Source: a phage. From it: a stretch of 64,000 nt of DNA. The DNA lies in the sequence record NC_104726.1. One strand, 5' to 3'. The notes beneath the pieces were generated by a model. It was not told the origin of the DNA, did not search any database, and saw nothing but the letters and a program-made list of their open reading frames with translations. Made by a program: the position numbers and the translations under genes. Each line of letters opens with the position of its first letter. Positions within the stretch are counted from its first letter, which is position 1. Below are positions 1-64,000 of this stretch, piece after piece.

Positions 1-5
1 TGGTT

Positions 6-410
6 ATGGAAGGGCTTTCCTTTGGATCACGCGGGGATGCCACACGTGAACTGGCTGGGTTGTTTTACGGTCTTGAAGTTATGCTTTGGGATGCTTTGGC
101 TGATTGTGAAAATGACGGCCTGTTTAAGGTCCACACAGTGACACCAACAACTGCCAAAAAGTTTGCTCGTAGTCATCTTCCTGAGGAACTTGCTTTTGAG
201 GAGAAGAAAAAGCTTGACAAAAAGACAGGTAAAGAGCATACTGTGAAGAAACCTGTTACGATGGATAAAAAGTTGATGGTTAAGGCCTGCGAAGTATCTG
301 AACCAGGGTTCCTAGATGGGATCAATTTGGTACAAGGTAAGGCCGATCTCGCAGATGCTTATTGGATAGGCAGGGCGCATCTGGAGGGATTATCGCAAAG
401 CGTAAAATAA
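6..410 (+). CDS. hypothetical protein, possibly 5'-truncated at window edge
   Basis: Track ORF; frame open to the window start; no recognisable motif. Confidence 0.3.
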   Translation: MEGLSFGSRGDATRELAGLFYGLEVMLWDALADCENDGLFKVHTVTPTTAKKFARSHLPEELAFEEKKKLDKKTGKEHTVKKPVTMDKKLMVKACEVSEPGFLDGINLVQGKADLADAYWIGRAHLEGLSQSVK

Positions 411-967
411 GAAAGAAAGCTGTCAAAGCCCCAGTTCATAACGGGTGGTTAAAAGATTCTAAGGACATAGCCAACTTTCGAAAAGAATTGTCAGAGGAGC
501 AAGATGGTCTTGATCCGATCTTGTGCGAGCCACTTCGTAAGCCTTGTCTAGATCATGATCATCTGACTGGTCGTTGCAGGGGTGTTTTGTCTCAGTGCAC
601 TAATACCTTTGAGGGGTATGTGCTTAAATACTGGATGAAATACTGTAACGAGTATACAGATTGCAGTTTATCAGAGGCGTTGCGCCGGATGGCTGACTAT
701 CTGGAGAAAGACTACAGCGACTTCCCGCTCCACAAAAACTACAGAGATGATATGACAAAGTTCTTGAGGAGATGCTCTAAAGCTACGATCATTGCACGAG
801 CAGAATCAGATCTCAATCTTGTCATTAATCCAGAGTGCACCAAGCATGAGGCTATTGAGTTCTACATGCAGGAGTTTATAAAGAAAACTGAGGAGAGAGA
901 TTTCTATGGGGATGAAAAAGGTATTCAATCCTTGCGATTCAGTTCTGATCAGGATGAAATACCGTAA
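362..967 (+). CDS. endonuclease VII-like Holliday-junction resolvase (T4 gp49-like)
   Basis: Motif ...PCLDHDHLTGRCRGVLSQCTNTFEG... resembles the T4 endo VII metal-binding core; no in-frame ATG, TTG at 362; start uncertain, overlaps upstream ORF. Confidence 0.5.
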   Translation: MDRQGASGGIIAKRKIRKKAVKAPVHNGWLKDSKDIANFRKELSEEQDGLDPILCEPLRKPCLDHDHLTGRCRGVLSQCTNTFEGYVLKYWMKYCNEYTDCSLSEALRRMADYLEKDYSDFPLHKNYRDDMTKFLRRCSKATIIARAESDLNLVINPECTKHEAIEFYMQEFIKKTEERDFYGDEKGIQSLRFSSDQDEIP

Positions 968-1127
968 CTGGAAAGGTGTTGTTGCAGATCGCTGCGTTAC
1001 TGAGCCTAATTTATGGTTTGGCTCTACAGAATATCATAAAGAAGAGCAGTGGTTGATGCATGCCTTCGATGTAGACAAGGGCGAATATCGTGACTTCGCT
1101 TTAAAAGACATTCTTCAGTTTTACTAA
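906..1127 (+). CDS. hypothetical small protein
   Basis: Track ORF overlapping the end of the preceding gene; no motif. Confidence 0.2.
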   Translation: MGMKKVFNPCDSVLIRMKYRNWKGVVADRCVTEPNLWFGSTEYHKEEQWLMHAFDVDKGEYRDFALKDILQFY

Positions 1128-1133
1128 GGAATC

Positions 1134-2123
1134 TTGACGATGATGACAAAGTTAACTCTTGAGCAAATTTTAACACTAAAGCAACAGGGATACACTAATA
1201 GACAAATTGCTCGTGAATTTTTAGGCCGTGAGTCACGTGAGAGCTGGATCCGACTACAGCTTAAACGTGCACAAGAGAATATGTCAGAGATTGTAGGAGA
1301 AGCAACGGAGCGCTTCCTTGAAGAGCACAAAGGCGCTAAAGTTTGGGTGTATGATACAGAGACATCCCCAACAAACGGCTGGTTCTTTGGGCACTATAAG
1401 ACCAACATTCAAACCTGTGGTATTGAAGTTATGCCTTATATGCTAACTTTCGCAGGTAAGTGGTTAGACAGTCCTAGTGTGGTTGACTGCGCTCTTCCCG
1501 ATTACAAAATGTGGGATGAGGATATTCACAATGACCTCGAATTGATTCAGGACTTGTGGTATTATCTGGATAAATGTGATGTCGCAGTAGCCCACAATTC
1601 AGGTTTTGACTGTGGGTGGGCAAACCAACGATTTGCATTTCACGGGTTGCCTCCAACAAGCCCATACAAAGAGGTTGACACCCTTAAAATGATCAAGAAG
1701 GCATTCCGTTTGAATGCAAACACTTTGGAGTATGCATGCAAATACTTCCAACTTGCCAGACAGAAACTGATTGACCACACATTTGAAATGTGGATCAAGT
1801 GTGTTCATGGTGATCTTGAGGCGTTTAAACAGATGCGGGAGTACAATGTTGGTGATATCCTATCTCTGGAAGGCCTGTATTTGCTGGCACGCCCGTTTGC
1901 TAAGCAGCACCCCAACATGTCATTGTACTACCAGGATGAGGAGCCAAAAGTTCGTTGCCCACGCTGCGGTGGAGAACACCTTCACGAGGAAGAAGCTTTG
2001 GCGTATACTCAACTGAGTGCATTTAAAACATATCGCTGCGAAGGTTGTGGATCTGTTGTTCGTGACCGTAACAACATCCGTACCAGAGAAGAAATGAAAA
2101 ACACCCTGATTCAGATAATCTAA
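1134..2123 (+). CDS. HTH plus DnaQ/PolB-exo-like 3'-5' exonuclease with C-terminal zinc ribbon
   Basis: Exo motifs VYDTETSP, VAHNSGFD, YNVGDI; C-terminal CPRCGG...CEGCGS; AAGGA RBS 8 nt upstream of ATG. Confidence 0.6.
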   Translation: MTMMTKLTLEQILTLKQQGYTNRQIAREFLGRESRESWIRLQLKRAQENMSEIVGEATERFLEEHKGAKVWVYDTETSPTNGWFFGHYKTNIQTCGIEVMPYMLTFAGKWLDSPSVVDCALPDYKMWDEDIHNDLELIQDLWYYLDKCDVAVAHNSGFDCGWANQRFAFHGLPPTSPYKEVDTLKMIKKAFRLNANTLEYACKYFQLARQKLIDHTFEMWIKCVHGDLEAFKQMREYNVGDILSLEGLYLLARPFAKQHPNMSLYYQDEEPKVRCPRCGGEHLHEEEALAYTQLSAFKTYRCEGCGSVVRDRNNIRTREEMKNTLIQII

Positions 2124-2133
2124 TCAAGTATAG

Positions 2134-2160
2134 GGAGGCTTGCGCCTCCCTTTTCCTTTT
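2134..2160 (+). terminator. rho-independent terminator
   Basis: GGGAGGC..GCCTCCC hairpin followed by TTTTCCTTTT directly after the stop at 2123. Confidence 0.5.
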
Positions 2161-2169
2161 GGAGGCACT

Positions 2170-2988
2170 TTGAGCAAGAAAGAGTCCAACGACAAATATT
2201 ACACAAACCCTGAGTATGCAGAATATCTTGTTGGTAAAGTAAAAGATAAGTATGGAAATTGTGCATACGTTGAGCCTTCTGCTGGAAGGGGTTCTTTTTC
2301 AAAACTATTTTCAGAGATACTGTCTTACGATCTAGTACCAGATCCTGAATTTGAAGGACCAACACCGTGCATTCAGGCAAACTTCTTGGAGGTGCATCCC
2401 AAGGCAGATGTCTTCATAGGTAACCCACCATTTGGCAAGAATTCATCTTTAGCTTGCAAATTCTTTAACCATTGTGCATCATTGCTAGAGCTTGGAGGGG
2501 CTATAGCCTTCATCTTGCCACGGACATTTGAAAAAATATTTTTTGCAAACAAACTGGACATGTCGATGCACCTTGTCTACAGTGAAAGGTGCCCTAAGAA
2601 CTCGTTTCTACTTAATGGCAAACCTTATGACGTGCCGTGTGTTTTCCAAATTTGGGAGAAAAAGGCGTGCAACAGGGATCCTGTAGAGATTGGGGAGAAT
2701 AAGTTATTTTCTTTTAGCACTCCAGATGACTACGACTTCTGTGTAAGACGTGTTGGGTATAATGCTGGAAAAGTATTGGGGGAGGATGACCCAAAATCTG
2801 AAGAATCTACATATTTCATAAAATCTTTAGTTGACGGTGTTGACAGAGTGTTTGCTGAATGCTATTCTTCTTTTCAAGAAGAAGCAGGTAAGACTGCTGG
2901 AATGAAGAGTATAGGCAAGAAAGAACTACAATACATTTTGGAGACCCGGTATGATCAAAAGCATAGACTTGACCAAAGAACTTACTGA
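2170..2988 (+). CDS. DNA N6-adenine (amino) methyltransferase
   Basis: Motifs YYTNPEYA, EPSAGRGSF (SAM binding), GNPPF (catalytic); no ATG before motif I, TTG start 4 nt after GGAGG. Confidence 0.6.
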   Translation: MSKKESNDKYYTNPEYAEYLVGKVKDKYGNCAYVEPSAGRGSFSKLFSEILSYDLVPDPEFEGPTPCIQANFLEVHPKADVFIGNPPFGKNSSLACKFFNHCASLLELGGAIAFILPRTFEKIFFANKLDMSMHLVYSERCPKNSFLLNGKPYDVPCVFQIWEKKACNRDPVEIGENKLFSFSTPDDYDFCVRRVGYNAGKVLGEDDPKSEESTYFIKSLVDGVDRVFAECYSSFQEEAGKTAGMKSIGKKELQYILETRYDQKHRLDQRTY

Positions 2989-3409
2989 TGCAAAAGCTTT
3001 TGGTGAGACAGCGGTACAAAGAGGCCAGGCTATGGGACTGGCACTACCTTTCGTCTTAAAAGAGCACTTTACAGATTTTCAACTTATCAAGGGTGATAAG
3101 GGAATTCTTATCCTGGAGCATAAGTTGAGTAAGAAACGCTATAAAGTTGTTTTTAATTCTAAAGCTCCAACAAAACTGGGATTCAGAACTTACAATCTTA
3201 ACCCATCCTACACTAAGGGTGTAGGAAGAGTAGAACAACAGCATTTCAGTGCCAGAGCTTCTTTAGCCCCTTTGATGCTAAATTTTTCAGGGGTGGCTTT
3301 AGGATACCTTGACAAGAAAAGAGTTCTTCATGTCCGTTTCACAGACTTTGTAACGCTTTTAGCTAACAATGAGGTAGATGAAAAGGGACGTGTAAAAACA
3401 AACTTCTAA
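2951..3409 (+). CDS. hypothetical protein
   Basis: Track ORF, co-oriented; no motif. Confidence 0.35.
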   Translation: MIKSIDLTKELTDAKAFGETAVQRGQAMGLALPFVLKEHFTDFQLIKGDKGILILEHKLSKKRYKVVFNSKAPTKLGFRTYNLNPSYTKGVGRVEQQHFSARASLAPLMLNFSGVALGYLDKKRVLHVRFTDFVTLLANNEVDEKGRVKTNF

Positions 3410-3436
3410 TAACGCATAGTATGATTGGAGACAGCA

Positions 3437-3628
3437 ATGACACTAAAGTTAACAGTTCCAGACAGCTTTTCAGAAAACTTTATCCCAGAAATGATGGATA
3501 AGATGCGATCATTGCTTGATCAGATTGAAGAGGCTGTTTGGGAAGACGATGCTGTAGTGGCTAACGAGCTGGTAGATAAGTGTAAAAGTATTATTGATGC
3601 AGTTGAAGAATACCACGGAGGTTTTTGA
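3437..3628 (+). CDS. hypothetical small acidic protein
   Basis: ATG at 3437 preceded by GGAGA; in frame with track ORF 3425..3628. Confidence 0.35.
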   Translation: MTLKLTVPDSFSENFIPEMMDKMRSLLDQIEEAVWEDDAVVANELVDKCKSIIDAVEEYHGGF

Positions 3629-4242
3629 TGGATATTATTGTTCTTAACGCCCCACCTAGTAGTGGTAAGGATCACATTGCAGATCTCTTGTTGGAAGCTA
3701 TTCCTAACTCACACCATCATGAGGTTAAGGAGATGCTCTTCAGCGTGGCAATTAAGGCAGCTGGTGTAACTCCTCAACTCTGGAATGCACTTTATGACCG
3801 CCACTACAAAGAAGAGCCTTGCCCTTTCTTAATGATAGACGGTAAGCATGTTTCTCCGCGAGAGTGGATGATCCATTGTAGTGAAAATCTGATTAAACCT
3901 ATCTTTGGTGAAGATGCTTTCGGTAAGGCCGCAGTCACATCCTTGAAGAAAGATTTCCCTAAAGGTAAAGGGGTTGTTGTTTACTCCGATGGTGGATTCA
4001 AAGAGGAGCTGGCATGCCTTAGTGAGTACGCATACAGCACAGGTGGAGATCTGTTGTTGTTCCGTATTCACCGTGTCGGATATGACTGGGGAAATGATTC
4101 CAGAACCTATCTAAGTCTGGAAAAGAACGGAATAAAAGGGATTGAGTTCGATGTTGTAAACCCTGAAGGTGCACCTTGGGAGTGTGCATCGGAGATTGTG
4201 TGCAAGTATATTGATGCTAAAGAGGCCCAAGAAGAATGTTAA
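3625..4242 (+). CDS. P-loop dNMP kinase-like protein
   Basis: N-terminal IIVLNAPPSSGKDHIADLL resembles the T4 gp1 dNMP kinase P-loop; GGAGG RBS. Confidence 0.5.
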   Translation: MMDIIVLNAPPSSGKDHIADLLLEAIPNSHHHEVKEMLFSVAIKAAGVTPQLWNALYDRHYKEEPCPFLMIDGKHVSPREWMIHCSENLIKPIFGEDAFGKAAVTSLKKDFPKGKGVVVYSDGGFKEELACLSEYAYSTGGDLLLFRIHRVGYDWGNDSRTYLSLEKNGIKGIEFDVVNPEGAPWECASEIVCKYIDAKEAQEEC

Positions 4243-4829
4243 TCGGAATTGATGTAGATTTGACACTGGTAGATTCAGGAACAGCATGGTGGGAGTGGTT
4301 GGAGCGTTTGTATGGTCCAGCCAGTAAGACAGTCGCTAAACCTTCTAATGGACTGATGTATTACGATCTGTCAAAGTATTGGCCTGATCGCCCCAAAGAA
4401 AACATCATAGGGCCTTTTGATTTCTGGAGTGACCCATTCCTCTACGACTTTCTTAAGCCTGAAGAGGGGGCTATTGAGGTTATGAAAGATTTGGTGGCTC
4501 GTGGTCACAAGCTTGCATTTATCTCGGTATGCAAGAAAGGTCACCTTGCATCTAAATCAAGGTTCTTAAAGCGTTGGACCAGTGATTTTATGGATCTGGA
4601 CGATCACACCCAGGGTCACGGCTTCTACGCCACACATTTCAAAGGAAATGTGGCTGTAGATGTTATAATTGACGACAGGCATGAATACCTCAACCAATTC
4701 GCTTCACGACCTGAAGTTATTAAAATCCTAAAAGATACGCCTTATGAGCAATTCGAGGAGTTAAAGGTCAGTATTGACTATACCGCCAATAGCTGGTATA
4801 AAATAGGAAAGTTTTTAGAAGGTATTTGA
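4236..4829 (+). CDS. HAD-superfamily 5'(3')-deoxyribonucleotidase-like protein
   Basis: HAD motif I IGIDVDLTLVD at N-terminus and DVIIDDRHEY near C-terminus; start overlaps upstream stop. Confidence 0.5.
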   Translation: MLIGIDVDLTLVDSGTAWWEWLERLYGPASKTVAKPSNGLMYYDLSKYWPDRPKENIIGPFDFWSDPFLYDFLKPEEGAIEVMKDLVARGHKLAFISVCKKGHLASKSRFLKRWTSDFMDLDDHTQGHGFYATHFKGNVAVDVIIDDRHEYLNQFASRPEVIKILKDTPYEQFEELKVSIDYTANSWYKIGKFLEGI

Positions 4830-4830
4830 A

Positions 4831-5031
4831 ATGGGCAGATGTTCTAAAGGTGGCGATCCTGTAGTCAGATACGGAGACTGGCTAGAGGTATATAATCTGG
4901 AGGGAAAGCTAGTGTATGCTTCCAGGATCACCCAGGATATGTGCTCTGATATGTTTAACAGGTACCTTGCATTTAAGGCCAACATAAACCCAGACGAAAT
5001 TTCCAAAATTAAAACAAGGAGAGCTAAATAA
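4831..5031 (+). CDS. hypothetical small protein
   Basis: Track ORF, co-oriented. Confidence 0.3.
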   Translation: MGRCSKGGDPVVRYGDWLEVYNLEGKLVYASRITQDMCSDMFNRYLAFKANINPDEISKIKTRRAK

Positions 5032-6014
5032 TGCTAAAACTGTGCACTGCAAAGATTATTGCTGACAGCATTTCCGAGAAAGGTAAGCGTATAACCACTT
5101 TTGAGCTAGAGTATCCTAGAATCATTCACTCTGAACTCATGACACACCGAGTTTTCAGCAGAAACGCCATGTCCTCTCGTGCAGTACCTGTTAACAAAAT
5201 GCTGCAGCAGGTTGTGGAAAATCCTGCAATGCCAGTTCGTTTTGGTGTAAACCAGCGAGGTATGGAGGATGGTGGCGATCACGATCAGAAGATCCGTGTA
5301 GAGTATACTGATCTTGAGTTCTCTCCTGAAGAGTTCTGGAAAGAAGCTGCCAAAAATGCAGCCTGGCATGCAGAGAAGTTCGCACTTGCTGGTTACCATA
5401 AGCAAGTGTGTAACCGCTTAGTGGAGCCTTTTCAACGCATGAAAACAGTTGTAACAAGCACAGAGTGGAATAATTTTTTCCATCTCCGTTGCTGGCACGA
5501 TGCGGATCCTACGATTCAGATGTTGGCTAATTGTATGTGGGAAGCTCTTGTGAATAGCACTCCTGAAATCCTTAAACCAGGGCAATGGCACACTCCATAT
5601 GTAGAGCACGTTTATTTGGACGGAGAGTTTAACTACGCTGTACTTGACACAGAAGGAAAGCTCTGCATTCTCGATACTAAAGAAGCTCTGTCTATCAGTG
5701 CTAGTTGCTGTGCACAAGTATCTTATCGAAATATTGACAGCACGTTTGAAAAGGCAGACAGTGTGGCTAAAAAATTGATTGGTGGGGATCGTATCCATGC
5801 AAGCCCTTACGAGCACCAGGCAACACCTATGGATCACGATAACGCAATGGAACGTTTAAACTACTACCTGTCTTCATGTGAAATCACACAAGACAGCTGT
5901 GTTTGGCAGGAAGGTGTAACCCATCAAGACCGTGATGGTAAATTCTGGTCTGCCAACTTTTGTGGGTGGGTTCAGCACAGACAACTGCTTAATAACCACT
6001 TCGTGAAATGTTAA
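5031..6014 (+). CDS. ThyX-like (flavin-dependent thymidylate synthase family) protein, divergent
   Basis: THRVFSRNAMSS fits the HR-x7-S part of the ThyX RHR-x7-S signature (first R is T); AAGGAG RBS; sits among nucleotide-metabolism genes. Confidence 0.4.
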   Translation: MLKLCTAKIIADSISEKGKRITTFELEYPRIIHSELMTHRVFSRNAMSSRAVPVNKMLQQVVENPAMPVRFGVNQRGMEDGGDHDQKIRVEYTDLEFSPEEFWKEAAKNAAWHAEKFALAGYHKQVCNRLVEPFQRMKTVVTSTEWNNFFHLRCWHDADPTIQMLANCMWEALVNSTPEILKPGQWHTPYVEHVYLDGEFNYAVLDTEGKLCILDTKEALSISASCCAQVSYRNIDSTFEKADSVAKKLIGGDRIHASPYEHQATPMDHDNAMERLNYYLSSCEITQDSCVWQEGVTHQDRDGKFWSANFCGWVQHRQLLNNHFVKC

Positions 6015-6043
6015 TCCTATCACAGCGATAGGTAACTTTTGTG

Positions 6044-6072
6044 TTGACTAATAGTATCAGATAATCTATAAT
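6044..6072 (+). promoter_or_regulatory. sigma70-like promoter (TTGACT-17-TATAAT)
   Basis: -35 at 6044-6049, -10 at 6067-6072. Confidence 0.55.
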
Positions 6073-6100
6073 AATGGCTCACTTTGTTGGTGAGCCAGAA

Positions 6101-6574
6101 ATGGAGACAGATATGAGTAATGTTATGATTCCTAAAAAGACATTTATTTCAGTTACTTTAGATTTCCTAGCTACCGTCCCTGGGTTTAACGTTCGCACAC
6201 GAAACGGTCTCCGAGCTGCACTCTTTGCCGTAGGGTTTGATTTAAAAAGTATTGATGTTCTTCGTGGAAAAAACGTTCGATGCAAAAATAAGCCAACACA
6301 TTATCGAAAGGCAGATGTATTTGCTGGTGTTATGCGTGCAGACTTTAGATACCCGCAAATGTATAACGGTGTAGATATTTTAGATGTGGATAAAGCACCT
6401 GGTGAGGCAATGCTTGTTCAAGATCTCCCGTATGATATCCCAGTAGAGGATCGTGTTAATGTAAGAAAGTATACAAAACAATCTGAAAAGGCTGAAGATA
6501 TTCATATTGTTGATGAACCTTTCAATTTTGAAGATCTGCATCGCCTGGAAAAATTATTCGGTATTGAAAGCTAA
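6101..6574 (+). CDS. hypothetical protein
   Basis: Track ORF 6074..6574; the ATG at 6074 lies within 2 nt of the -10, so a downstream ATG (6101 or 6113) is the likelier start. Confidence 0.35.
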   Translation: METDMSNVMIPKKTFISVTLDFLATVPGFNVRTRNGLRAALFAVGFDLKSIDVLRGKNVRCKNKPTHYRKADVFAGVMRADFRYPQMYNGVDILDVDKAPGEAMLVQDLPYDIPVEDRVNVRKYTKQSEKAEDIHIVDEPFNFEDLHRLEKLFGIES

Positions 6575-6584
6575 GGTGGTGAAG

Positions 6585-6815
6585 ATGAGTCATAACTCCA
6601 AGTGGAAGGATCTTGGTTTTGCAAGTCGGGCAGAATATGTTGGTTGGCTTTGGTTCAACGGCCTGACAAACGATATTAAAATGTATGATGATGTTTATTA
6701 TGACGAGTATACAGGCAAAATTATAAATATCTCTGTAGAAGAGGATACCTTTATCCAGCAAGATACTGATACCTGCCTTGATAAATACGTTAATGAAGTG
6801 GAGGAAGCAAATTGA
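6585..6815 (+). CDS. hypothetical small protein
   Basis: ATG at 6585 after AAGGTGG; in frame with track ORF 6507..6815. Confidence 0.35.
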   Translation: MSHNSKWKDLGFASRAEYVGWLWFNGLTNDIKMYDDVYYDEYTGKIINISVEEDTFIQQDTDTCLDKYVNEVEEAN

Positions 6816-9127
6816 TCACCAAGGTAATTAAAAGCAACGGATGTGAAGTGGCATTCGATCCAGAACGTTTAAATAAGGCAGCTATTTTCGGTGACGACGG
6901 TAACGGCAATTGGTCACATATTGCACTGGATGCATACAAACGACTGTATGATGGATGCACAACCAAAGAAGTTAACCAAGCTATTATAGACTCCTGTGTT
7001 AGCCGTAAAGACGAAGCACATTCCCGTATGGCTGGTCGTGTTCTTATTGGTCAGATTTATAAAGAGGCTTTTGGAGGGTTTACAAAGATCCCTTCCTTAC
7101 CATCATTTTACAACGACATGGTTGAGAAAGGGTATTGGGAGGATATGGGTTATAGCTTTACCGAGTTAAACACTTTAGGCACTGTTATTGATCACAGTAA
7201 AGATCTCGGTTATGGCTATGCAGTCCTTAAACAGTTTCGCGACAAATACGGGATCAAGGATACTCTTAAAGACACCTTGTTTGAATCTCCTCAGATGATG
7301 TTTATGGGGATAGCAATGGCTGTCATGAAGAATATGCCGAAAGAACGTCGTATCAACGATGTTGTAAAATTATACACTTATCTGTCCGACTTAAAGATCA
7401 ATGCCCCGACACCGTACTTAAACGGTCTGCGCACAGGTAAGACAGGGTATGCATCTTGTTGTGTAATAAAAGCTGACGATACAGCAAAATCTATTGGTGT
7501 GGCACGTGAAGTTGCGTACACAATGACGGTTAACCAAGCAGGTATCGGCTACTACTTATCCTCAAGATCTGCAGGCGATGGTGTTCGTGGTAACACTATT
7601 AAACATATGGGTAAGATTCCATATTATCGAGGTATTGATGCTGGGGTTAAGGAGAACAGACAACAATCACGTGGTGGTTCTGCAACAGTATCATTCCTTG
7701 CACTGGACCCGCAGATTGATGAGCTAATCCGTTTGAGAAACCCTATGACTGTTGCTTCAAAAAGAATCAACACCATGGACTACTCCATCGGTATTAATAG
7801 GTCGTTTATCAACCGTGTGGCTAAGAATTTGGATTGGATGCTTGTTTCTTATAAGCACGCGCCTCAACTGCATGAGGGTATCTTCACCATGTCTATGGAG
7901 GAGTTTGATGCAGAGGTTGATCGTATCGCTAAAGATGACAGTATTCCTAAAACATGGATCCGAGCTAGAGATCTTGCTGTTGAGCTGATCACGCAGCGTA
8001 CCGAGGTGGGAAGACTGTACGTATACTGGACAGATGAGATGAATAGACATACACCTTTTAAAGATGTGATCTATTCAAGTAACCTGTGTGCAGAAATAGC
8101 TCTCCCGACAAAAGGCTATTCAGATATGCGTAATATCTTCAAGCACGATGTTGATGATGGCGAAGTTGCATTGTGCTTCCTGTCATCTCTTGTAGCTGGG
8201 AGGGTTACCCCAGAGGAGTATGAGGATGTTGCATACTACACGGTGCTTATGATTGACAATGTTATGGAAATCATGACATATCCGTATGAAAATATGGAGA
8301 GCACTGTTAAAAAACGCAGATCCATCGGGGTTGGCCTTACCAATGTTGCACATTTTATTGCCAGCCACAAGGTTACTTACGGATCTCCTGAAAGTAAACA
8401 GCTTGTTCACGATCTTGCAGAACTTCACAGCTACAGCTTGCATAAGGCAAGTTTACGGTTGGCAAAAGAGCGTGGTGTCTGCGAGTGGATGCATAAGACA
8501 AAATATCCAGAAGGTTGGTTACCAATCGACACCTATAACAAAGAGGTCGATAGCGTGGTGAAAGATCCTTCTCTTAAACAGGATTGGGAAGGGTTACGTA
8601 AAGAGATCATTGAAAATGGTGGGCTACGTAATAGCGTTCTTGAAGCATATATGCCTAATGAAAGCTCTTCGCTGGCAACAAACACCACTAACGGGGTTTA
8701 TCCTGTCCGTGAGCACATTATCTTTAAAAAGTCGCCACAAGGGCAGGTGCTGTTTATCGTTCCTGACTATGATGAGTTGAAAGAGTATTACACTTCGGCT
8801 TGGGATGTTGATACTAACGACATGATCGATATGTATGCTGTGATTCAAAAATTCACAGGTCAGGCAATCAGCGCGGATTTGTACATAGACTACACCAAGT
8901 TGAAAGATGGTAAAATTTCAATGAAGGAGCAGCTAGGGTACCTTATCCGTGCCACTAAATTCGGAATGAAGACATGGTATTATTTAAACTCTAGGGTTGG
9001 TGCTGGCGACTCCTTGGCAGAGGAACTTCATGCCAAGAAACAGGCTGAAGATGAAACCAGAAAGAACTATCCTTTGAATGCAGATAGTTCAGTTGAAGAT
9101 CAGTATTGCGAAAGTTGTGCACTATAA
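6812..9127 (+). CDS. nrdA: class Ia ribonucleotide reductase alpha subunit
   Basis: N-terminal ATP-cone-like VIKSNGCEVAFDPERL, active-site NLCAEIALPT, C-terminal Cys pair CESC; 771 aa; TTG start after GGAGGAAG. Confidence 0.9.
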   Translation: MITKVIKSNGCEVAFDPERLNKAAIFGDDGNGNWSHIALDAYKRLYDGCTTKEVNQAIIDSCVSRKDEAHSRMAGRVLIGQIYKEAFGGFTKIPSLPSFYNDMVEKGYWEDMGYSFTELNTLGTVIDHSKDLGYGYAVLKQFRDKYGIKDTLKDTLFESPQMMFMGIAMAVMKNMPKERRINDVVKLYTYLSDLKINAPTPYLNGLRTGKTGYASCCVIKADDTAKSIGVAREVAYTMTVNQAGIGYYLSSRSAGDGVRGNTIKHMGKIPYYRGIDAGVKENRQQSRGGSATVSFLALDPQIDELIRLRNPMTVASKRINTMDYSIGINRSFINRVAKNLDWMLVSYKHAPQLHEGIFTMSMEEFDAEVDRIAKDDSIPKTWIRARDLAVELITQRTEVGRLYVYWTDEMNRHTPFKDVIYSSNLCAEIALPTKGYSDMRNIFKHDVDDGEVALCFLSSLVAGRVTPEEYEDVAYYTVLMIDNVMEIMTYPYENMESTVKKRRSIGVGLTNVAHFIASHKVTYGSPESKQLVHDLAELHSYSLHKASLRLAKERGVCEWMHKTKYPEGWLPIDTYNKEVDSVVKDPSLKQDWEGLRKEIIENGGLRNSVLEAYMPNESSSLATNTTNGVYPVREHIIFKKSPQGQVLFIVPDYDELKEYYTSAWDVDTNDMIDMYAVIQKFTGQAISADLYIDYTKLKDGKISMKEQLGYLIRATKFGMKTWYYLNSRVGAGDSLAEELHAKKQAEDETRKNYPLNADSSVEDQYCESCAL

Positions 9128-9134
9128 TTTTAAA

Positions 9135-9155
9135 GGGGCTTCGGCCCCATTTTAG
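9135..9155 (+). terminator. terminator-like hairpin
   Basis: GGGGC-TTCG-GCCCC followed by ATTTT between nrdA and nrdB. Confidence 0.4.
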
Positions 9156-9166
9156 AGGTTAGAATA

Positions 9167-10255
9167 ATGGCTGTATTTAATGCTGAGAACACCGCTCATA
9201 AAACTGGTGACTATCCGCTGTTTCTAGGACAGCAAATGGGTATGTACGACTCTATCAACAAAAAATATCCACAACTGTTTGAACTATACAAAAAACAAAA
9301 AGAGCAAGATTGGGCAGAGGATGAAGTGGATTTGTCGCAATCTATTTCAGATTTTGTAACATGCTCAAAGTCAACTTATGACGTGATGGTGCAGACCTTG
9401 ATGTGGCAATGGGAGGCTGATAGCGTTGCGGCAAGATCGATCATCTGCCTCTTTTCACCATTCATCACTAATAGTGAGCTTTTCACTCTATTGATGAAAC
9501 AGTCAGAGATTGAAGTTCTTCACGCACTAACTTACTCAGAGATTGTTAGACAATGCCTCCCCAATGCCCGTGAGATTATAGAAGAGATTCAGGAAAACCA
9601 AAACGTTCTGAGCAGATCCGGCGTTATTGTCAAATACATGCAAGAGCTTGAGGTTATTGGTGCAAAATACCGCCTGGATCCTTCTAGTGTTGAAGAAGAT
9701 ATTGTGCGGAAATGCATTCTTAGAGCGCTTTTTGCACTTTTAGCCCTGGAAAGTATTGAGTTTATTGCAAGTTTTGCATGCACTTTCGCAGTAGCTGAAC
9801 AGGGTATTTTTGTTCAGGTGGCGCAGCTTGTTCAAAAAATCATGCTTGACGAAATGCTACATTCGAAAGGTGATTTTGCCATCATTGATATCTTGCTTAA
9901 CGATCCCGCATGGGAGAAAAGCTTCCTGGAGATAAAAGGGGAGTTAAAAGAGATTCTTGATGAAGTACGAACCAAAGAGTACGGTTGGAGTGACTATATT
10001 TTCAGCGAAGGAAGAGCGATTATAGGTCTTAACTCACCGTTGCTTAAAGAATGGGTTGACTATAACTGCTCACCGATTTATGATTACTACGACATCGACA
10101 AAGACTTTGTGCCGCCAACAAAGGACCCGCTACCGTTTATGCAGGTGTGGATGAAACCTTCATTGCAACAGACGGCGAACCAAGAAATGTCGAACACTGA
10201 CTACCGCGTCAACACAACTGTTAACGACGCTGAAGAAGAAATTTGGGAGTTTTAA
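9167..10255 (+). CDS. nrdB: class Ia ribonucleotide reductase beta subunit
   Basis: 362 aa ORF directly downstream of nrdA with NrdB-like size and position. Confidence 0.8.
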   Translation: MAVFNAENTAHKTGDYPLFLGQQMGMYDSINKKYPQLFELYKKQKEQDWAEDEVDLSQSISDFVTCSKSTYDVMVQTLMWQWEADSVAARSIICLFSPFITNSELFTLLMKQSEIEVLHALTYSEIVRQCLPNAREIIEEIQENQNVLSRSGVIVKYMQELEVIGAKYRLDPSSVEEDIVRKCILRALFALLALESIEFIASFACTFAVAEQGIFVQVAQLVQKIMLDEMLHSKGDFAIIDILLNDPAWEKSFLEIKGELKEILDEVRTKEYGWSDYIFSEGRAIIGLNSPLLKEWVDYNCSPIYDYYDIDKDFVPPTKDPLPFMQVWMKPSLQQTANQEMSNTDYRVNTTVNDAEEEIWEF

Positions 10256-10258
10256 TAT

Positions 10259-10537
10259 ATGAGCTGCGAAAAATCTTTTTTCATCATCATTTACGGTAAG
10301 GATAACTGCCCACATTGTGTCAGAGCAAAAGAATTTGCAATCAGCAAAGGTCTGCCTTTTGTATATAAGACACTTGGCGAGGGCTACACAAAAGAAGAGC
10401 TTATTGAGAAGTGTAGTCCAATCGTCCCCCGAACGTTGCCGCAGATCTTCTTAGAAAGCGATCTTGACAGTATCCATATAGGCGGTGCCGACGATTTCAT
10501 CTCTTTTGTTAAGAATGGTTTTGGAGAGAAAAAGTGA
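10259..10537 (+). CDS. glutaredoxin (NrdH/NrdC-like redoxin)
   Basis: CPHC active site in a 92 aa thioredoxin-fold ORF between nrdB and nrdD. Confidence 0.75.
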   Translation: MSCEKSFFIIIYGKDNCPHCVRAKEFAISKGLPFVYKTLGEGYTKEELIEKCSPIVPRTLPQIFLESDLDSIHIGGADDFISFVKNGFGEKK

Positions 10538-11394
10538 AAGTTGTAAAACGGGACGGTAGAGAAGAGTTCTATAACGGAATTAAGGTGATCAAGGCGGCAG
10601 AGTCCGCCTTACTTGAGTCTGGACATACTGAAGAAGAAGCTTACCGGATCGCTTGTGCGGTTAATGAAGTTGTTGCTAACAATCTGCCAACCGACCAGTG
10701 CACGATCTCTGTAAAAAATATCCATATCCTTGTTGAAGATGCTCTTATGGATATGGGTTTAAAATGTGCAGCCAGAGAATACATCCAGTATAGACAGACA
10801 AGAGATAATAACAGAGAGGCAGGTGGAAAACTGCTTGCAGATATTAGTGGCTTCTTGGATCGAACTTGTGATGAATTTACAAAAGAAAACGCAAATAAGC
10901 CTACTAATCATGTACACACTCATCGCGACCTGCTTGCAGGTATTCTTAGCAAACACCTTGCATCAACACAGATCCTGCCAGACCGTGTCTCCGAAGAGCA
11001 CAATAAAGGCTTCATCCATGTGCATGATCTTGACTACTTGATCAGTCCGTTAACAAACTGTTGCTTGGTAAATTATCCAGATATGTTGGAAAACGGATTC
11101 AACATTGGTAACGCCCATGTCAGTAAGCCGAAGTCAATAGGGGTTGCAACAACAATCCTTAGCCAAATCTCTAGTGCGGTAGCTAGTGCTCAATATGGTG
11201 GTCAGACTATGAGCCATATTGATCATTATCTGGCACAGTATGCTGAAGCGACCTATGAGAAGAACCTTAAATTTTGCCAGGAACATTGGTTGCCAGATGC
11301 TGAAACTGTTGCAATGCAAATGACAGATAAAGACGTGTTTGACAGCATGCAGACGTTGCTTTATCAGATCAACACACTAACCTCGGTAAACGGT
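10534..11394 (+). CDS. nrdD: anaerobic ribonucleotide reductase, exon 1
   Basis: GTG start overlapping upstream stop; N-terminal ATP-cone-like region; frame closes at a stop inside the intron. Confidence 0.85.
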
Positions 11395-11684
11395 TAACAA
11401 ACTGGCCGTTTTAAAACTCTGCTAACCTTAGTATGAGGGGTCAGCTGATCGCTGGCTAACGGGGAACGCTAAGGCGAAAGCTATGCCAATCCCGTGACTA
11501 GCTTCACAAGGAGTGAGGCGGTTGTAACGACTAACCTTTTGGTGTAGGGATTATGGAAGATTCCGAAACGCAGGGGTCTGATTAAGAATCACACGGTGTG
11601 ATTTCAGGCAAGAGATAGTCTGGCCTTGTGGAAACATAAGGGTGGGGACCGCAAACCCCTTTTATCACATTAAGTTTAGGACTG
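11395..11684 (+). other. group I self-splicing intron in nrdD (no ORF)
   Basis: 290 nt between nrdD halves; P-, Q-, R-, S-like elements (AACGGGGAACGC, CAATCCCGTG, GTAACGACTAA, AAGAGATAGTCT) in order; P1 pairing 11388-11394 with 11405-11411 (U-G at splice site); ends in G at 11684. Confidence 0.8.
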
Positions 11685-12914
11685 GATACCTCGGTCTTTG
11701 GTAGAATGATTACCAAAAATTACTTGAAAGTCCACAAAATGGGTCTTGGTGAAGAACGGATCACACCTGTGTTCCCTAAAGTGCTGTTCTTCCTAGAAGA
11801 GGGTGTCAACATGAACCCTGAGGATCCTAACTATGATTTGAAACGATTAGCTCTGGAATGCTGTGCAGAACGTATCTACCCTGACTTCGTATCTGTACCA
11901 CTAAATAGAAAAGTGACAGGCTCGACAGATGGCAAAGTAACGAGCATGGGTTGCCGGAGTTTTCTTAGCAAATACAGTGACTTGGAAACAGGCGAGGAGA
12001 AATATCTTGGCAGATTTAACTTAGGCGTTGTTAGCCTTAACCTACCAATGATTGCGGCAAAAGCTAAGACGGAAGGTGTTGATTTCTTTGCAGTTCTTGA
12101 CGAATACTTGGATCTTGCATACGAGGCTCACCTTGTAAGGGTTAACCGTCTAAAAGGAACAAAGGCAGGGCAGAACCCCATCATGTGGTGTGAAGGAGCT
12201 CTTGCTCGCCTGGATCCTGAAGAGAGTATTGATAAACTCTTCTATGACGGGTACGCTTCCATCAGCATTGGGTATATTGGTGTGTATGAAACCTGTCAGA
12301 TTTTGGGTAGAGAGGGTGACAAGGCTTTAGCTCTTGGAATCCTTCAGCACATGAGAGATGCTTGTGAGCGATACAAGAAGGAAAGTAGACTAGCGTTTAG
12401 CTTGTACGGCACTCCTTCTGAGAGTCTATGCTATAAAGCTGCAACCTGTCTGGATCGTGAATATCCGGAAGTGTTGAAGCACGAGCATGAATATCTCACC
12501 AACAGTTTCCATCAGCCAGTATGGATCAATAGCTCTCCTTTTGATAAGTGGGAGTATGAGGAAGGTTTTGCTATGATCTCCTCCGGTGGCAACATCGGAT
12601 ACGTAGAGACACCTAACCTGAAAAACAACCTTGATGCTTTAGAGGCTCTTGTTGACTTCGGGTATAAACACATTATGTATTTTGGTATTAACCAACCTGT
12701 GGATAAATGTCTCAAGTGTGGTTTCTCTGGTGAGTTCAGTGCAACAGCTAAAGGGTTCTGCTGCCCTGCGTGCGGATGCCACGATGAACAATATATCTCA
12801 GTGATCCGAAGAGTGTCTGGATACCTTTCCAGTCCTAACTCCCGTCCTTACAATAAAGGTAAGCAAGCGGAAGTTATCGAGCGAGTTAAGCACTACGGAA
12901 GTTGTGGTTGCTGA
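11685..12914 (+). CDS. nrdD: anaerobic ribonucleotide reductase, exon 2
   Basis: In-frame continuation DTSVFGRMITKN...; C-terminal zinc ribbon CLKCG...CPACGC and glycyl-radical motif RVSGY. Confidence 0.85.
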   Translation, partial: DTSVFGRMITKNYLKVHKMGLGEERITPVFPKVLFFLEEGVNMNPEDPNYDLKRLALECCAERIYPDFVSVPLNRKVTGSTDGKVTSMGCRSFLSKYSDLETGEEKYLGRFNLGVVSLNLPMIAAKAKTEGVDFFAVLDEYLDLAYEAHLVRVNRLKGTKAGQNPIMWCEGALARLDPEESIDKLFYDGYASISIGYIGVYETCQILGREGDKALALGILQHMRDACERYKKESRLAFSLYGTPSESLCYKAATCLDREYPEVLKHEHEYLTNSFHQPVWINSSPFDKWEYEEGFAMISSGGNIGYVETPNLKNNLDALEALVDFGYKHIMYFGINQPVDKCLKCGFSGEFSATAKGFCCPACGCHDEQYISVIRRVSGYLSSPNSRPYNKGKQAEVIERVKHYGSCGC

Positions 12915-12980
12915 TACTTGACAAAAGCCACAAGGATGTGGCACCCTTAGTTCAAAGACGAGAACTAAGAGGATTCAGCA

Positions 12981-14141
12981 GTGAGAAAACTTACAACCGA
13001 AGATTTTATAGAGGGGGCGAAAGCAGTTCATGGTGATAAATATGATTATTCCAAAGTCAAATATGTGGGTGCACACACCAAGGTTGTAATTATATGCCCT
13101 GAGCATGGAGAATTTAAGAAAACTCTTGGAGATCACCTCCGTAAAAAACAGGGTTGCCCAAAATGTCAGATTGAAGCAGAAAGAGCGGCTTCTGCTGAAA
13201 AATTTAAAGCGGAGGCCGAGGCTAAGTATAATTATAAATATGATTACTCTAAGGTAGAGTATGTAAATGCTAAAACTAAAGTTGTGATTGTTTGTCCTGT
13301 TCACGGCGAGTTTGAGCAAAAGCCTGATAACCATCTCCGCGAGGGGGGTTGCCGTAAGTGTGGAGGAACTGAGAGAAAGACTACTGAAGAGTGGATCGCT
13401 GAGGCAAAAGCGCTTCATGGCGATAAGTATGATTACTCTCTTGTAAATTATAAAACCGGTAATGATAAAGTGGAGATAATCTGTAATACATGTGGTGCTC
13501 ACTTCCCACAAAGACCTCATGACCATGCACCAAGTGGAAAAGGTTGCCCCGAGTGCGGGAAGAAGAAGGTGGCCGAGGTTAGTAGGAAGACGCAGAGAAA
13601 GAAAGCATCTGAGGTAGCTAAAAGGTTTGAGGCAAGAGCCAGAGCTATCCATAAAGATAAATACGATTATTCCGGGGTGGAATATGTTAATAGGGAGACA
13701 GAGGTCACTATCATCTGTCCGATTCACGGGGAGTTCACACAAAAACCGTTTGTCCACATCAACCAAAAAGCTGGCTGTCAAAAATGTGCTAAAGTCGGCT
13801 TCTTATCTCATGAACATGGTAGCCTTTATATCATGGTTGACGATCTGGAAGTACCAACTATGATGAAAATTGGTGTGAGTGTCCGGGTAGATGAACGAAG
13901 AAAAGATGTGTTAAAAAGAGCTAAAAAAGCTGGTGCTAGATTCTCTGATCTACATGTTATAAAAACTTGGGAAGGAACAACAGACGACATGCAAACTTTA
14001 GAAAAAGCTATGCACCAAGCCTTGAGCCAATACAAAATCAACTTCACAGAGAAGTTTGATGGCTGTCGAGAGTTCTTCTACTACAGACCGGAGGTATTCG
14101 AGCTAGTAGAAGAACATTTGAAGAAATTTGCTAATAAATAA
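12981..14141 (+). CDS. T5orf172-type (GIY-YIG-like) nuclease-domain protein with four tandem zinc-ribbon-like repeats; candidate free-standing homing endonuclease
   Basis: Four repeats of GDKYDYS-V-YV---TKV-I-CP-HGEF---P--H----GCPKC; C-terminal LYIMVDD...IKIGVS...EFFYY resembles the T5orf172 domain; GTG start after TAAGAGGA. Confidence 0.6.
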   Translation: MRKLTTEDFIEGAKAVHGDKYDYSKVKYVGAHTKVVIICPEHGEFKKTLGDHLRKKQGCPKCQIEAERAASAEKFKAEAEAKYNYKYDYSKVEYVNAKTKVVIVCPVHGEFEQKPDNHLREGGCRKCGGTERKTTEEWIAEAKALHGDKYDYSLVNYKTGNDKVEIICNTCGAHFPQRPHDHAPSGKGCPECGKKKVAEVSRKTQRKKASEVAKRFEARARAIHKDKYDYSGVEYVNRETEVTIICPIHGEFTQKPFVHINQKAGCQKCAKVGFLSHEHGSLYIMVDDLEVPTMMKIGVSVRVDERRKDVLKRAKKAGARFSDLHVIKTWEGTTDDMQTLEKAMHQALSQYKINFTEKFDGCREFFYYRPEVFELVEEHLKKFANK

Positions 14142-14202
14142 TAACACACAAAGGGCCAGCTTTATTCTAGCCCTTCAGTCCGTTGTAAATTAAGGAGTTG
14201 TT

Positions 14203-14328
14203 ATGTCATCTGGTGGCTTTAAAGTAAAAATTTGTAAACACTGCGGTTGTAAGTGCAATCTTCGTTGGTGCAAGGCACTGGACGATTTTATTTGGCATTG
14301 CCCTAAATGTGATGCGGAGTATCTATGA
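14203..14328 (+). CDS. small zinc-ribbon protein (41 aa)
   Basis: ATG after AAGGAG; CKHCGC...CPKCD; stop overlaps the nrdG ATG (ATGA). Confidence 0.35.
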   Translation: MSSGGFKVKICKHCGCKCNLRWCKALDDFIWHCPKCDAEYL

Positions 14329-14798
14329 ATATTGCCGGATACACAGAAATATCTTACACCGAAGGGCCAGGTATTAGAACTGCCTTATGGGTATCTGGGT
14401 GCCCACACGCTTGCCCTGGTTGCTTTAATCAGGCATTTTGGTCAAAAGATAAGGGGAGAGAGTTTACTGAAGAAGACTTGCAAAAAATCTTGTCAGATTT
14501 AGATAACCCGTCTGTGTGCGGTATCTCTCTGCTGGGTGGAGAACCCTTAGCATACTATAATGAGCCAGATATTATTAGCCTGATGGAGAAAATTAAGGAA
14601 AAATTTGGTGACAAGAAAACTATTCTTGTATATACTGGGTTCACATTTGACCATATCTCTAGTAATGTTCTTAAACTGGCTGATATCATCATTGACGGTA
14701 AGTATGTAAAAGATTTACCAACCAAGAAACCGTTCCGAGGTAGCGATAACCAAAGAATGTTTAAAAAAGTAGCAGGCGGTTGGGTCCAGGTAGACTAG
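14325..14798 (+). CDS. nrdG: anaerobic ribonucleotide reductase activating protein (radical SAM)
   Basis: CPHACPGC radical-SAM cysteine motif near N-terminus; 157 aa. Confidence 0.85.
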   Translation: MNIAGYTEISYTEGPGIRTALWVSGCPHACPGCFNQAFWSKDKGREFTEEDLQKILSDLDNPSVCGISLLGGEPLAYYNEPDIISLMEKIKEKFGDKKTILVYTGFTFDHISSNVLKLADIIIDGKYVKDLPTKKPFRGSDNQRMFKKVAGGWVQVD

Positions 14799-14802
14799 TT
14801 GT

Positions 14803-14831
14803 TGACAAAGCTTTGTTTAGATAGGTATAAT
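14803..14831 (+). promoter_or_regulatory. sigma70-like promoter (TTGACA-17-TATAAT)
   Basis: -35 at 14803-14808, -10 at 14826-14831. Confidence 0.6.
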
Positions 14832-14862
14832 TATCGTAAAATGAAAGCAGAGGAGGTGCCAA

Positions 14863-14976
14863 ATGGCTAAAAAAGCCTTGAAGAAGGCGTACAAGAAAGA
14901 GATTGCGCTTGAGCTTAAGAAAAAACACAAGCGTGAAAAGAAACATCATGAAGATGAAGAGGGGGTGCAACAGTGA
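14863..14976 (+). CDS. small lysine-rich protein (37 aa)
   Basis: ATG 6 nt after AGGAGG; stop overlaps the GTG of the next ORF (GTGA). Confidence 0.3.
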   Translation: MAKKALKKAYKKEIALELKKKHKREKKHHEDEEGVQQ

Positions 14977-15323
14977 CACAAGAACGTATCGATTTGGCTA
15001 ATAAGTTTGTAGATCTCATTTTGCCACGGTTAGTTACTCAACATGCAGATGCTATTTCTACTAATCTTGATGGCTTACGTCTAATGCTGAATCGCACAGA
15101 TGACCCTCGTATTCGGGCTGATTTAGAAGCCTCTGCCAACAAACTGGAAAAGTTCTTGCAAGTAGGTACGCAAGAAGCCTTACACAAGATTATGGTGGAA
15201 GGTTTCTCTAAAGAATTTACCATTAAAGAGCTTAAGGAGCTGATCCACCAAGAAGAGATGAATATCCGAGTTCAGGCTGTTGCAAGCAGCATGGAAGCGG
15301 CTATTGAAAAACTGTTGCAGTAA
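14973..15323 (+). CDS. hypothetical protein
   Basis: Track ORF, translationally coupled to the upstream small ORF. Confidence 0.4.
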   Translation: MTQERIDLANKFVDLILPRLVTQHADAISTNLDGLRLMLNRTDDPRIRADLEASANKLEKFLQVGTQEALHKIMVEGFSKEFTIKELKELIHQEEMNIRVQAVASSMEAAIEKLLQ

Positions 15324-15361
15324 AAGTTCCAGACACATCTCAATCTGAAAGGAGTCCCAAC

Positions 15362-16156
15362 ATGGGTCGAGCTAAAGAAACAAAACGCATGCGTGATGAA
15401 GCTAAAGAGGCTCGCAAATCTGATCGCCTGCGTAAAGCTGCTGAGAAATTTGCTGAAGAACGAGAGCACACAGCTCCAGCTCTCCGACCGATGAATAAAA
15501 AACAAGAGTATTATCTCCACCTTCTTAAAACTAAACAGTTAGTGATCGCAACAGGGCTGTTTGGCACAGGCAAGTCGTTTATGGCTGCAGCTTATGCTGC
15601 AGACCTGCTTCGTAAGAACGAGATTGATAGAATTATTGTTTGCCGCCCAAATGTTGAATGTGGAAGCCATGGCACGGGGTTCAAACCTGGAGGTGTATTA
15701 CAGAAAAACGAACCTTTCTTAAAATCAATTTTAGAAACTCTCAAAAAACGACTCGGACCTGGTGCTTATAGTACGTTATTGGGAGACGGTCAGACTGGGC
15801 GCATCGAGGTGCAAGAGGTTGCAACAATCCGAGGTCGAGATTTCTCTGATCGTTGCATCATCCTAGTTGATGAGTTTCAGTTGACAACCTGTGCAGAGGC
15901 TTTGGCAATTGCCACACGGCTTGGTGAGCATGCACAAATGATTTGCATGGGAGACTTACGACAGAACGATCTCAAAGGCACCTCAGGACTTCAGTGGCTG
16001 ATCGACTTTGTAACGAGGCACGAAATCAACGGTGTTGGTATCGTAGATTTTGACGAGCCAGAAGATGTGGTTCGCTCAGGTATTGGTAGACTGTTTGCAC
16101 TAGGCCTTATGACTGACCGTAATAAAGGTGTGTGGACCCCTGAGGCAGGTTTATAA
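15362..16156 (+). CDS. phoH: PhoH-family ATPase
   Basis: Walker A GLFGTGKSFMAAAYA and Walker B-like IILVDEFQ; GGAG RBS. Confidence 0.8.
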   Translation: MGRAKETKRMRDEAKEARKSDRLRKAAEKFAEEREHTAPALRPMNKKQEYYLHLLKTKQLVIATGLFGTGKSFMAAAYAADLLRKNEIDRIIVCRPNVECGSHGTGFKPGGVLQKNEPFLKSILETLKKRLGPGAYSTLLGDGQTGRIEVQEVATIRGRDFSDRCIILVDEFQLTTCAEALAIATRLGEHAQMICMGDLRQNDLKGTSGLQWLIDFVTRHEINGVGIVDFDEPEDVVRSGIGRLFALGLMTDRNKGVWTPEAGL

Positions 16157-16168
16157 TATATATAGGAG

Positions 16169-16192
16169 AGAGGGTGATATTATTCACCCTCT
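16169..16192 (+). terminator. terminator-like hairpin after phoH
   Basis: AGAGGGTGA-TATTAT-TCACCCTCT, perfect 9 bp stem, followed by ATTTAAG. Confidence 0.35.
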
Positions 16193-16199
16193 ATTTAAG

Positions 16200-17129
16200 A
16201 TGCGTTTAGGAGAACAGTTATCACGAGAAGAAGTGTTTATCAAGAAAGCTACTGATAAGCATGGTGACAAGTATGATTACTCCAAAGTTGTATACAAAAA
16301 CAACACAACACCTGTGAATATAGTGTGCAACAAGTGTGGTACAGTTTTTAGTAAAACTCCTAAGTCTCACCTTATAGGCGCAGGATGCCCAGATTGTAAG
16401 AACAGGGAGTTAAGTGAGAGATTCCGAATGTCTAAGGAGGAGTTTGTAAAAAGGGCAACAGAACTGCACAAGGGGAAGTATGACTACTCTCTTGTAAAAA
16501 GTTTTTCTAACAGGAACGACACTGTTACTATTATTTGCCCCATCCACGGAGAGTTCAAGCAGACAGTTGCAAATCATTTAGCTGGTGGGTGCTACAAGTG
16601 TGGAAAAAGAGCGACAGCTAAAAAGATGAGGAAGTCTAAAGATAGATTCATAGAGGATGCTACTCAACTACACGGAGACATATATGACTATTCAGAAGTG
16701 AAGTATGTGAATACCCACACTCCTGTAACCATTATCTGCAAGTCTTGCGGGTGTAAGTTTCTTCAACAGCCTGCAAACCACCTGTGCGGTAACGGTTGCC
16801 CAGAATGCTCTACTTCAGGATTCAGGCAGAGTACTAAAGAGAGCTGTCTGTACCTTCTTGTTGATGATCTTACCATTCCCACGGTTATAAAAGTTGGGGT
16901 GACTATCAATCTACAGAGCAGACTATACAACATAAGAAGGAACACAAATTTTCCTGTTCACGTGCTTAAAGTATTTACTTTCGAGCAGGGGTGTGCTACC
17001 ATGCAGATTGAAAAATTGGTGCATAAAGTCTTTGCAGATCGCAACTGCCACTTCGAAGGTTTCGACGGGGCAACGGAGTGGTTCTGGTACTCTCATGATA
17101 TTGTAGAGTTTCTAGAAGACAATTGTTGA
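16200..17129 (+). CDS. T5orf172-type nuclease-domain protein with three tandem zinc-ribbon-like repeats (paralog of 12981..14141)
   Basis: Three GDKYDYS...CP-HGEF...GCP-C repeats plus C-terminal LYLLVDD...IKVGVT...EWFWY; ATG at 16200 in frame with track ORF 16128..17129. Confidence 0.55.
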   Translation: MRLGEQLSREEVFIKKATDKHGDKYDYSKVVYKNNTTPVNIVCNKCGTVFSKTPKSHLIGAGCPDCKNRELSERFRMSKEEFVKRATELHKGKYDYSLVKSFSNRNDTVTIICPIHGEFKQTVANHLAGGCYKCGKRATAKKMRKSKDRFIEDATQLHGDIYDYSEVKYVNTHTPVTIICKSCGCKFLQQPANHLCGNGCPECSTSGFRQSTKESCLYLLVDDLTIPTVIKVGVTINLQSRLYNIRRNTNFPVHVLKVFTFEQGCATMQIEKLVHKVFADRNCHFEGFDGATEWFWYSHDIVEFLEDNC

Positions 17130-17154
17130 CAAACAGATAAGCTTTAGGTATTAT
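17126..17154 (+). promoter_or_regulatory. sigma70-like promoter (TTGACA-17-TATTAT)
   Basis: -35 at 17126-17131, -10 at 17149-17154. Confidence 0.55.
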
Positions 17155-17184
17155 TATCGGACAAAACAAGGAGAAGGAGATAGT

Positions 17185-17496
17185 ATGGCTACAATACAAG
17201 AGAGACTGAATAAAATATACTGCCTGTTTGTCTATAACGGCGAGACAATTTTGGCAAATAAAGGATCCAAGAATGTGTGGATCAAGGACAGTGGTGGTAA
17301 TATAATCAACTTAGCGTTGCTACGTGAGCGCCGACACAGATTCTTTATCGAGTCTCGGATTATTGAAAGCAGCACCTGCTACAGAACAGGCGATAAAGTA
17401 ATTGTTGACAATGATACGTGGTATGTGGTAGACTGGCAATCATTGAGCTGTGATGCTTCTGACAATCGTAAGTATTCCCTAGTGATTGCTAAATAA
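17185..17496 (+). CDS. hypothetical protein
   Basis: ATG after AAGGAGAAGGAGA. Confidence 0.45.
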   Translation: MATIQERLNKIYCLFVYNGETILANKGSKNVWIKDSGGNIINLALLRERRHRFFIESRIIESSTCYRTGDKVIVDNDTWYVVDWQSLSCDASDNRKYSLVIAK

Positions 17497-17556
17497 AGGT
17501 AAATGTGAATCAGTTTTAAATAAATAGCTTTCAACTTCCAATATTAAGGATTTCTC

Positions 17557-18606
17557 ATGAATTTAACACCTCGCAGCACCATGGTACACGGCATGAAAGA
17601 AAAACAGAACGGTTTCGAACCTATGAGTAATAAAATGTTTGGTATGCCGGGTGGTATTATGGAAACATACAGCTACCCAACACCTGTTGTTGACCACGTT
17701 CTTTATATCGACGATTTGGAAGACTTACAAGATCATATGTCTCGTCTGCAGACGATCCGTATGGCTCAGCCAGAAGAAAGTATCCGTGTAATCATTAACA
17801 GTCCTGGTGGTTGCGTTCACATTGCTATGGCGTATTTGCAGGCATTCCGCGAGTCTCAGGCAAGCGTTGTTGCACATGCTGAAGGGATGTGCTGCTCTGC
17901 TGGAACAATCTTATGGCTTGGTTGTAAAGAACGTACTGTGGCTCCGGACACAGAGTTTATGTTCCACTACTATCAAGGTGGCACTTATGGTAACGGTGTG
18001 AACATGAATACTCAGGTCAGCTACTGGAAAAAACGTTTTGAACGCCTGATCGAAAAATACTACGGTGGGGTGCTGACAGAAGATGAGATCGCATCCATCA
18101 CAGCTGGTGGCGAAGTGTGGTTGGACGGAGAAGAGCTGGCAGCACGCACTGGAGCTATTATTCTGGATGAAGGCAACATACAACGCATCCAGAACGGACA
18201 AAAACCGAAAAAGCTTCTGGCAAAAGGTGATGAAGAAGGCGTGTTAGGTGAAGCAGGTCTTCCGGAGATTCACCAGTGCACATCTTTAGATGAGTTAGTT
18301 CATGCTGTTGAATCTGCAAAAGCGGGTGGTTCGAAAGGTGATGTTCACACTGTGTTCCTGAATCTGCAGATGGAGAGTGGCGAGACCGTCAGAATTGCCC
18401 TGGGTGAGATTACTTCAGAAGATCTGCAGAGATTCTCTGTCGTTGAACTTCAGGATATTCTGTCTCAATTGAAGACTACTCTGAACGGCGGTGAAGAGGT
18501 TAAGGTGAAAGATAAGACTCGCAAGCGTCTGGTGGACAATATTATTAAAACAGCAAAAGAGCTCAATGAAAAAATCCTGGGTGCAGGAATTGTCGAAGAA
18601 GCTTAA
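17557..18606 (+). CDS. ClpP-like (S14 family) serine protease-domain protein with C-terminal extension
   Basis: IINSPGG, GMCCSAG (Ser) and FHYYQGG (His) resemble ClpP motifs; AAGGA RBS. Confidence 0.55.
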   Translation: MNLTPRSTMVHGMKEKQNGFEPMSNKMFGMPGGIMETYSYPTPVVDHVLYIDDLEDLQDHMSRLQTIRMAQPEESIRVIINSPGGCVHIAMAYLQAFRESQASVVAHAEGMCCSAGTILWLGCKERTVAPDTEFMFHYYQGGTYGNGVNMNTQVSYWKKRFERLIEKYYGGVLTEDEIASITAGGEVWLDGEELAARTGAIILDEGNIQRIQNGQKPKKLLAKGDEEGVLGEAGLPEIHQCTSLDELVHAVESAKAGGSKGDVHTVFLNLQMESGETVRIALGEITSEDLQRFSVVELQDILSQLKTTLNGGEEVKVKDKTRKRLVDNIIKTAKELNEKILGAGIVEEA

Positions 18607-18619
18607 ACATTAATTCTAA

Positions 18620-18642
18620 AGCCCTCTTCGGAGGGCTTTTAT
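18620..18642 (+). terminator. rho-independent terminator
   Basis: AGCCCTC-TTCG-GAGGGCT followed by TTTAT. Confidence 0.55.
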
Positions 18643-18657
18643 GATCTGGAGATTTGC

Positions 18658-19191
18658 ATGACTTGTGCTAGAAAACCTGATGAACAACGTAACGCCTACG
18701 ATGAGTATGTGACACCGGAGTGGTGTGCAGAAGGGCTGTATGACCTTATTCCGTTCCCAGAAGACTGGACCTACTTAGAGCCTTGCAGGAATAGTGCCTC
18801 AGGTGTGTTCTACTCCCGTATGCCGTTAGGATCTGCATGGGGAGAAATACAAGAAGGTGTTGACTATCTGAATACAGAATACAACCATGTTGACTGTATT
18901 ATCACCAACCCACCATACAGCCTGGCTCGTGAGTTTGTAGACAAGGCGTTGAAAGATGCTGACGTAGTTATTATGCTTTTGCGTCTTAATTTTCTGGAAA
19001 GCAAAGCCAGATTTGAATGGTGGCTTGATAATGCACCTACTACTGTGATCACAATATCTAAGCGTCCATCATTTCAATCAAACGGCAGAACTGACGGGCA
19101 AGCATATGCATATTTTGTGTGGGATAAGAAAAACCGTTTAGACTTGCCGCCGTTTATGTGGTTGGCACCCCCAGAGGTAGACCTGAAATGA
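18658..19191 (+). CDS. small phage Dam-type DNA N6-adenine methyltransferase
   Basis: YVTPEW and DCIITNPPYS motifs; 177 aa, typical of small phage Dam-type MTases. Confidence 0.6.
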   Translation: MTCARKPDEQRNAYDEYVTPEWCAEGLYDLIPFPEDWTYLEPCRNSASGVFYSRMPLGSAWGEIQEGVDYLNTEYNHVDCIITNPPYSLAREFVDKALKDADVVIMLLRLNFLESKARFEWWLDNAPTTVITISKRPSFQSNGRTDGQAYAYFVWDKKNRLDLPPFMWLAPPEVDLK

Positions 19192-19472
19192 AAATGAGTG
19201 CTAAGGACAAATTACACCATCTAGCGCTAAAACGCCCTGTAACGCTCCCTGACGAGCTTAACTCCATTTATGATGCGATTGTAGGGGAGATACAAAATAA
19301 AGCGTTAGCAGGCTTTCTGGGGTGCGGATTTTCGATAAATCTACCCTCGCATCTCTCAGATTACTTCCCGCACATTGTTGGAGATTTAAGGGCAGGAGGT
19401 CTGCAGGTAGATGTTGTTGGGATCTCCCCAGAGAAAAATAATACGGTTGCCTACTTGACAGTAACCTGGTAG
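19188..19472 (+). CDS. hypothetical protein
   Basis: ATG at 19188 after GAGG; in frame with track ORF 19158..19472. Confidence 0.35.
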   Translation: MKMSAKDKLHHLALKRPVTLPDELNSIYDAIVGEIQNKALAGFLGCGFSINLPSHLSDYFPHIVGDLRAGGLQVDVVGISPEKNNTVAYLTVTW

Positions 19473-19483
19473 TTGTGTATTGT
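19455..19483 (+). promoter_or_regulatory. sigma70-like promoter candidate (TTGACA-17-TATTGT)
   Basis: -35 at 19455-19460, -10 at 19478-19483. Confidence 0.4.
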
Positions 19484-19508
19484 TGTTTTCAACAAGAGGG
19501 GGTCATTT

Positions 19509-19748
19509 ATGTACAAGTCATTTTCAATCTACTCAAGACAGGCGAAACACTACACAGAGATCCTGATCACTCAGAAAAAATCTGTGGAAGGTGAGTGGGA
19601 ATATCACCATAAAATGTTGCGTCCAGACTGGGTTTTTGATAGACTTATTGCTATGATCCCTCTCGGAGAAGTATACCCTCTGACAGCCCATCGCGATGCT
19701 TGGGATTTAATTGATTACATAGATTCATTTAAGGAGCCTAGATTATGA
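19509..19748 (+). CDS. hypothetical protein
   Basis: ATG after AGAGGGGG; in frame with track ORF 19473..19748. Confidence 0.35.
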   Translation: MYKSFSIYSRQAKHYTEILITQKKSVEGEWEYHHKMLRPDWVFDRLIAMIPLGEVYPLTAHRDAWDLIDYIDSFKEPRL

Positions 19749-20143
19749 AGATTGAGATTACTAAAGAAGGTAAGAAAGTGTCCGGCAACTATGCAACAGT
19801 AATTCGGGATTTAATGTTTGAAGCCACCAAGATCGGTACATCTAAAGTTGGTCAAACTGTTAGTGTGAAAAGTAATATCTCCACAGGAGAGAAGGTATTC
19901 ATTGTGGTCAAAGGGCAGGATCCCGTGGAAGGAACAGTGGGCCGAGGTGGCTACCTGTGCATTTCTGAAGAGCCGCGTATGTTAGTGGCTGACGCTACTA
20001 TGGGTGGGAAACGTGTGTGCGAGGCGGATGAGGTAATGATTATCCAACCTGTTGATCCAGATGACCCAGCAACTTGGGTGGTAGGAAATGAAATCTTCTC
20101 TTTAGAAGAGTTATCCTTCCCAGCACCGCGCTCTGTTCAGTAA
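19745..20143 (+). CDS. hypothetical protein
   Basis: Track ORF; GGAG RBS. Confidence 0.45.
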   Translation: MKIEITKEGKKVSGNYATVIRDLMFEATKIGTSKVGQTVSVKSNISTGEKVFIVVKGQDPVEGTVGRGGYLCISEEPRMLVADATMGGKRVCEADEVMIIQPVDPDDPATWVVGNEIFSLEELSFPAPRSVQ

Positions 20144-20180
20144 TAATTTATCTTACCAGGGACGGTAGGTAGGAGGTAGC

Positions 20181-20414
20181 ATGAAAGTTAAATTTCTTAC
20201 AGATTTAGGGTACCCTTCCTTGGTTGACTGTGTCGGTAAAATTGTGGAAGCAAAACGGCTATCTGCAAACGAGAATGTTGTCCTGGTTAAAGGGAAGGAT
20301 TTACTAGCTGCAGGTGCAGAGTCTGGCAGGATCTCTCCTGATTATATGTATTACCTATCTTTAAGTAATCTGCCAGAGCGAGGCGGTAAAGGCCTTGAAG
20401 TTGTGGAGGAGTGA
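20181..20414 (+). CDS. small acidic protein, MKVK...VVEE family
   Basis: MKVKFL start, KGKDLLAAGA core, C-terminal LEVVEE; GGAGG RBS. Confidence 0.5.
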   Translation: MKVKFLTDLGYPSLVDCVGKIVEAKRLSANENVVLVKGKDLLAAGAESGRISPDYMYYLSLSNLPERGGKGLEVVEE

Positions 20415-20419
20415 CAGGT

Positions 20420-20944
20420 ATGCTTCTGATTAACTGGGAAGACCTCTATGGGGACAAAGACCCTGTTGCGTTTGTTGATCGTAGGTGGAGATACACTGAA
20501 GAACAACTGGCGGCAAAAAATTTAACTGCAAAACGCAGAAAGATCATCCAGTGCAAGTACAAATACGCACAGTTTGCTGCAAAAGTGTCTCCACAAATCG
20601 AGAGCTTTGTGCTTAAATTGTATGACGAGTACCTCAAATTCAAATTGGATTTTGTGCAGGTGTACCGTGCACAGGTACGACCAGATACCAACATATGTAG
20701 ATGGAAGGTTGTTTGTGAAGGTAAAGATTTGCCGCTCAGCTTGACAATTGAGTGGCGTTATGGGTATCATGAGTGTGGTCTGTATGATATTTGGGATGTC
20801 ATTGTAGATCCTGCTAAGCATCTGAACACAGAGGAGCTGGAATATATCAATAAGGTTATTCTCGATATGTTTTTCAGCTACACACATGAAAACTCTGAGA
20901 AAGAACGGGATAATTTTCTTGACACCCTCAGCGACCATTTGTAG
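20420..20944 (+). CDS. hypothetical protein
   Basis: ATG 10 nt after GGAGG; in frame with track ORF 20411..20944. Confidence 0.45.
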   Translation: MLLINWEDLYGDKDPVAFVDRRWRYTEEQLAAKNLTAKRRKIIQCKYKYAQFAAKVSPQIESFVLKLYDEYLKFKLDFVQVYRAQVRPDTNICRWKVVCEGKDLPLSLTIEWRYGYHECGLYDIWDVIVDPAKHLNTEELEYINKVILDMFFSYTHENSEKERDNFLDTLSDHL

Positions 20945-20947
20945 TAT
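20919..20947 (+). promoter_or_regulatory. sigma70-like promoter (TTGACA-17-TAGTAT)
   Basis: -35 at 20919-20924, -10 at 20942-20947. Confidence 0.5.
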
Positions 20948-20974
20948 ACAATTTAACCTACAAAGGGAGGACCA

Positions 20975-21202
20975 ATGAGTATAAATGTTGTGCTAATAGG
21001 TTACCTGGTAATGTCCGTTATAACAGCGGTATTCTTGACAGGTGTATGCATCGTGTCCAGACGAAGGGTGAAGTTTGATGATTTTATCACCATCATCACT
21101 GCTGCACCTTTTTGGCCTGTTGTTATCTTCATCGTAATAATGTGCCTAGTTGATTACTACAAGAATATCAGGAAGGAGAGTAGGGATGGAGACCGCACCT
21201 AA
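20975..21202 (+). CDS. small membrane protein (two predicted TM segments)
   Basis: Hydrophobic stretches; AGGGAGG RBS. Confidence 0.45.
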   Translation: MSINVVLIGYLVMSVITAVFLTGVCIVSRRRVKFDDFITIITAAPFWPVVIFIVIMCLVDYYKNIRKESRDGDRT

Positions 21203-21338
21203 AACTATCTATACTGTTCTTAAAGAGATTGCGTTCTACGCAGATCTTAGCCAGGCACCTTTATGGGAAAAGAGCATGTATTTAAAATGGTGCGTTAATT
21301 TAGGGAGACCTTCCAGTGTTTCAAGCCATGTTTATTGA
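21186..21338 (+). CDS. hypothetical small protein
   Basis: ATG after AGGAAGGAGAG; in frame with track ORF 21150..21338. Confidence 0.3.
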   Translation: METAPKTIYTVLKEIAFYADLSQAPLWEKSMYLKWCVNLGRPSSVSSHVY

Positions 21339-21421
21339 GATGCTATCTGGGATATTGTTACTAGTAGCCATCTTAGGTGGTGCAGTTCTGATGTATAACT
21401 ATCTTGAAAAAGGAGACAGCA

Positions 21422-21607
21422 ATGGTAAAAAATAAATCTTTAGAGCAGGCTGAAAACCTTCTCCACGAGCTGGTAAAGGAGTGGAAAGTTGAATACTCAG
21501 ATTTTAATGCACGAGAGGGTGAAGATTATTGGCCTACGGAGCGCTCAGAGGGCGAATGGTATCAAGATTTTATAGAGTGGTTATATCAGACGTGCGATGA
21601 GGGGTGA
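21422..21607 (+). CDS. hypothetical small acidic protein
   Basis: ATG after AAAGGAGA; in frame with track ORF 21404..21607. Confidence 0.4.
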   Translation: MVKNKSLEQAENLLHELVKEWKVEYSDFNAREGEDYWPTERSEGEWYQDFIEWLYQTCDEG

Positions 21608-21609
21608 CG

Positions 21610-22074
21610 ATGTTTGTTAAATATGTAAAAACGTGCCTCAACAGTCTTGGCAGAGAGCATTGGTACACCTTGCTTGAAAAAGGGGAAATTTTAACAAAAT
21701 CTGGAAAGATAACTTTGATACCTCTTGATAGTAAAGGTAAAGACCCGTCACGACTTGTTATAGATGATTACGTTACAGGTGTGACGTTCGAGGTCTCTGT
21801 GGAGAGGTTAATACGCAGAGCTGGCGGCCCTTATGACCGAAGAGAGTATGTTTTCGATTCCGTTACAGAGATGGGGGAGCATCCGTCTTTAATGTTCAGG
21901 ATGGTAATCAGAGATATGAGGTCATCTATAGATAGGATCGTAAAGGACATTAAGGAACCTTTTAGAGTAAAAGTTAAGAAGTTTTTCGATTCTAAGATTA
22001 ACATACTCGCCGTTGCACTAGGTGTAGTTCAACTTCTGTTAATTTTGCACTATTTTGAACTACTATTTAAGTAG
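21610..22074 (+). CDS. hypothetical protein with C-terminal hydrophobic anchor
   Basis: ATG after GAGGGG; C-terminal INILAVALGVVQLLLIL. Confidence 0.45.
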   Translation: MFVKYVKTCLNSLGREHWYTLLEKGEILTKSGKITLIPLDSKGKDPSRLVIDDYVTGVTFEVSVERLIRRAGGPYDRREYVFDSVTEMGEHPSLMFRMVIRDMRSSIDRIVKDIKEPFRVKVKKFFDSKINILAVALGVVQLLLILHYFELLFK

Positions 22075-22136
22075 TAGTTGAGATATGGCACAAAGGATGT
22101 GCCATAGTGAAATAAACTAAGAAAGAGGTAGAGAGA

Positions 22137-22484
22137 ATGCCAAAGATTAAAACGTTATTACTGTGGGTAGCTGTTTTAGCTTTTATAGGGTACTGGACTT
22201 GGGAAACTGAATTAAAAGATATCGGATATACCAGTCTTGAGAGCAAGGCGTGCATTGGCATAACCGATGCGTTCAGGCAAAATGCTATGGATCACGAATG
22301 TGTTGATGCAGATATAGATGAGAAACTGTCTAAGGACAAAGATTTTTACCATGGGCATGCTTTACTTGATAGTGGTGACACTGTAGAGTTCTGGTCGTGG
22401 TTTCGTGAAGATGGAACAATAAAAACAGCAGTAAAGATCTCTAACAAAGAGTTAATGCTGTTGCAGCAAAAGGAGGCTCAATGA
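22137..22484 (+). CDS. hypothetical protein with N-terminal signal/anchor
   Basis: N-terminal LLLWVAVLAFIGYW; RBS AGAGGTAGAGAG. Confidence 0.45.
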   Translation: MPKIKTLLLWVAVLAFIGYWTWETELKDIGYTSLESKACIGITDAFRQNAMDHECVDADIDEKLSKDKDFYHGHALLDSGDTVEFWSWFREDGTIKTAVKISNKELMLLQQKEAQ

Positions 22485-22768
22485 TCTGGATATCCTATGC
22501 TGATGGCACCATGCTGTATACTGCAGGTACTAGGTATGAAGTTCAGGAGGACGATAAAAAATTTATCGTAAAAACATTTGACAAGGACGACAACCTTTTG
22601 TTAGAATTGACTTACAAGGTTGGGGAGGTATCTAGCATCCAGTTGGATTGTGGTCATAAAGATAATCCACTCAAAAAACCTGGAGTAGGTAAGGCTTCAG
22701 AAGAACGTCTGTCTCGTATTGCAGAAAGCGTTTCTCCCCAAAAATCTAAGAAGAGGACTAGAAAATGA
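22481..22768 (+). CDS. hypothetical protein
   Basis: Track ORF, overlapping start-stop with neighbours. Confidence 0.4.
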   Translation: MIWISYADGTMLYTAGTRYEVQEDDKKFIVKTFDKDDNLLLELTYKVGEVSSIQLDCGHKDNPLKKPGVGKASEERLSRIAESVSPQKSKKRTRK

Positions 22769-22959
22769 AAAACTTACGTTTTAACACTTATTACTACAAC
22801 ACATTGAATGATTTGTATTATATTGTTCGAAGTAAAAGTCCTGAAACAGTCCTATTCTGCCGCGAACCTTTCAAAGGGGAGGAAGTAGAGTCTGAGATGA
22901 ATGTTAGCCAGATCACCTCTTTGTTGCTCTCAGGCGCAATGGAAGAAGCAATATTCTAA
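22765..22959 (+). CDS. hypothetical small protein
   Basis: Track ORF, ATGA overlap with upstream gene. Confidence 0.35.
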   Translation: MKNLRFNTYYYNTLNDLYYIVRSKSPETVLFCREPFKGEEVESEMNVSQITSLLLSGAMEEAIF

Positions 22960-22977
22960 ACCAGGCAGGAGGGTTTT

Positions 22978-23166
22978 ATGAAGCACTATTGCCTGTCTGG
23001 TAGAATGGGTGCAGATTGTGATTGGGTTTTCTTAAAACTTGTCAGCATTCGAGAGTTCATCCCAGAGGAAGAGCAAGAAAGCGAGCTGATGTCATGGATC
23101 AACCATTACGGTAACACTTTTCGGCATGTTAAGGTAGAAGAGTTGCCAAGCGAGGCTGAATTATGA
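22978..23166 (+). CDS. hypothetical small protein
   Basis: Track ORF; AGGAGGG RBS. Confidence 0.35.
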   Translation: MKHYCLSGRMGADCDWVFLKLVSIREFIPEEEQESELMSWINHYGNTFRHVKVEELPSEAEL

Positions 23167-23459
23167 AACTTTTTGAGTGGTTTAAAAAGTTTAAATATAA
23201 AGCTGTAGCCATCGTGCCGTGGTCCATTCAGTGGGTTGATGAAGGTGGTCTACCGATACCTGGTGACAAAGATACTGGGTACTGGATTATGATGGAGAAC
23301 GGGTTTGGAAAGCGAAAGTATACGTGCACAAACTCTACTCGATCTGCACTTAATAGAGTGCCCGGTTACAAACTTATGGTTGTGTGGAAAATGTCAGGCG
23401 TGCCTCCAGCCAATGCTCAATTTCTTACTGACAATCCGACCACGGTAGAGGGAGATTGA
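23163..23459 (+). CDS. hypothetical protein
   Basis: Track ORF, coupled to neighbours. Confidence 0.4.
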   Translation: MKLFEWFKKFKYKAVAIVPWSIQWVDEGGLPIPGDKDTGYWIMMENGFGKRKYTCTNSTRSALNRVPGYKLMVVWKMSGVPPANAQFLTDNPTTVEGD

Positions 23460-23461
23460 TA

Positions 23462-23743
23462 ATGAAAAAGATTAACAGTAGTGAAGTAGAGTTTAAACTT
23501 GTCGGAAAAGGCACTTACTGGGAAGTTCGTCAAAAGGTATATTTGTTCGGTCTTATTCCCTACTGGTCTAAATTCTACTGGGGAGCTAACGAGTTGGGAA
23601 GATATGCCACCAAATCAATGGCACTTATTGGTATAGCAGAGTACATTGCAGCCCGAGACAGGGTTGGAACCACTTATTACTACACTGCTGACGATATTCG
23701 TAACAGTGTTTACGTCCCACAACCACCTGATGGAGACCGTTGA
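23462..23743 (+). CDS. hypothetical protein
   Basis: ATG after GGAGGGAG; in frame with track ORF 23456..23743. Confidence 0.4.
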   Translation: MKKINSSEVEFKLVGKGTYWEVRQKVYLFGLIPYWSKFYWGANELGRYATKSMALIGIAEYIAARDRVGTTYYYTADDIRNSVYVPQPPDGDR

Positions 23744-23967
23744 TGAAAGTTAAAGTTTTAGATTCAAGCTTCTATATTGGTCAGGAGCCTTTAGTAGGAA
23801 AAGTGTTTACTGCTGTCCCTAACGAAGATTACCCTGACCTTTTAAAAATAAAAGGAGCAGATCTTATTGCCGCTGGTGCATCTCAGGAATGCTTTGACAG
23901 TCAGTGGACCTATAACTTTGCCCTAGGTGAGGATGTAGAGGTAGTGGAGGACGATCATGAAGGTTAA
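23743..23967 (+). CDS. small acidic protein, MKVK...VVEE family
   Basis: MKVKVL start, KGADLIAAGA core, C-terminal VEVVED. Confidence 0.5.
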   Translation: MKVKVLDSSFYIGQEPLVGKVFTAVPNEDYPDLLKIKGADLIAAGASQECFDSQWTYNFALGEDVEVVEDDHEG

Positions 23968-24211
23968 AATTCTTGATTCTAACGTCTACTTGGGACAATC
24001 CTTCCTGAATGGAAAGGTCGTTCCTGCGGTATACTTTGAAGGGTTGCCGTGGGATGATCCTGTGCGGCAACATCACAGTTATGTAGGCCACAACGTGGTG
24101 TTTATCTTGGGATCAGACCTGATCACCGCTGGTGCACCTGAATATTATTTCGGGGAAGAGTCCTACTATGCCTTTGGGGTAGGGTCAGATGCAGATATTG
24201 TAGAGCTGTGA
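23957..24211 (+). CDS. small acidic protein, MKVK...VVEE family
   Basis: MKVKIL start, GSDLITAGA core, C-terminal DIVEL. Confidence 0.5.
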   Translation: MKVKILDSNVYLGQSFLNGKVVPAVYFEGLPWDDPVRQHHSYVGHNVVFILGSDLITAGAPEYYFGEESYYAFGVGSDADIVEL

Positions 24212-24223
24212 TGGGTAACCGTT

Positions 24224-24622
24224 GTGAAAAATAAACTGTTTAAAGTTACAATGAAAATTCGCGGGGCTTGGAGCGTAAAGCAAGGGCGTATTCCAGAATT
24301 TGAGAAAGACTTCTACGTAGTCTCCACCTCGGAGGAGGCTGCATGCTGGCAGGCTGGCTATGCCTATGCAAGAACCTGGTACGAAGGATACCAGACTGGG
24401 GGCTATGACGGAGAAATTATCAGCAAGGGTGTAGAAGAAATTAATGTGTTGACAAGTGAAAAAGTTTTTGTTATAGTGCATCCAGATTCCAGAGTGAAGC
24501 ATTACTGGAATGCCAGAACAAAAACTTGGACACCGTTTGCAGATTCTGCTACGCCACTTTTAAACCAGAAAGCTCTTGACTCTGCCCCAAGTTATGGGGT
24601 TGTTGAAGAAAAGCTAAACTGA
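24224..24622 (+). CDS. hypothetical protein (paralog of 26434..26829)
   Basis: Shares VIVHPDSRVKHYWNARTKTWTPF-like block with 26434..26829; GTG start. Confidence 0.45.
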   Translation: MKNKLFKVTMKIRGAWSVKQGRIPEFEKDFYVVSTSEEAACWQAGYAYARTWYEGYQTGGYDGEIISKGVEEINVLTSEKVFVIVHPDSRVKHYWNARTKTWTPFADSATPLLNQKALDSAPSYGVVEEKLN

Positions 24623-24639
24623 AACAGTGAGGTGTCACC

Positions 24640-24930
24640 ATGATGGATTTAATTCTAAATATTGATAACGCAGGAGAGTTTAAAGACGATGGTGTAACAA
24701 GCATGGACAAACCCTGCTCTGCTAAGGTTGACTCAAAATGGACCTACAAGTTTGACGGAGAGACCTTCGCAAATGATGAGAAGGTTGTAGATGCTGCAGC
24801 CATTTTAAACGCTCTAGGGTACGACCCTGTGAATTCTTTGATCAAGGATCCTGTTGAGTTTGCAGAGTATGTTCGAAAAATGGCAGATCTTGCTGTGGAT
24901 ATTTTAAAAACTATCGACAACAAGCTGTAA
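24640..24930 (+). CDS. hypothetical acidic protein
   Basis: Track ORF; GAGGTG RBS. Confidence 0.4.
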   Translation: MMDLILNIDNAGEFKDDGVTSMDKPCSAKVDSKWTYKFDGETFANDEKVVDAAAILNALGYDPVNSLIKDPVEFAEYVRKMADLAVDILKTIDNKL

Positions 24931-24936
24931 AAACTG

Positions 24937-24965
24937 TTGACACAACGCTTCAGATTTAGTATCAT
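24937..24965 (+). promoter_or_regulatory. sigma70-like promoter (TTGACA-17-TATCAT)
   Basis: -35 at 24937-24942, -10 at 24960-24965, about 50 nt upstream of the HPF gene. Confidence 0.55.
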
Positions 24966-25014
24966 TGTTTTCAAAGAGAGATAGTTATTCCCTCTTCCTT
25001 AAAAGGAACACGTT

Positions 25015-25335
25015 ATGCAAATTGAAATCACTGGCAACAATGTAGAAATCACAGAAGGTATGGTATCTTTTATTTCCCGCAAAATGTCCAAGCTGGAGCG
25101 TTTACATCCCTCTGTTAACTATGCACGTGTGAGTGTAAAAGTTGAAAATGATCACCAGGAAGTTATGGCGTTCATTTTTGACAATTCTGGAAAAGAAGTT
25201 ATTGCCAAGGCTAAAGGCAGTGATGCTTACGAGGCAACTGACCGTATGGTAGATGTTGCAGCACGTCAGCTGGCTAAATGCGGTGGAAAGAAAGGTAAGG
25301 GGAAAGGCAAAGTAAAGATTGACTTTGGAGAATGA
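25015..25335 (+). CDS. hpf: ribosome hibernation promoting factor / RaiA-family protein
   Basis: MQIEITGNNVEITEGM...VKVEN...AKAKGSDAYEATDRMVDVAARQLAK closely matches bacterial HPF/YfiA (MQLNITGNNVEITEAL...AEGQDMYAAIDGLIDKLARQL); AAAGGA RBS. Confidence 0.85.
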   Translation: MQIEITGNNVEITEGMVSFISRKMSKLERLHPSVNYARVSVKVENDHQEVMAFIFDNSGKEVIAKAKGSDAYEATDRMVDVAARQLAKCGGKKGKGKGKVKIDFGE

Positions 25336-25344
25336 GGTGCTACA

Positions 25345-25446
25345 ATGGGTGTGATTAAGAAATTAGTCCCAAATGTAGAGATTGCATGCTTTGAAATTAT
25401 GTTTGCAATCGCAGTTGTAGTTAATGTGTTAGGTTACGGCTATTAA
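25345..25446 (+). CDS. small hydrophobic peptide (33 aa)
   Basis: ATG after GAGGTG; single predicted TM helix; below the track length cutoff. Confidence 0.3.
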   Translation: MGVIKKLVPNVEIACFEIMFAIAVVVNVLGYGY

Positions 25447-25472
25447 TATCAAATAATTGAGGAGACCTCTAA

Positions 25473-25742
25473 ATGAAAATTAAATTATTCCAAACTGAGC
25501 TGGCAGACAAAAATTGTGGACTGGTTGAAGGCATGATTGTTGAAGCACAACCAGTGGACTATATGAAGGTGGTTCGTGATGCCCTAGGTGAAGGTTTTGA
25601 TCTGATGGAGCCAGCTCTGCGAGAAGATGTTATCGAGATGGCTAAAAAGCACACACCTGAAGGTTTGGTGGTGTTTGTTGCACCGGGTAACGGAGAAGAG
25701 TTGATTGTAACTCCTGATGTGTATGAGATTGTAGAGGAATAA
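25473..25742 (+). CDS. small acidic protein, MKIK...IVEE family
   Basis: MKIKLF start, C-terminal YEIVEE; GAGGAG RBS. Confidence 0.45.
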   Translation: MKIKLFQTELADKNCGLVEGMIVEAQPVDYMKVVRDALGEGFDLMEPALREDVIEMAKKHTPEGLVVFVAPGNGEELIVTPDVYEIVEE

Positions 25743-25761
25743 TCCTGCTTGGATTAGCATA

Positions 25762-25795
25762 CTTCCTCGCTAAGGAAGATTTGTAATTATTTGTG
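25762..25795 (+). terminator. terminator-like hairpin
   Basis: CTTCC-TCGCTAA-GGAAG followed by a T-rich tract. Confidence 0.4.
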
Positions 25796-25833
25796 GGAAA
25801 GGAGTCCCAATCTCTTACCAGAGGTGATACTAT

Positions 25834-26097
25834 ATGATTGTTTATTTTAAAACTTCAGGTGGATACCCTGATTCTCAAAGCTTGATCGGAAAAACGTGCA
25901 CAGCATACTCACCTCTTGATGAGGAGGTAAGCGATATTTTACGAAATATGTATCGGATTGACCCCCAAGAAGCCTTTGATCAAAACCTTGTATTTGTCAA
26001 GGGCTCAGATATGAAGTCTTTGGGAGCATTCCCTGAAGCAGATGATGATGCCGTTTATTCGTTCATGACTCCTTTTGAAGCTATGGTTGTTGGGTGA
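25834..26097 (+). CDS. small acidic protein, related to the MKVK family
   Basis: LVFVKGSDMKSLGA core aligns with the family motif. Confidence 0.45.
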   Translation: MIVYFKTSGGYPDSQSLIGKTCTAYSPLDEEVSDILRNMYRIDPQEAFDQNLVFVKGSDMKSLGAFPEADDDAVYSFMTPFEAMVVG

Positions 26098-26101
26098 TAA
26101 T

Positions 26102-26434
26102 ATGAAAGTACGCTTTATTGGTGAAACAATTCCTGTGCATCTCCGGTCGCCTGAGGATTCTGCAGATCTTGCATCTCAAAAGGCGAGAGGTTATGATAAG
26201 AAAGTAACCTCAACCGATGTAGTGCTTGAGGCTACTAGTCTACCTGACCCTGCTGCATTCTTTAATCATTATGGGTACTATTTCAGCAATCTGATGAATA
26301 TCGGTGAGCTTGTGTTTATTAGTGGTGGAGAAATTGTTAGCAAGCTTGGCGGCGATCCGGATATCTTTCATGAAACCTGTCCTTTTGCATTTGTGGTAGG
26401 TTCAGATGTGGAAGTTATTGAGGAGGTGCGGTAA
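26102..26434 (+). CDS. small acidic protein, MKVR...VIEE family
   Basis: MKVRFI start, C-terminal GSDVEVIEE; in frame with track ORF 26075..26434. Confidence 0.45.
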   Translation: MKVRFIGETIPVHLRSPEDSADLASQKARGYDKKVTSTDVVLEATSLPDPAAFFNHYGYYFSNLMNIGELVFISGGEIVSKLGGDPDIFHETCPFAFVVGSDVEVIEEVR

Positions 26435-26829
26435 TGGTAAGCCTATACCGTGTTGAGTATAGCTCAGATACTGTATACAACGTAAGAAGCAAAGATCGCA
26501 GCGACAGAGTGCAAGAAATGTATGTTCTTGCCGACAGTCCGTTATCTGCAGCGTTCAAGGCAGGGGCTCTTGCATCTCGTTGGAAATTTGAAGGTGGATC
26601 TTTCTATGAAGAAACCCTTGAAGATTCTGTTGTTATTTCTTCTGTAGAGGTTTCAGATGACTACGAAGGGAAAAAGTTCGTAATGCGGCACCCACACAGC
26701 AACATTGCGTACTACTGGGATGTTCTGAACAACGAGTGGACCCCAGATCTTCAGAAGGCTACTGTGCTAACACCGTTTTTGGCAGATAAGTTCCCACCAG
26801 AAGGTAATTTATCCGCACTGTTTCAGTAA
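26434..26829 (+). CDS. hypothetical protein (paralog of 24224..24622)
   Basis: Shares FVMRHPHSNIAYYWDVLNNEWTPD block. Confidence 0.45.
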   Translation: MVSLYRVEYSSDTVYNVRSKDRSDRVQEMYVLADSPLSAAFKAGALASRWKFEGGSFYEETLEDSVVISSVEVSDDYEGKKFVMRHPHSNIAYYWDVLNNEWTPDLQKATVLTPFLADKFPPEGNLSALFQ

Positions 26830-26847
26830 TTTTCTTGCACACAGGTG

Positions 26848-26876
26848 TTGACAACGCCAACCCTGTGTGAAATAAT
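26848..26876 (+). promoter_or_regulatory. sigma70-like promoter (TTGACA-17-AATAAT) flanked by an 8 bp inverted repeat
   Basis: -35 at 26848-26853; CACACAGG (26838-26845) and CCTGTGTG (26862-26869) flank the -35 and spacer. Confidence 0.5.
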
Positions 26877-26908
26877 ACCTTCATCTTAACAAGACAGGGG
26901 ACCGATTG

Positions 26909-27166
26909 ATGAAGATTAAATTGAAAAACCTTGAAACGGCAGAGATTCAGGACGGTGTTGATTTCCGTTCTAAAGATGGTGACATCTTAGAGGTAAATAT
27001 TCCAACCTACGAGCTGATTAAAGGTTTTGGCAACGTTCCGGAAGAGGATATTACAGAAATTCTTATGATGTTGATTCTTGACGGAACTGTGTTTGTAGGT
27101 GAAGGTGAGAACGCTATTGCAATCCCAGGCCATTTTTATGAAGTAGTTGACGAAGAGGTGCTGTAA
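26909..27166 (+). CDS. small acidic protein, MKIK...VVDEE family
   Basis: MKIKLK start, C-terminal YEVVDEE. Confidence 0.45.
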   Translation: MKIKLKNLETAEIQDGVDFRSKDGDILEVNIPTYELIKGFGNVPEEDITEILMMLILDGTVFVGEGENAIAIPGHFYEVVDEEVL

Positions 27167-27517
27167 ATGAAAGTAGAAATTACCGGTTTTGATGTGAATG
27201 TGGTTCCGGAAGATATTTTAGCTAAACTTCCAGAAGGTTTTGGTAACGGCGTTGTGGTGGATGCTGTTCCTCCTACCAAAGACATTCTGCTGCAGTATGG
27301 TGTAGCAGAGGAAGATGTCGATAAAGTTCTTACAATGATGGCAATCGATCGTGTTGTCGTTGTTAAAGGTCTCGATAATTTTGAGAGTGATCCCCTGATT
27401 ATTCGTGGAGATGACTACAAAATCATCGATAATGAAGGCCAAGAGTTCTATGAACCTTGTGCAGAAGATATTCTTAACTTATTACTGGAAGCAGGTACCG
27501 AAGAGGAGGACGAATAA
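27167..27517 (+). CDS. hypothetical acidic protein
   Basis: Track ORF, ATGA overlaps. Confidence 0.45.
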   Translation: MKVEITGFDVNVVPEDILAKLPEGFGNGVVVDAVPPTKDILLQYGVAEEDVDKVLTMMAIDRVVVVKGLDNFESDPLIIRGDDYKIIDNEGQEFYEPCAEDILNLLLEAGTEEEDE

Positions 27518-27846
27518 TGAAGATTGACCCGTTACTGAAGGCTCGTGCAGAAAAAGCGTACACCATTAAGCTGACCAACCTGGTTCCTACTTGTCATCCA
27601 GATGTAGGTTGGCCTGAAGGTCTGGTAGAGGGGACTGTAACAGCTGCATACCTCCCTAACATCAAATACCTTATGGAAATCTTGGAGCTGGATGAGGAAA
27701 CGGCAGAAGAGTTACAGTTGGACATGAAACAAAGTGGGACTCTGGTTATTCACGGGTGGTATAATACTAAAGACGCAGAAGACCCTCTTGTAACTTCTAA
27801 TCTGGCATATGAAATCTTAGGACCTTTGAACCTGGGGGAAGACTAA
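27517..27846 (+). CDS. hypothetical acidic protein
   Basis: Track ORF, coupled. Confidence 0.45.
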   Translation: MKIDPLLKARAEKAYTIKLTNLVPTCHPDVGWPEGLVEGTVTAAYLPNIKYLMEILELDEETAEELQLDMKQSGTLVIHGWYNTKDAEDPLVTSNLAYEILGPLNLGED

Positions 27847-28133
27847 TGAAAGATCTGGTTAAGATTAAGATTAAAGATACCAACGGCGAACTCAGCCATT
27901 TTGGAATTAATGATGGTGACGAGCTGATCGCACACCTGCCTACCAAGGAAGTTGTAAGCAAAGCAGTTGCCGGAGAAGAAGATGCAATGCAGGCTGCAGG
28001 TGTGGATGAAAACTATGTAGCCATGTGCATGTGCCGAGACCAGGTTGTTCTGTATAAAGCGTATCGACCAAACGGAGCCACGGAGTGGCTTGTATTCCGA
28101 CCCGAAGGATATGAAATCTTAGAGGCACTATGA
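27846..28133 (+). CDS. hypothetical acidic protein
   Basis: Track ORF, coupled; C-terminal YEILEAL. Confidence 0.45.
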   Translation: MKDLVKIKIKDTNGELSHFGINDGDELIAHLPTKEVVSKAVAGEEDAMQAAGVDENYVAMCMCRDQVVLYKAYRPNGATEWLVFRPEGYEILEAL

Positions 28134-28222
28134 TAAATCTTGCCAAGGTTGCAACGGCACTGTTAATTATTTGCTGGTCAGTAACCTTAACACTGTGTCT
28201 TGTATTTCGGTAAGGTGCTTAT

Positions 28223-28486
28223 ATGAACATCCTGATGTGGGTTGTAGCAGTGGCGTTTGTTGCATGTTTTTGCTGCTGGGTTGCGGTGAGGATTTCTGTA
28301 GCTACCCTTCGGAAGTTGGGGTTCTCAGAGTGGGATATTAATATCCTTTCTTTTCGCAATGAAACAATCTCAGCCGCCCTGCTCTGTAAGAAATTCAAGT
28401 GGGAACCTTGCGAGGTCATGAACTATCTAAGAACGGGAGATATCCCTGAAAGATTTAAAAAAGTTCTTGACGACAAGGATAAATGA
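28223..28486 (+). CDS. small membrane protein
   Basis: N-terminal WVVAVAFVACFCCWVAV. Confidence 0.4.
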   Translation: MNILMWVVAVAFVACFCCWVAVRISVATLRKLGFSEWDINILSFRNETISAALLCKKFKWEPCEVMNYLRTGDIPERFKKVLDDKDK

Positions 28487-28514
28487 TAGTATAGTGACTA
28501 ACAAGAGGTGAGGA

Positions 28515-28655
28515 ATGACTGATTTTACTGAAGCTTTAATGATGGCCTTGTCTGTTTTAGCGCTATCGGTGTGTTTTGGGGCGTTATTCACATCTCTGGT
28601 TAAAGTTTTACATACAGTATTATTACCCAAGGAGCGCAGTAATGACGAAGATTGA
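28515..28655 (+). CDS. small membrane peptide (46 aa)
   Basis: ATG after AGGTGAGG; hydrophobic core; overlaps start of next gene. Confidence 0.3.
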   Translation: MTDFTEALMMALSVLALSVCFGALFTSLVKVLHTVLLPKERSNDED

Positions 28656-28893
28656 CTTAAATGCTGGAGACCATGTTGTTGTCAAATGCATCGGAGATTA
28701 TCTTGGATTCACAATCGGCAATACTTACGAGGCGGTAGTGGCGAAGGTTTACCATGATAAAGTCCTCAGTCTTGTATTTGACTGCGATGATGATGGGGAT
28801 GACCGATACGTCTGTGAGGTGCTGGCACGAGACGATAGTGAAGACCAGAAATTCCTGGTTATTGAACTGAACGGTATTTTTGTAGAACGTTAA
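28642..28893 (+). CDS. hypothetical protein
   Basis: ATG after AAGGAG; in frame with track ORF 28576..28893. Confidence 0.45.
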   Translation: MTKIDLNAGDHVVVKCIGDYLGFTIGNTYEAVVAKVYHDKVLSLVFDCDDDGDDRYVCEVLARDDSEDQKFLVIELNGIFVER

Positions 28894-28921
28894 TTTAAAA
28901 CAACATAAGGAGACTCTCACT

Positions 28922-29227
28922 ATGGCTAAATCTAAAGTTGAACTGTTCACCTCTCTTCCTTCTGACACTGCAGAGCGTGATCGCCTTCGCAAAACAATCG
29001 AAGAACTGGTAGAACTCCAACTTCAGATTAAAGATCTGAAAGATGCCATTAAGGATATCATTCTCGTTGAGAAGCAGGATCACCTGTATTCTCCTAAATT
29101 CATCAAATCTCTGGTGGCTACCGAGTTCGATATTCGCTATGAGGCTGAAAAACGTCGCGCTAAAATCGAAGAAGAGGTTGAGCACATGTCTGAGGCAGAC
29201 ATTCTGTTCAAACGCTCTGTAGAATAA
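28922..29227 (+). CDS. hypothetical coiled-coil protein
   Basis: AAGGAGA RBS; charged helical sequence. Confidence 0.45.
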   Translation: MAKSKVELFTSLPSDTAERDRLRKTIEELVELQLQIKDLKDAIKDIILVEKQDHLYSPKFIKSLVATEFDIRYEAEKRRAKIEEEVEHMSEADILFKRSVE

Positions 29228-29233
29228 TGACAA

Positions 29234-29259
29234 AGAGGGGGGCTTGGGCCCCTCTTTTT
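29234..29259 (+). terminator. rho-independent terminator
   Basis: AGAGGGG...CCCCTCT stem followed by TTTTACT. Confidence 0.5.
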
Positions 29260-29282
29260 ACTATCTATGAAGGAGATTTGAG

Positions 29283-29609
29283 ATGGGTATACCGATTACT
29301 GTAAAAGAGCTAAATGAACGTGATGCAGGTGGTCTATGGCCTGCACGAAAAATCCGCTGCGTCTATATGAAAGAGAATCTTGAACATCTTGATCAACAGA
29401 TAAAGGTCGGCGATATTTTCGAGGTCTTCTATTCCAATCGGCGCAACTGGGAAACCATTCAGCCTTCTGGTTTTGTTCTTGCCAAACTTGACACTGGAGA
29501 AGTGATTATCCCTGGGTTGGATATTGTCTTCGAAATTATCCAAGAGTGGGATCCGGATAAGATTAGATACGAAGAATTATTCGGTAAAGGTATTATCAAA
29601 CCTGTGTGA
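29283..29609 (+). CDS. hypothetical protein
   Basis: GAAGGAGA RBS. Confidence 0.45.
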   Translation: MGIPITVKELNERDAGGLWPARKIRCVYMKENLEHLDQQIKVGDIFEVFYSNRRNWETIQPSGFVLAKLDTGEVIIPGLDIVFEIIQEWDPDKIRYEELFGKGIIKPV

Positions 29610-29617
29610 GGTGGATT

Positions 29618-29920
29618 ATGTCTACAAAGGCGGCTAAATACTCCTATATGCCATCAACCTCTGCAGAGGTAGACTTTAGTTTCGATGTGTTTCCACTGTT
29701 TGAGGTGATTCTGGCATACCCAACAATACTATCTACTCCTGAATCACTTGTACCTGTTAAGTTGCAGAACGCTATGCATTCTATGCACTACAACAATAAT
29801 AAATGTAGGCACAGATGGTGTCAGGACGAGGAAAAAGATTTGGATAGTTTGAGGGATTTTGACAGTCACCTTTTGACACCTTTCAGCTACTCCAACCTTG
29901 ATAAGCCCTCATGGGTATAG
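29618..29920 (+). CDS. hypothetical protein
   Basis: ATG after GTGAGGTGG; in frame with track ORF 29606..29920. Confidence 0.4.
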   Translation: MSTKAAKYSYMPSTSAEVDFSFDVFPLFEVILAYPTILSTPESLVPVKLQNAMHSMHYNNNKCRHRWCQDEEKDLDSLRDFDSHLLTPFSYSNLDKPSWV

Positions 29921-29945
29921 CAAAATATCAAATTTAAGACACCTA

Positions 29946-29971
29946 GGACGCTCTGTGGCGTCCTTTTCTTT
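29946..29971 (+). terminator. rho-independent terminator
   Basis: GGACGC-TCTGTG-GCGTCC followed by TTTTCTTT. Confidence 0.55.
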
Positions 29972-30133
29972 ATCTGGTGCACGATTGCATACCTTGGACA
30001 GATAATCTCGTTACAGAGCGTTTAAGAGCTTTCTACAAACAAGTCTCTCTTTCGAGCGTAGCGAGAACGCACGTCCGTTTTGACCAAAATCACCATACGC
30101 TCGGATTTTAACCAAACCCTCGCGGCGTTTCTG

Positions 30134-30162
30134 TTGACACATTGCCGCTCCAGTGATAGTAT
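30134..30162 (+). promoter_or_regulatory. sigma70-like promoter (TTGACA-17-TAGTAT) overlapping a DnaA-box-like GTATCCACA
   Basis: -35 at 30134-30139, -10 at 30157-30162; TATCCACA at 30160-30167. Confidence 0.55.
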
Positions 30163-30182
30163 CCACACATCGTTTGGAGAAT

Positions 30183-30284
30183 ATGGGATACACAATGAAA
30201 ACATTGTCAGAGGTTTTGGTGGTGATCCTGATGATCATTACGTCCATAGTGGCTGTTGCCGGAATACTCACGGGTGGAACATGA
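30183..30284 (+). CDS. small membrane peptide (33 aa)
   Basis: Hydrophobic VLVVILMIITSIVAVAGIL; stop overlaps the next ATG (ATGA); below the track length cutoff. Confidence 0.3.
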   Translation: MGYTMKTLSEVLVVILMIITSIVAVAGILTGGT

Positions 30285-30493
30285 TCAACACACATGCATC
30301 TGAAGAGACATCCGAAGGAGTGACCATATGTCCCTTGGATGAGCCAGTTAAAGAGGAAAACTTAGATTCTGAGGACTATTCATCTTCGTCCCAGACAGAT
30401 CCTGAGGCTGATGACCTAACGTGGGAAGACATCGTAGACATCTGGTTCTCCATTATGCCTGAGCACGAAGAGTTCAGAGGTGGTAGACTATGA
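30281..30493 (+). CDS. small acidic protein
   Basis: ATG at 30281 in frame with track ORF 30080..30493, whose upstream part overlaps the promoter. Confidence 0.4.
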   Translation: MINTHASEETSEGVTICPLDEPVKEENLDSEDYSSSSQTDPEADDLTWEDIVDIWFSIMPEHEEFRGGRL

Positions 30494-30613
30494 AGCACCG
30501 AGCCCACACAGGTTCCTCATGCTAAAGCATGGCCTGAAGAGGCAAACGTGCATAATTCCTGTGCATTGTGACGTATAAAACCCGTTCACACTCTCATTTC
30601 CAGAGGAGATTTC

Positions 30614-30829
30614 ATGAAGATAGAAATATTTGGTGGAGCTGACAACACTCGTGGCCTGATTTACCTTGAATTCGATGAATCATACCTGCCAGAGGTGTTA
30701 AATATAGGCTCTGTTGCTGAGGCTTTGGGAGTAAACCCTAAAGAACTCCACTCTTGTGCTGAGATCGATGGTTGGGAAGAGACCATGAACATTGATTTCA
30801 GTGAAGTAGAGGATGAACCGCTTGACTGA
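30614..30829 (+). CDS. small acidic protein
   Basis: GAGGAG RBS; last + strand gene before the non-coding region. Confidence 0.4.
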   Translation: MKIEIFGGADNTRGLIYLEFDESYLPEVLNIGSVAEALGVNPKELHSCAEIDGWEETMNIDFSEVEDEPLD

Positions 30830-31670
30830 CACACAATTAGCTGCCCGGCTAAAGTGCTGGAAGCACCTATAACACATCTTTCAACTAAATTTCCTACCAC
30901 CACAATCACTTACCTCCCACACATGACTGTTTGCTTGTTTAGTGAGCAGTCATGCCTTGACATTCTTGCCTATCCTGATAAAATTAAGTTCTTCTCTTTT
31001 CTTTTACCGAGTAATTCGGGTTTTCTGTTCTCTTCGGTTTGAAGGGGTATGGAGATACACCTGAGTGAACAGGGTGAACAACCGAACATTTGGCTATGGC
31101 ATTAGCATGGCGAAGCGGACGGGTGACGAAAGAGGGGCCGGAGGACACCAGTCACTGCCATATGATATATGGGTGATAACCTGAAGAGTCTGAATAAGTG
31201 TTTAAGTACCAGTCAGAGGAAAAGGTGAATGGTAGCCGAAGGGGGAGGGGGGTTTCTTGTATCTTTAATTTGTATATTATGTATACACTCGTAAACCAAT
31301 CTCATCTGAATCTGTTTACCACACAAAGTAGATAGGGACAAATATCACCTATTAAACTTGAATTATTTATAGAAAATACCACAACACCACTTAAGTCTTT
31401 GATTTTACACACAAATCCTACAGATATTCAACCTCTATATTTAACATATTCATAACATATTCCATACTCTACCTGTCTGATCAATTTACCCAACCACATC
31501 CTCCATATTTTCCCTGTCTGTACTACCCCTGCCCCGCCGGGAGTCCCGTCATATCTGGCTTTCCAGCAAATATCACACCCACAAATATCATTACCTGAAG
31601 AGGGTTTCATCCCATAATACCTGCCTTACCTGAAGAGCGCTTCATATACCCCGTAAATTTTTTAATTGAC

Positions 31671-31700
31671 CCCCTCCCCGCCGCCGGAGGGGTCGGCTTT
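31671..31700 (+). terminator. GC-rich hairpin, terminator-like
   Basis: CCCCTCC-CCGCCGCC-GGAGGGG followed by TCGGCTTTT. Confidence 0.3.
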
Positions 31701-32289
31701 TCCCACACAGGCCTGAAGAGTCAGCCAGAAATATCTGAACAGGTCCAGTTATACCACGATTTTGACCTGACCGACAGGAGTGCTGCCAGGCGGACGAAAT
31801 GGGAATCATTCTCATTCTTATAACAATTCTCAAATATCGAGGCAGTGAGGCAAATTAATAGGTGAGGCCGTTCACACAATGGCACAACATTTGCAACCTA
31901 TCTTGTGGGAGTGAATGAGAATACCTATCATTGTGAGAATAGTTATCATTACGGGCAATTTAACATAATACCCATTATGCGCACCACTGGCGATCCATAC
32001 AGGGATTGATAACATGAGTTACCGTTTACGCACATAACAATTATATTTCTTACTATTTGTGTGGGATATAGTTAGCAGCCAATAGATTAGATATTAACCT
32101 GCGGACTTCTGACCGTCCAGACGTCTAAACGCCCACACAACAAGGGTTATACATACACAACTGAATGTAAACAGGGCCGCAAAAATGCTACCATACCAGT
32201 TTGTAAATTTTCATGCAGCACTTGACAAAGAGGAGAAAAACTTGTCTGACACCTTATACACTTTCGACACAATAACGACTGTTATTATT

Positions 32290-32640
32290 TCATGTTTCAC
32301 TGTTCACGTATAGATTGTTCCCGCATAGACTGTTTACGCCTGGATAGTTTACACCTTAACTGTTTACACAGATAGGATAAGCCATGACATTCGTTTGCAT
32401 GAAAACAATTAGCAAGTTAACAATTAACAAGTTAATAATATATGACATAATATAAAAGCAGGGCAACTATTAGCAGATCTATAGTTGCCTTGCTTGTTAT
32501 GTCATGATTAACTGAATACAAGGCAACTATGATCTGATTAATAGATTGCAGACAAACTATCACGGGGGTGATGGTTACTGCTTTTATATTATGTCGCGAC
32601 TCCGTCGCGCCATGCCATTCGTTTGCATAGTTGCCTTATT
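32290..32640. repeat. iteron and nested-palindrome cluster in the non-coding region
   Basis: TGTTTAC-like iterons every 14-16 bp (32294-32368); GGCAACTAT/ATAGTTGCC inverted pairs; 18 bp inverted repeat 32444-32461 vs 32579-32596; direct repeat CCATTCGTTTGCAT at 32388 and 32614. Confidence 0.5.
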
Positions 32641-33242
32641 GTTACGAATAAAACAATTGCATTGTTAATGATTTCTTATCTTTCTCTTAGTCATCTAATG
32701 ATTACAGTCAGTATAGTTATGTACAGTAAACATTAGACGACTAAAGATTTCTCTGTTTATTATAACTTACCATTACAATTTCGGACTGTTTACCAAGAAT
32801 GTTGACACATAAGCTGATTTATGTTATGCAGTTTACACGAATAATTATTTTATGCAGGTATTGACTATTCCGTTATTCTATGGTTGGAATAAATACTTAG
32901 CAGACTATAGAATGGTGAGCGTACGTAAATTCTGAGATCTGGCGGCTATAGTTATACTCGATTTTTCACGTAGAACACGCTTTTGTGGTTGTGTAAGTGT
33001 ATGACTTATAAAGATTTTTAGTTGTTGACAAGACACTGAAGATATGCATCAGGTTAAATTTTGTGCAATAGCTGCATTACGTGCACTTTTGGGAGAGAAA
33101 ACGGGTAAAAATGGGCCTGCTACCACACAATGAAAGATTATGCAATAGTTATTTTCCATGTATATTTGTACAGTATGTGGAATTGATGGCTAGTCAATTA
33201 TTCCACTTGCCAGGTAGGGCCGTTTATGGTAGGAGAAGAGCA

Positions 33243-33270
33243 GACAAAAAGAAAGGGGCCTTTAAGCCCC
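33243..33270 (-). terminator. rho-independent terminator for the leftward gene array
   Basis: On the minus strand GGGGC...GCCCC hairpin followed by TTTCTTTTTGT, just downstream of the stop at 33291. Confidence 0.5.
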
Positions 33271-33290
33271 TTGATAATTCAGTTAAGAAA

Positions 33291-33710
33291 TTATAATGAT
33301 TCGTATATTTCAAAAATCCGATTTGCCAGGTCGTTACGGTAGCGGAATTTTTCCTCACGTTTGATCATCAGATCTTTAAAGCCATATTCTTTAAGCACTT
33401 CATTAACTTTATGGCGGCATACCTTCATATTATCTTGAGCGTCACCAATAAACTTGTTGCTGTGGTGCATTGCTTTAATTTCTTCTTCCAGGACCAGGGC
33501 AACCACCCGGACCGGATCAAGCTGGTAGGCGGTAACATCGATGCGGCATTGTAGACGGCTTTTAACGTCTGCCACCGGATATACTGCAACCTCTTCCCCG
33601 TCAACATTGACAATAACTAGTTTACCATCGATTTCGAATCCTTTCGCCGCCGGACCGTGACAAAAAGCGTTATCAAAGCTATATGCCGGATTATTAGATT
33701 TAATGTTCAT
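33291..33710 (-). CDS. hypothetical protein
   Basis: Track ORF; last gene of the minus-strand array. Confidence 0.4.
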   Translation of the reverse strand: MNIKSNNPAYSFDNAFCHGPAAKGFEIDGKLVIVNVDGEEVAVYPVADVKSRLQCRIDVTAYQLDPVRVVALVLEEEIKAMHHSNKFIGDAQDNMKVCRHKVNEVLKEYGFKDLMIKREEKFRYRNDLANRIFEIYESL

Positions 33711-33854
33711 GGTGTTTTTACCTCTTAGTTAATTTTCTTACAACTTCCCTTCAAAAAGAATATAGCAAAACTGCCGATCCTTGTCAACCAAGGATAGCAT
33801 AATTTTTATGTGATCAAGGGGCTTTATTGCCCCCTGATCGTGCAACTTGTTGTA

Positions 33855-34118
33855 TTATTTGTTGCTCATCCAGTTTTCCCAGGCTGCCTGATAATCTGCC
33901 TCACTGCGGCGGATCTCTTCTTGCTCTTCAAGTCGGATCTCTTCTTCCAGGTACCCCAGTATATCGGCTTTTTTGGTCTGGCGTAACATCCAATCATCTT
34001 TTTTACGGGTAAAGATCTTATATGCTTTCTCGCAAACCTCTTTTTTGCTACCTTTTTGGACTTCAAGAACTTTGTAGGCCATGTACTGAACTAGTTTGAG
34101 CTGATCAAGACGTTTCAT
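33855..34118 (-). CDS. hypothetical charged protein
   Basis: Track ORF, co-oriented. Confidence 0.4.
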   Translation of the reverse strand: MKRLDQLKLVQYMAYKVLEVQKGSKKEVCEKAYKIFTRKKDDWMLRQTKKADILGYLEEEIRLEEQEEIRRSEADYQAAWENWMSNK

Positions 34119-34178
34119 GATGTTTACCTCTTTATGCGGTTCTGATTAGTGGGCCTTTTGGCCCGTGTCATTATCTTA

Positions 34179-34451
34179 TTACTTATGGCGGCAGAATTCA
34201 AGCGTTTTTAATTGATAATCTTCCTCAGCCTGGAGTACGACCGCCTCGATCATTTCGTTGGCATTGTTAAAGCCATAACCTTTAGCGAAATCATCCGCGC
34301 CACCTTCGTGATCATGTTCTGCGTTCATCGCTTCCACAAAATGGAATTCAAGATTATTGAGGTAAGGGCTTGATGTTCCGTCCTCTTTTTCGATGAGATC
34401 CCAAATAGCATTAAAACGTGATTCGACTTCTTGATTAATCCAGCTTGACAT
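34179..34451 (-). CDS. hypothetical acidic protein
   Basis: Track ORF, co-oriented. Confidence 0.4.
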   Translation of the reverse strand: MSSWINQEVESRFNAIWDLIEKEDGTSSPYLNNLEFHFVEAMNAEHDHEGGADDFAKGYGFNNANEMIEAVVLQAEEDYQLKTLEFCRHK

Positions 34452-34661
34452 AATGTTTTCCTCCCTTCTGGTTGTTGTGTGGGCACTTTTGCCCCTTCAA
34501 GATAATGTTACCCCACCCCCTGGCAGATGTCAACGGTTTTTATAGTTCTTATATGATAGGCAGGCCCGGTGATTGTCTCCCCCCGTCGCCAGGTGCCTGC
34601 CGTGTAATAAGTATAACAAAAAACAGGACCATTGCAAGCCCTGTTTTGTAGTTTATAAATA

Positions 34662-34853
34662 TTATATTTTTTCGCCTATGTAGTCCGGTCGGTTTTTCTC
34701 TGTCATGCGCTTAAGCAATTCTTGCATGTTGCTTATGGCTTGTAGTGTATCCTCTTCAAGGGATGAATCAAGATAATCAGGATCATTCTTCACCTTGCAA
34801 TGATTATGATAACGCAGTACCGCCAGTACTTTTTTAACTTCTTCCGCTGTCAT
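34662..34853 (-). CDS. hypothetical small protein
   Basis: Track ORF, co-oriented. Confidence 0.35.
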   Translation of the reverse strand: MTAEEVKKVLAVLRYHNHCKVKNDPDYLDSSLEEDTLQAISNMQELLKRMTEKNRPDYIGEKI

Positions 34854-34998
34854 TATCGCGCCTAAAACAATGAGTTAATATATAACACCAGATCGCTGAC
34901 TACCAGGACAACATTAATCAGCACATACCTAACCATAAAGGGAAAGATCGCCAACATTGCCGCCACGATCCCCATGGTAATAATTATCTTTCTCATGG

Positions 34999-35283
34999 TT
35001 AACGGTTCACGTAAGTTTTCCCGTTCACGGTTATGGGCAGATCCTCCAGGTCTGGATCTTCCTTAAGGTCGCGAGCAAGCTCACCGCACCGGATACCCTC
35101 GAATCCGTAGTACTCTGTTGTGCCGTCCTTAAAAGTTTTAGCGGCAAGGCATAAGCGATAAGTAACCCCGATTTGATTGACGGCATGAATATCCGTTAGA
35201 TTAACCTCTTTTGCCAGCTCTTTAGCCATTACAGGCGCATTAAGTCCAACAACCAGGGTAACCACTGCGATCATCTTTTTCAT
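34999..35283 (-). CDS. secreted or periplasmic small protein (signal peptide)
   Basis: N-terminal MKKMIAVVTLVVGLNAPVMA signal-peptide-like. Confidence 0.45.
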   Translation of the reverse strand: MKKMIAVVTLVVGLNAPVMAKELAKEVNLTDIHAVNQIGVTYRLCLAAKTFKDGTTEYYGFEGIRCGELARDLKEDPDLEDLPITVNGKTYVNR

Positions 35284-35374
35284 TGTGTCTATCCTCTTTC
35301 TGCTACGTTTAAGGCGGCGGTAACCGCCTGTTTATGCTTTGTTGGTTAATTTTCAGGTATCTGTGTAAATTAAA

Positions 35375-35590
35375 CTATGCTGTACGCTCAACTATAACAA
35401 CGGTTTGGGGGATCTCCCCTTCCACCACTAGTAAGGCCTTTTTCTGCGTGATAGATATCTTTACCCGTTGCAGCGTGGCGGTGAAGTCTTTCATTTCGTC
35501 ACGCGGTGTTTTAGTGCAGTACCAGATCTCAGGCTTGCCGATCTGTAAGTTGCGTAAAAATTCCGTTTTGCCTGTTTTGTTAGTGATCAT
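35375..35590 (-). CDS. hypothetical small protein
   Basis: Track ORF, co-oriented. Confidence 0.35.
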   Translation of the reverse strand: MITNKTGKTEFLRNLQIGKPEIWYCTKTPRDEMKDFTATLQRVKISITQKKALLVVEGEIPQTVVIVERTA

Positions 35591-35781
35591 TTGCCAACCT
35601 CACCCGATACCGTTGGAAGACAAGATCATATTAGACATGGTTGCAATCAGGCCAATACCCAGGGCAATAACCAAGATCACTGCATCGATTAATTTCTGTT
35701 TCATGGTGTTTATTCTCTTCTGTTAGTAACCTTATTCATGGGGCCGCTACCACAGCCCCAGGGTAAGGCAGCTATGTGCTT

Positions 35782-36108
35782 TTAGTGTTTCATTCCAACC
35801 ATCGCGGCACGGATCGCCGTAGTGCTGTACTTGAAGCCGTCCGGGGTCTTATCTTGTCCGGTTAGCTCCAGAAAAAGCATCATATCCCGCGCCGCATCAT
35901 TACGATTAGCATTGGCGTTAATAAAGCCTTGGGCCAACCGGTACAATGACTCATCGTTATTAATCCAAAGGCTTACATTCCAATGAGTTTTGTTTTTGTA
36001 ACCGTTATAACCTTTATTGCTTTTCATGATGTTTACCTCTTCTTTGTTCCAGGTGGCGGACCATTCCACCGCCTTATGTATTATGCTTTGTAAGATGGCT
36101 GTTGTCAA
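35782..36108 (-). CDS. hypothetical protein
   Basis: Track ORF; true start may be internal. Confidence 0.35.
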   Translation of the reverse strand: MTTAILQSIIHKAVEWSATWNKEEVNIMKSNKGYNGYKNKTHWNVSLWINNDESLYRLAQGFINANANRNDAARDMMLFLELTGQDKTPDGFKYSTTAIRAAMVGMKH

Positions 36109-36369
36109 ACTATTTTAACGATAATCATCGTACGCTTTATTAACCTGGCGGATATAACATTCAAAAGCCAGATCAATAGATTTATATTCACGGATATACT
36201 CACCATAGGAAACCACATACATTTCTATAGCTTCCTCATATGCGAGGAGAATAGAATCTAAGCCTACGATCTCAGTCTTTGCAATAATAGCCATGATTTT
36301 TATCCTCTTTGTAGTTGGTGGGGTTCGTTGCCCCCTCTGATTTATATATTACAGTCTTATATGGTCATG

Positions 36370-36603
36370 TCAACTATTTTCAAAAAATTTTTCTGCTGTG
36401 ATATTCTTCCCGGTAGGGTTCGCTACTTTCAAAATTTTATCATGCACTGGACGCCCAAAAGAATAAGCGCCGTACACAGTAAACCAATAATCGCCGTCAG
36501 GTTGTACTATTACTGCCGCATATGGTACGCCTTTTTCGTTTTTGCTGACAAAATAGATCACGTTGCCATTAATAGCCTCGGCGCGTTTAATTTGTTCCAT
36601 CAT
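36370..36603 (-). CDS. hypothetical small protein
   Basis: Track ORF, co-oriented. Confidence 0.4.
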   Translation of the reverse strand: MMEQIKRAEAINGNVIYFVSKNEKGVPYAAVIVQPDGDYWFTVYGAYSFGRPVHDKILKVANPTGKNITAEKFFENS

Positions 36604-36658
36604 GATGATTTGCCTCTCTTTATTTTCATAATTGGGGGCCTTTTCGGCCCCGCCAGGT

Positions 36659-36943
36659 TTATTTATTGATAGCGTGCAGCGGGAAAGCTACGCCAGGTTG
36701 ATAAATAACCTTTACAACCTCATCAGGACAAAAGAAGTTGCAGAACTCACCGCAATAGGCCTCATCCTCTTTCAACTCTTCATCAACATACTCAAAAAAG
36801 TAGTCGATGCTTGGATAATCCTGGCCGTGATTATAGTCAACCATCGTTAATAATAACTCTTGATCATTCCGTAGGATGTGCATACCCGCTTTTAAGTATT
36901 TTGCTTCCATTTCTACTACATCGCCAGCGGTAATAATAGCCAT
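36659..36943 (-). CDS. hypothetical acidic protein
   Basis: Track ORF, co-oriented. Confidence 0.4.
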   Translation of the reverse strand: MAIITAGDVVEMEAKYLKAGMHILRNDQELLLTMVDYNHGQDYPSIDYFFEYVDEELKEDEAYCGEFCNFFCPDEVVKVIYQPGVAFPLHAINK

Positions 36944-37145
36944 GATTTTAACTCCTATCTATCTGGTCAACGATTGGGGGCCTCCCCCTCGACAACTCTT
37001 ATTATCCATATTGTCGGGAATGATGCAAGTACTTCTTTAAAAATTTTTTAAGCGCCCCGTATGCCGTTGTAACGCCAAAATAATAAAGGCCATGCAACCG
37101 CATGGCCTTTATGTGATTATATTGCTGCAGGCCCTGCTAGGGGCC

Positions 37146-37496
37146 TTATTTTGCATTCTTGCCTGTATTGCCGCCACGGTACCAGCGTTTGCGGTGAAAA
37201 TGGTAATAATCACCCTCGGCATTAAACATCAGATGATTTTCAATAACCAGCTTACGAAGGTGGGCCGGATCTTGTTCCATTCTTGCCAGATTCCGGCGGC
37301 TGTTACGTAAGCGTATAAATTCCATATTCAGGCCGTTGATTGCAGCATGGATGTCAAAGTAACCGCCTTTGAGACGTTCACGCATGGCGTTAAGCTCAAC
37401 ACAATATACAGATTTCTCACAAATCAAGGCATTAGCTAGGGCGCGGACCTGGGCAAGGGGGTTAAGCTCATTAAGGTAATATAGTTTGACTTTCAT
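37146..37496 (-). CDS. hypothetical protein
   Basis: Track ORF, co-oriented. Confidence 0.4.
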   Translation of the reverse strand: MKVKLYYLNELNPLAQVRALANALICEKSVYCVELNAMRERLKGGYFDIHAAINGLNMEFIRLRNSRRNLARMEQDPAHLRKLVIENHLMFNAEGDYYHFHRKRWYRGGNTGKNAK

Positions 37497-37513
37497 AAAA
37501 TCGCCTGCTGAAA

Positions 37514-37822
37514 TTAGTTTGAGAAAACATCGTTCACAATAGCGATCACAATGCCGCCCACCTTGTCACGGTCAACAATGCACAAATCACCATGGATCAT
37601 GCGGTAGTCTGGATGATCTTTCACAGAATAGTCAATAAGTGTTTTCTTGTCGTCCAGCTTCGTAACTTCCATTCTCATAACGATATGAGAATCATCAAAG
37701 GCATTATTCCGAAAAGTCATAGCCTGACCGCCAGGGCACCCGGTGATCTCCACTTCCACACCATCTACGATCTGACCATCAAAGAAATAAAGATTATTAG
37801 CCTGGATAAACATGTCTATCAC
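37514..37822 (-). CDS. hypothetical protein
   Basis: Track ORF; AAGGAG-like RBS. Confidence 0.4.
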   Translation of the reverse strand: MIDMFIQANNLYFFDGQIVDGVEVEITGCPGGQAMTFRNNAFDDSHIVMRMEVTKLDDKKTLIDYSVKDHPDYRMIHGDLCIVDRDKVGGIVIAIVNDVFSN

Positions 37823-37858
37823 TCCTTGTTAACTGCGTAGTATTTTAACAGGGTTTAA

Positions 37859-37894
37859 ATTTACTTTATTGATGGCCCTGGAGTCAAGGCCATC
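37859..37894 (-). promoter_or_regulatory. recurrent dyad-symmetric intergenic element, copy 1 (promoter/operator candidate)
   Basis: Minus strand GATGGCC-TTGACTCCAG-GGCCATC with TTGACT in the loop, then AATAAAGTAAAT; about 40 nt upstream of the 37822 start. Confidence 0.35.
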
Positions 37895-37906
37895 TAAAAA
37901 TAAATT

Positions 37907-38107
37907 TTACAGGCCTACAATCTCTTTGATTCGTTTTACTGCTGCCTCAGCGCCTTGGGGGTAGAAATTATGGTAACCGATCACGCGAGTGATACTAATC
38001 GCAGTTTGATGATCTTCATAATAGCCCTTGAAGATTTCTTGACCGTCAATCAGCACGGCAATTTTTTCTTCTTTTTTGAAGTTAATAACGCGGATATTGT
38101 TGCTCAT
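37907..38107 (-). CDS. hypothetical small protein
   Basis: Track ORF, co-oriented. Confidence 0.35.
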   Translation of the reverse strand: MSNNIRVINFKKEEKIAVLIDGQEIFKGYYEDHQTAISITRVIGYHNFYPQGAEAAVKRIKEIVGL

Positions 38108-38587
38108 TTTGTTTCTCCTTTCTGGTTTTTGTGTTGGTGGGGATTAGCTCCCCGTTGATTATTATTATCCATATTTCGGACCGGATTGCAACACCCCGGA
38201 AGAAAAATTTTTTGAAAAAGTTAGGCCCCCAGGGATCGGGGGCCGTTATCAGTTACTTACAGCGATAAAATACATCCCTACGCCTAACAATATTTCAAGG
38301 GCGATGATCTCAAGCCATACCATAACCCGGCGCACCTTATCGGTGCGGGGCTTATCCTTGGTTGTCATCGTCTCCCCCTTTCATCCTGGTAGTAGTGACG
38401 TGGTTTACAATGGCCCCCAGGAGTACCATCACCACGCACATCACAAGAAAAATTATCTCTGTCGTTGTTCGATCCATTGTTATAAAATTCCTTAAGATCA
38501 GGCCTGAAAATAAAGCGTTCGTTATTGAATCCATCACGCCAGGCGGCTGGCTTCAAATCTTCATCAAAGGGATTAATTAACGTGGTA

Positions 38588-38992
38588 TTATTTAAACGGC
38601 TGGCCCACATATTTTCTATTCCTCTCAAATAGGCGATCCGCCTCAGTTAAACAAATCTCATGGGCGTGATCTCTGGTTTTAGCTTCATCGAAAACCTGTT
38701 GTGCAAGGCTGCAGCGTAGGGAGACTGGAAGATCACTATAATAGGCGTTGACAAATGTTTGCGCGTCATACAGGTCGGAAAATACTTTACCCTTTCTATT
38801 ATCGCCTTTGTCAACAATTGCAAGGATAACAAGTACAATAGTTGCAACCACCCCCAGGAAAATAGATATAATAAACCATAAAAAGGCGGATCTACCCATC
38901 TTGCCAGCGATCCAGGCGTTAAACAAGGCAACTAATACGGCCAAAATAATAAATTCCATTCTATGTACCTCTTTTGCAGTTCTGTTTAACAA
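38588..38992 (-). CDS. membrane protein (two predicted TM helices)
   Basis: Hydrophobic N-terminal half; true start may be the internal MEFIILAV. Confidence 0.4.
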   Translation of the reverse strand: MLNRTAKEVHRMEFIILAVLVALFNAWIAGKMGRSAFLWFIISIFLGVVATIVLVILAIVDKGDNRKGKVFSDLYDAQTFVNAYYSDLPVSLRCSLAQQVFDEAKTRDHAHEICLTEADRLFERNRKYVGQPFK

Positions 38993-39023
38993 TAAGGCGG
39001 CAAATATGCCGCCTGTTACCTGA

Positions 39024-39404
39024 TTAAAAATTATCGCCGTAAATCTTTCCGCTTTCTGCCCACACCACCACGCGGGGCATACTATCCCACACGTCTTGTT
39101 TTAGATTGAGCGCGTGCAATTCTTCAGTGGTGCCCATACCAGGCACGGGCTGATTGTATACTGCAAAACGACCACCTGCATAATCATAGGCCAGGGTTAA
39201 ATCACACTGAATCATCTTTTTGATCATGGCGTTGAGCATAGCGTTAGCCGCATACTGGTCACGTTTTAAAGGCAACTCTTTGATTAGTTTGCGATAGTTT
39301 TCAATGTGATCGCACACTGTTTCACGTGGAAGATCTTTCATATCCTCGCGAAAGGTAACCAGGTTAAACATAACGGTGTCAATAGCTTTAGTAGTGTTTT
39401 TCAT
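39024..39404 (-). CDS. hypothetical protein
   Basis: Track ORF, co-oriented. Confidence 0.4.
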   Translation of the reverse strand: MKNTTKAIDTVMFNLVTFREDMKDLPRETVCDHIENYRKLIKELPLKRDQYAANAMLNAMIKKMIQCDLTLAYDYAGGRFAVYNQPVPGMGTTEELHALNLKQDVWDSMPRVVVWAESGKIYGDNF

Positions 39405-39494
39405 AATGTTTTCCTCTTTGTTTTGTGTGGGGCAAACGTCTTGCCCCCCTTGAGTTTTAATATAGCAGGTTTTTAGATTATTGCAACACTTTAT

Positions 39495-40118
39495 TTATGA
39501 AAAACTCATCTCTCCATATTCATCCACATCAAACCGCCAATCATTGGCCTCAATAAGGCCGATCAGGTTTTCGGTAGTGAACTGTTCTAGATAGGCCTCC
39601 TCCAGGTCTACGTAAACCTTGCGGGATAGCTCCCGTACCGTCTCGGTGATCAGCTCTTCCAGGTCTTCCACTTTGTTTTCTTGTTTGGCGGTCAGATCTA
39701 GCCAGGTGGTATCAATGTATCCGCTTACAGTGTTTTCATGGCTGTAATGGCTGTACTTGTCGCGTTCAACACTGGCTGATAACTCGCCATCGTGCATTGT
39801 GCCGAACAAGTGACGAATTGATCGGAACTTGGTCAGGGCCTTTACTTTACGCAAAAATTTTTCTAAATCCACGTTTTCAGCACTGATTGACGCGCCGTCA
39901 CCCTGGCACCAAAAGCCGGACCAATGTACTTTGGTATCTTCAAGGCCGTACTCTGGAAAGATATATTCTTTGTAGTGTTCAATTACACTTTCTGCAAAAA
40001 AGTCATCCCCGCTGTGTTCTTCTCTTTCGCGTACCATTTCAATGGCTTTTTCTTTTTGTTCGTCGGTCAGCACGTCGAAAGATAAATTGTAACCTGTGGT
40101 AATGTTAACGGTGGTCAT
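39495..40118 (-). CDS. hypothetical acidic protein
   Basis: Track ORF (207 aa); HWSGFWCQGDGASI motif, family not recognised. Confidence 0.45.
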   Translation of the reverse strand: MTTVNITTGYNLSFDVLTDEQKEKAIEMVREREEHSGDDFFAESVIEHYKEYIFPEYGLEDTKVHWSGFWCQGDGASISAENVDLEKFLRKVKALTKFRSIRHLFGTMHDGELSASVERDKYSHYSHENTVSGYIDTTWLDLTAKQENKVEDLEELITETVRELSRKVYVDLEEAYLEQFTTENLIGLIEANDWRFDVDEYGEMSFS

Positions 40119-40192
40119 GATATTTTCTCCTGTTTTCTTTGTTAGTGGCGGTAAGTTTTCCCGCCTGTGTGTTTAATTATACTTATTGAGAT

Positions 40193-40453
40193 TTACTTGT
40201 CAACACTATTTTTTAAATTATTGTGGCGCAAAATGTTTAAAATCTCCTCAACGTCATCAACACGGCGGCAATTTTTAAACGCTACCAATTGCCCCATGAT
40301 TTTAATCACTGGGCGGCCTTGCCAGTGCCCCTGGAGAAAGCGCGCCTTGACTTTATCGGTGGAACTATCACGCCACCAAATGGCCTTGTTGTTGCAGTAG
40401 TAAAAATTATTCAGGACAACATCAACTTTATCAAAATTTTTTAATTTACGCAT
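40193..40453 (-). CDS. hypothetical small protein
   Basis: Track ORF, co-oriented. Confidence 0.35.
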   Translation of the reverse strand: MRKLKNFDKVDVVLNNFYYCNNKAIWWRDSSTDKVKARFLQGHWQGRPVIKIMGQLVAFKNCRRVDDVEEILNILRHNNLKNSVDK

Positions 40454-40694
40454 GGCGTTTACGCCTTTCTCTCTTTGATGTGGTTAGTATAGCTAACCTG
40501 TTTAAGATGTCAAGCTTTAAATAAAATCACTGTCAATGATATTTTTAACGCCATAAAACGGCCCTAAGCGATGTTTTCAGGTTAAAGGGGGGCGATTGCA
40601 TAGGTGGGGCCTTTTTGGCGCTTACAGGGCCAACCAGGGGCGCTATTCGTAGGATAGAAATAAAAAGCCCCGCACAATGGCGGGGCGTTGGTTG

Positions 40695-40916
40695 TTATTT
40701 GTCTTTATGGCGGTATCGTTCTGCCTGTCGTTCACGTTCCAAAAGTAGGCCAGGCAATTTACGATCATAATGATTTCGCCAGATCTTTCCAAATCTTTTT
40801 GGCTTATTCAGTTTATTGTTACGCTGGCGTCGTTCCGGCAGCTCTTCGGAATCATGAGATCGCTTTACAATCTTCTCAAAATTAATCTTCATATATTCCC
40901 CCCTTGCTAACTTCAA
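40695..40916 (-). CDS. hypothetical basic small protein
   Basis: Track ORF; arginine/lysine-rich. Confidence 0.3.
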   Translation of the reverse strand: MKLARGEYMKINFEKIVKRSHDSEELPERRQRNNKLNKPKRFGKIWRNHYDRKLPGLLLERERQAERYRHKDK

Positions 40917-41253
40917 TATTGGCCTGAATCGCCCGGATACGCCGTTTTATAACCTCCTGATCCTTGCAATCATATCCCCAAAAGTCTACGATTTTTGCGC
41001 CTCCAGCCTTTAGGCGGTATAGTGTTTCTTGCATCTTGTAAGCCGGGATCGGTCGCGGTGTTACCTGGTCTCCTTTCTCATCCTTGTACTTGATAATATA
41101 GTCTTCATTGTCGTTGAATACCCAAAATGGGTATTCTGTGAGCGCGTTGCTCTCTTTCTCGTTTTTAGATTGGATCTTGTTTACAATTAAAGCCGTAGCA
41201 ATAGCGCCAATAATAAAACTAGCCCCGCTGATCATGTTACTTTCTCCTTTCAT
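40882..41253 (-). CDS. membrane-anchored protein
   Basis: N-terminal hydrophobic segment ISGASFIIGAIATALIV. Confidence 0.4.
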   Translation of the reverse strand: MKGESNMISGASFIIGAIATALIVNKIQSKNEKESNALTEYPFWVFNDNEDYIIKYKDEKGDQVTPRPIPAYKMQETLYRLKAGGAKIVDFWGYDCKDQEVIKRRIRAIQANIEVSKGGIYED

Positions 41254-41311
41254 GGTGTTAATAAACTATCTTTATAGATGGCCCTGCCACCAGGGCCACC
41301 GAAAAAACAGC

Positions 41312-41557
41312 TTATTTGACAATACCGACAAAACAGATCCCACCTTCCCCAACATAGGCGATGTCGGTAACCTTATAATTGGTTAAGATCTGCTTATTTA
41401 GTTCATTAATAAAATCGGTCATCGCGTTGGTGTAGTTGTCTTCCATGTCTAGGGAATAATCCCAGGTGTAAACCTTTTTACGTCCGAAGCCTTTTACCAT
41501 GATACGGGCGCTTTTGGTGTTGGTAGGGGCGTAATATTTGGTAATTAGTGCGGCCAT
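41312..41557 (-). CDS. hypothetical small protein
   Basis: Track ORF, co-oriented. Confidence 0.35.
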   Translation of the reverse strand: MAALITKYYAPTNTKSARIMVKGFGRKKVYTWDYSLDMEDNYTNAMTDFINELNKQILTNYKVTDIAYVGEGGICFVGIVK

Positions 41558-41598
41558 GGTTTTAACTCCTATGCATTAGTTCAGTGTTAACAGTATAA

Positions 41599-41635
41599 AG
41601 TTTACTTTATTGATGGCCCTGGTGTCAAGGCCATC
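41599..41635 (-). promoter_or_regulatory. recurrent dyad-symmetric intergenic element, copy 2
   Basis: GATGGCCCTGGTGTCAAGGCCATC at 41612-41635 with the same flanks as copies 1 and 3. Confidence 0.35.
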
Positions 41636-41646
41636 TAAAAATAATC

Positions 41647-41988
41647 TTACTCGTTTTCTTCCAGCTCCGCAAGCTCTTCTTTTGCTTCTTCCAACTCTGT
41701 CTGTAATTCCTGGTATTCTTCATCGTCCTCAATATCCAGGCTGTCGATGTAGTCGCTAAATCCGCAGCGGTAAGCGATAGGATCTAGCTCCTTGAGGATA
41801 CGCGACGGAAGAAAAGAAATGTTTCCGATCATAATTTCGCCGTAGATCTCGTCTAACCATTCATCATAGTTTTCGTCGTACTTGTCCTCGTCGATTTCAA
41901 AGTTATCGATCTTGTTCTCAAGGTCTGCGATCTGTTTTTTCAGCGCGGCGATCTGCATAGCTTTATCTGCGGCGGTCATAGTAGTCAT
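41647..41988 (-). CDS. hypothetical acidic coiled-coil protein
   Basis: Track ORF; very acidic C-terminus. Confidence 0.4.
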   Translation of the reverse strand: MTTMTAADKAMQIAALKKQIADLENKIDNFEIDEDKYDENYDEWLDEIYGEIMIGNISFLPSRILKELDPIAYRCGFSDYIDSLDIEDDEEYQELQTELEEAKEELAELEENE

Positions 41989-42218
41989 GGTGTTTTCTCC
42001 TTTTGTGTGTTCTGGGAAGTTTTCCCGTTTATGTGGTTAGTATACTGATCTAAGTTAGCTTGTCAATTAAAAGTTTAAGAAAAATTTTGCGATACCGTTG
42101 GCGCTACCCATCAACATTTGCGCCAGGATGTAACCAATGATGCAAACGATAATAGTTACCTTTGTGTGCTGGCGTGTAGTACTCATCTTTAAGCCCCCTT
42201 TCCGCTCAACTGTGGTTA

Positions 42219-42254
42219 GTTTACTTTATTGATGGCCCTGGAGTCAAGGCCATC
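42219..42254 (-). promoter_or_regulatory. recurrent dyad-symmetric intergenic element, copy 3
   Basis: GATGGCCCTGGAGTCAAGGCCATC at 42231-42254, identical to copy 1. Confidence 0.35.
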
Positions 42255-42265
42255 TAAAAATAAAC

Positions 42266-42661
42266 TCAGTAAGTTTTCAGTACTTTCCCGTCCAATCTGT
42301 CAAGCTGGATCTCGATAGCTGCAGAAAACCTATTATAAACCACATCGCCCATGGAGTCCAGCCAATCTATGACGTTATACACCTGCTCTTTATTCTTGCA
42401 AGTCCGGATCCGTTTCATTACGTAAGACGGATCAATATTAGTGCTCTCGTTGTTGTGGTCATGCGCCTGGCCTGCTGCATTAGCTATAGATTTTACAACC
42501 ACCTGAAAGGGCTTTAAGGTGCCTTTTGCGTTCATCTCACGCGCTTTTGCGGCGCGGTTGTTATATGTTACACAACGGCGGCAAATGTTGACCAAATGCA
42601 TATCAATAATTTTTTCATCGTTTGCCAGTTCGTTCATGATGCGGCGTACGTTCTTATTCAT
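42266..42661 (-). CDS. hypothetical protein
   Basis: Track ORF, co-oriented. Confidence 0.4.
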   Translation of the reverse strand: MNKNVRRIMNELANDEKIIDMHLVNICRRCVTYNNRAAKAREMNAKGTLKPFQVVVKSIANAAGQAHDHNNESTNIDPSYVMKRIRTCKNKEQVYNVIDWLDSMGDVVYNRFSAAIEIQLDRLDGKVLKTY

Positions 42662-42745
42662 GATCTTTTTCCTTTGTGTTGGCGGGAAACATTCCCGCCT
42701 TTTGTGTCTAGTTTACTTTAATTTTGCAGCGTGTCAATAATTTTT

Positions 42746-43144
42746 TTATTCGTGGGCACATGTTACAATGTGCTTTTTATAGCCTAGGTGGTTAGCAAGT
42801 GCCGACAAAAACTCTTCTTCATAGATCCAGCCGTTGGCAGTGATCCCCATAGCATTTAATGCGCTCTCAAGTGCTGCGTTAGCTTTATCATAACCGTGAC
42901 CGCTCGCCTTGCCGCCAGTATAACCGTACTTATTGTTCTTGTTGTCGTGCATCCAAAAAACGCAGTAGTTAGTGTTACCGCTGGCGGCGGCATAGTACCG
43001 GATCTCCGCTACTTCGTGCAAATTATTATCATCGTCCAGGCCAACCAGATTATAAGCCTTGTAAAATCCACGATCACGGCGGCAGTTCTTGACATCAGAA
43101 AAAGAGAAGTCGGCATTATCAAAATTAAAGGTAGTGGTTTTCAT
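42746..43144 (-). CDS. hypothetical protein
   Basis: Track ORF, co-oriented. Confidence 0.4.
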   Translation of the reverse strand: MKTTTFNFDNADFSFSDVKNCRRDRGFYKAYNLVGLDDDNNLHEVAEIRYYAAASGNTNYCVFWMHDNKNNKYGYTGGKASGHGYDKANAALESALNAMGITANGWIYEEEFLSALANHLGYKKHIVTCAHE

Positions 43145-43207
43145 GATTTTATCCTCTTAGTGTCTTTTGCGATTTCAGTATATTTTGTGTCAGACCATAT
43201 GTCAACA

Positions 43208-43405
43208 TTATTTTTTATTAAACCAGTGGTTGATCTGACCTTTTGTCAGGGCGCAACGGTTAAGCTGTTGCAGGGTATAGCTATGACCGCGACGAAATTT
43301 ATAAAGGCCTTGCCCGTTGTTGATGGTTACATCCACCCGGCAAATCACTTGATTGGTGACCACCTGGCGAGTGTTGCGACGTACTTTAATTCCGTAGGCG
43401 TTCAT
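43208..43405 (-). CDS. hypothetical small basic protein
   Basis: Track ORF, co-oriented. Confidence 0.3.
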   Translation of the reverse strand: MNAYGIKVRRNTRQVVTNQVICRVDVTINNGQGLYKFRRGHSYTLQQLNRCALTKGQINHWFNKK

Positions 43406-43483
43406 GATTTTTTATCCTCTCTGTTAATTGGTGTGGTGTTGTTCACCTTGCGAGGATAAGAATAACAAGAACTGTCCGAGCTG

Positions 43484-43666
43484 TCAACCATTAGTTAAAA
43501 TTATTTTTGGGTAGAATTCTCCAGCCGCCGCCCCTGCCAGGTTAACCATCATTTTTTCGTACTCTTCTTTATGTTCCAACGCTCCCGCCATAGCCTTTTC
43601 AACCAGGGCGATAGCCTCAGCGTCATTAATAGCTACATTTTCCAGGGGGATCATATTACCTTCCAT
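43484..43666 (-). CDS. hypothetical small protein
   Basis: GAGGAGG RBS 8 nt upstream on the minus strand. Confidence 0.35.
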   Translation of the reverse strand: MEGNMIPLENVAINDAEAIALVEKAMAGALEHKEEYEKMMVNLAGAAAGEFYPKIILTNG

Positions 43667-43696
43667 TTTTGTACCTCCTCTTCAATTGTTACCTAT

Positions 43697-43725
43697 CCTA
43701 TAGCATAGGCCCACCAGGTTTGCAA
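43697..43725 (-). promoter_or_regulatory. sigma70-like promoter candidate for the leftward array (TTGCAA-17-TATAGG)
   Basis: Minus-strand -35 at 43720-43725, -10 at 43697-43702, about 30 nt upstream of the 43666 start. Confidence 0.3.
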
Positions 43726-43879
43726 GCCTTCATTATCTCCTACCTGGTCAGTTAGGCCCTGCCAGGCTGGCCCCGCCAGGTTGCAGCGGTCAGCGCATCA
43801 GGTTAGAATTTTTTTTTTGAAAAGTGTTGACAGCGGCCCCGCCAGGTGGCAAAATATACCTATCGAAAGGACGGCAGGC

Positions 43880-44100
43880 ACCGGTGACGGGGGAGACAAC
43901 CACCGGGGATGGGCGCTGCATGAAATGAGAACGATTATCATTATCGTCTAAAAATTTATGCAAAAACTTCTTGCTTTCTTTGTCCTGTGTGTTACTATAA
44001 TAACAAGCCGGGGCAGTAGGGGCCGGGAGACAATCACCGGGCCTGCCCGTTATTCTGCAAACGAGAATGATTATCATTCAAAATTCTAAATGAGAACTCC
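43880..44100. repeat. two GC-rich direct repeats with an operator-like palindrome
   Basis: GGGAGACAACCACCGGGG...AAATGAGAACGATTATCATT (43891-43942) vs GGGAGACAATCACCGGG...AAACGAGAATGATTATCATT (44024-44079); palindrome GAATGAT-T-ATCATTC at 44064-44078. Confidence 0.45.
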
Positions 44101-44189
44101 TCGCATTTAATAAATTTAATTAGCACGCTAATTACCCTCCGTAACAATTTCCTATAAAATAGTATCCACTAAAATATTCCCATATAGAA

Positions 44190-44640
44190 ATTTTAAAAAT
44201 CCATTTCTGAAAACGAAAAATCGATTTCGTCCCCAAAAATTTCAGGCCAAGAGCCGGAGCGATTTCCAGAAAATCCGATTCAGAAAACGAAAAACAGATC
44301 AAGTACTGAGAAATTTATCGAGAAAAATTTTCAGAAAATCCAAGCCCTGAAATGAAAAGTAGATCGAGTACCTGGAAAGCTGCACCGCAACTTCAAGATA
44401 GTGGTTAGATTGTTACCATAGAAGGTCAAGGGTAAGTGGAGGAAGTTCTAGTAGAGGGAGGTTAGCATGTGTGGGAAATCTATAATGGTGGCCTGGAATA
44501 TGGTGCAAACGATAGGATGAGTTATTCAGCTTGTCGCGCCTACTCTGAAAAATCCATTTTAGTTTTCGATCCATTTTCTGATTTTCTAAGAATTTTAAAA
44601 TATCTGGCCCGGTGAAATATCAAAAGGAGGAAATCCATTT
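44190..44640. repeat. degenerate tandem repeats of about 65-72 bp, each with a GATC
   Basis: Three adjacent copies of AGAAAATCC...CTGAAAACGAAAAA..GATC.AGTAC (44196, 44268, 44333) plus AAATCCATTTTAG remnants at 44540 and 44611. Confidence 0.45.
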
Positions 44641-44683
44641 TAGAAATCCCCCTTATACTTGATATGCCAGGAATTTTCAAGTA

Positions 44684-45013
44684 TCAGCTGTCTTTGTTTT
44701 TAGGTTTGTACATGCGCAGAGGTATGGTCTTTGTAACATTCCATTTCCTCAACCCTTCCCAGCTCCAGTTGTGGGCGTGATACCCGGTTATGCATGCACT
44801 GCTGGCGTGATCATAAGCATAAGAGAACGCTATGTGCACCAGGTGGGGCCAGTCCTTCCACGGCTGTGGACCGTAAGCCTTTCTCCAACACCGACACAAA
44901 CTAATTGTCTCAAGAATAGGGAGAATAACAATTCCATATACCACCACCAGAATGGTCAGTGCAATGATTGTCAGGAACACATACCCTGCAGTTGAAATGA
45001 TGATCTCTGTCAT
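44684..45013 (-). CDS. membrane protein
   Basis: N-terminal hydrophobic helices. Confidence 0.4.
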   Translation of the reverse strand: MTEIIISTAGYVFLTIIALTILVVVYGIVILPILETISLCRCWRKAYGPQPWKDWPHLVHIAFSYAYDHASSACITGYHAHNWSWEGLRKWNVTKTIPLRMYKPKNKDS

Positions 45014-45213
45014 TTGTCGTCCCCTTTCTTACGAATATAGATGTGAGAGCCTGCCTGTATATAAATTTCTCGACCATCCTCTGCAAAGATATGAAATACA
45101 CGATCACCTTCGTACTCGATACGAGATATCTTCATAATGGTCTTTCCACCTGGGATACGGATCTCGTCCCCCACAGCGATGTTCCATGCAGATTTAAGCT
45201 TAAACATCTGCAC
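45010..45213 (-). CDS. hypothetical small protein
   Basis: Track ORF, ATGA-type overlap. Confidence 0.35.
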   Translation of the reverse strand: MQMFKLKSAWNIAVGDEIRIPGGKTIMKISRIEYEGDRVFHIFAEDGREIYIQAGSHIYIRKKGDDK

Positions 45214-45445
45214 CCTCCTTTGGGAACTTGAACTCTGGCATAGCCATATACGCTACAACAGGGTTGTGATCAAAGTAGAACTGACCGTTAATTATCCCGG
45301 TTTTGTCCACATAGTTACCAGATCCTGCAAGAACAACCTCGCAAGCTCCGAAATCCACATTGCCATCCTCATCAGCCATGGCTACGATATACTTTCCAAG
45401 AGGCATGTTTTTAACGCCGTCTACAAATGTCCACTCTGTGTTCAT
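45200..45445 (-). CDS. hypothetical small protein
   Basis: Track ORF, co-oriented. Confidence 0.35.
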   Translation of the reverse strand: MNTEWTFVDGVKNMPLGKYIVAMADEDGNVDFGACEVVLAGSGNYVDKTGIINGQFYFDHNPVVAYMAMPEFKFPKEGADV

Positions 45446-45454
45446 ACTTTACCC

Positions 45455-45787
45455 TTAAGGTAGCCAGTAAACAATCTCGCCTTTCAGCTTCATATCGTTT
45501 CCAACATAAATTTCCCAGCCATCCATCTTAGCAACTGTAGGCCCAAAGTCATCCGCACCCCTTACCTCTTTCCAGGCTCCGTAGTCAGGTTGCCAGATAT
45601 AGAATCCACCTTCTTTGTCCCATGCTCCGTACACTACGTTTAACAGGTTTCCCATTGCAACAATGGTGGGCCGTGGGAATAATACATCTACAGATGCGCC
45701 ACAATTTCGGGTATCTTTTAAGTTGCAATCCCAAAAGATGTCTGCCAGTGTGGCGGCGATAGCTTTACGTCTTTCCAAAGTTACCAT
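45455..45787 (-). CDS. hypothetical protein
   Basis: Track ORF, co-oriented. Confidence 0.4.
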   Translation of the reverse strand: MVTLERRKAIAATLADIFWDCNLKDTRNCGASVDVLFPRPTIVAMGNLLNVVYGAWDKEGGFYIWQPDYGAWKEVRGADDFGPTVAKMDGWEIYVGNDMKLKGEIVYWLP

Positions 45788-45797
45788 GGCACGATAC

Positions 45798-45989
45798 TCA
45801 CTTGTTGTTAAGAAGTTCTAAAACTTTCTGTTTTACTTTATCAAGATCTGTTGATTCAAAAACTGTGCGATATCCCCAACTTTGCCCGTAGGAGTGACTG
45901 CAATCCCCGTAGCACCATTGCTCAATTTGATAGTATTCAAGGAAGGGGTGCTGTCTAACTATGATACCATCCCGGTTAAAAATTACCAT
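45798..45989 (-). CDS. hypothetical small protein
   Basis: Track ORF, co-oriented. Confidence 0.3.
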   Translation of the reverse strand: MVIFNRDGIIVRQHPFLEYYQIEQWCYGDCSHSYGQSWGYRTVFESTDLDKVKQKVLELLNNK

Positions 45990-46052
45990 AATACATCACT
46001 CTCTGTTAGTTTATGCATATATTATACACTGCAGTTTTCAGATGTCAATCTT

Positions 46053-46304
46053 TTACAGGTTACTCCAGTATAATCGGCATTTACATTTTGGGCAATGAGG
46101 TTCTTTTATGTAATAACCATCAGTCTTTGGAACACTTTTTGGTGCAGTTTTAAGATTGTACCGAGTAAAACACCGGAAGCAGGTTACCTCTCCAACCTGT
46201 TGATCGTTTATCCACTCGCCAGAGTAAAGCTCTCTCTTGTTTCTCATAATTCTCTCCCAAATCCTCTGCAATCTTATACCAAAATCTCCAGCCAGAAAGC
46301 ACAC
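46053..46304 (-). CDS. small zinc-ribbon protein
   Basis: CFRC...CPKCKC cysteine pairs. Confidence 0.35.
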   Translation of the reverse strand: MCFLAGDFGIRLQRIWERIMRNKRELYSGEWINDQQVGEVTCFRCFTRYNLKTAPKSVPKTDGYYIKEPHCPKCKCRLYWSNL

Positions 46305-46498
46305 GGGAACATTTTGATGATTGAATCTTTACCTGGTTCAGTAGTTCTTTTTCCGTATGGTAGGTAGAAATACACTCCTGCAGATTCGAACACAGCCCCT
46401 TCGGTCGTATCTATCACAGCCAGAATTAAGATTTTAGTCTCCACAGCGCTCTCCTCTCTTAGTCGTTGTGGAAACTATATCACCTCAGAAGATGGTCG

Positions 46499-46957
46499 TC
46501 AACACTTTTTATACTCTACTACAACCACATCAATATCTGCAGTTGCAAGATTAATTACATCTTCTACGTGTTCCCACTTTAGACCGCCAATACCGCATCC
46601 GATTTTAGGAATGTAGAACGGCAATGACACACCTTTGAATACCTCGTTGACTCGCTCAAAACCTTTCATTATTGAGAAGTATTCAGCATTGGGCCCTGGG
46701 TAGAACTGGGTATACAGGTTGATTCCATATACGACCCTGTTCTTGGCAAAATGCTCCCAACAAGAAAACATACCCAGCTTGTCCAGATTACCATAGGCAG
46801 TCTCTTTGTCGGCTGCCAGTGCTTGAGGGAACTCACGGGCAATATCTTTCGCTATGCCTGCACCCATTGTATGAAAGCAGTTACAACCGTGGATCAGGTG
46901 ACCAGCACCGCTCTTAAAAAGGGAGATTAAATCTCCACCTACAGTATCAATAATCAC
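46499..46957 (-). CDS. macrodomain protein (ADP-ribose binding/processing)
   Basis: HGCNCFHTMGAGIAKDIAREFP and IGCGIGGLKWEHV resemble the two macrodomain glycine-rich motifs. Confidence 0.55.
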   Translation of the reverse strand: MIIDTVGGDLISLFKSGAGHLIHGCNCFHTMGAGIAKDIAREFPQALAADKETAYGNLDKLGMFSCWEHFAKNRVVYGINLYTQFYPGPNAEYFSIMKGFERVNEVFKGVSLPFYIPKIGCGIGGLKWEHVEDVINLATADIDVVVVEYKKC

Positions 46958-47372
46958 GGTATGTCAGCTCCTCTTCCGCAATTTCAAAAAACTCATCCCA
47001 ACCTTGTGGCATATTTGAGTTGCCGAAGTGGCTTTCATAGTAAAGGTTCTCACCACTTGGGAGATAGAAATCTGTTACCTCGTAGAATCCACAATCGTCG
47101 CACTCGCCTTCTTCAAACTTGGCCTCAACCTTAATACCTAGGAAGGTGAAAAGTTTATGGATATCTTCAGTTTCGAACTCCCAGCAGATATTGTTTTCCG
47201 CATCGGTGTAGAACTGGATCAGCAGACCATTATCCAGTTTACCAAAATATTCTGTGAAGTAACTACCTTCCCAGAAATCTTTATGACAAATAATATCCAT
47301 GCGCTTGCCCATGATAAAGGTGTGGGCGTTTTGGGCATCGTCACGAATCAGTTTTGGCATTTCATAGATCAT
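46947..47372 (-). CDS. hypothetical acidic protein
   Basis: Track ORF, overlaps neighbour. Confidence 0.4.
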   Translation of the reverse strand: MIYEMPKLIRDDAQNAHTFIMGKRMDIICHKDFWEGSYFTEYFGKLDNGLLIQFYTDAENNICWEFETEDIHKLFTFLGIKVEAKFEEGECDDCGFYEVTDFYLPSGENLYYESHFGNSNMPQGWDEFFEIAEEELTYRDY

Positions 47373-47440
47373 CTTAGTTCTCCGGGTTCAACAGGTGGTG
47401 GTGCTACAGGAAGATCATAAAACATGGCTATCACAGTCTC

Positions 47441-47638
47441 TTACACAGGAATTGCTTCAAATAGACCGTTATCTATACCGTCCTTCAGATAGAGATTATA
47501 TTCTATGTCGGTATCTGTATAAAGGGCAGCATCCAGCATTCTATCTGTGAGTCCATCCATTGGGTGGAGAAACCACCACCCACGCCAGTCAAAGTAACAG
47601 CCTGGTGCATCTTCTCTTACACGGATTCGATAAATCAT
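47441..47638 (-). CDS. hypothetical small protein
   Basis: Track ORF, co-oriented. Confidence 0.3.
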   Translation of the reverse strand: MIYRIRVREDAPGCYFDWRGWWFLHPMDGLTDRMLDAALYTDTDIEYNLYLKDGIDNGLFEAIPV

Positions 47639-47734
47639 GGGCAGTGGTCTCCTGTTAGTTATACATCCCAGTTTTCTTCGTTCATCGCGTCCTCCCGTTT
47701 TATGAAGTTATAATTGCACACCTTTCAACCTGTG

Positions 47735-48151
47735 TCAACAGAAAACTTCAACAAATTCTTCCACAGTTTTAATGTCATGGGAAAAAGGTTTACGGCTATA
47801 ACGGGCAATAGCACTATCAACCACCGCCCGATACTCAAGATCTTCAGAATATTTCATGAAGCATTGCAGCGTCTCTGGGCAGATAGCTAAATAGCTCCAC
47901 CACCCTTCTTCAGATTGGTAGTCGAATCCCATACTTTCCAACCATGAAGCATATACTCCTGCACCCTCAAGCCAGTGAGTATTTTCATCCAGAAACTTGT
48001 TAATAGACATGTGAGCTTCTAAGCATTTATCCAGCTCTTTTCCGTTAACCAGCCACGCACTGACCGTGGCGCATCCAAGGTCTACAGATTGAGTTGACAG
48101 GTTGTATTGGTCATAGTTCTCAGGTTTAACAATGATATCTTCTAATGTCAT
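47735..48151 (-). CDS. hypothetical protein
   Basis: AAGGAGA RBS on the minus strand. Confidence 0.4.
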   Translation of the reverse strand: MTLEDIIVKPENYDQYNLSTQSVDLGCATVSAWLVNGKELDKCLEAHMSINKFLDENTHWLEGAGVYASWLESMGFDYQSEEGWWSYLAICPETLQCFMKYSEDLEYRAVVDSAIARYSRKPFSHDIKTVEEFVEVFC

Positions 48152-48170
48152 TTTTCAGATCTCCTTATAC

Positions 48171-48198
48171 AAAAATGCCCCACCCTTTCGGGCAGGGC
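48171..48198 (-). terminator. rho-independent terminator (element also found at 59792..59818)
   Basis: Minus strand GCCCTGCCC-GAAA-GGGTGGGGC followed by ATTTTTG. Confidence 0.5.
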
Positions 48199-48213
48199 TA
48201 TGTTAACTAGGTG

Positions 48214-48837
48214 CTAAAAGTATTCGTAGAGGTATCCATCGGGGGCTGGAATTTTTTCATGAATGTAGTAATCAACACATATTCCGGTTTCTCTTCTACA
48301 AGAATTGTGGGATACCCATTCTTTAAGAACGTTTCCATTCATGTCCAGCCTCCTTACATTTTTACACCGTCTACCGCTGGTGCTTCTATGCAATAGAATA
48401 TCCTCCGTCTGCTTGTCTTTATTTTCTCCCCAGGTCGTTAAACGGATATTATCAAAAGAGTACCCTTTGAAATCATCTATCCTGTCACAAGAAGGCTTTT
48501 TCCTTTTGTCGTATCCGCTGGCTACCCACTGATCATACAACTCTTTGTAACCGTTCAGGTATAGCCACTCCTTAAACTCTTTTTTGGTGTAAGTCGGAGG
48601 CGGGTGACCTCTTTGCTTGCTGTTGCACTTTTGAGCCTTGTACAGCACGCGTATTACACCTTTTTCTGAAGAGTCGTGGGAAAATTGGTCAGCCTCCCTG
48701 CTGGCCTTCTTGCAACACTCTTTGCACTTATTAAGATGACCGTCAGACATCTTTGGGTGTTTGTAGAACTCGGAGAGGTTTTTCACCTCTCCGCACTTGA
48801 TGCACCTCTTACAATGCGTGGATTCTACTTTTGCCAT
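48214..48837 (-). CDS. HNH_3-like endonuclease-fold protein with zinc finger; first His of the motif replaced by Arg
   Basis: [23 protein letters not shown] aligns to the HNH_3 pattern (DHIDGN...NLRLVT..EN); N-terminal CKRCIKCG; start taken at MAKVESTHC. Confidence 0.45.
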
Positions 48838-50080
48838 ATTGCAAACCCACCGGAGCGAAAGGTATGTCATCACAGAACTCATACTGTGCTGGATTCTGAT
48901 CCATTGGGTCATCTTCCTCATCATTTACAGGAGGAGCGTCTACAGTGTTTTGCTGTGGAGCTGCTTCCTGTTTGGCAGCCTGAGGTTCTTGATGGTCAGT
49001 GGACTCAGCACCGTTCTTGATCCAATCGTACAACGGCTCAGCCAGATTAGTCAAGACATCTTTTGCTTCTGCAGTAATTGCCGCTGCAAAATCATCAACT
49101 TTCGTTTTCTTGTCAATACGGCGACAAGCGTTCAACACCGCATTACCGACACTGGCACCTACTTCATCTTCAGTTCGGTTGGTGGCTTGAGCATACTCTT
49201 TCTTAAGCTCAATAGTGACTACGTGTAGTGTTTTAGCCACTCCTAGTGGGTCGTCTACCTTAAACCCGCGATCCAGGATGATTTGCAACGCATTGATGCT
49301 ATGCCCCGTTTCCACACCGATAGGGTCGTAAGAGGATTTACGCTTGCCACCAGAGCCTTGAGTACCGTTCTCTGCCTTAGGAGGATAGGCTTTGAAACCA
49401 CTGATAATGTTTCCGGTGTCTTTGTCAACAATGGCTGCAACACGACCACCTACCACCAGGTCTTTAAGCTGCTCATCAGTTACAACCATAGCACCTTCGC
49501 CAATCTTGTGGTCATTAACAGTAACCACGTTGCCAACAATCTGAGTCACATCACCATAGATGCGTAAAACGTCCTGATTGGCATTCTGCTGAGGTTTCTG
49601 CTTCTGGCCTTGTGATTGTGCACCTTGTTGCTGTTTTTGCTGCTGAGTCGCTGCTGGAGCCTCTCCTGCACCCAGCTTAACCATCTTAGCCAGTGAGCCT
49701 TTGTAGTAGGTCTTACCGTTATGCTCGTTTGCCTTCAAAGGGATATTTACGATCCATCCTGGCGTTACGGTTTCCCACTTGTCATCAATTTTAACAGAGA
49801 CAGAGTCTTGATGACCCGGTTTAAGCAGCTTATCGCCCATACTGATCCAAACTTCTTCACCACCTTGAAGTAGGTTATCAGAGGAATCCAGTTCAGAAAT
49901 CAGTAAAGAGATGGTGTGGCTGGACTCAATTTTCTTACCTTGCCACACAGTGGTTTTAATACCTGTTGTAGGATCAGCACCTTTGATAGGCTTGATGCTG
50001 ACGCGTTTAATCATGCCGTGAGCCAGTAAAACAGTTTCACGCGGATTCATCGGGTTAGCGAATTGTTGAATAACGCTCAT
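48809..50080 (-). CDS. putative ssDNA-binding protein
   Basis: Gln/Ala-rich linker and acidic tail ...[23 protein letters not shown] like the bacterial SSB C-terminal DDIPF; position next to replication genes. Confidence 0.4.
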
Positions 50081-50445
50081 TCTTTGTCTCCTTGTTCTTC
50101 GTTAGTGTTTGCCGTGTGTGCAAACCCTGCTTGAATTAATTTGTCCTGAACTTGAGCCAACAGGCCCATTGCAAAACTTGTGGTCCCAGAGAGGGCCATC
50201 AACATATCTCGTTGTTGAGCTACCCAACCTAAGGCATAGTCCAAACGACGATATTTTTCTTCTTCACGCAGAGCCTGAAATAATTGTTCAGCCTCCGGTT
50301 GTTGTGTGAGCTCCTGAAGTCTTCCCATGAAAGAAGAAAGCACTAGCAAAAGAGACACTTGATCTTTACTTAACCCTAAGAAAAATTCTTGAGGTTGTTC
50401 TTGCTCGTTCATCGCAACCGACTCTTGATCGTTCATTTGTTCCAT
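50077..50445 (-). CDS. hypothetical protein
   Basis: Track ORF, overlapping stop-start. Confidence 0.4.
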   Translation of the reverse strand: MEQMNDQESVAMNEQEQPQEFFLGLSKDQVSLLLVLSSFMGRLQELTQQPEAEQLFQALREEEKYRRLDYALGWVAQQRDMLMALSGTTSFAMGLLAQVQDKLIQAGFAHTANTNEEQGDKE

Positions 50446-50528
50446 TATGGAATCTCCGATTTTATTTGAACAACATAGAAGGAGACACTATTTTAGCATC
50501 CCCTTCTGTAAATTACAATAGGTATTTG

Positions 50529-50774
50529 TTAGCCAATCACTTCGAAAGTTCCCCAATTCCCGTCCAGCAGGCAGGTGATCGGATCCCCATCGTCGTCAAA
50601 GATTTCAAAGTTTTCAGCATCCAGGATGTGGCCCTCGAACACAATACTTTCGTCGCCACCGCCAGAGATAACAGCATATTCCTTGCCTTGAGTCAAGTTT
50701 TGACACCCTTTGCCACCAAAACCTACTTCAACACAACGTACTTTCTGTCCTGCGCGAGCAACTGCTTCAGTCAT
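50529..50774 (-). CDS. hypothetical small protein
   Basis: Track ORF, co-oriented. Confidence 0.35.
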   Translation of the reverse strand: MTEAVARAGQKVRCVEVGFGGKGCQNLTQGKEYAVISGGGDESIVFEGHILDAENFEIFDDDGDPITCLLDGNWGTFEVIG

Positions 50775-50791
50775 CTTAAGGTCTCCTGATA

Positions 50792-51112
50792 TTAATCGTC
50801 AAGTTCAAAATAGATTTTAACAGCTTCATCAAAGATTGGAATCCCGATGTTGTTGATAAGCTGCCAAACTACCATATCTTTACCTGGGTCTGGGAGAATG
50901 TCAACCTTTCTCCATGCGCTGTATATCCAGTTTGGACCACCTTCTGCACTAACTGGCAGATTTTCACCAGCCTCCTGCAGATACTTATACAGCAAAAGAT
51001 ATTCTGGATACTCTAGAACACTGTCCTCTGTAGTATATAGCAGTTCACGGTATACTTTTAAGAACCCTGCTGGGGTGATGTTTTCAGTCTTCATTTGCTG
51101 CTTCTCCTGCAT
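50792..51112 (-). CDS. hypothetical protein
   Basis: Track ORF, co-oriented. Confidence 0.35.
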   Translation of the reverse strand: MQEKQQMKTENITPAGFLKVYRELLYTTEDSVLEYPEYLLLYKYLQEAGENLPVSAEGGPNWIYSAWRKVDILPDPGKDMVVWQLINNIGIPIFDEAVKIYFELDD

Positions 51113-51476
51113 TCATCAGATCTGCCATAGCGTCACCCACGAAGAGAACAACCACATCGTTGACCGCGTCAGCATCATCTTTGTTGACGTTGCTGAATTT
51201 AGGACACACAGCAATAATCATATAGACACCGTTACCAACCTGAACTGTCCGTGTGGTGCACATCATGGCTGTATTTGTACCTTCTTTGAAAGCGAATCCT
51301 TGAAGACGCTCCTCCAAAGTGTTACCGGTAGATTTCAGAAGCGCCAGCTCGTCCAAGGCATAGATGATATCTCCGGAAGTTAGTGTTGCCTTGCCATCAG
51401 ACACCATAATCACTCCATCAGCACCGTCAAGCTTAGAGGCTTCAAAGATATCGATATCCCAAATATTTTTCATCAC
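51084..51476 (-). CDS. hypothetical protein
   Basis: Track ORF, co-oriented. Confidence 0.35.
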   Translation of the reverse strand: MMKNIWDIDIFEASKLDGADGVIMVSDGKATLTSGDIIYALDELALLKSTGNTLEERLQGFAFKEGTNTAMMCTTRTVQVGNGVYMIIAVCPKFSNVNKDDADAVNDVVVLFVGDAMADLMNAGEAANED

Positions 51477-51793
51477 GCTTCCTCGTCGTCTAAGGAGTTG
51501 AAGATTTCACCGAAATATTCTAAGACTTCTAGCTCTCGTGTGGTGCAGAAAACACAGTCACCGTTGTCATCCTCGATAACGGCCTCTTTACCCAGCACAT
51601 CTACTTCAAGTTTATCGTTCAACAGGACGGCCCCTGTGTAAACTTTGTCAGCTGTGCAGTCCCGAAAAGCAGAGTCCTTCTCTAGATAGTCTGGCTTAAC
51701 CTTGGCTTTAATTCGTTGATATTGTTTGGTCATTGCTGTGGTCCCCTTTCGTTTTGATAGGACCATTGTATTAGGTCCTATCGCTGTTGTCAA
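51473..51793 (-). CDS. hypothetical protein (tandem paralog of 51797..52051)
   Basis: Shares KPDYLEKDSAFRDCT and DDNGDCVFCT blocks with the neighbour. Confidence 0.4.
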   Translation of the reverse strand: MTTAIGPNTMVLSKRKGTTAMTKQYQRIKAKVKPDYLEKDSAFRDCTADKVYTGAVLLNDKLEVDVLGKEAVIEDDNGDCVFCTTRELEVLEYFGEIFNSLDDEEA

Positions 51794-51796
51794 GTA

Positions 51797-52051
51797 TTAA
51801 TGTTCAGTTTTTACAAAAACTACTTCGTTAACAGTGCACCAGACAGAGTCTCCTTCATCATCTTTAAAGGTAAGGCACTGTGCTGAGTTTTCCAGCTCAT
51901 CAAGCTCTTCTTGTGATAGAGGGGCCCCTTCTTCCAAAAGGGCTTTTACCAAAGGGTTCTCACAAAACTCTGCTTCATAAGTAGCGCCAAGTGTGCAATC
52001 TTTAAAAGCTCGGTCGTTTGCAACGCATTCTGGTTTCAACATGATTTTCAT
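51797..52051 (-). CDS. hypothetical protein (tandem paralog of 51473..51793)
   Basis: KPECVANDRAFKDCT and DDEGDSVWCT blocks. Confidence 0.4.
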   Translation of the reverse strand: MKIMLKPECVANDRAFKDCTLGATYEAEFCENPLVKALLEEGAPLSQEELDELENSAQCLTFKDDEGDSVWCTVNEVVFVKTEH

Positions 52052-52127
52052 CTTAGAGGTCTCCTTAATTATTTAACAATCAATACTCTGTTTGTGAGGA
52101 GTATCTTACATCTAACCTTACTTCTTG

Positions 52128-52526
52128 TCAACGACTATTTTCAATCAGCCACACAGGGTCTAGGTAAATTTGTTGGCGTGTTGCCCAATGACAAACTTCA
52201 TTGTACATCTGAATCTCTTTGTCCGTCAGTTCACGAATAGGCTCATCTATACCCTCATTTTTGTGGTAATCCCAGTCGGCATCGATCTCCCACAACCACG
52301 ACTTGTTGTCACCACGCTTACGCACACAGAAGTCACCGGGACGGCCTGCCAATGCATTTAAGAACTCGTTCTCCGCTCGCTCCTGAAGAATACTAAGGAG
52401 CAAAACGTTGGAGCATGACCGTAAAATATGCTTCAGCTCACAATCATCAATCTCAACTTCAATACGTTGTTTGACTGTGTGGGTACCTTTTACTAACATC
52501 CTACCTCCTCTAAACGAACTCTGCAA
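52128..52526 (-). CDS. hypothetical protein
   Basis: Track ORF, co-oriented. Confidence 0.4.
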   Translation of the reverse strand: MQSSFRGGRMLVKGTHTVKQRIEVEIDDCELKHILRSCSNVLLLSILQERAENEFLNALAGRPGDFCVRKRGDNKSWLWEIDADWDYHKNEGIDEPIRELTDKEIQMYNEVCHWATRQQIYLDPVWLIENSR

Positions 52527-52704
52527 GAGTTGTGTTGTTCACTGCACCGCAGTAAATGGAGTATCCCAGCCCATTAGAGTGCAGAAACCACGGCGTGCCG
52601 AAATTATCTTTCACGTAGACATCGCCGTTGTTTGTAAAGGGCCAATATTCTTCACCAAGGGTAAAATACCTATTCATACCTTCAGCAAGATACTTTACTT
52701 TCAT
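52510..52704 (-). CDS. hypothetical small protein (paralog group with 52701 and 52925)
   Basis: FTLGEEY...G.PWFL pattern shared with the next two genes. Confidence 0.3.
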   Translation of the reverse strand: MKVKYLAEGMNRYFTLGEEYWPFTNNGDVYVKDNFGTPWFLHSNGLGYSIYCGAVNNTTLAEFV

Positions 52705-52928
52705 AGGTCCTCTTCAACAACTACAAACTTGGCAAGCAAAGTGGTTCCGTAGATATGATACTCACCGTTTGCCAGGTGAGAGATATACCAGTCAACCCCT
52801 TCCTCGTCTTTAATCATTTTGTTTGCACGAGCTTTATCGTAATAAACCTCGTAGGTCTTTCCTTCTTTAAAGAATGACATGTCTGTCATCTTTTCTTCTA
52901 CAAAGGTGGCTTTAACCAAAGTCGTCAT
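52701..52928 (-). CDS. hypothetical small protein (paralog group)
   Basis: FFKEGKTYEV...GVDWYISHL pattern. Confidence 0.35.
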   Translation of the reverse strand: MTTLVKATFVEEKMTDMSFFKEGKTYEVYYDKARANKMIKDEEGVDWYISHLANGEYHIYGTTLLAKFVVVEEDL

Positions 52929-53242
52929 TGATCGGTCTCCTTCTTGTTAAGTCTGAATACTGCAATAATAGCATTCCCAAGGTGCAGTGTCAAGTCATTT
53001 CCAAGATACCACAGCATCCCACGGTCATCTTTAATGAAAGGGTAACAATCTGGTGCCTTCCAGACATTGTACACTTTCCCAACCTGAAAGAAATCAGGCC
53101 CTGTTGGGATTTTGGTGCCAGGCCACACTTGAGATACCTGAACACACTCCACCTGCATAATAACAGGGATAGTCATGGATGTAAATGTTTTTGTTGGTTC
53201 TACTACCATAAAAGTCTCCTCTTTGCTCAACAACACTTCCAT
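52925..53242 (-). CDS. hypothetical protein (paralog group)
   Basis: FFQVGKVYNV...GMLWYLGNDL pattern; start taken at the internal Met to avoid overlap with the polymerase exon 2. Confidence 0.35.
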   Translation of the reverse strand: MEVLLSKEETFMVVEPTKTFTSMTIPVIMQVECVQVSQVWPGTKIPTGPDFFQVGKVYNVWKAPDCYPFIKDDRGMLWYLGNDLTLHLGNAIIAVFRLNKKETDQ

Positions 53243-53258
53243 GTGTTGATAGTTTACA

Positions 53259-53612
53259 TTAGTGACAATCACCCCAATTACGACCACACAAGTATTCACC
53301 TGTGATCTGGAACGGGACGCCCATCATTTTAGAAGCTTGCCAGAAGCAATGCACCACCATTTCACCCACAGGGCTCCAGATAAGTTCAAGCTTTCCGTCA
53401 TCATTCAGGATAGGATCGTACACCGTGTTTCCGTCTCTGTCAACCACTTCGTTTCCGTCCTCATCCTTGCGTGCCTTTTTGTACTTATGACCGTCGAACA
53501 CATGAAGTTTGGCCTCCTGCTCTGCCTTAAATGCTTCCAGTTCTTCGATTGTGTCGAAGGTGTACACAGTCTTATACTTCGGTGTGTCAGGGACTTGAAG
53601 TTGGTACTCATC
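53259..53612 (-). CDS. family A DNA polymerase, exon 2 (motif C and C-terminus)
   Basis: Begins DEYQLQV (completes the HDE motif when joined to exon 1); C-terminal ...VPFQITGEYLCGRNWGDCH resembles the Pol I terminus ...VPLLVEVGSGENWDQAH; intron upstream ends in G. Confidence 0.7.
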   Translation of the reverse strand, partial: DEYQLQVPDTPKYKTVYTFDTIEELEAFKAEQEAKLHVFDGHKYKKARKDEDGNEVVDRDGNTVYDPILNDDGKLELIWSPVGEMVVHCFWQASKMMGVPFQITGEYLCGRNWGDCH

Positions 53613-54514
53613 CAATAGTTCAGGTAGGTCGTTAAGCTACCCCGCACCATTACGTGCACAGCCATACAGTTTCCTGTATGGATCGGACTATCTCACTACC
53701 TTGTTACCAAGGCACCTCCCATTTCGACCGCACTTGCTGGCCTACTCTACTCGCTTCTTCGCACCAATTTATGTTGGCGCTATGCTTTCGATAGTCTCTG
53801 AACGTTACTACCAGGTGTAGTTTTTAGAGATATGTTTCCACTGTCTTCTTTGCTTTATGGCTCTGACCGTCTCATAAGGGTACCCAAGATCCCTAATCTC
53901 GCATTGTCGTAGACCACTCTGTAACAGTTCGCAAATCTCCGTTACCTCATCCTCGGTCAGCACAGCGTTGGCATTATACTCACCGACTGGCCTTACTCTG
54001 AGGTCATTATCATAAGCGTGTTTGATATTTCCCCCAGGGGTGGTCCATTCAAGGTTCCAGTATGCATTGTTGTATTTGTTTCCGTCCTTATGGTTCACCC
54101 ATGTGAGCCTTTCAGGATCAGGGTTTGATACAAAGCATTCGGCAACCAAGTGGTGGACACCTTTTGTGCACTGCTTCCCTTCGATGAACATGGTTACGCA
54201 AAGGTAACCTCGACCATTATCAAAACAAAACATTGTTGTATGATCACGTTTCGATAAAGGTATTGTTCCATCATCAAACACGGTATATCCGTGATAATCA
54301 ACTGATCTAGCCATTTTAACTACACCCCTTTAGTCTTCGCTGCGGATTAGCATATTGAGCTTTTACCATGTTTAGGTGTAAAAGTCAACTTAGCCTTCCC
54401 GTCAATTAAAGAGGTTTTCGACGTGCATCACTGCACGAAGCCACAATGTTATTTATGGTAATAGATAATACGACGGACACCTTCATCGTACCACCCACGC
54501 TTCACCATTTGGTG
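53613..54514 (-). other. group I intron in the DNA polymerase gene carrying an HNH endonuclease ORF
   Basis: On the minus strand: P-like AATTGACGGGAAGG (54406-54393), Q-like TAATCCGCAGCG (54349-54338), ORF, R-like GTTCAGAGACTATCG (53803-53784), S-like GAGATAGTCC (53694-53680); terminal G at 53613; exact 5' junction uncertain by one codon. Confidence 0.7.
53808..54314 (-). CDS. intron-encoded HNH homing endonuclease
   Basis: HHLVAECF...VNHKDGNKYNNAYWNLEWTTPGGN is a canonical HNH_3 motif; lies between the Q and R intron elements. Confidence 0.8.
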   Translation of the reverse strand: MARSVDYHGYTVFDDGTIPLSKRDHTTMFCFDNGRGYLCVTMFIEGKQCTKGVHHLVAECFVSNPDPERLTWVNHKDGNKYNNAYWNLEWTTPGGNIKHAYDNDLRVRPVGEYNANAVLTEDEVTEICELLQSGLRQCEIRDLGYPYETVRAIKQRRQWKHISKNYTW

Positions 54515-56878
54515 GTGCATGAGTATCCCAACTAAGTCACACAACGATGCACCACCATTCTGTTGGTATGCATTAAGTAAAGAGTGTTTAGATCGGGTCC
54601 AGATAGCATGACCATCAAAAGAGTAGATAAACTTCTTACCCGTTGCTTCCCAGAATTTCTCCAGATCTTCTTTACGCCCCTTAAGACCAGGGTTGGCATC
54701 CCAGAGTGCATCGATTACCCTTTGTCCCAACTCTGGAGAGATGTCCAGCATATCTGCAACTTTATCTTTTTGTGCCCCATACATAACCCCATACGTGATA
54801 GGTTTACCGTCGTTACGAGACACCTCTCTACCTGCTACTTTTGTATATGCCTCAGCATTGTTTTGGTGTGCGTCCCCGTTACTTACAACATCGTAATACA
54901 GGCCGTTGTCGAACTCAAAGGCACCCCAAGCCCCGATAAGCTGCTCTAAGTTGGACCCGTCAATACCGATCTCAAAGTATCCTGGAGGAACACCCCACAG
55001 ACTACGCATCTCTTTACCCATAACCACTTTAGGAGATGGTTTAGGCATGTTTGCACAAATGCTGTGTTTCTGTCTGGAAGTGTTTGTTAATCCGGAGCTT
55101 TTAGCAGGAAGCTTATGGTCAATCTTCAAGCGTGGGTGATTAAGAAGACCAGTATCAACCTTATCCTCCTTGATTGGATCAAGGACCGATCTGCGGTTTC
55201 GCAATGATAACCACAAGACGATATCTTTAGCCATCTCTCCGTTCAATTTTTCAAGATTCGGACATAGGTGTCCAAACGTATCTTTCAGTTGCGGAGAAGT
55301 AATAAGTGCCCTAGCTTTTCTACGTATTTTCCCGAATACTTCCTTTTTAATCCTTTCGGAGTTAGGAAAGCTTCGGAACTTGTGTACTGTTGTCTGAAAC
55401 TTAGCATCAGTTTTGTTCCAGAAGTTGATAATTAGGTCACAATACTCTGACTCTAAAAGCTCGTCCATATATGCATATACTCGTGCATCAACATCTGCAT
55501 CAGGTAAAGCTTTCTTCTTGCTGTCTTTAGTTACATCTTTAGTTCTCCACATTGTTGGGAGCCAACCAGCACTGATTAGGTATCGCTTGATGTCGTCCTG
55601 ATTGCTGATTTTCATAGGTATCTTGCAGTCAGGCATTCGCTTCTGCTGCAGATCACTTATTGCCTGATCCATCAGCTCTTTAGGTAAGGGTTGTGGTGTG
55701 GAGGTGCCCTTAATATAGCCTCTCAAGAAATCAGCCATCTTATCGGGGTCTTTGCAGCCCATCTCTTCACACCATTTTATCCCCATCTTGCTGACATCTC
55801 CTGTAGAGGTAAATGCTCGCTTAGGCGGGGCTTTGAACTCTAAAGCACTCATGTCCACAGGGTAGCCAAGCTTGTCTTTTAACCATTTCCAACCATTATT
55901 GGAGATTGTCCCATCCTGGTTAAACGGCTTTTCAGGGAACTTAGGCCGCTGAGACATTGATAACTCTTTTAAAGGAAGTTGTGGTTCAACACGATCAGCG
56001 ATCTCTTTCATCCACGCATCGCAGCGGTCACGTAAAGCAATAGCCCCATCTATGTCGAAATACACACCCTGTCGAGCCTGCAGCTCCATCAGGAAATGCT
56101 GCAGCATGCCTCGGCGTAATGCATTCTTCCAGGTAATCTTCTTGAACCCTTTCGGCTTCTCTTTGGCTGGATCGTACATAAAGTTCTGCATGTCAGATTT
56201 GCCGTAGAATACACCTTTTGATTCCGCTACCAGCTCTTTCCAGAGCAGCTCCTGGATGATAACGTCCTCGAATACACGATCAACATACTTCCACAGAGGT
56301 AAATTTCTCCAGTCATCAATTTTAACCTTCTGGTTTCCTAAAGCGTACCCCCACGCCATTAGGCCATGAGGACCTACCTGCTGCATACGTTTTGTAACAG
56401 GATTGTATACAGAATCAGGGCATCCTTTAGGTAACGGTCTGTCGGGCCATAGTATACGACTCATTGGCAGAGTGTCGAACAGGTTCACCTGATGATTATT
56501 GATTGTCCCCATACACTTGGGATCACGGAACATATCAAAATGAATACCAGACAGCTTCTCCATCAAGATAAAGTCATAACTAAAACAGTTGTGACAACTT
56601 AATGATGTGGGTGACCAATCGGAGTTCCCGGTTAACCACCATTCAAGCTGGCTGAAATCCGCAATACGGACAGAGCAGCTAGGATAGATATCTTGCTTTG
56701 CCAGCATAAATTGTTTTGCTTTTTCAACCTCCTCTTCACTGTAATGAGATCTATCATTGATAGGCAAAAACAACATAAAATTATTTTTATTCAACTCTTT
56801 AAACAGGCCACAATGGTAGTAAAGATCTTCCTCGTCCAGAAGACCTGAGGCCTCAAAGTCAAAATTCCACATACTCAT
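54515..56878 (-). CDS. family A DNA polymerase, exon 1 (3'-5' exo and polymerase motifs A/B)
   Basis: N-terminal FDFEASGL (exo I); motif B ...KPITYGVMYGAQ; frame runs on 21 codons into the intron after ...GILMH; AAGGAGA RBS. Confidence 0.85.
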
Positions 56879-56940
56879 AGTATAAACGTTCTCCTTAAAG
56901 GGGAGGCGGTTGTACTACCCCTCCCACTCTTTGTTAAACA

Positions 56941-59019
56941 TTAAAAAGGCGTTTCATCATCCTCAAAACCAGGGACCGGGTCAGAGGATGGATCATCGTA
57001 CTGGAGGTCTTCCTGCGTGTCAACAGGCTTAACAGTAGGAGTTACAACCTTATCAGCCACAACCTTGCCCATAGGTGTTTCTACAACTGCATGCTCCTGA
57101 TCCTCAAACATAGCCTGAGGTCTCCAAACAACCTCCCCACCTTCTCCGTCTGTAAACATTTGCATTTCTTTGTCCCAGTACCAATTACTGGCATCATGGA
57201 ACTTACCTGTGTGCGGGTCCATAACCAAAGTGTCAGCAATACCTAGAGTTTTTGCTGGACGGTTTTTAAGACCTACCAGACGGACACGTCCACGAGAACG
57301 ATCCACCATTTCTTCGGCCTCGACACCTATGACTACCCAACTCAACTGTTCAAGCCCCGCCGATCCTCGCAAATTCTCTTTTCGCACAGGATACCAGAAA
57401 GGTAACGGGTTACCATCCTTGTCCTTAGGAGGCACAATCTCTGTACGTTTGAGGTGAGCGATCACCAAGATAAACACGTTAAACTGCTTACAAAACGCAG
57501 CCAGCTGAGTCATAGCCATGTCCAGTTCTTTTCGCTCATCCTTAACATTAAGCCCTGAAATTACCATGGACAGGTGATCCAGCACAATATAACGGCAATG
57601 GTACAGGCAAACCATTTGCTTAAGCTTGGTAATCAACTCGTCCACCGGAATAGATCCGAAATGTTTGAACACTTTGATTTTTCCAGCTTTTGCCCATGAT
57701 TGGTGAATCTCTGCGTGTTCTTGATCAGTTAAAAACTGGCTAGGATCTTCAACAAACTCTTTAACATCAAACCCTAACTGGTTTGCATACAAGGAGTTAA
57801 TTGCTTCCTCTGGGTCCTCCTCAAGATGGATCATACATAGACGATCATCCTCTTCATAGTCATCAGCCTTCGGGCATGTCGGGTCCATTAGGTATCTTGC
57901 AATACAATGTTCCAGTTTTTTAGCTACAGTTGTTTTACCGCCCCCTGATGGCCCTGTAAGCATTACGAGTGTCCCTTTGTGCAAGCCTTTTAGCATTTTT
58001 TGCAGTTTTGGGAACTCTGCGCTGATATCTACCCCGTTGGAAGTCTTTTTCCGCAAAGACTCGATAGAGAAGTCTTCTAAATCCGACACAGCATCAGGCA
58101 CATATTTAACAGGGTGCCGGAACATGTTGACAATATCTTCCAGCTTTTTAGCCTTCAGCATGTCACGGATATCTTTTACCCCGTCAGGGTCATTTACTTC
58201 ACCAGGGTATTCTACGTGGTAAACGTTATCAGCCATCAAAAATGCTGCGATATTGTGCGTGGCCTCAACACCTTTAATGACGTGTTTTTGCTTCTCTACC
58301 TCGTTAGCTGCATCGTTATCCATTGCCAGCACAACTGTTCCATAGCTACGGATAAACTTCTCATTGTTTGCAAAAGTATCTACTGCGTTTGCACATCCAC
58401 AGTTAATTCCAACAAAAGGCAGGCAGGGTTTTCCTGCCAGATCACCACCGTTGATAACTGCGTCGATCCCGTCCTGGACCTCTTTAGCCCACTGCTTCAC
58501 CTTTGCCGGGGCTTTAGCGTTGGTGAGAATCCCTTTTACTTGTATCTGATATGCAGCCTGCCATGCTGCAATAACATCACCTTCTCCCTCACAAACGTTA
58601 ATCTGCTTACGGTTGTTGGAAGATGCACACAGCTTTTGACCAAACATCTGGGAGTTGGCCTTTACGATGCCAACAACGGAGAAGTGGCCCCTTTGTTCTT
58701 TAGGAATAGTCCAGTCACGCTTTTTGAAACCGGACAGATTTCCGTAGCGGTCGTAATATGGGAAATATGTTGCAGTGACTGTCACACCGTCTTCTTGTGA
58801 CAATGCTGATCGCACACCAAAATATTGTGCAGCCATCAGACCGATATTTTGTTGTGGGACAGGGACAATTTTAGTATTTTCTAAAACAGTCTCTACAGTT
58901 TCAACCTCTTTTTCATCACGATAGTCTCGTTTCACACTTCCCCCACTTTTATACTTAGTTGCTTTCGGGTTTGGCTCACCGAAACGGTTGTATGCAGATG
59001 CCATAAATTTACTTCCCAT
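56941..59019 (-). CDS. primase-helicase (TOPRIM primase fused to DnaB-like helicase)
   Basis: TOPRIM-like VCEGEGDVIAAW and LAMDNDAANE; Walker A GPSGGGKTT and Walker B IVLDHL; AAGGAG RBS. Confidence 0.8.
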   Translation of the reverse strand: MGSKFMASAYNRFGEPNPKATKYKSGGSVKRDYRDEKEVETVETVLENTKIVPVPQQNIGLMAAQYFGVRSALSQEDGVTVTATYFPYYDRYGNLSGFKKRDWTIPKEQRGHFSVVGIVKANSQMFGQKLCASSNNRKQINVCEGEGDVIAAWQAAYQIQVKGILTNAKAPAKVKQWAKEVQDGIDAVINGGDLAGKPCLPFVGINCGCANAVDTFANNEKFIRSYGTVVLAMDNDAANEVEKQKHVIKGVEATHNIAAFLMADNVYHVEYPGEVNDPDGVKDIRDMLKAKKLEDIVNMFRHPVKYVPDAVSDLEDFSIESLRKKTSNGVDISAEFPKLQKMLKGLHKGTLVMLTGPSGGGKTTVAKKLEHCIARYLMDPTCPKADDYEEDDRLCMIHLEEDPEEAINSLYANQLGFDVKEFVEDPSQFLTDQEHAEIHQSWAKAGKIKVFKHFGSIPVDELITKLKQMVCLYHCRYIVLDHLSMVISGLNVKDERKELDMAMTQLAAFCKQFNVFILVIAHLKRTEIVPPKDKDGNPLPFWYPVRKENLRGSAGLEQLSWVVIGVEAEEMVDRSRGRVRLVGLKNRPAKTLGIADTLVMDPHTGKFHDASNWYWDKEMQMFTDGEGGEVVWRPQAMFEDQEHAVVETPMGKVVADKVVTPTVKPVDTQEDLQYDDPSSDPVPGFEDDETPF

Positions 59020-59773
59020 TAATTCTGCTCCTTACTACAGGCTCGTTTGCTAAGAATACGGCTTTTGCCCAGCCACGTGGCGTGAGGCTTCGGATCATCT
59101 TCGTTCTTGCACTCTTTCCACCCAGCTTGGCGTGTTGCATGGAATACCCGCTAACCGCGTCAACTATTTGCGGGACAGGTTTTGTGGCCGGGATTATAAA
59201 TCCATTGCCTATCCAGCCGCAAGTTATTTTTGGATAGGCATCACGTGGAGCTATAAATTCAGGAAACCAGGGGTTTACATCATCCTCCGGTAAATACCCA
59301 CCATAATCCGAAGGATGAAAACGGTAATCAGGTTTTCGCCACAGTGTGGACATAACCCCTACAGGATTCTCTACATGCCACGGGCAATCGTAAATCTCTC
59401 CCAACTCTTCCGCAACCCGAGCATCCTTTACAGCATTAATTTGGATCAAAGGATCCTTAGCCAGCTTTTTCTTAAAATGTGCAGCACCTGATACCGCTAA
59501 ATGCGTGCACGGAGGAAATGCAAGAATAAAGTCTGGAGCTGGATACATGCAAAAAGTTTCCTGAGGGAACCATGGGTCAATCCAATAATCCACATAGTGA
59601 ATGTTAGGATGATCGGTTATCACCTCTGCATAACTGCCGTGGTCAGCACCTTCTGCATTAAAGCACAGGCACAGGTACCCAGCTTTTGCCCAGTCAATAA
59701 CTGCACCACCAGACCCGTCAAATAGACTCCACACAACACCTTTGTGGTAGTGTTCTTTGTAGATGAATTTCAA
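59009..59773 (-). CDS. DNA cytosine-5 methyltransferase (compact)
   Basis: Motif I LFDGSGGA, motif IV FPPCTHLAVSG, motif VI HVENPVGV; TTG start 7 nt after AGGAGA (track start 59803 lies inside the hairpin). Confidence 0.55.
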   Translation of the reverse strand: MKFIYKEHYHKGVVWSLFDGSGGAVIDWAKAGYLCLCFNAEGADHGSYAEVITDHPNIHYVDYWIDPWFPQETFCMYPAPDFILAFPPCTHLAVSGAAHFKKKLAKDPLIQINAVKDARVAEELGEIYDCPWHVENPVGVMSTLWRKPDYRFHPSDYGGYLPEDDVNPWFPEFIAPRDAYPKITCGWIGNGFIIPATKPVPQIVDAVSGYSMQHAKLGGKSARTKMIRSLTPRGWAKAVFLANEPVVRSRINGK

Positions 59774-59791
59774 TTTGCTGTCTCCTAATGC

Positions 59792-59818
59792 AAAAAGCCC
59801 CACCCTTTCGGGCAGGGC
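59792..59818 (-). terminator. rho-independent terminator (same hairpin as at 48171..48198)
   Basis: Minus strand GCCCTGCCC-GAAA-GGGTGGGGC followed by TTTTTGC. Confidence 0.5.
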
Positions 59819-59824
59819 CTAGTG

Positions 59825-60307
59825 TTAAACCCGGATACCTATTGTATACTCGGTGGATACCAATGTCAAATCTAAATTTAAAATTTCTTGCATCTCATAA
59901 TATGCGTCCAGGGTTAGGTACATTTCCCCATCCTTTTCTACATACTTGTCCAAGTGCTTGAGGCATTTCGGATAACTATCAAGTGCAGCTTTCAGGCACT
60001 CAAACTCTGTGCTGTTTATGAATCCTTCCATCTTGGCTACCCGTTCTGGGGTAATGATAGCACTGTAGTGAGATTTAGCTTCCTGAATGCAATGGGTCCA
60101 AGCATCAACCTTCTCTTCGAAAAGTCCAAAGAACTTCTTTTTGGTGAGCTTCAGATTCTTTAAGTGCTTAAGCACTCGGTTGCCGATTACAGCCACATCA
60201 CGAAACTTAAGAATCACTTTGTCGATATCCTCGCGACCTATTTTCACAAAACAGGCCTTACACATTTCAGGGGAGGAATAACCAACTTTCCACATAAAAT
60301 CTGACAT
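59825..60307 (-). CDS. hypothetical protein
   Basis: Track ORF, co-oriented. Confidence 0.4.
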   Translation of the reverse strand: MSDFMWKVGYSSPEMCKACFVKIGREDIDKVILKFRDVAVIGNRVLKHLKNLKLTKKKFFGLFEEKVDAWTHCIQEAKSHYSAIITPERVAKMEGFINSTEFECLKAALDSYPKCLKHLDKYVEKDGEMYLTLDAYYEMQEILNLDLTLVSTEYTIGIRV

Positions 60308-60319
60308 ACCACCTTCTCC

Positions 60320-60715
60320 TTATTCCTTAAAAGCTATGATATCATAGGAACTTGCAGATGATTCTGGTGAAGAATGACTCCAGTCCAGGTCATCAGAATA
60401 GTCAGCGTACTGTGCGCCACTACGCAGTTTGTATTTTACCCACTTACCTGGTGCAGGGTTTTCACCACCTTCCCATACTTCCCAGCCTTCTGGCAGGCCG
60501 TCCTGAGCGTAGTCATCCACCTCACTAATGATCTTAGGGTTTGGCACCAAGATCCCCGCAGGCTCTTCCTTCCGGATAAGTGTCCACACAGCGTATGTGT
60601 CTGAGCAGGCGCATGATAGCAAAGTATATCCACTATTCAGAACTTCTGCAAGCTCTTTTTCAGCATCTTCCAATTTGGTTAAGTGGTATTGGATAATCTT
60701 CACACCTGTAATCAT
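60320..60715 (-). CDS. hypothetical protein
   Basis: Track ORF, co-oriented. Confidence 0.4.
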   Translation of the reverse strand: MITGVKIIQYHLTKLEDAEKELAEVLNSGYTLLSCACSDTYAVWTLIRKEEPAGILVPNPKIISEVDDYAQDGLPEGWEVWEGGENPAPGKWVKYKLRSGAQYADYSDDLDWSHSSPESSASSYDIIAFKE

Positions 60716-61017
60716 CAGAAACCTCCCACTTCTTCAGCAAATGCAGCTGCTGTCGTCGCTGCATCCAGATAGGACTCTAGTTCACGGGCTGCACGTTTGT
60801 AAATTGAGTGGCGCATATCGTTTGGCAGTTGGTGGAAGTCCACCTCTTCACCGTTGTGGTAAACACGCACATCGGTAATTTGTCTAAACCCGTAATAGTC
60901 AACATCAGAGTCACGGCACTCCGAGTCTGGCAACTGGACAACTGCCTGAGCTTCCACAGTAAACATATCGTCAAGTTCGAAATCGATTTCAAAAGTGTAT
61001 GGTTTATAACGTTTCAT
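60715..61017 (-). CDS. hypothetical protein
   Basis: Track ORF, start-stop overlap. Confidence 0.35.
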   Translation of the reverse strand: MKRYKPYTFEIDFELDDMFTVEAQAVVQLPDSECRDSDVDYYGFRQITDVRVYHNGEEVDFHQLPNDMRHSIYKRAARELESYLDAATTAAAFAEEVGGF

Positions 61018-61077
61018 CGTTTAGTGCTTCCTTAGTTTTTGTGGGGAGGAGTGCCTCCCCTTTATACTCACATCTTA

Positions 61078-61419
61078 CTACTCAAGGTCTTCAGAGTCAA
61101 GCTCAAAAAGAATCAAACTGTGCATGCCTGCAGAGAGATCAACACACCCTGCAACAATAAGGGTTTGATAGTAAGGTTCAGCACCCTCAATGTCTTCGTT
61201 AAAATCCACAACAAGGTAGTCACCTTTGTTAAAGGTGTATTTGTCCGATGTAAACGCAAAACCTGCCCAGTCCCCTACTGCAGGATCTTTATCGGTCACC
61301 TTTGTTAGCAGTAGATCTTTTTCACGAGATCTTTTAGTAAAATCGTGAATCACAACATCCTTCTCTTCAGGAGTTGGATTGCCGCACACGTAGTTAACGA
61401 TATTTCTCCACAAACTCAT
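61078..61419 (-). CDS. hypothetical protein
   Basis: Track ORF, overlaps the helicase stop. Confidence 0.35.
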   Translation of the reverse strand: MSLWRNIVNYVCGNPTPEEKDVVIHDFTKRSREKDLLLTKVTDKDPAVGDWAGFAFTSDKYTFNKGDYLVVDFNEDIEGAEPYYQTLIVAGCVDLSAGMHSLILFELDSEDLE

Positions 61420-62786
61420 ACGTCCCCCTCTTCTGCTCTGGTTTCAAAATCTTTCCTGACAATTTTGTCTAAGTCAGGGAATGTTGTATTGTAAAACTCT
61501 ACGACTCGCGGGTCAACAATAATGTCAACTTCTCTTAGTGGACGCAACAAGTTTATTCCTTGTATTGTCTTAACTCTACTCAAAGCGACATACGTCATCC
61601 CAGGAGAGAAAGCTCCGTTCTTTCCAAGGTCTAGGTTGTAACAATCTAGTGTAAGTCCTTGACTTTTATGAGATGTTACGGCGTACCCAGATTTCAGAGG
61701 AAGTTGCCTGTATGACCCAATCACTACCCTCTCTATAAACTTCTCCATCTTCCTTTCTGCAATGTTGTATCTCTGAGATGGCTTATACTCGTTATTCTCC
61801 CACAACCTCTGCTCTATGTCAACCTGTGTTCCATCTTCAAGCTCTACCACCACCGCCTTGTTCTTAAATTTAACAATTGTGGCACGTGTTCCGTTAACAT
61901 AATAAGGTACTTTGTGCGTCGGGTCAACATCGTTGGCGGTTATCATAACTTTCATGCCAATTTTCAACTTCATCTCCTGCTCAACTGGCAGGGTGGAGGG
62001 AAACTTACCCTTCATTTCACCAGTGTATACCTTCTCTGGGGCGTTGATGGCATCATAGAACCTTCTGTTCACTTCCTCTGCTTGTTTGTTGGTGGCGCAA
62101 ATTGTGAGAGCGTCTGTTGGTACACCTCCTTTGTAACAGCGAGCATTAAGTTCTGCTACAACCTCTTTTATGCGACGACCCTCACGAACACAGTTGAGCA
62201 TTGTAGCAAATCGAATAGACTCCTGTCGGAACTGATCTATTAGGGCTATGTTGTGGAGGTCAAGCTCTTTCCAAGATTCGGTATAGCAACACAGGTCCGT
62301 ATGGTAGAAGTTGAAGTAGGCTTCCTTCTCCATAGAAGAGACAACAGGAGGTGCCTGGTAAAAATCGCCAAACAATATGACCTGTATGCCTCCGAAAGGT
62401 TTGTCATTTTTTCGAAGGAAGCGGAGTTTCCTATCCATCTCTATAAACTTATCAGCACGGATCATAGAGATTTCATCGATAATTAGGATGGTAAATGCCT
62501 TGCTTTTCAAAGGCTTTGCTGTTTTTGCCCTTATTGCGGTCCAGTCTGACTCCATGCTCACACCTGCTGCAAGATCGAAGGTTCGGTGTGCTGTTGCTCC
62601 ATTAACGTTTAAAGCGGCTACCCCTGTCGGGGCAACCGTTATGCAAGAGTCTCCATACATCGACTGGATCATGTTGATGAGATACGTCTTCCCACAACCT
62701 GCAGGTCCTGAAACGAAGACATTCTCACCGCTCATGATTGCAACGAGGGCAGCATCTGTGCCTACATCATACTGCCCTTTTTCCAT
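61416..62786 (-). CDS. PIF1/Dda/RecD-like SF1B DNA helicase
   Basis: Walker A GPAGCGKT, Walker B IIDEISM, FGDFYQAPPV, C-terminal VTSHKSQGLTLD. Confidence 0.75.
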   Translation of the reverse strand: MEKGQYDVGTDAALVAIMSGENVFVSGPAGCGKTYLINMIQSMYGDSCITVAPTGVAALNVNGATAHRTFDLAAGVSMESDWTAIRAKTAKPLKSKAFTILIIDEISMIRADKFIEMDRKLRFLRKNDKPFGGIQVILFGDFYQAPPVVSSMEKEAYFNFYHTDLCCYTESWKELDLHNIALIDQFRQESIRFATMLNCVREGRRIKEVVAELNARCYKGGVPTDALTICATNKQAEEVNRRFYDAINAPEKVYTGEMKGKFPSTLPVEQEMKLKIGMKVMITANDVDPTHKVPYYVNGTRATIVKFKNKAVVVELEDGTQVDIEQRLWENNEYKPSQRYNIAERKMEKFIERVVIGSYRQLPLKSGYAVTSHKSQGLTLDCYNLDLGKNGAFSPGMTYVALSRVKTIQGINLLRPLREVDIIVDPRVVEFYNTTFPDLDKIVRKDFETRAEEGDV

Positions 62787-63991
62787 TACGCCTCCTCGTA
62801 AAGAATGTCGATAGTGTTACCGTCACGATCAACTACATATTCAATAGGGTCTCCATCTTTGCGTGCTTCCGGAGCTACCACAATCTCATAGCGGCATGCA
62901 CGGCACTTGGCGCTATTGTGTTGGTATGGCACACTAACCACATCTGCAGGGTCAACCATGACAGTCATTACAGTGCCGTAGCTCTTTGCATACTCTTTGC
63001 TGGCGCAGTGTAAGCCATAGGAGCACGCAGCTTCCGGATCATCCTCTACAAAGTTACGAGGCATGGATACAAAAGCACCCTGGTATTGTGGAACTTTACC
63101 ACTGTGCCAATCTACCCACTTGCTGCCGTTAAACTGAACCCCTTTGTAGCAAATGATTCGACCATCTTCTGCAATCTGGATATCGTTGGCCTGCATAAAA
63201 TCGTAGAGCATGTTTACAGATTTTGCAGAAGGATTGCGTAGCAGGCGAACGAGGAATTTCACATAGCGGTCATCCAGCGTTCCGTCTGCATAATCTTTCT
63301 CAATTTTCTTTGCAATGGTGGATCGCATCTCTACACCGTAGTAGTAGAGCTTACCATCTTTCATGATCAGGTTGTCTGCAAGTGTGGTGAACTCATTCTT
63401 GCGTTCCAGCCAGACAAGGATTTCACCAATTGCCTCATCATATTCCTGAACAGAGATATGGTCGAAGACTTTCTGGTAAACTTCCTCACTTTCGCTGCGG
63501 CGAATTTCAAAAATGCCTTCGTTGCAGGTGATCTGGAGGAGTTCCTCACAAATAACTACTAAAGGCTCGATGCTTCGAGTCTGTTGCTGAGACACACTGC
63601 TCACCACCTCCAGCACCGGGTCTTTGACTTCTACTAAAGGTTCTTCTGACTTGATTGCCACCCCAGTGAACCCCACACCGTGAACAACACACAGTGGGTA
63701 TACCACGCCCCAACGTTTAACGGAACCTTCGCCTAAGTCTAAGATCATGGCGTACTTACCATTATCTTCCAGCCCATATCGAAATAGACGGGCCTCTTCA
63801 CGGGTTTCAAAATCCTCACGGGTGTAGCAGACGCTGTCACGGTCAGGATCGAACAACTCTGGGGCACCAACTGCCAGTGTCCAGGTTGTGTCGCCTTTCT
63901 CAATGGCACATGTGAAACCCTTCTTCTCAAGTTCTGCACGGCGGTCGCGTGCTTCTTTACGAGTTTTGAAGTGTTCGTAGATGAAAATCAT
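62786..63991 (-). CDS. hypothetical protein (401 aa)
   Basis: Track ORF; start near the window edge; no motif recognised. Confidence 0.4.
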   Translation of the reverse strand: MIFIYEHFKTRKEARDRRAELEKKGFTCAIEKGDTTWTLAVGAPELFDPDRDSVCYTREDFETREEARLFRYGLEDNGKYAMILDLGEGSVKRWGVVYPLCVVHGVGFTGVAIKSEEPLVEVKDPVLEVVSSVSQQQTRSIEPLVVICEELLQITCNEGIFEIRRSESEEVYQKVFDHISVQEYDEAIGEILVWLERKNEFTTLADNLIMKDGKLYYYGVEMRSTIAKKIEKDYADGTLDDRYVKFLVRLLRNPSAKSVNMLYDFMQANDIQIAEDGRIICYKGVQFNGSKWVDWHSGKVPQYQGAFVSMPRNFVEDDPEAACSYGLHCASKEYAKSYGTVMTVMVDPADVVSVPYQHNSAKCRACRYEIVVAPEARKDGDPIEYVVDRDGNTIDILYEEA

Positions 63992-64000
63992 AACTGTCTC

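Follow-up and report, generated by a model that had tools for sequence, protein, structure and literature searches.

The window analysed here, a 64,000-nucleotide stretch of DNA, comes from a Vequintavirus (rV5-like) genome. Both gene arrays converge on an ORF-poor gap of 2.46 kb (30830-33290) which, judging from the records of related phages, would contain the ends of the virion DNA. The genome type is that of a 137-kb myovirus. The segment of interest is right-hand subterminal non-coding DNA and lies just inside one physical chromosome end. Its features are collected in Table 1.

Table 1. Features of the subterminal region, in window coordinates; a slash marks an edge of the terminal repeat.
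Feature	Coordinates	Strand	Remarks
CCTGAAGAG copy 1 (GGCCTGAAGAGGC)	30533..30541	+	intergenic patch of the early + strand operon; local identity 0.98
14-bp stem-loop abutting the -35 hexamer	30922..30954	+	-19.1 kcal/mol, z = -5.66, 0/200 shuffles
Predicted sigma-70 promoter, TTGACA-16 nt-TGaTAAAAT	30957..30984	+	extended -10; 11/12 matches
Ultra-conserved non-coding unit, candidate RNA of ~260 nt	30991..31252	+	pi 0.0094
Hairpin CCATAT-GAT-ATATGG	31158..31172	+	loop varies, unlike most of the unit
GGTGATAACCTGAAGAG, word copy 2, inside the conserved unit	31173..31188	+	closest to the terminus-proximal GGTGATGGCCTGAAGAG of A7_1
GGGGGAGGGGGG (G5AG6, 31241-31252) plus TTTCTT	31241..31258	+	3' edge of the unit; length-variable in relatives
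AT-rich, then C-rich, G-poor spacer	31257..31590	+	GC 31%, G 7.6%; largest C-G excess of the window
Two AAATATC words	31568..31589	+	CCCACAAATATC common to A7_1/LTH01; further copies at 31340, 31729, 31832
CCTGAAGAG copies 3 and 4 (TTACCTGAAGAGNNNTTCAT twice, 35 nt apart)	31594..31637	+	not a tandem array
C-rich word (also 31525-31539) with GGAGGGG and CTTTT, the "GC hairpin" of the earlier note	31669..31703	+	not a conserved hairpin
CCTGAAGAG copy 5 (GGCCTGAAGAG)	31712..31720	+	ends 68 nt before the repeat boundary
Junction word TGCTGCCA/GGC (written whole, TGCTGCCAGGC)	31781..31791	+	left repeat edge between 31788 and 31789 (Gotham, HdK5)
Direct terminal repeat of the virion DNA	31789..32246		458 bp here, ends ...GAGGAGAAAAACTTGTC/; mapped via the Gotham and HdK5 records

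Phage Gotham carries 459-bp terminal repeats with a specific start in all virions (PMC7471380). The annotated repeats of Gotham are identical to each other and map onto window positions 31789-32246; in the HdK5 record the two ends, again 459 bp and identical, fall at the very same positions. UPEC06 belongs to a sister clade (A7_1, LTH01 and UPEC06) in which blastn finds no similarity to this gap; its ends, 462 bp long and identical, start at the window's junction word, TGCTGCCA/GGC, and the other edge of its repeat, ...GAGAAGAGAGTTTTGTC/, has a similar ...TTTGTC/ finish. An 11-mer cut word shared by two 2.5-kb sequences is by itself within chance; it carries weight here because it occurs exactly at ends that were mapped independently. 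Gotham, HdK5 and UPEC06 thus all have the identical ends and fixed boundaries of direct terminal repeats of the T7 type. By homology, the ends of the window's own phage probably lie at 31789 and 32246. Among further clades, the junction block of the sister clade is present only in Septuagintavirus-like phages. The authors of the rV5 genome described skew changes at 104425-105475, corresponding to about 31241-32291 in the window.

The stretch from 30991 to 31252, here called the unit, is the best-conserved sequence in 12 kb. Its pi of 0.0094 is 5-10 times lower than that of the flanks (0.045-0.10), and it falls in the top 8 of 423 windows in a comparison with a contig at 85.6% median identity. 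The edges of conservation are sharp in L004, L022 and L032. In the last of these the upstream gene is about 12% different, 30900-31251 has about six changes, and divergence returns directly after the G-tract; conservation breaks at this same point in LL12. On the other side, the conserved block reaches about 55 bp upstream of the -35 hexamer, beyond which the spacer 30830-30921 shows ordinary conservation (pi 0.052). Near-uniform conservation over 330 bp would also fit a DNA platform densely bound by protein.

On the 5' side of the block lie a stem-loop and a promoter match. The outer 8 bp of the stem-loop are a perfect DNA palindrome (CATGACTG/CAGTCATG) and its inner pairs include three G-U; the whole is nearly invariant among relatives, and it may serve as the 3'-terminal hairpin of the operon upstream or else as an operator. 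The adjoining hexamers, at a 16-nt spacing, have the sequence of a sigma-70 promoter and are kept in relatives. In L004 the spacer and the +1 region are altered, with both hexamers unchanged. The extended -10 is identical to that of rV5 promoter P074 and the architecture is that of rV5 early promoters; the published rV5 promoter list does not include it. The earlier note saw no clear terminator after the last + strand gene, which is right for a canonical intrinsic terminator, since a promoter/terminator scan calls none after 30829 and Table S4 of the rV5 study lists none; the note missed the stem-loop and the promoter.

Base composition in the window is extreme on both sides of 31252, with strong strand asymmetry. 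A pyrimidine leader (30991-31040, 76% Y) is followed by a purine-rich body. This body, 31041-31252, has a purine content of 67.5% (G 36%, C 15%, GC 51%), the maximum of all 212-nt windows in 64 kb, in agreement with the purine- and GC-rich stretch of the earlier note. It is also the segment of the window with the most G over C, and leads into a G-cluster (GGGGGAGGGGGG at 31241-31252) and then an abrupt stretch of 31% GC. The sister clade has G5AG5AG5 and then a T-run on the same strand and at the same place, 14 nt inside its repeat. The 3' end of the unit (31241-31258) does not have the form of an intrinsic terminator: no C-rich partner is found nearby, the only predicted helix is a long-range one between the G-tract and the 5' end at 30991-31001, and the T-run is not kept in LL12 and L032.

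For the unit as a whole, predicted folding is no better than that of shuffled sequences (z = -1.34; -1.85 to +0.46 for its parts). The variable sites lie in predicted loops. Among 20 sequences there are three one-sided compatible changes, all of them G-U/Watson-Crick switches valid only in + strand RNA, three single-sequence substitutions that disrupt predicted pairs, and no double compensation, at a diversity too low to give covariation any power. In the small hairpin at 31158-31172, GA>AG and A>G occur at 31164-31165; most sequences preserve the stem, one pair of which is lost in each of two single sequences (31163, 31171). Neither folding statistics nor covariation, which has no power here, supports a defined RNA structure. 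The earlier note had proposed a structured 3' UTR or small RNA, to be checked by covariation and an Rfam scan, among other means. For 30991-31252 it is sensible to think of a non-coding RNA: the segment is non-coding, extremely constrained and directly behind a near-consensus promoter, and its edges of conservation match a predicted transcript start and the G-tract. That such an RNA is structured draws no support from the folding and covariation results.

The region shows no protein-coding conservation. Its short ORFs, which the earlier note took to lack ribosome-binding sites, include one of 39 aa (31065-31184) that does have GGAG 10 nt upstream; it does not behave as coding, with about nine non-synonymous against two synonymous substitutions in relatives and premature stops in L020 (TAT>TAG) and L011 (TGG>TAG). 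A 45-aa ORF crosses the length-variable G-tract, where indels shift its frame, and a 60-aa minus-strand ORF within 31257-31590 is ruled out by 1-nt indels in relatives. Conservation runs on beyond every one of these ORFs. A protein-coding gene in the region is rejected on these grounds.

In the distant mode of the phage database search, matches to the unit occur only in Vequintavirus, at 96.7% identity or more. IMG/VR has only two contigs with the unit, and a metagenome scan returned four true copies, one of them usefully divergent. No homolog of the unit was found among 5,426 E. coli genomes; the single PLSDB match is to a phage genome that had been entered as a plasmid, and two matches to GTDB genomes are set aside as chance (about 1.4 expected). 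The Rfam 15 scan (including pRNA, 6S, tmRNA, hammerhead, GOLLD/ROOL, HEARO and riboswitches) gave no relevant family: nothing in the 64 kb reached a gathering threshold, and the four matches at E<=10 over 30700-33400 are chance-level eukaryotic miRNA or lncRNA models, none within the unit. ARAGORN called no tRNA or tmRNA gene in the window. No antisense target of the unit stands above chance within the 64-kb window. A literature search found no transcriptomics or ncRNA description for Vequintavirus.

The word CCTGAAGAG occurs nine times in the window as compared with 0.54 +/- 0.64 expected, a count that 0 of 100 shuffles reach. Five + strand copies fall within 30533-31720, at 30533, 31180, 31594, 31629 and 31712; the last four are those of the earlier note, which put the first of them at 31179. 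The other four (4458, 5325, 12216 and 61363) are inside long ORFs, three of them on the + strand, where the reading frame translates them as Pro-Glu-Glu. The anomaly therefore consists in the five non-coding copies. All five are retained in relatives, with the 9-mer invariant and the flanks free. Even the neighbouring copies 3 and 4 have only 20 of 35 nt in common, and TRF finds no array at 31591-31660; a ToxI-like type III antitoxin, which has tandem repeats of about 34-45 nt, is rejected. A hammerhead ribozyme, suggested by CUGAAGAG as a CUGANGA core, is likewise rejected: the flanks have no GAAA box and no stem II, and Rfam gave no hammerhead match at gathering thresholds over 64 kb or in the permissive scan of 30700-33400.

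The word is shared with the sister clade: A7_1 has the same word as at copy 5, 91 nt ahead of its own cut word. The copy inside the unit, GGTGATAACCTGAAGAG at 31173-31188, provides the sole nhmmer alignment of the unit to that clade (E = 0.12), and apart from this word no counterpart of the unit, and no k-mer excess, was found in A7_1, LTH01 or phAPEC8. Two of the copies stand 600 and 1250 bp away from the cut, a long distance for a terminase site.

Beyond the G-tract the sequence changes character. G makes up 7.6% of 31257-31520, and the strongest C-over-G stretch of the window, 31430-31530, lies beside the G-tract. By its composition the spacer 31257-31590 would be rut-like as RNA and easily melted as DNA. 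Comparison of 31300-31900 with the A7_1 gap gives 41 same-strand 8-mers in common, where 13.9 +/- 4.9 are expected (0/500), and 16 on the opposite strand; LTH01 shows a similar same-strand excess, phAPEC8 none. The common words include CCCACAAATATC, CCTRAAGAG and the cut word, in broadly similar order. Since the sister clade has these words and the cut site without the unit, the unit is not required for end formation of this kind. A match to the T7 class II pause heptamer, ATCTGTT at 31310, was set aside as a probable chance 7-mer of no relevance to the host polymerase.

The best explanation, which we hold with slightly less than even confidence, is a conserved promoter-driven unit combined with a cis-acting word array, serving end processing or replication at the fixed-end Vequintavirus terminus. 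The stem-loop at 30922-30954 would close the upstream early operon. Host RNA polymerase would start at the extended -10 sigma-70 promoter and produce an RNA of about 260 nt, making this an autonomous unit, with a mature 3' end at the G5AG6 tract able to pair with the extreme 5' end. Read-through past the G-tract would give about 400 nt of untranslated, C-rich and G-poor RNA, where Rho termination is expected. The region 31300-31788 would act in cis as DNA, its same-orientation words (CCTGAAGAG three times, AAATATC, and the C-rich word twice) leading up to the cut word TGCTGCCA/GGC at the left edge of the 458-bp repeat. From its position and the comparison between clades, this array may be the recognition region for the packaging or end-cutting machinery, whose proteins would bind the words. 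The unit points at the junction, has its own GGTGATRRCCTGAAGAG copy, and has a counterpart to its G-tract beside the cut site in the sister clade. These features suggest that the unit's RNA, or its transcription as such, may help to process the ends or to replicate the concatemer junction instead of regulating genes in general, and the unit and the array would be functionally linked. The proposed role resembles that of the right-end promoter of phage T7. A more specific form is decidedly doubtful: a large terminase-type myovirus genus would depend on the nearly invariant ~260-nt host-polymerase RNA, which, itself or through a co-transcriptional R-loop at G5AG6, would assist as a cofactor when the terminal repeat is cut or duplicated, or would prime replication at the junction. 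If true, this would add an RNA component to the formation of direct-terminal-repeat ends, known so far only as phi29 pRNA and T7 polymerase pausing.

The alternative that fares best, unlikely but deserving serious attention, is a trans-acting early small RNA, a decoy, sponge or mimic directed at a host or defence system, with the terminal position incidental or serving only to have it expressed first, should that end be the one to enter first. Its own strong promoter, the sharp edges of conservation, and conservation over the full length with loops largely included, which suggests specific partner contacts, all suit such an RNA, and so do two motifs, a GGAGG resembling an SD within the G-tract and a CU leader resembling an anti-SD. 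There is precedent for a functional non-coding RNA expressed by an rV5-like phage (PMC3475682), and the unit is absent from the sister clade, a pattern common among accessory anti-host factors. Such an accessory factor is, however, not usually the most conserved sequence of a genus. The unit resembles no E. coli chromosome, plasmid or Rfam sequence, has no antisense target in the 64-kb window, lacks the repeat structure of type III antitoxins, and carries the word associated with the terminus.

A transcription-primed replication origin, with a persistent RNA-DNA hybrid anchored at G5AG6 and a 3' end priming into the AT-rich DNA, is improbable. It would make sense of the order of strong promoter, G-over-C segment, G-cluster and 31% GC stretch, of a conservation edge exactly at the G-tract, of rV5 skew changes at about 31241-32291, and of G-tracts at the same place and strand in the sister clade. 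The skew change is nevertheless accounted for by gene orientation, and replication from here would meet transcription of the converging gene arrays head-on. An R-loop needs G-richness, not 99% identity over 260 nt, and only one loose DnaA-box match and one match to the IHF consensus were found.

It is also quite improbable that 30900-31256 is a DNA-only element, a protein-binding platform such as a packaging or partition-like site or an operator, with an incidental or regulatory promoter match and no functional RNA. Conservation of the 55 bp or so upstream of the -35, including the perfect 8-bp palindrome, speaks for this, as do the non-significant RNA folding and the presence of a word whose behaviour elsewhere, close to the cut, is that of a DNA word. 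Binding platforms usually consist of conserved patches and free spacers, whereas identity here is uniform over 330 bp, and retained hexamers around a variable spacer are the signature of a promoter in use. The inner stem of 30922-30954 and the three tolerated substitutions give valid pairs only in + strand RNA, and composition is strongly strand-asymmetric.

The reading of the earlier note, in which early promoters feed read-through transcription of a structured 3' UTR or small RNA, here taken to end at the hairpin at 31671-31700, we consider very unlikely. Some read-through is to be expected where no canonical intrinsic terminator follows the last + strand gene; the strong stem-loop and dedicated promoter, however, stand between that gene and the segment, which makes read-through unnecessary as a source of transcripts, and the intervening 30830-30921 is ordinary in conservation (pi 0.052). 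The proposed hairpin does exist in this genome (31669-31703, about -20 kcal/mol). In relatives GGAGGGG is mostly GGAGAGG with no compensating change, leaving the stem mismatched in most of them; only four T follow, the promoter/terminator scan does not call it, and it is rejected as an intrinsic terminator. C-rich, G-poor untranslated RNA would moreover invite Rho termination long before 31700. The repeats and hairpin that the note joined into one RNA are better described as belonging to the DNA word array that directly precedes the boundary of the terminal repeat. Finally, a small protein gene, whether the 39-aa ORF with its SD-like GGAG or another of the short ORFs, for which several records annotate hypothetical proteins here, has almost no chance against the excess of non-synonymous changes, the stops in L020 and L011, the indels in the 45-aa and 60-aa ORFs, and conservation continuing outside every ORF.

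Vequintaviruses are among the E. coli phages most often isolated and used in therapy. Since the rV5 genome was published, no explanation has been given for their 2.5-kb "non-coding" box, and the genome still appears in many records as circularly permuted. With the terminal repeat located in this box, a map of cis-acting signals, including cut words conserved between two clades and the adjoining word array, becomes available for engineering, correct linearisation of genomes and packaging studies. Over at least 12 kb no sequence is more constrained than the unit, which matches no known RNA family; if expressed, it would be a new phage ncRNA, and its position would suggest a role in end processing or replication.

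Several known systems offer partial parallels. R-loop primer systems include ColE1 RNA II, the T4 origins (oriF/oriG), the T7 promoter-origins and mitochondrial LSP-CSB II, where CSB II consists of a G-run, an A, a second G-run and then T's. In sequence, the present region has the same combination of promoter, G-rich transcript, G-run/A/G-run with T's, and AT-rich DNA, and its motif GAAGGGGGAGGGGGGTTTC resembles the CSB II transcript. There is no homology to these systems, gene orientation here runs against an origin, and constraint is far above what an R-loop would need. The pRNA of phi29 (Rfam RF00044) is likewise a small ncRNA gene with its own promoter near the end of a phage with defined ends; phi29, however, is a protein-primed podovirus without a small terminase, and no Rfam match was found here. 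In PhiTE, pseudo-ToxI is an ncRNA of tandem 36-nt repeats that mimics an antitoxin and is expressed during infection by this rV5-like phage (PMC3475682). It too is a non-coding, repeat-containing locus of an rV5-related myovirus, although the present locus has a dispersed 9-mer in place of a tandem array and no relation to toxIN.

Arrays of the lambda cosB type are terminase small-subunit binding sites beside a cut site. As in cosB, several copies of a short word are found in a non-coding stretch of about 200 bp on one side of a sequence-specific cut, and between related phages the spacers drift around words that stay conserved. Unlike cosB, the cut here corresponds to blunt-mapped repeat boundaries of a direct-terminal-repeat genome rather than to cohesive ends. 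The word measures 9 bp, there are two more copies at distances of 0.6 and 1.25 kb, of which one lies within the unit, and binding is putative.

Pausing of RNA polymerase at the concatemer junction brings in the terminase in T7 and T3 (PMC3276506), where a hairpin intermediate is also formed beside the repeat (PMC4281155). T7 has its own RNA polymerase and a class II pause signal, whereas the promoter here is of the host sigma-70 type, and the 260-nt ultra-conserved sequence has no T7 counterpart. The likeness, known from sequence alone, is in the fixed ends, the short direct terminal repeat, the specific non-coding sequences flanking the cut sites, and, as with phiOR, a strong promoter that is aimed at the repeat from a few hundred bp within the right end.

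Positions 30600-33400 matched 121 phage records (90-99% identity), almost all of them from Escherichia Vequintavirus (rV5-like myoviruses). Nineteen records titled 'Campylobacter phage' (host C. jejuni), several of odd length (75-143 kb), hold E. coli Vequintavirus sequence matching this stretch at 94-99% identity and are probably mislabelled or contaminated assemblies; the PLSDB 'plasmid' CP057073.1 (137,565 bp) is a Vequintavirus genome. No convincing ORF occurs across the 2.46 kb from 30830 to 33290 (the gap), inside which lies the region, 30840-31760, that an earlier note had proposed to be a structured 3' UTR or small RNA. Two gene arrays converge here, since a small + strand array ends at 30829 and a - strand array at 33291. 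The rV5 genome paper draws the gap merely as a grey box labelled "non-coding"; its authors had anticipated bidirectional terminators separating genes 163 and 164 and reported none, and the sole entry here in their terminator table is t164, on the - strand at window 33272-33253 (PMC3606486). With this terminator the - array is properly terminated, unlike the + array.

Because many deposited genomes are linearised within the gap, genome ends were examined. Gotham is reported to have 459-bp terminal repeats with a single specific start in all virions (PMC7471380). Its two annotated repeat regions are mutually identical and map to window 31789-32246; in HdK5, from a different laboratory, the two 459-bp ends are likewise identical and fall at these same positions. 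Boundary words are unchanged in the window: TGCTGCCA meets GGCGGACG at 31788/31789, and GAGGAGAAAAACTTGTC ends at 32246. We infer by homology that the gap contains the virion DNA ends of the window's own phage. With the repeat mapped through Gotham and HdK5, the right virion end would run from + genes through the region of the earlier note to the repeat, and the left end from the repeat through 32247-33290 to the - genes. The deposited sequence of UPEC06, third member of a sister clade with A7_1 and LTH01, has identical ends of 462 bp; turned to window orientation, the UPEC06 repeat starts with GGCACGG, directly after CACTGCTGCCA, and finishes with AGTTTTGTC. Both boundary words are thus conserved between the rV5 clade and the sister clade. 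The UPEC06 record, MW250786.1, is labelled 'partial genome', yet its identical ends make it a complete DTR genome, and the small 'hypothetical proteins' annotated across its repeat and junction are probably not genes. Gotham, HdK5 and UPEC06 together point to fixed ends and repeats of ~460 bp, contrary to descriptions of Vequintavirus genomes as circularly permuted and packaged by headful (the rV5 paper, PMC3606486, and a 2026 paper), and many records would thus have been opened at arbitrary points. The 34-bp 'repeat_region' annotated for phage naswa is apparently the 18-nt direct repeat within the terminal repeat (see table).

Features of the gap, its borders and the corresponding gaps of other genera (window positions unless stated)
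Feature	Position	Strand	Remarks
Direct repeat, 18 nt, TGAGAATACCTATCATTG x1.9	31916-31950		within terminal repeat
Hypervariable stretch	32247-32450		directly after repeat; pi 0.26, many indels
Branched near-perfect palindrome, 150 nt	32444-32593	both	left subterminal region, ~200 bp past right edge of terminal repeat
Canonical intrinsic terminator (rV5 t164)	33253-33272	-	directly after stop codon of 139-aa gene
Near-consensus extended -10 promoter (rV5 P164)	33759-33787	-	upstream of 139-aa gene
150-nt fold, phAPEC8 (L014)	~1061-1210 of reverse complement of 4701-6700		-76.5 kcal/mol
150-nt fold, LTH01 (L016)	~761-910 of reverse complement of 4701-6900		-59.8 kcal/mol

Up to the left edge of the repeat, 31300-31788 holds an array of short same-strand words. 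A7_1 and LTH01, from another Vequintavirinae clade, have the same flanking 139-aa gene and a similar gap, with no blastn similarity to the gap of the window. Taken in window orientation, they have 41 same-strand 8-mers in common with 31300-31900, against 13.9 +/- 4.9 expected (0/500); phAPEC8 gives no 8-mer excess with that interval. A7_1 and LTH01 share with the window, in broadly similar order, CCCACAAATATC (twice), CCTRAAGAG (two or three copies) and TGCTGCCAGGC; in each clade GGCCTGAAGAG precedes the left boundary word by 60-91 nt. The shared boundary words together with this upstream word are the strongest functional pointer in the analysis. In the sister clade G5AG5AG5 followed by a T-run begins 14 nt inside the repeat; the rV5 clade has a comparable G5AG6-TTTC 535 nt upstream, where the conserved unit described below has its 3' edge.

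All features listed in the earlier note exist in the window. Its positions for CCTGAAGAG hold at 31594, 31629 and 31712, and that at 31179 is actually 31180; a fifth copy lies at 30533, and all five are on the + strand. The window has nine copies against 0.54 expected. Four of the nine fall within long ORFs, three of these being on the + strand and in frame as Pro-Glu-Glu codons; the real anomaly is thus the five non-coding copies, all inside 1.2 kb. All five are retained in relatives, with invariance limited to the 9-mer itself, and those at 31594-31720 are best read as putative DNA words of an end-recognition region, not RNA parts. The GC hairpin at 31669-31692 is present in this genome, but its stem is mismatched in most relatives (GGAGAGG) without compensation, and we do not count it as a terminator; its C-rich half reappears as a word at 31525. 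Inserts of 18-70 nt occur at 31671, immediately ahead of the junction-proximal C-rich word, in L004, L010, L013, L020 and other relatives, and two relatives (L012, L032) have 15 nt inserted, TCCTGCTTTGCAGGT, which form a small hairpin, at 30836, right after the last + gene. These indel hot spots lie on either side of the conserved unit.

That unit, 30922-31252, includes a candidate RNA of ~260 nt (30991-31252). The purine-rich segment noted earlier is confirmed: purines make up 67.5% of 31041-31252 (G 36%, C 15%), the highest share of all 212-nt windows in 64 kb, with GGGGGAGGGGGG, the G-tract, at 31241-31252 and the window's strongest C-over-G stretch directly 3'. In a 13-genome alignment, 30900-31300 is the best-conserved part of 4 kb, above the flanking genes, and nucleotide diversity is 0.0094 at 30991-31257 vs 0.045-0.10 in adjoining segments. 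A promoter scan found TTGACA-16 nt-TGaTAAAAT at 30957-30984 (11/12 matches), with the same extended -10 as rV5 promoter P074; it is not on the rV5 list because those authors scanned only upstream of genes. The block has sharp edges. Divergent contig L004 is altered in the promoter spacer, at 30985 and at 30989-30990, and retains both hexamers and everything from 30991 on; in LL12 and metagenomic contig L032 similarity is lost immediately 3' of the G-tract. L032 differs by ~12% in the upstream gene vs only about six changes in 30900-31251, and in comparison with L031 (median identity 85.6% across 12 kb) the top eight of 423 250-nt windows all lie within the unit. The one clearly significant structure is a stem-loop of 14 bp (30922-30954; -19.1 kcal/mol, z = -5.7) immediately 5' of the -35. 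A DNA palindrome forms its outer 8 bp, and G-U pairs are required further in; it may serve as an operator or as the early operon's 3' hairpin.

The unit matched no Rfam family, tRNA, E. coli chromosome or true plasmid; pattern matches in bacterial MAGs were chance. In the minimum-energy fold the first 11 nt (30991-31001) pair with the G-tract, closing the molecule. Most of the few substitutions lie in predicted loops, such as that of CCATAT-GAT-ATATGG (31164-31165), and three are G-U/Watson-Crick switches workable only in + strand RNA. Three others, in one sequence each, disrupt predicted pairs, and no double compensation occurs; diversity is low, and folding is no better than in shuffled sequence (whole z -1.34, parts -1.85 to +0.46). 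Evidence for a structured RNA is weak. The observation of the earlier note is confirmed and its interpretation partly supported.

The main alternative to a role at the genome end is a trans-acting early RNA, a decoy or mimic, of the sort expressed by the rV5-like phage PhiTE (PMC3475682), although the unit lacks the tandem repeat, host similarity and any antisense target within the window. The composition would also fit an R-loop primed origin, with which gene orientation and the degree of sequence constraint disagree. Conservation reaching upstream and weak folding fit a platform acting as DNA only, against the promoter signature and the strand-specific pairs. A 3' UTR made by read-through from early promoters is poorly supported, as are small-protein genes; the unit is non-coding, the 39-aa ORF having mostly non-synonymous changes plus two premature stops and the 45-aa ORF spanning the length-variable G-tract.

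Beyond the repeat, the palindrome folds stably on both strands (+, -68.2 kcal/mol, z = -10.9; -, -59.2, z = -11.2) and is therefore DNA-level. Made of AAGGCAACTAT words and a small hairpin, AACTATCAC-GGGG-GTGATGGTT, it ranks second in conservation among the islands of the gap (pi 0.024) and is retained in 13/13 relatives at -60 to -76 kcal/mol. It may act as an origin, or as a hairpin that primes duplication of the repeat. The hypervariable stretch contains about five tandem-like 15-nt units, ACTGTT(T/C)AC..ATAG (32299-32369), and AACAATTAACAAGTT x2.4 (32404-32439); CTGTTTAC occurs six times in the window, five of them in the gap, among these the copy at 31312, just after the unit. These repeats are iteron-like. 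In other genera, non-coding gaps adjoining the same 139-aa gene also contain very stable 150-nt folds, that of LTH01 being immediately upstream of the junction word; the phAPEC8 genes past the gap stay on the same strand.

The region thus reads as non-coding DNA just inside the right end of a genome bearing direct terminal repeats, and it holds a previously unannotated, nearly invariant non-coding unit with a predicted promoter, plus a repeat-boundary word array; neither was found described in the searchable literature. The sister clade lacks a counterpart of the unit, and the sole alignment there pairs the unit's GGTGATAACCTGAAGAG with the terminus-proximal GGTGATGGCCTGAAGAG of A7_1 (nhmmer E = 0.12); the unit thus carries the terminus word as well as a G-tract, and would be transcribed toward the junction. 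The 400 nt downstream are C-rich, G-poor and untranslated, the type of sequence on which Rho loads, so Rho would be expected to halt read-through short of the repeat, with trimming of the RNA as far as the G-tract. In T7, the promoters at the right and left ends double as secondary origins. In T7 and T3, a polymerase pause at the concatemer junction brings in terminase, and next to the repeat a hairpin intermediate arises (PMC3276506, PMC4281155); because of this analogy we favour a reading in which the RNA of the unit, or its transcription, might serve junction processing or replication.

Follow-up and report, generated by a model that had tools for sequence, protein, structure and literature searches.

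What is the role of the cluster of short repeats and palindromes at positions 32290-32640 of this phage DNA, and why does it lie in a long stretch without genes? The earlier note, which was made from the letters of the window alone (the window being the whole stretch analysed, 64,000 nucleotides), took the cluster for a protein-binding cis element and named a replication origin, a packaging or injection-related site and a regulator array as its possible nature. These options may be weighed once the cluster is placed relative to the physical ends of the genome.

Phage identity and the non-coding gap

Judging from its matches to 121 phage records at 90-99% identity, the window is from an rV5-like E. 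coli phage (Vequintavirus). The cluster lies in the following feature:

30830..33290 (no strand): non-coding gap, which separates two convergent gene arms

The last plus-strand gene ends at 30829 and the first minus-strand gene occupies 33291-33710. The homologous stretch appears in the rV5 paper as a box labelled 'non-coding' between genes 163 and 164. The statement in the earlier note that the gap contains no credible ORF is borne out, as no ORF wholly inside 30830-33290 exceeds 71 aa; an 82-aa minus-strand ORF (30661-30909) overlaps gene 163 and the gap edge. Among 7 vequintaviruses the gap is 90-100% identical except at 32247-32440. With the window as the blastn query no match in other genera was obtained, and these were reached with the neighbouring protein and with KPP-1 and A73 as queries. 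The neighbouring 139-aa protein has only 3 related loci in IMG/VR. The terminase genes are outside the window.

Rfam gave no match at its gathering thresholds over the 64 kb, and at an E-value threshold only weak miRNA-like matches to the palindrome were seen in the gap. The tRNA and tmRNA scans returned nothing useful, and the segment 30990-31270, folded as RNA, is unremarkable (z = -1.5). A near-consensus sigma-70 promoter is present in the gap at 30957-30984 and is 100% conserved. A KOPS-like GGGGAGGG target in the gap was considered because GenBank labels a neighbouring 87-aa ORF 'DNA translocase FtsK'; the idea was dropped, since neither this ORF nor any of eight others in the flanks matches a Pfam family at E<=0.01. 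No description of the elements treated below was found in the literature on Vequintavirinae.

The direct terminal repeat

GenBank records with defined ends, deposited by several laboratories, start at the base that corresponds to window position 31789 and end at that corresponding to 32246. The records of EdH4, HdK5 and ECP2303 terminate at the latter position. In HdK5 and Gotham, record position 413 aligns at window 32201, and their first base is therefore window 31789; the same offset of 412-413 is common to YN3, bov10K2/bov22_2 and ECP2309. The Gotham record carries a repeat_region at 1-459 and 136567-137025, which was aligned to the window. These ends agree with the 'terminal redundancies of 458 bp' of Korf (2019), and the following feature results:

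31789..32246, plus strand: segment homologous to the 458-bp direct terminal repeat (DTR), the physical genome ends, from related records; the left end begins GGCGGACG and the right end closes with GAGGAGAAAAACTTGTC

Alignment thus shows window 31789-32246 to be the base-for-base counterpart of the 458-bp terminal repeat of related phages, a placement made by homology to reference ends that were themselves derived mostly from coverage or PhageTerm. In the related genus of KPP-1, a 514-bp repeat was mapped by coverage and PhageTerm and was assigned to 'T7-type' packaging. The DTR end motifs are homologous to those of KPP-1, and the KP12 record has the same starting base. Contrary to this placement, one recent vequintavirus paper gives a PhageTerm call of 'headful, partially permuted', and circular permutation was assumed in the paper on the type phage rV5, where the 2.4-kb box was left unexplained; the DTR is now placed inside it.

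If 31789-32246 is the terminal repeat, it would form the genome-to-genome junction in replicating concatemers. The region described in the earlier note begins about 45 bp past the right boundary of the DTR, some 0.5 kb inside the genome from its physical left end. The terminal repeat itself, which is invisible from the sequence alone, had been missed there. Among relatives, identity drops from 96% to 37% over a few bases at the DTR boundary and returns to 95-100% at the palindrome. To the left of the DTR, GTTTAC occurs only at single sites (31296, minus strand, and 31314), together with four dispersed copies of CCTGAAGAG. A GC hairpin with a T-run is seen about 85 bp before the left end of the DTR.

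Direct repeats beside the terminal repeat

Several direct repeats follow the DTR:

32247..32280, plus strand: GACAY boxes at about 10-bp spacing, the first exactly at the DTR boundary (TGACAC 32247, TACAC 32257, GACACAATAAC 32266)
32293..32375, plus strand: 'iteron' array of five 15-bp units (32301 TGTTCAC, 32316 TGTTCCC, 32331 TGTTTAC, 32346 AGTTTAC, 32361 TGTTTAC) and one partial unit (32293), from Tandem Repeats Finder and unit comparison
32381..32400, plus strand: box B, copy 1, GCCATGACATTCGTTTGCAT, from a direct-repeat search
32402..32440, plus strand: AT-rich 15-bp repeats, AACAATTARCAAGTT x2.4, variable among relatives
32609..32628, plus strand: box B, copy 2, which overlaps the fourth ATAGTTGCC copy (32627-32635)

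The first GACAY box begins immediately past the right end of the DTR, so that the boxes are adjacent to the terminase cleavage position. Between 3 and 9 of them are present in 15 of the 15 vequintaviruses examined, V18 and FV3 included, and in these 15 the first box is always at +1 after the repeat end. The motif is the same as that of the outer part of the palindrome arms. Its longer form, GACAYWATW, occurs in the post-repeat array of the window and, in PVP-SE1 and Av-05, in additional copies near the stem. Every genome seen has GACAY boxes and one box B.

The TGTTTAC-like iterons of the earlier note are confirmed as the five units from 32301 and the partial one at 32293, with Tandem Repeats Finder giving a period of 15 across 32299-32369. 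The first TGTTTAC-type unit is at +55 from the right end of the DTR. The consensus is AYTRTTYACRY followed by 4-5 unconstrained nucleotides, with a period of 15-16 bp, so that neighbouring iterons face opposite sides of the helix. Of 300 shuffles of the complete window, one gave a chain of at least three TGTTTAC-like sites at 14-16 bp spacing. The 33 distinct units agree in an 11-nt core, and their 4-5 nt spacers are random (0.04-0.34 bits); the informative core includes -3, +6, +7 and +12, positions which had been left free in the search pattern. Relatives likewise retain the cores and differ in the spacers.

The number of iterons varies among 13 relatives from 1-2 (C7) to about 8-10 (Murica, IMG2), always at the 15-16 bp period, and is 0 in V18. 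The array is the least conserved bin of the gap (37-51% identity) and its only hypervariable patch, and no TGTTTAC array was found after the repeat in A73 and KPP-1, which belong to other genera. In these comparisons, it appears to behave as an expandable accessory module and not as an essential site.

Box B has a 20-nt form, GCCATG(A/C)CATTCGTTTGCAT, and CATTCGTTTGCAT is exact at 32388 and 32616. The direct repeat described in the earlier note is therefore real, with two corrections: the second copy is at 32616 instead of 32614, and the first copy reads ACATTCG..., not CCATTCG.... Copy 1 is kept in all vequintaviruses examined except V18, which has the downstream copy only, and the two copies are the endpoints of the deletion in FV3. 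Genus-specific equivalents are found in A73 (CCATACTCTGGCAAT, three copies) and in KPP-1 and PVP-SE1 (CCACGATNACGCGAACGA, two copies).

The long palindrome and the adjoining island

The region has two further features:

32444..32595 (no strand): 152-bp imperfect palindrome, from an inverted-repeat search and folding
32592..32612, plus strand: island TGTCGCGACTCCGTCGCGCCA (TGTCGC..TCGCGCC), directly after the right arm

The outer stem of the palindrome is an 18-bp perfect one (32444-32461 and 32578-32595). Inside it, inner stems join 32463-32492 to 32519-32549 around a centre near 32507, and an asymmetric side hairpin is predicted at 32555-32576. The 18-bp inverted repeat of the earlier note is thus 100% complementary, its second arm being displaced by 1 bp from the position then given. 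We estimate that chance alone would give a perfect inverted repeat of 18 bp about 5e-5 times within 2.5 kb, and the fold z-score of 32436-32640 is about -9.6. Also confirmed, within 1-2 bp, are the four GGCAACTAT/ATAGTTGCC palindromes (32462-70, 32481-89, 32522-30 and 32627-35), which make up four of the five copies in the whole 64 kb.

The palindrome is 95-100% identical within the genus and is missing only from the FV3 record. At the same place, A73, KPP-1, PVP-SE1 and Av-05 have a perfect stem of 16-21 bp, and in the window, KPP-1 and A73, where the repeat end is placed, the stem is 198-310 bp from that end. Across five Vequintavirinae genera, 9 of the 18 pairs have changed on both sides and none on one side only. 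All 88 stem cells are Watson-Crick with no G-U pair, a 100% pairing that is partly by construction because perfect inverted repeats had been chosen as the arms; the slid controls all give far lower values. The two strands fold equally well, which fits an element acting at the DNA level. An invertible segment (inverton) bounded by the 18-bp arms was considered and rejected, the interior being itself nearly palindromic.

The TGTCGC..TCGCGCC island is the most widely conserved sequence of the region and is shared in blastn by A73, KPP-1, Av-05, PVP-SE1, SSE121 and Cronobacter phages. As a control, the bare island pattern was searched in IMG/VR; its 120 matches are mostly due to chance, and one, in a Mydovirus-like contig, adjoins an inverted repeat.

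Function of the region

The claim that the cluster is a cis element is upheld by the 11-nt core kept in 33 distinct units and by the covariation of the palindrome stem across five genera. As to the kind of element, the earlier options fare unequally. The packaging or terminus reading gains specific support from the position about 45 bp past the DTR, the origin gains generic support only, and the regulator array is unsupported because no usable -10 follows the TTTACA cores. TGTTTAC/TTTACA as the -35 boxes of tandem promoters was rejected as well: no acceptable -10 lies at 16-18 bp from them in the window or in Gotham.

We judge the chance to be about even that the features constitute a sub-terminal region acting in cis, in a phage genome that is non-permuted and carries short direct terminal repeats. 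The repeats and the palindrome would most likely belong to its signals for DNA-end processing or packaging, rather than to a stand-alone origin. The location beside the DTR is shown by the alignments, and a packaging or end-processing function is what we infer. A phage protein of DNA ends or packaging, for which the small terminase subunit is the obvious candidate, may bind the direct-repeat boxes multivalently; it would assemble beside the site of terminase cleavage, on the pattern of lambda cosB or the T7 SRL array. The palindrome would act as DNA, in the form of a hairpin, a cruciform or paired inverted binding sites, and might take part in the processing of the junction, possibly in duplication of the terminal repeat or protection of the end. 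As V18 is without the iterons and FV3 without the palindrome, neither is indispensable unless these records carry cloning or assembly deletions.

A narrower and more speculative proposal, which we regard as unlikely, is that the palindrome and the TGTCGC..TCGCGCC island form a conserved DNA snap-back or cruciform device of the Vequintavirinae, which would be nicked to duplicate, or to resolve correctly, the single terminal repeat of each concatemer junction, with the GACAYWATAA boxes bound by a protein that would position the cut. If true, such a device would be the myovirus counterpart of the poorly understood hairpin intermediate of T7.

Several other explanations have to be weighed against a packaging or end-processing region. 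An origin of replication, in which an initiator binds the TGTTTAC iterons, the AT-rich stretch 32402-32460 melts and the palindrome aids helicase loading or priming, is unlikely. The layout is a classic one, with five direct repeats (32301-32375), then a stretch of about 80% AT (32402-32460), then hairpins. According to the rV5 paper no origin has been mapped for this phage group, the replisome is T7-like (a family A polymerase and a DnaB/gp4-like helicase), and the conserved sigma-70 promoter at 30957-30984 could prime T7-style initiation. The replisome genes lie 21-30 kb from the element, in which no Chi consensus was found. However, iteron numbers from 0 to about 8-10 among phages more than 90% identical, the absence of the array in other genera and a period out of helical phase count against it. 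DnaA box and IHF consensus are absent from 32247-32640, the only matches in the gap being at 31403 and 31392, and none of the nine flanking small ORFs, all without Pfam match, resembles an initiator gene, which is weak evidence for such small proteins. The cumulative GC skew, suggested earlier as a check, does have its maximum near here (about 30 kb), yet it only mirrors the direction of the convergent gene arms, as the rV5 authors found. A transcriptional insulator, possibly with a small RNA, is rather improbable. Face-to-face intrinsic terminators, i.e. the hairpins 32456-32495 (minus strand) and 32555-32576 (plus strand), each followed by a T-rich 18-nt arm, would stop both gene arms before the terminal repeat, and in a variant an RNA of about 125 nt might start at a TTAACA-16-TGaCATAAT promoter. 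The plus-strand site at 32555-32576 is indeed terminator-like, Murica has a minus-strand terminator annotated within the palindrome, and bidirectional terminators were expected here by the rV5 authors, who found none; the promoter-like site at 32424-32451 scores 10/12, with a TG. Neither Gotham nor the other genera conserve this site, however, and even in Gotham its -35 element is not kept. Moreover, the long stem is conserved in KPP-1, PVP-SE1 and Av-05 although their arms are not T-rich, and stems without a G-U pair that fold equally on both strands are unusual for RNA under selection. The negative Rfam result over the 64 kb also counts against an RNA, and the iterons would be left unexplained.

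The array could also be a largely neutral by-product of slippage and end-stimulated recombination, with no sequence-specific function, a reading that we consider improbable. It would account for the only hypervariable patch starting within about 5 bp of the repeat boundary, and for a copy number that is free to vary down to zero in V18. Recent slippage, however, would copy whole units, whereas the 33 distinct units keep the core with random spacers; the strict 15-16 bp period is maintained, and the palindrome is conserved within the genus and covaries across genera. Very improbable is a site of DNA-ejection control, at which repeats and palindromes would pause genome entry like the injection stop signal of T5, a region resembled in its dense direct and inverted repeats, non-coding and near one genome end. 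The element here is outside the terminal repeat and only 0.5-0.85 kb from the end. With no gene or ORF between the terminus (31789) and the element, a pause in entry would expose nothing to express, and the flanking genes are transcribed towards the physical end, none away from it.

Apart from the function, the placement of the DTR provides a correct way to open and annotate about 120 related genomes. A set of candidate packaging or end-processing signals is now defined, namely GACAY boxes, 15-bp iterons, box B and the covarying palindrome together with the island. Vequintaviruses are widely used in E. coli phage cocktails, and the packaging signals and the hypervariable locus may be useful for engineering and strain typing.

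Comparison with known systems

The injection stop element of T5 lies inside a 10-kb terminal repeat, after the pre-early genes. The window shares with it a non-coding cluster of direct and inverted repeats near the left end; in contrast, the element of the window is outside the 458-bp repeat and no genes precede it. Iteron-type origins (lambda ori, plasmid oriV) similarly have several direct repeats followed by an AT-rich stretch, but the window has no DnaA boxes, its period is out of phase and its copy number ranges from 0 to about 8-10.

In lambda cosB, the sites R3-R2-R1 that bind the small terminase lie beside the cosN nicking site. The likeness consists of direct-repeat sites of about 16 bp that begin a few tens of bp away from where the terminase cuts, on the side of the future left end. 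Lambda, however, has 12-nt cohesive ends as against the 458-bp direct repeat of the window, and three sites with an IHF site between them, whereas the window has no IHF consensus; its array is dispensable in V18, and terminase binding is here putative.

A direct check of the T7 sequence shows its terminal repeat at 1-160 and, after it, CCTAAAG cores with a 13-bp period at 174-340; similar repeats also precede the right terminal repeat. To our knowledge, these short-repeat arrays have no established function even in T7. The resemblance of the window to the T7 arrays SRL and SRR is in a 7-nt core at a fixed period (13 bp in T7 and 15-16 bp in the window) and, for SRL, in a non-coding array on the left-end side that starts no more than about 15-55 bp from the repeat boundary. 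The T7-like Yersinia (fPS) phages have 11 to 34 such repeats among genomes 90-97% identical, and this strong variation in copy number between close relatives is seen in vequintaviruses as well. The core sequence is different, however, and the phage of the window belongs to a myovirus subfamily unrelated to T7. The T7 core is found on both sides of the repeat and inside it, whereas the array of the window is on one side only and is accompanied by GACAY boxes with a 10-bp period and by a conserved long palindrome.

A DNA hairpin at the terminal repeat of T7 is proposed, in the summary of Chung & Hinkle (1990) given by PMC4281155, to help duplicate the repeat before packaging. The covarying stem at 198-310 bp from the repeat end is reminiscent of such an intermediate, although the hairpin of the window is a predicted one and FV3 is without the palindrome. 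The vequintaviruses may thus be regarded as a second independent lineage, besides T7, in which a short-repeat array follows the terminal repeat, and they could help to explain how short terminal repeats are recognized and duplicated.

Gene arms and the non-coding gap

The 2.5 kb around the repeat cluster match 121 phage records at 90-99% identity, and essentially all of these are rV5-like myoviruses (Vequintavirus). Records named Campylobacter phage carry the same genus classification. About 18 of them (UNVERIFIED, unannotated) are vequintaviruses with 76-93% identity to this E. coli phage region, and the host they name is probably mistaken. In many Vequintavirus records base 1 has been set arbitrarily and not at the terminal repeat.

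Two gene arms meet at 30830-33290 (the gap):

+ strand arm: class I and class III ribonucleotide reductases and ThyX (nucleotide metabolism), then many small ORFs
Minus (-) strand arm: small ORFs, then a T7-like replisome (family A polymerase, DnaB/gp4-like helicase, PIF1 helicase)

ORFs contained entirely in the gap are at most 71 aa long, which bears out the earlier note's statement that it holds no credible ORF; annotations of related phages leave it empty or fill it with inconsistent mini-ORFs. In the rV5 genome paper the homologous stretch is a grey 'non-coding' box with genes 163 and 164 on either side, where terminators were expected and none was found. The skew analysis in that paper followed transcription only, and here too the GC skew, suggested earlier as a check, is uninformative for an origin. 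The 2461-bp gap has only five GATC sites, where the density over the whole window would predict about 12.8; two of the five (32476, 32531) are at mirror positions of the palindrome described below.

Beside the gap, an 87-aa ORF (33855-34118, - strand) is named 'DNA translocase FtsK' in several GenBank records; Pfam gives no match for it at E ≤ 0.01. Its conservation extends to A73-like phages (~69% identity), with 42% matches in 50-kb Salmonella siphoviruses.

Terminal repeat

In a sensitive search, many records were seen to begin 412 bp upstream of window position 32201 and to carry the region twice. The annotation of phage Gotham gives repeat_region 1-459 and 136567-137025; its left end aligns with window 31789 (GGCGGACG...) and its right end with 32246 (...GAGGAGAAAAACTTGTC), and the records of EdH4, HdK5 and ECP2303 end exactly at 32246. 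The ends of the NC_104726.1 phage are placed by homology to these related records, giving a repeat of 458 bp (31789-32246), the length that Korf 2019 reports for the terminal redundancies. In KPP-1, of the sister genus Mydovirus, doubled coverage and PhageTerm (T7-type) show a direct terminal repeat of 514 bp. The ends of this repeat bear motifs homologous to those of the window (left GACGGAC, right CTTGACAAGGAGAGAGAATTGTGT), and the record of phage KP12 has the same first base as that of KPP-1. One recent paper made a headful call for a vequintavirus, and the rV5 paper assumed permutation.

With the right boundary at 32246, the region singled out by the earlier note begins about 45 bp past the repeat, some 0.5 kb in from the left physical end. 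As judged from sequence, it would directly adjoin the genome-genome junction in concatemers.

A ~30-bp island, CATTTAACATAATACCCATTATGCGCAC, at 31948-31985 inside the repeat contains the palindrome CATAAT-N4-ATTATG. No other part of the repeat is still matched by blastn in A73 and KPP-1 (three genera), and the island could be a core recognition site.

Modules right of the repeat

The anatomy 3' of the repeat, derived from 15 vequintaviruses, is as follows:

First module: GACAY boxes, ~10-bp spacing, 3-9 copies
Second module: 'iterons' (TGTTTAC array), strict 15-16 bp period; 15-bp units in the window begin at 32301, 32316, 32331, 32346 and 32361
Third module: box B (GCCATGNCATTCGTTTGCAT), first copy, 32381-32400
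Fourth module: AT-rich 15-bp repeats, variable, with or without a 45-bp insertion
Fifth module: palindrome, 32444-32595
Sixth module: island TGTCGCGACTCCGTCGCGCCA, then the second box B, 32609-32628

All elements named in the earlier note were found, with coordinates off by 1-2 bp. Its direct repeat is box B (20 nt, GCCATG(A/C)CATTCGTTTGCAT), its 18-bp inverted repeat (32444-32461 with 32578-32595) is perfect, and the four copies of GGCAACTAT/ATAGTTGCC at 32462-32635 are four of the five in the entire 64 kb. Its 'nested palindromes' are palindromic, but by folding they form a single long imperfect palindrome of 152 bp, centred near 32507.

The first GACAY box starts at the base directly after the repeat end in every vequintavirus genome (n = 15). 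The iteron consensus from 33 distinct units is A-Y-T-R-T-T-Y-A-C-R-Y, followed by 4-5 nt with 0.04-0.34 bits; positions -3, +6, +7 and +12 are informative though left free in the search pattern. One of 300 whole-window shuffles produced a chain of at least three TGTTTAC-like sites spaced 14-16 bp apart. Copy number varies: none in V18, 1-2 in C7, 2 in LL12 and FFH2, 4-6 in most, 5 in the window, and ~8-10 in Murica and an IMG/VR contig.

Identity to the window across the 2.46-kb gap is 84-100% per 40-nt bin, mostly >90%, save at 32247-32440, where it is 37-78%, the fall beginning at most ~5 bp from the repeat boundary. Therefore, the iteron segment is the sole hypervariable patch of the gap. 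The palindrome, in contrast, is 95-100% conserved within the genus.

Two records may be natural deletion variants. FV3 (JQ031132) has a clean 228-bp deletion, exactly window 32401-32628, with its endpoints at the two box B copies, so that the AT-rich stretch, palindrome and island are all gone. It is the only vequintavirus record without the palindrome (17 inspected directly, and low-coverage search rows checked singly). Natural recombination could have produced the deletion, but long palindromes are also deletion-prone in cloning or PCR, so that it may instead have arisen during cloning or assembly. V18 (KY683736) has neither TGTTTAC array nor upstream box B, and keeps the GACAY boxes and palindrome; the 100 nt past its repeat end hold GACAY boxes, a 12-A run and a short GGTGAC..GTCACC hairpin, with the palindrome directly following. 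If both records are accurate, iterons and palindrome are each dispensable.

Palindrome and island in other genera

Other genera were not reached by blastn from the window; their equivalent gaps were found via the neighbouring conserved 87-aa protein and KPP-1/A73 queries. A perfect 16-21 bp long-range inverted repeat is present in Vequintavirus, A73 (unclassified Vequintavirinae), Mydovirus KPP-1, Seunavirus PVP-SE1 and Avunavirus Av-05, with arms 73-188 nt apart. In all five lineages the right arm terminates in TGTC, followed by GC...TCGCGCC. The architecture is subfamily-wide. As a control, the bare island pattern was matched at 120 IMG/VR loci, of which only one, a Mydovirus-like contig, has an inverted repeat next to it.

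GACAY(A/T)ATAA is common to the arms, which beyond it differ with every change compensated: 88 of 88 cells are Watson-Crick with zero G-U pairs, both sides are changed in 9 of 18 pairs, and single-sided changes are zero (slid controls, 29-54% pairing). The interiors differ among lineages and all give multi-hairpin folds (z -7 to -13). In the window, 32436-32640 (205 nt) has a fold z-score of about -9.6 as DNA and -9.9/-9.1 as RNA for the two strands, and a side hairpin is added at 32555-32576. Further direct copies of GACAYWATW lie close to the stem in PVP-SE1 and Av-05; the post-repeat array of the window has them as well, with GACACAATAAC at 32266 almost the same as the arms of Av-05 and KPP-1. 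Pairing that is Watson-Crick throughout, symmetry between the strands and recurrence of the motif together speak for an element acting as DNA rather than RNA; the palindrome could form a hairpin or cruciform, serve as a pair of inverted binding sites, or do both.

The TGTTTAC array was found in neither A73 nor KPP-1. A73 has instead CCACAGAG six times left of the repeat and YCTYTTTGTGG three times right of it. Its - strand (6412-6260) carries two copies of a ~50-bp segment (CCCCGCCATACTCTGGCAATAAAAGCAAGAAAAAATTTATTTTGGGAAAGAAGA) at a distance of 100 bp, immediately ahead of the presumed right repeat end, and a third CCATACTCTGGCAAT box follows the palindrome.

Left flank of the repeat

The most uniformly conserved part of the gap is 30830-31270 (96-100% per 40-nt bin, seven vequintaviruses). 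It contains a near-consensus sigma-70 promoter at 30957-30984 (TTGACA-16-TGnTAAAAT, 11/12), which faces the repeat from ~800 bp off, a position reminiscent of T7 phiOR. The 280 nt downstream are purine-rich and finish in GGGGGAGGGGGG, with an RNA fold z of only -1.5. Four + strand copies of CCTGAAGAG lie to the left of the repeat (31180, 31594, 31629, 31712), out of 8 forward and one reverse in the window as a whole; at the equivalent place A73 carries GGCCTGAAGAGG and the six-box array. The CCTGAAGAG copies may be the left-flank counterpart of the right-flank arrays. A GC hairpin, CCCCTCC-N8-GGAGGGG then TCGGCTTTT, lies at 31669-31705, ~85 bp ahead of the repeat, with a look-alike at 31525-31545. 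A73 and KPP-1 have similar terminator-like hairpins there; such hairpins and the palindrome flank the repeat on both sides and would face incoming transcription.

Interpretation

The repeat cluster can be placed with high confidence as a sub-terminal cis-acting region beside the terminal repeat. Its function is an evenly balanced matter: the direct-repeat boxes may be multivalent protein-binding sites serving junction recognition and packaging, and the palindrome may be a structural or paired-site DNA element in junction processing. Short terminal repeats need duplicating in concatemer processing; that the palindrome is itself the device resolving or duplicating the repeat is decidedly doubtful. 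For T7, a hairpin-containing intermediate has been reported, as summarised in PMC4281155.

A replication origin has only generic support and is unlikely, considering that DnaA and IHF sites are lacking, no initiator was found with Pfam among the flanking ORFs scanned, the iterons are not conserved and the skew is uninformative. The terminator-like and promoter-like sites would suit a terminator, insulator or small RNA in Vequintavirus, but this explanation fails to extend to the other genera and is improbable. Neutral slippage might generate such an array, but is contradicted by the contrast between iteron core and spacer, and is slightly more improbable still. A T5-like injection stop is hard to reconcile with the lack of genes before the element, and is very improbable.

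Comparison with known systems

The terminal repeat is already known from several GenBank entries and one sentence of a paper. For T7-like phages, arrays beside terminal repeats are likewise known. In the literature no description was found of the flanking modules, of the iteron logo with variable copy number, or of the covarying palindrome and island across Vequintavirinae.

In the T7 sequence, the 160-bp terminal repeat is followed by ~12 CCTAAAG cores with a 13-bp period (bases 174-340), and similar repeats precede the right terminal repeat. In T7-like Yersinia phages with genomes 90-97% identical, the left repeat is reported to be separated from the first promoter by 11-34 such short repeats. 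Layout and hypervariability are the same as in the window. A second analogy for the post-repeat array is lambda cosB, an array of ~16-bp small-terminase sites starting a few tens of bp from the cut.

Follow-up and report, generated by a model that had tools for sequence, protein, structure and literature searches.

Repeated two-tier hairpins between early genes of an rV5-like phage as candidate RNase III-type processing signals and recombination linkers

The early region of this Vequintavirus (rV5-like) E. coli phage contains four intergenic copies of a repeated unit of 45-57 nt, packed within 4.4 kb, that folds into a strand-specific, covarying hairpin, resembles the RNase III processing signals of T7, and marks the precise ends of gene cassettes deleted in related phages. 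We propose, with confidence a little better than even, that these repeats are intercistronic processing and stabilising hairpins of the RNase III type that double as recombination linkers. Therapy and biocontrol make wide use of rV5-like phages, whose early region is annotated almost wholly as hypothetical proteins, without post-transcriptional signals. Hairpins for processing or recombination are unreported for Vequintavirus; RNase III and linker mechanisms are known elsewhere, and the gain is incremental in that respect.

In the mechanism that we propose, each copy would fold immediately behind the upstream stop codon in minus-strand polycistronic early transcripts, and host RNase III would recognise the helix as it does the early processing signals of T7. 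A single cut on the 3' side of the internal loop would separate the upstream from the downstream cistron, and the upper hairpin would stay behind as the protective 3' end of the upstream mRNA. The same repeats would serve as short DNA homologies through which recombination deletes the cassettes lying between copies, and the reverse reaction could insert them. RNase III as the factor, the position of its cut and the effect on mRNA stability are predictions here; if they are right, the hairpins define the mature early mRNAs and, like T7 R0.5 and R1.1, would offer compact and portable insulators of mRNA.

A repeated hairpin on the gene strand

The sequence-only reading of this DNA had described a 45-bp element at 37860, 41600 and 42220, always between minus-strand genes, with a related hairpin at 41280-41300, and had proposed a genome-wide search for the motif. 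The 45-mer is present without mismatches at 37860-37904 and 42220-42264 and with 2 mismatches at 41601-41645 (the second start thus moving from 41600 to 41601), where 100 shuffles gave an expected count of none. The pattern GATGGCC-N10-GGCCATC also matches 41277-41300 with 1 mismatch, and grouping by a repeat finder placed this hairpin in the family as a diverged fourth copy, with 69% identity across 49 nt (41264-41312). All four members, and not only the original three, lie between minus-strand ORFs. A covariance model of the element (R1) found these four copies and no further one in the window, by which we mean the whole 64-kb stretch of DNA (64,000 nucleotides) that was analysed. The minus-strand scores for copies 1 to 4 were 80, 78.4, 76.9 and 74.2 bits; on the plus strand they were 39-43 bits overall and 41.6 bits for copy 1.

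The whole two-tier hairpins, all on the minus strand, span 37857..37907 (copy 1, upper stem and loop 37871-37894), 41599..41647 (copy 2, upper stem and loop 41612-41635, loop ACAC), 42218..42266 (copy 3, upper stem and loop 42231-42254, loop ACUC) and 41260..41316 (the diverged copy 4, upper stem and loop 41277-41300). On that strand the four share one fold: an A/U-rich lower stem leads, across an internal loop of 2 nt (5' side) and 3 nt ending in AU (3' side), to a G/C-rich upper stem of 10 bp that is closed by a tetraloop. In copies 1-3 the upper stem is GAUGGCCUUG/CAGGGCCAUC, 10 bp including one U.G and capped by a 4-nt loop, and the internal loop is UA/AAU. Copy 4 has the upper stem GGUGGCCCUG/CAGGGCCAUC with the loop GUGG, an internal loop UC/UAU and a lower stem of 14 bp with three G.U pairs, and does not contain TTGAC. 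Across the four copies the lower stem measures 7-14 bp and the helix, which is interrupted, totals ~22-27 bp. The dyad seen in the first description was therefore real, but its dimensions were not: in place of 7 bp around a 10-nt loop, the minus strand forms 10 bp around a 4-nt loop above a second, A/U-rich lower stem. The placement of TTGAC in the hairpin was borne out, TTGACT or TTGACA occupying the hairpin top in copies 1-3 (minus strand).

Predicted folding energies on the minus strand were -23.6 kcal/mol (z -4.8) for copy 1, -22.3 kcal/mol (z -6.3) for copy 2, -25.1 kcal/mol (z -6.6) for copy 3 and -32.1 kcal/mol (z -8.6) for copy 4. Plus-strand folds of the four copies ranged from -15 to -18 kcal/mol with z from -2.0 to -2.9 (copy 1, -18.1 kcal/mol, z -2.0; copy 4, -16.1 kcal/mol).

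The lower stem takes in the upstream gene's stop codon in all four copies, and in copy 1 it begins at the last stop-codon base of ORF 37907..38107. The copies sit inside runs of small same-strand genes, with consensus promoters before them and canonical terminators after them, and minus-strand polycistronic transcription presumably passes through them. On both strands a T-rich tract lies upstream of the element and an A-rich tract downstream. An intrinsic terminator was considered and rejected, given that the hairpin is followed by AAUAAAGUAAA, without a U tract, and that the element is missing from both the terminator scan and the EdH4 annotation.

Variation among relatives

We compared 38 distinct variants of the element from 14 Vequintavirus genomes, 30 of them being variants of copies 1-3. 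Paired cells made up 98.0% across the 38 variants, while slid registers paired at most 56%, and four lower-stem pairs had changed on both sides. The covariation score was 0.173, as against 0.100 in shuffles, and none of 500 shuffles reached the observed value. Read on the gene strand, the variants contain 96 G.U pairs and 15 mismatches; read on the other strand, they contain 8 G.U pairs and 103 mismatches. Because the departures from symmetry are almost all G.U-compatible, and on the gene strand only, we read the conserved feature as RNA structure, and the data indicate that the element works at the RNA level and not as a double-stranded DNA operator.

This bears on the earlier suggestion that the dyad might be bound by a dimeric regulator. 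A site acting at the DNA level without any RNA role, whether the operator of such a regulator or a recombinase or mobile-cassette target or linker, would fit the perfect 7-bp dyad, the precise loss of cassettes between copies, and the fact that loop variants are often common to the copies of one genome, which suggests gene conversion. The strand asymmetry in G.U pairs and the compensatory changes in the lower stem are unexpected for duplex DNA, however, and no recombinase is encoded nearby, the flanking genes being without known function. Moreover, short homology and phage recombination would be enough for the deletions, as has been argued for the promoter-early stem-loop (PeSL) cassettes of T4-like phages (PMC2839356). 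The duplex-DNA operator was rejected on anatomy, and we regard a purely DNA-level site of any kind as highly improbable.

Variation was unevenly distributed over the unpaired positions. The 3' triplet of the internal loop ends in AU in 38/38 variants; its first base varies. In copies 1-3, position 1 of the terminal loop is A in 30/30 variants, position 2 is C in 29/30, and position 3 takes all four bases. Within these 30 variants TTGAC departs from invariance only twice, by a G-to-T and a C-to-T change; any of the four bases occurs as the sixth of the hexamer, followed by C or U.

Comparison with the T7 processing signals

The early RNase III signals of T7 (R0.3, R0.5, R1, R1.1, R1.3, R4.7, R6.5 and R18.5) are likewise recurrent, mutually similar intergenic hairpins, and they have the same type of placement, in an early polycistronic mRNA that is transcribed by the RNA polymerase of the host. 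Both the T7 sites and the copies described here possess a 9-10-bp upper stem with a tetraloop, an internal loop of the 2x3 type and a lower stem. The internal loop of T7 R1 (UA/AAU) is that of copies 1-3, the internal loop of R0.3 and R1.1 (UC/UAU) is that of copy 4, and in copies 1-3 a U.G, then a U-A, then the closing pair lie below the tetraloop, as in R1.1. On the other hand, the stems have no sequence homology with those of T7 (GAUGGCC... here, AAGGUC... in T7), the lower stem is almost pure A/U, and position 1 of the distal box is C-G in copies 1-3 rather than A-U. The present phage is also an unrelated myovirus, for which RNase III cleavage is predicted from sequence and fold.

We built a covariance model from six T7 sites only (R2) and ran it unfiltered on both strands of the window. 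The top four matches were the four copies, full length and in register, at 22.1 (copy 3), 19.9 (copy 2), 15.4 and 13.4 (copy 4) bits, a result that, the copies being paralogues, is nearer one independent observation than four, and for which the E-values are rough owing to a short calibration. R2 also recovered T7 sites that it had not been built from, R18.5 at 40.4 bits and R6.5 at 23.1 bits. Its background reached at most 12.9 bits over 88 kb of T7 and distant relatives and at most 13.4 bits in all, the level at which copy 4 scores.

T7-type sites have an interrupted helix of some two turns (~20-22 bp) within a single RNA strand, to which the 10-bp upper and 7-14-bp lower stems of all four copies correspond, and 2-nt x 3-nt loops provide the asymmetric internal loop at the predicted cut site. 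They also lie between cistrons and are picked out by a profile of known sites, copy 4 at background level. An asymmetric internal loop at an RNase III cut site limits cleavage to one strand. At the level of individual pairs, the U.G of T7 R1.1 is a stringently required distal-box pair, every substitution at distal-box position 1 of a minimal T7 substrate cut cleavage more than ~5-fold, proximal-box position 2 admits neither G-C nor C-G, and 11 bp lie between the cut and the tetraloop (PMC1540722). The distal-box U.G has its equivalent in 30/30 variants of copies 1-3; in these copies distal-box position 1 is C-G and the counterpart of proximal-box position 2 is A-U. In copy 4 the U.G is replaced by C-G, and the counterpart of proximal-box position 2 is G.U.

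By register with T7 R1 and with R0.3/R1.1, and by the 11-bp rule, RNase III would be expected to cut copy 1 just 3' of the AAU on the 3' side of the internal loop (37868..37870, minus strand), between 37868 and 37867. The equivalent minus-strand triplets in register with T7 are 41609-41611 in copy 2, 42228-42230 in copy 3 and 41274-41276 in copy 4 (UAU). RNase III coordinates are not annotated in the two T7 records; the T7 cleavage coordinates that we used, which we take to be those of Dunn and Studier (1983), coincide, in three folds, with the final U of the 3-nt loop.

A stable, strand-specific hairpin directly after a stop codon could also protect or insulate a cistron without RNase III, by blocking 3' exonucleases once the RNA has been cut elsewhere, in the manner of REP elements, or through transcription/translation-coupling attenuation. 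The A/U-rich flanks would suit RNase E, and the background-level score of copy 4 with the T7 model also speaks for this reading. Nonetheless, a hairpin of this kind leaves the two-tier plan, the invariant A-U of the 3-nt loop, the distal-box U.G and the choice of the copies by the T7 model unaccounted for, and the absence of a U tract goes against intrinsic termination; we consider this explanation very unlikely.

RNase III has no strict requirement for loop sequence. The near-invariant AC at loop positions 1-2 is a feature that RNase III does not explain, and it fits a -35 hexamer better.

The promoter question

The sequence-only reading had also raised the possibility of a promoter whose -35 is occluded by the hairpin. 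The -35-like TTGAC is indeed real and conserved in copies 1-3, and a weak sigma-70 promoter may exist there; against a promoter as the defining function of the element stand, among other points, the lack of a -35 in copy 4 and matches of only 9-10/12. The promoter-like sequences, all on the minus strand, are TTGACT-N18-TAAATT at 37858..37887 (copy 1, 9/12), TTGACA-N18-TAAACT at 41599-41628 (copy 2, 10/12) and TTGACT-N18-TAAACT at 42218-42247 (copy 3, 9/12); copy 4 has CTGGTG in place of TTGAC, with the hairpin architecture kept.

It was not unreasonable to consider that the element might, also or instead, be a sigma-70 promoter in which an upstream A/T-rich tract, TTGAC(T/A) as the -35, an 18-nt spacer and TAAAYT as the -10 drive the downstream small gene, the hairpin being incidental or formed in read-through RNA only. 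The occurrence of this arrangement in three near-identical copies is consistent with the proposal, as are the near-invariance of TTGAC with a free sixth position, expected of a -35 hexamer, and the invariance of T and A at the key -10 positions. The T4-like PeSL cassettes, moreover, join a promoter to a stem-loop (PMC2839356). Several observations nevertheless make such a promoter rather unlikely. The -10 deviates from the consensus at two positions, and 18 nt separate it from the -35; matches of 9/12 are near background and barely enriched (56 found, 35 expected from shuffles). By a consensus scan the region is rich in 11-12/12 promoters, and the bona fide early promoters of this phage group, which are 11-12/12, are followed by a 5' hairpin. 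The element is absent from the curated rV5 and EdH4 annotations and from the table of 33 rV5 promoters. The invariant -10 bases double as lower-stem bases and so do not discriminate, copy 4 is structured without a -35, and the G.U strand asymmetry and lower-stem covariation go unexplained. Because no terminator lies between the element and the upstream promoters, a promoter at the element is also unneeded.

The two functions could be combined in a portable junction of dual use, with a weak internal DNA promoter whose -35 lies at the top of the dyad and an RNase III signal that forms in read-through RNA only and uncouples the cistrons on its two sides. Every gene bounded by two copies would then be a self-contained cassette, insulated in its transcription, that recombination can excise or insert. 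We judge this combination decidedly unlikely; if true, it would be a Vequintavirus counterpart of the PeSLs built on a different principle.

Cassettes between copies

The cassette between copies 2 and 3 (41646..42219, minus strand) contains ORF 42067..42186 (39 aa), a consensus promoter with a 5' hairpin (42002-42066) and ORF 41647..41988, and is precisely absent in ECP32, ECP26, phiWec189, ime, A147 and L129. The ECP32 junction is a clean copy-2/copy-3 hybrid, and the same junction is found in the IMG/VR locus L129 and in 5 of 113 phage records. The cassette between copies 4 and 2 (41313..41600, minus strand; ORF 41312..41557, 81 aa) is precisely lost in 241Ecol014PP. The hybrid junction left by loss of this 335-bp cassette takes its left flank from copy 4 and its hairpin and right flank from copy 2, with the crossover in CTTTAT. 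The copies explain the recurrent presence and absence of genes among phages that are otherwise 94-97% identical.

The PeSL cassettes of T4-like phages (Arbiol 2010, PMC2839356; Comeau 2014, PMC4122927) likewise lie between small early ORFan genes as short conserved motifs that combine a G/C hairpin with an A/T-rich tract, and in both systems genes are deleted or swapped when the copies on either side of them recombine. The PeSL, however, is a strong consensus promoter beside a terminating stem-loop. In the present phage, which belongs to a different family, the hairpin itself holds a -35-like hexamer, the match to a promoter is weak and a U tract is lacking. Judged from sequence only, recombination indels of ORFans are shared with the PeSLs and the terminator is not. 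The idea that regulatory repeats are points of gene shuffling is in this way extended beyond T4-like phages.

Distribution and related repeats

Rfam gave no match at the element (30000-50000, E up to 1), R1 found no copy in phi92-like or Av-05-like loci, and a metagenome scan matched only rV5-like contigs. Since E. coli genomes hold nothing that matches it, the element does not derive from the host. A search with the neighbouring proteins returned only 5 viral loci, and the flanking proteins offered no functional lead. The rV5, EdH4 and isim annotations leave the element unmarked, the repeat_region of isim being elsewhere, and the literature search turned up neither a description of such a motif nor transcript mapping for Vequintavirus. 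Loose IMG/VR pattern scans yielded for the most part Pseudomonas prophage hairpins, which were set aside as unrelated; their upper stem is common by construction of the pattern, and R2 gave no match to these hairpins.

The same early region carries a second type of recurrent intergenic regulatory repeat, at 40138-40203 and 42002-42066, in which a consensus promoter (TTGACA-N16/17-TATAAT) precedes a GGCGGG...CCCGCC hairpin that opens the transcript. These cassettes are also present in distant relatives, with 5-7 copies in phi92-like loci, whereas the two-tier hairpin is confined to Vequintavirus.

Copies and distribution of the element

The phage from which the window derives is an rV5-like myovirus of the genus Vequintavirus, and the 8-kb stretch around the element, a row of small minus-strand ORFs without assigned function, shares 94-97% identity with over 100 records of Escherichia phages, among them rV5/V5, FFH2 and FV3. 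A 65-aa ORF at 40695-40892 (-) matches the bacteriophage T7 gene 1.1 (gp1.1-like) protein family (Pfam PF08200, E 2e-11). The sequence-only reading had reported three near-identical copies of a 45-nt repeat, and this was confirmed: the exact 45-mer lies at 37860-37904 (copy 1) and 42220-42264 (copy 3), and recurs with 2 mismatches at 41601-41645 (copy 2), with no copies expected by chance. The related hairpin noted near 41280-41300 proved to belong to the same family, the hairpin at 41277-41300 being a fourth, diverged member (copy 4; 69% identity across 49 nt).

The element is confined to Vequintavirus. It was found in 120 phage records, with about three BLAST-detectable copies in each, and its metagenome matches were to rV5-like contigs only; it was absent from the phi92-like and Av-05-like relatives and from the E. 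coli genomes searched. It has no match in Rfam, and is unmarked both in the curated rV5 record with its supplementary table (33 promoters, 20 terminators) and in the EdH4 record, which has annotated terminators. About 20 records (MG0656xx) that carry the label of Campylobacter jejuni phages show 93-96% identity to the present region of an E. coli Vequintavirus. Several of them begin or finish at the motif, as would be expected if the assemblies were mislabelled or contaminant and had broken at the repeat.

A two-tier hairpin on the gene strand

The dyad had been described as a perfect 7 bp; it is present, but on the minus strand it extends to 10 bp capped by a tetraloop, GAUGGCCUUG-ACUC-CAGGGCCAUC, with U.G as its eighth pair, and it stands on a second, lower stem formed between the T-rich 5' flank and the A-rich 3' flank. 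All four copies share this fold: 7-14 bp of lower stem, then an internal loop with 2 nt on the 5' side and 3 nt on the 3' side, then 10 bp of upper stem closed by a 4-nt loop. Fold energies were -22 to -32 kcal/mol on the minus strand (z -4.8 to -8.6) and -15 to -18 kcal/mol on the plus strand (z -2.0 to -2.9). With a covariance model of the element, the four copies reached 74-80 bits when read on the minus strand but 39-43 bits on the plus strand, and the 64-kb window gave no further match.

We gathered 38 distinct variants from 14 Vequintavirus genomes or contigs, including IMG/VR loci; these are paralogues and close orthologues and so represent few independent events. Three variants with 1-nt indels were excluded, and one inserted A was deleted from one row. 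Pairing on the two-tier structure held in 98.0% of cells and was at most 56% in slid registers. The covariation score was 0.173 vs 0.100 in shuffles, a value reached by 0 of 500 shuffles, and two-sided changes occurred at four lower-stem pairs (G-C/A-U/G-U, U-A/C-G, U-A/G-U/A-U and A-U/U-A). Read on the gene strand, the alignment holds 96 G.U cells and 15 mismatches, whereas the complementary strand gives 8 and 103, respectively; upper-stem changes are few, and nearly all are C-to-U facing G on the gene strand. The direction of this strand asymmetry is consistent despite the few independent events. The pairing and G.U pattern is the product expected of selection on an RNA hairpin, and would not be yielded by a duplex-DNA operator or by a promoter alone. 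The interpretation offered in the sequence-only reading holds in part: its TTGAC is real, but a promoter or an operator is not the best fit.

Among copies 1-3 the upper stem changes recurrently at one place only, the inner C of CCAGG (a Dcm site), where C-to-U makes the closing pair G.U. This change is located at column 37 of A3, the alignment of variants (equivalent to 37880 and 42240 in the window), and occurs in copy 1 of EdH4 and copy 3 of SYGMH1; the mirror change, G-to-A (U.G to U-A), was never seen among the variants.

Position within predicted transcription units

An intrinsic terminator was rejected on anatomical grounds, since the U-rich tract precedes the hairpin, the sequence 3' of it being AAUAAAGUAAA, and since a terminator scan of the region reported none of the copies. 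The scan did report canonical terminators nearby at 40686, 39014, 38244 and 37112, and these, together with consensus promoters at 43205, 42066, 40513 and 40203 (11-12 of 12), bracket the copies, which places each copy within a multi-gene unit. In all four the stop codon of the upstream ORF falls inside the 5' arm of the lower stem, and the next start codon follows 24-45 nt downstream. This layout is that of the five early processing signals of T7, which lie in a polycistronic precursor of about 7 kb (PMC3867540) and two of which, R0.5 and R1.1, are in use as mRNA insulators (PMC3643576).

Comparison with T7 RNase III signals

When folded, the early T7 sites have the same plan as the element: a lower stem, a small internal loop with unequal sides, and a 9-10-bp upper stem ending in a tetraloop. 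In R1 the lower stem is followed by UA, the upper hairpin, AAU and the lower stem again, an internal loop identical to that of copies 1-3, while the UC/UAU internal loop of R0.3 and R1.1 is identical to that of copy 4. In the element the 3-nt side of the loop follows the pattern N-A-U, and neither the A nor the U varies across the 38 variants. According to Pertzev and Nicholson, about 11 bp are required from cut to tetraloop, the second position of the distal box must be U.G, G-C or C-G at proximal-box position 2 prevents binding, and internal loops confine cleavage to one strand, leaving a protective 3' hairpin (PMC1540722). Aligned by the internal loop with R1.1 (A14-U25, U15.G24, U16-A23 and C17-G22), copies 1-3 have the U.G, the U-A and the closing pair at matching places and in the same orientation, and A-U at the equivalent of proximal-box position 2; unlike R1.1, they have C-G at distal-box position 1. 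Copy 4 has no such U.G, and its equivalent of proximal-box position 2 is G.U.

A covariance model built on six T7 sites only was run unfiltered on both strands of the window, and its best four matches were the four copies, on the minus strand, each aligned over its whole length with the register as expected (22.1, 19.9, 15.4 and 13.4 bits). The model found held-out T7 sites at 40.4 bits (R18.5) and 23.1 bits (R6.5), and nothing else in the 88 kb of sequence from T7 and distant relatives exceeded 12.9 bits. Against these controls copies 3 and 2 stand clearly above background and copy 1 modestly above it, whereas copy 4 does not rise above it. It did not match Pseudomonas prophage hairpins with an rV5-type upper stem, and thus the score is not due to that stem alone.

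The T7 cleavage coordinates 890, 3138 and 5887 (Dunn and Studier 1983) each coincide with the final U of the 3-nt loop of the fold concerned. By register with these, the predicted minus-strand cuts are between 37868/37867 (copy 1), 41609/41608 (copy 2), 42228/42227 (copy 3) and 41274/41273 (copy 4). The explanation that we favour, with moderate confidence, is a hairpin between cistrons that would serve for RNase III-type processing and stabilisation and would also act as a recombination linker; it falls within known kinds of system.

The conserved loop and nearby promoters

The RNase III model does not account for the conservation of TTGAC in copies 1-3: A occupies loop position 1 in 30/30 variants and C position 2 in 29/30, with all four bases occurring at position 3. 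Since RNase III makes no strict demand on the loop (PMC1540722), this conservation favours a -35 hexamer or some other recognition of the loop. Several points speak against a promoter as the principal function: the hexamer is absent from copy 4, the -10 would be TAAAYT at 18 nt, a score of 9-10/12 is close to scan noise, and the genuine early promoters of this phage group are consensus sites with a 5' hairpin after them. A weak internal promoter within the element, which could coexist with processing, is a less likely rival.

Downstream of copy 1, at a distance of about 8 nt (37842-37850, -), lies an extended -10-like sequence, TGTTAAAAT, which phage phita32 retains as TGATAAAAT in an otherwise different flank; judged from these sequences, a real promoter may lie just after the copy-1 hairpin. 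A second intergenic cassette, at 40138-40203 and 42002-42066 (-) and also at 62085-62122, consists of a consensus sigma-70 promoter (TTGACA-N16/17-TATAAT or TATACT), a GGCGGGAAA...CCCGCC hairpin at the transcript start, and a ribosome-binding site. It corresponds to rV5 promoters P186 and P192, and is common to phi92-like relatives at 5-7 copies per 16 kb (L145 7905-15651; L146 7176-14899).

Cassette loss between copies

Phage ECP32 lacks the 619 bp that separate copy 2 from copy 3, comprising two ORFs and a promoter, and the junction is a clean hybrid of the copy 2 downstream flank, a single motif and the copy 3 upstream flank. The same junction is present in one IMG/VR contig, and in 5/113 phage records (ECP32, ECP26, phiWec189, ime and A147). 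In phage 241Ecol014PP the missing gene is the 81-aa ORF that lies between copy 4 and copy 2, the crossover being in CTTTAT at the hairpin edge. Loop variants are often common to the copies of one genome, and the sequences suggest gene conversion among copies. Such loss parallels the shuffling mediated by PeSLs, the promoter-early stem-loop cassettes of T4-like phages (PMC2839356, PMC4122927), although the element, unlike a PeSL, has neither an evident strong promoter nor a terminator-type stem-loop.

Other repeats

A very abundant two-tier hairpin, GAUUUCAC-UGG-CUGGCCUUG-GCGA-CAGGGCCAG-ACG-GGAAAUC, occurs in Pseudomonas prophages, in IMG/VR and genome loci (for example L094 3403-3450; L035 4288, 4568; L064 6602, 6923; L104 6050, 6405; Pseudomonas genomes L156-L235). 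It is strand-specific (-26 vs -17 kcal/mol) and is found immediately 5' of the ribosome-binding sites of small genes, at times as two copies about 300 nt apart; it has no Rfam entry and gave no match to the T7 RNase III model. Members with other stems (UUC...GAG) retain U.G then U-A below the closing pair.

Three tandem A/T-rich repeats of 65-79 nt lie at 44188-44378, in a stretch without long ORFs, and recur in the same relative place in distant relatives (L145 6347-6567, L146 5902-6122, L147 5966-6170); they may correspond to what the rV5 map draws as a 'non-coding' box, and could be origin iterons. Finally, the coding motif GGCNAAAGCNNTNCATGGNGATAAATATGATTAYTC is repeated about 4-6 times at 13016-16498, probably in paralogous genes with a common H-G-D-K-Y-D-Y-S-like motif.
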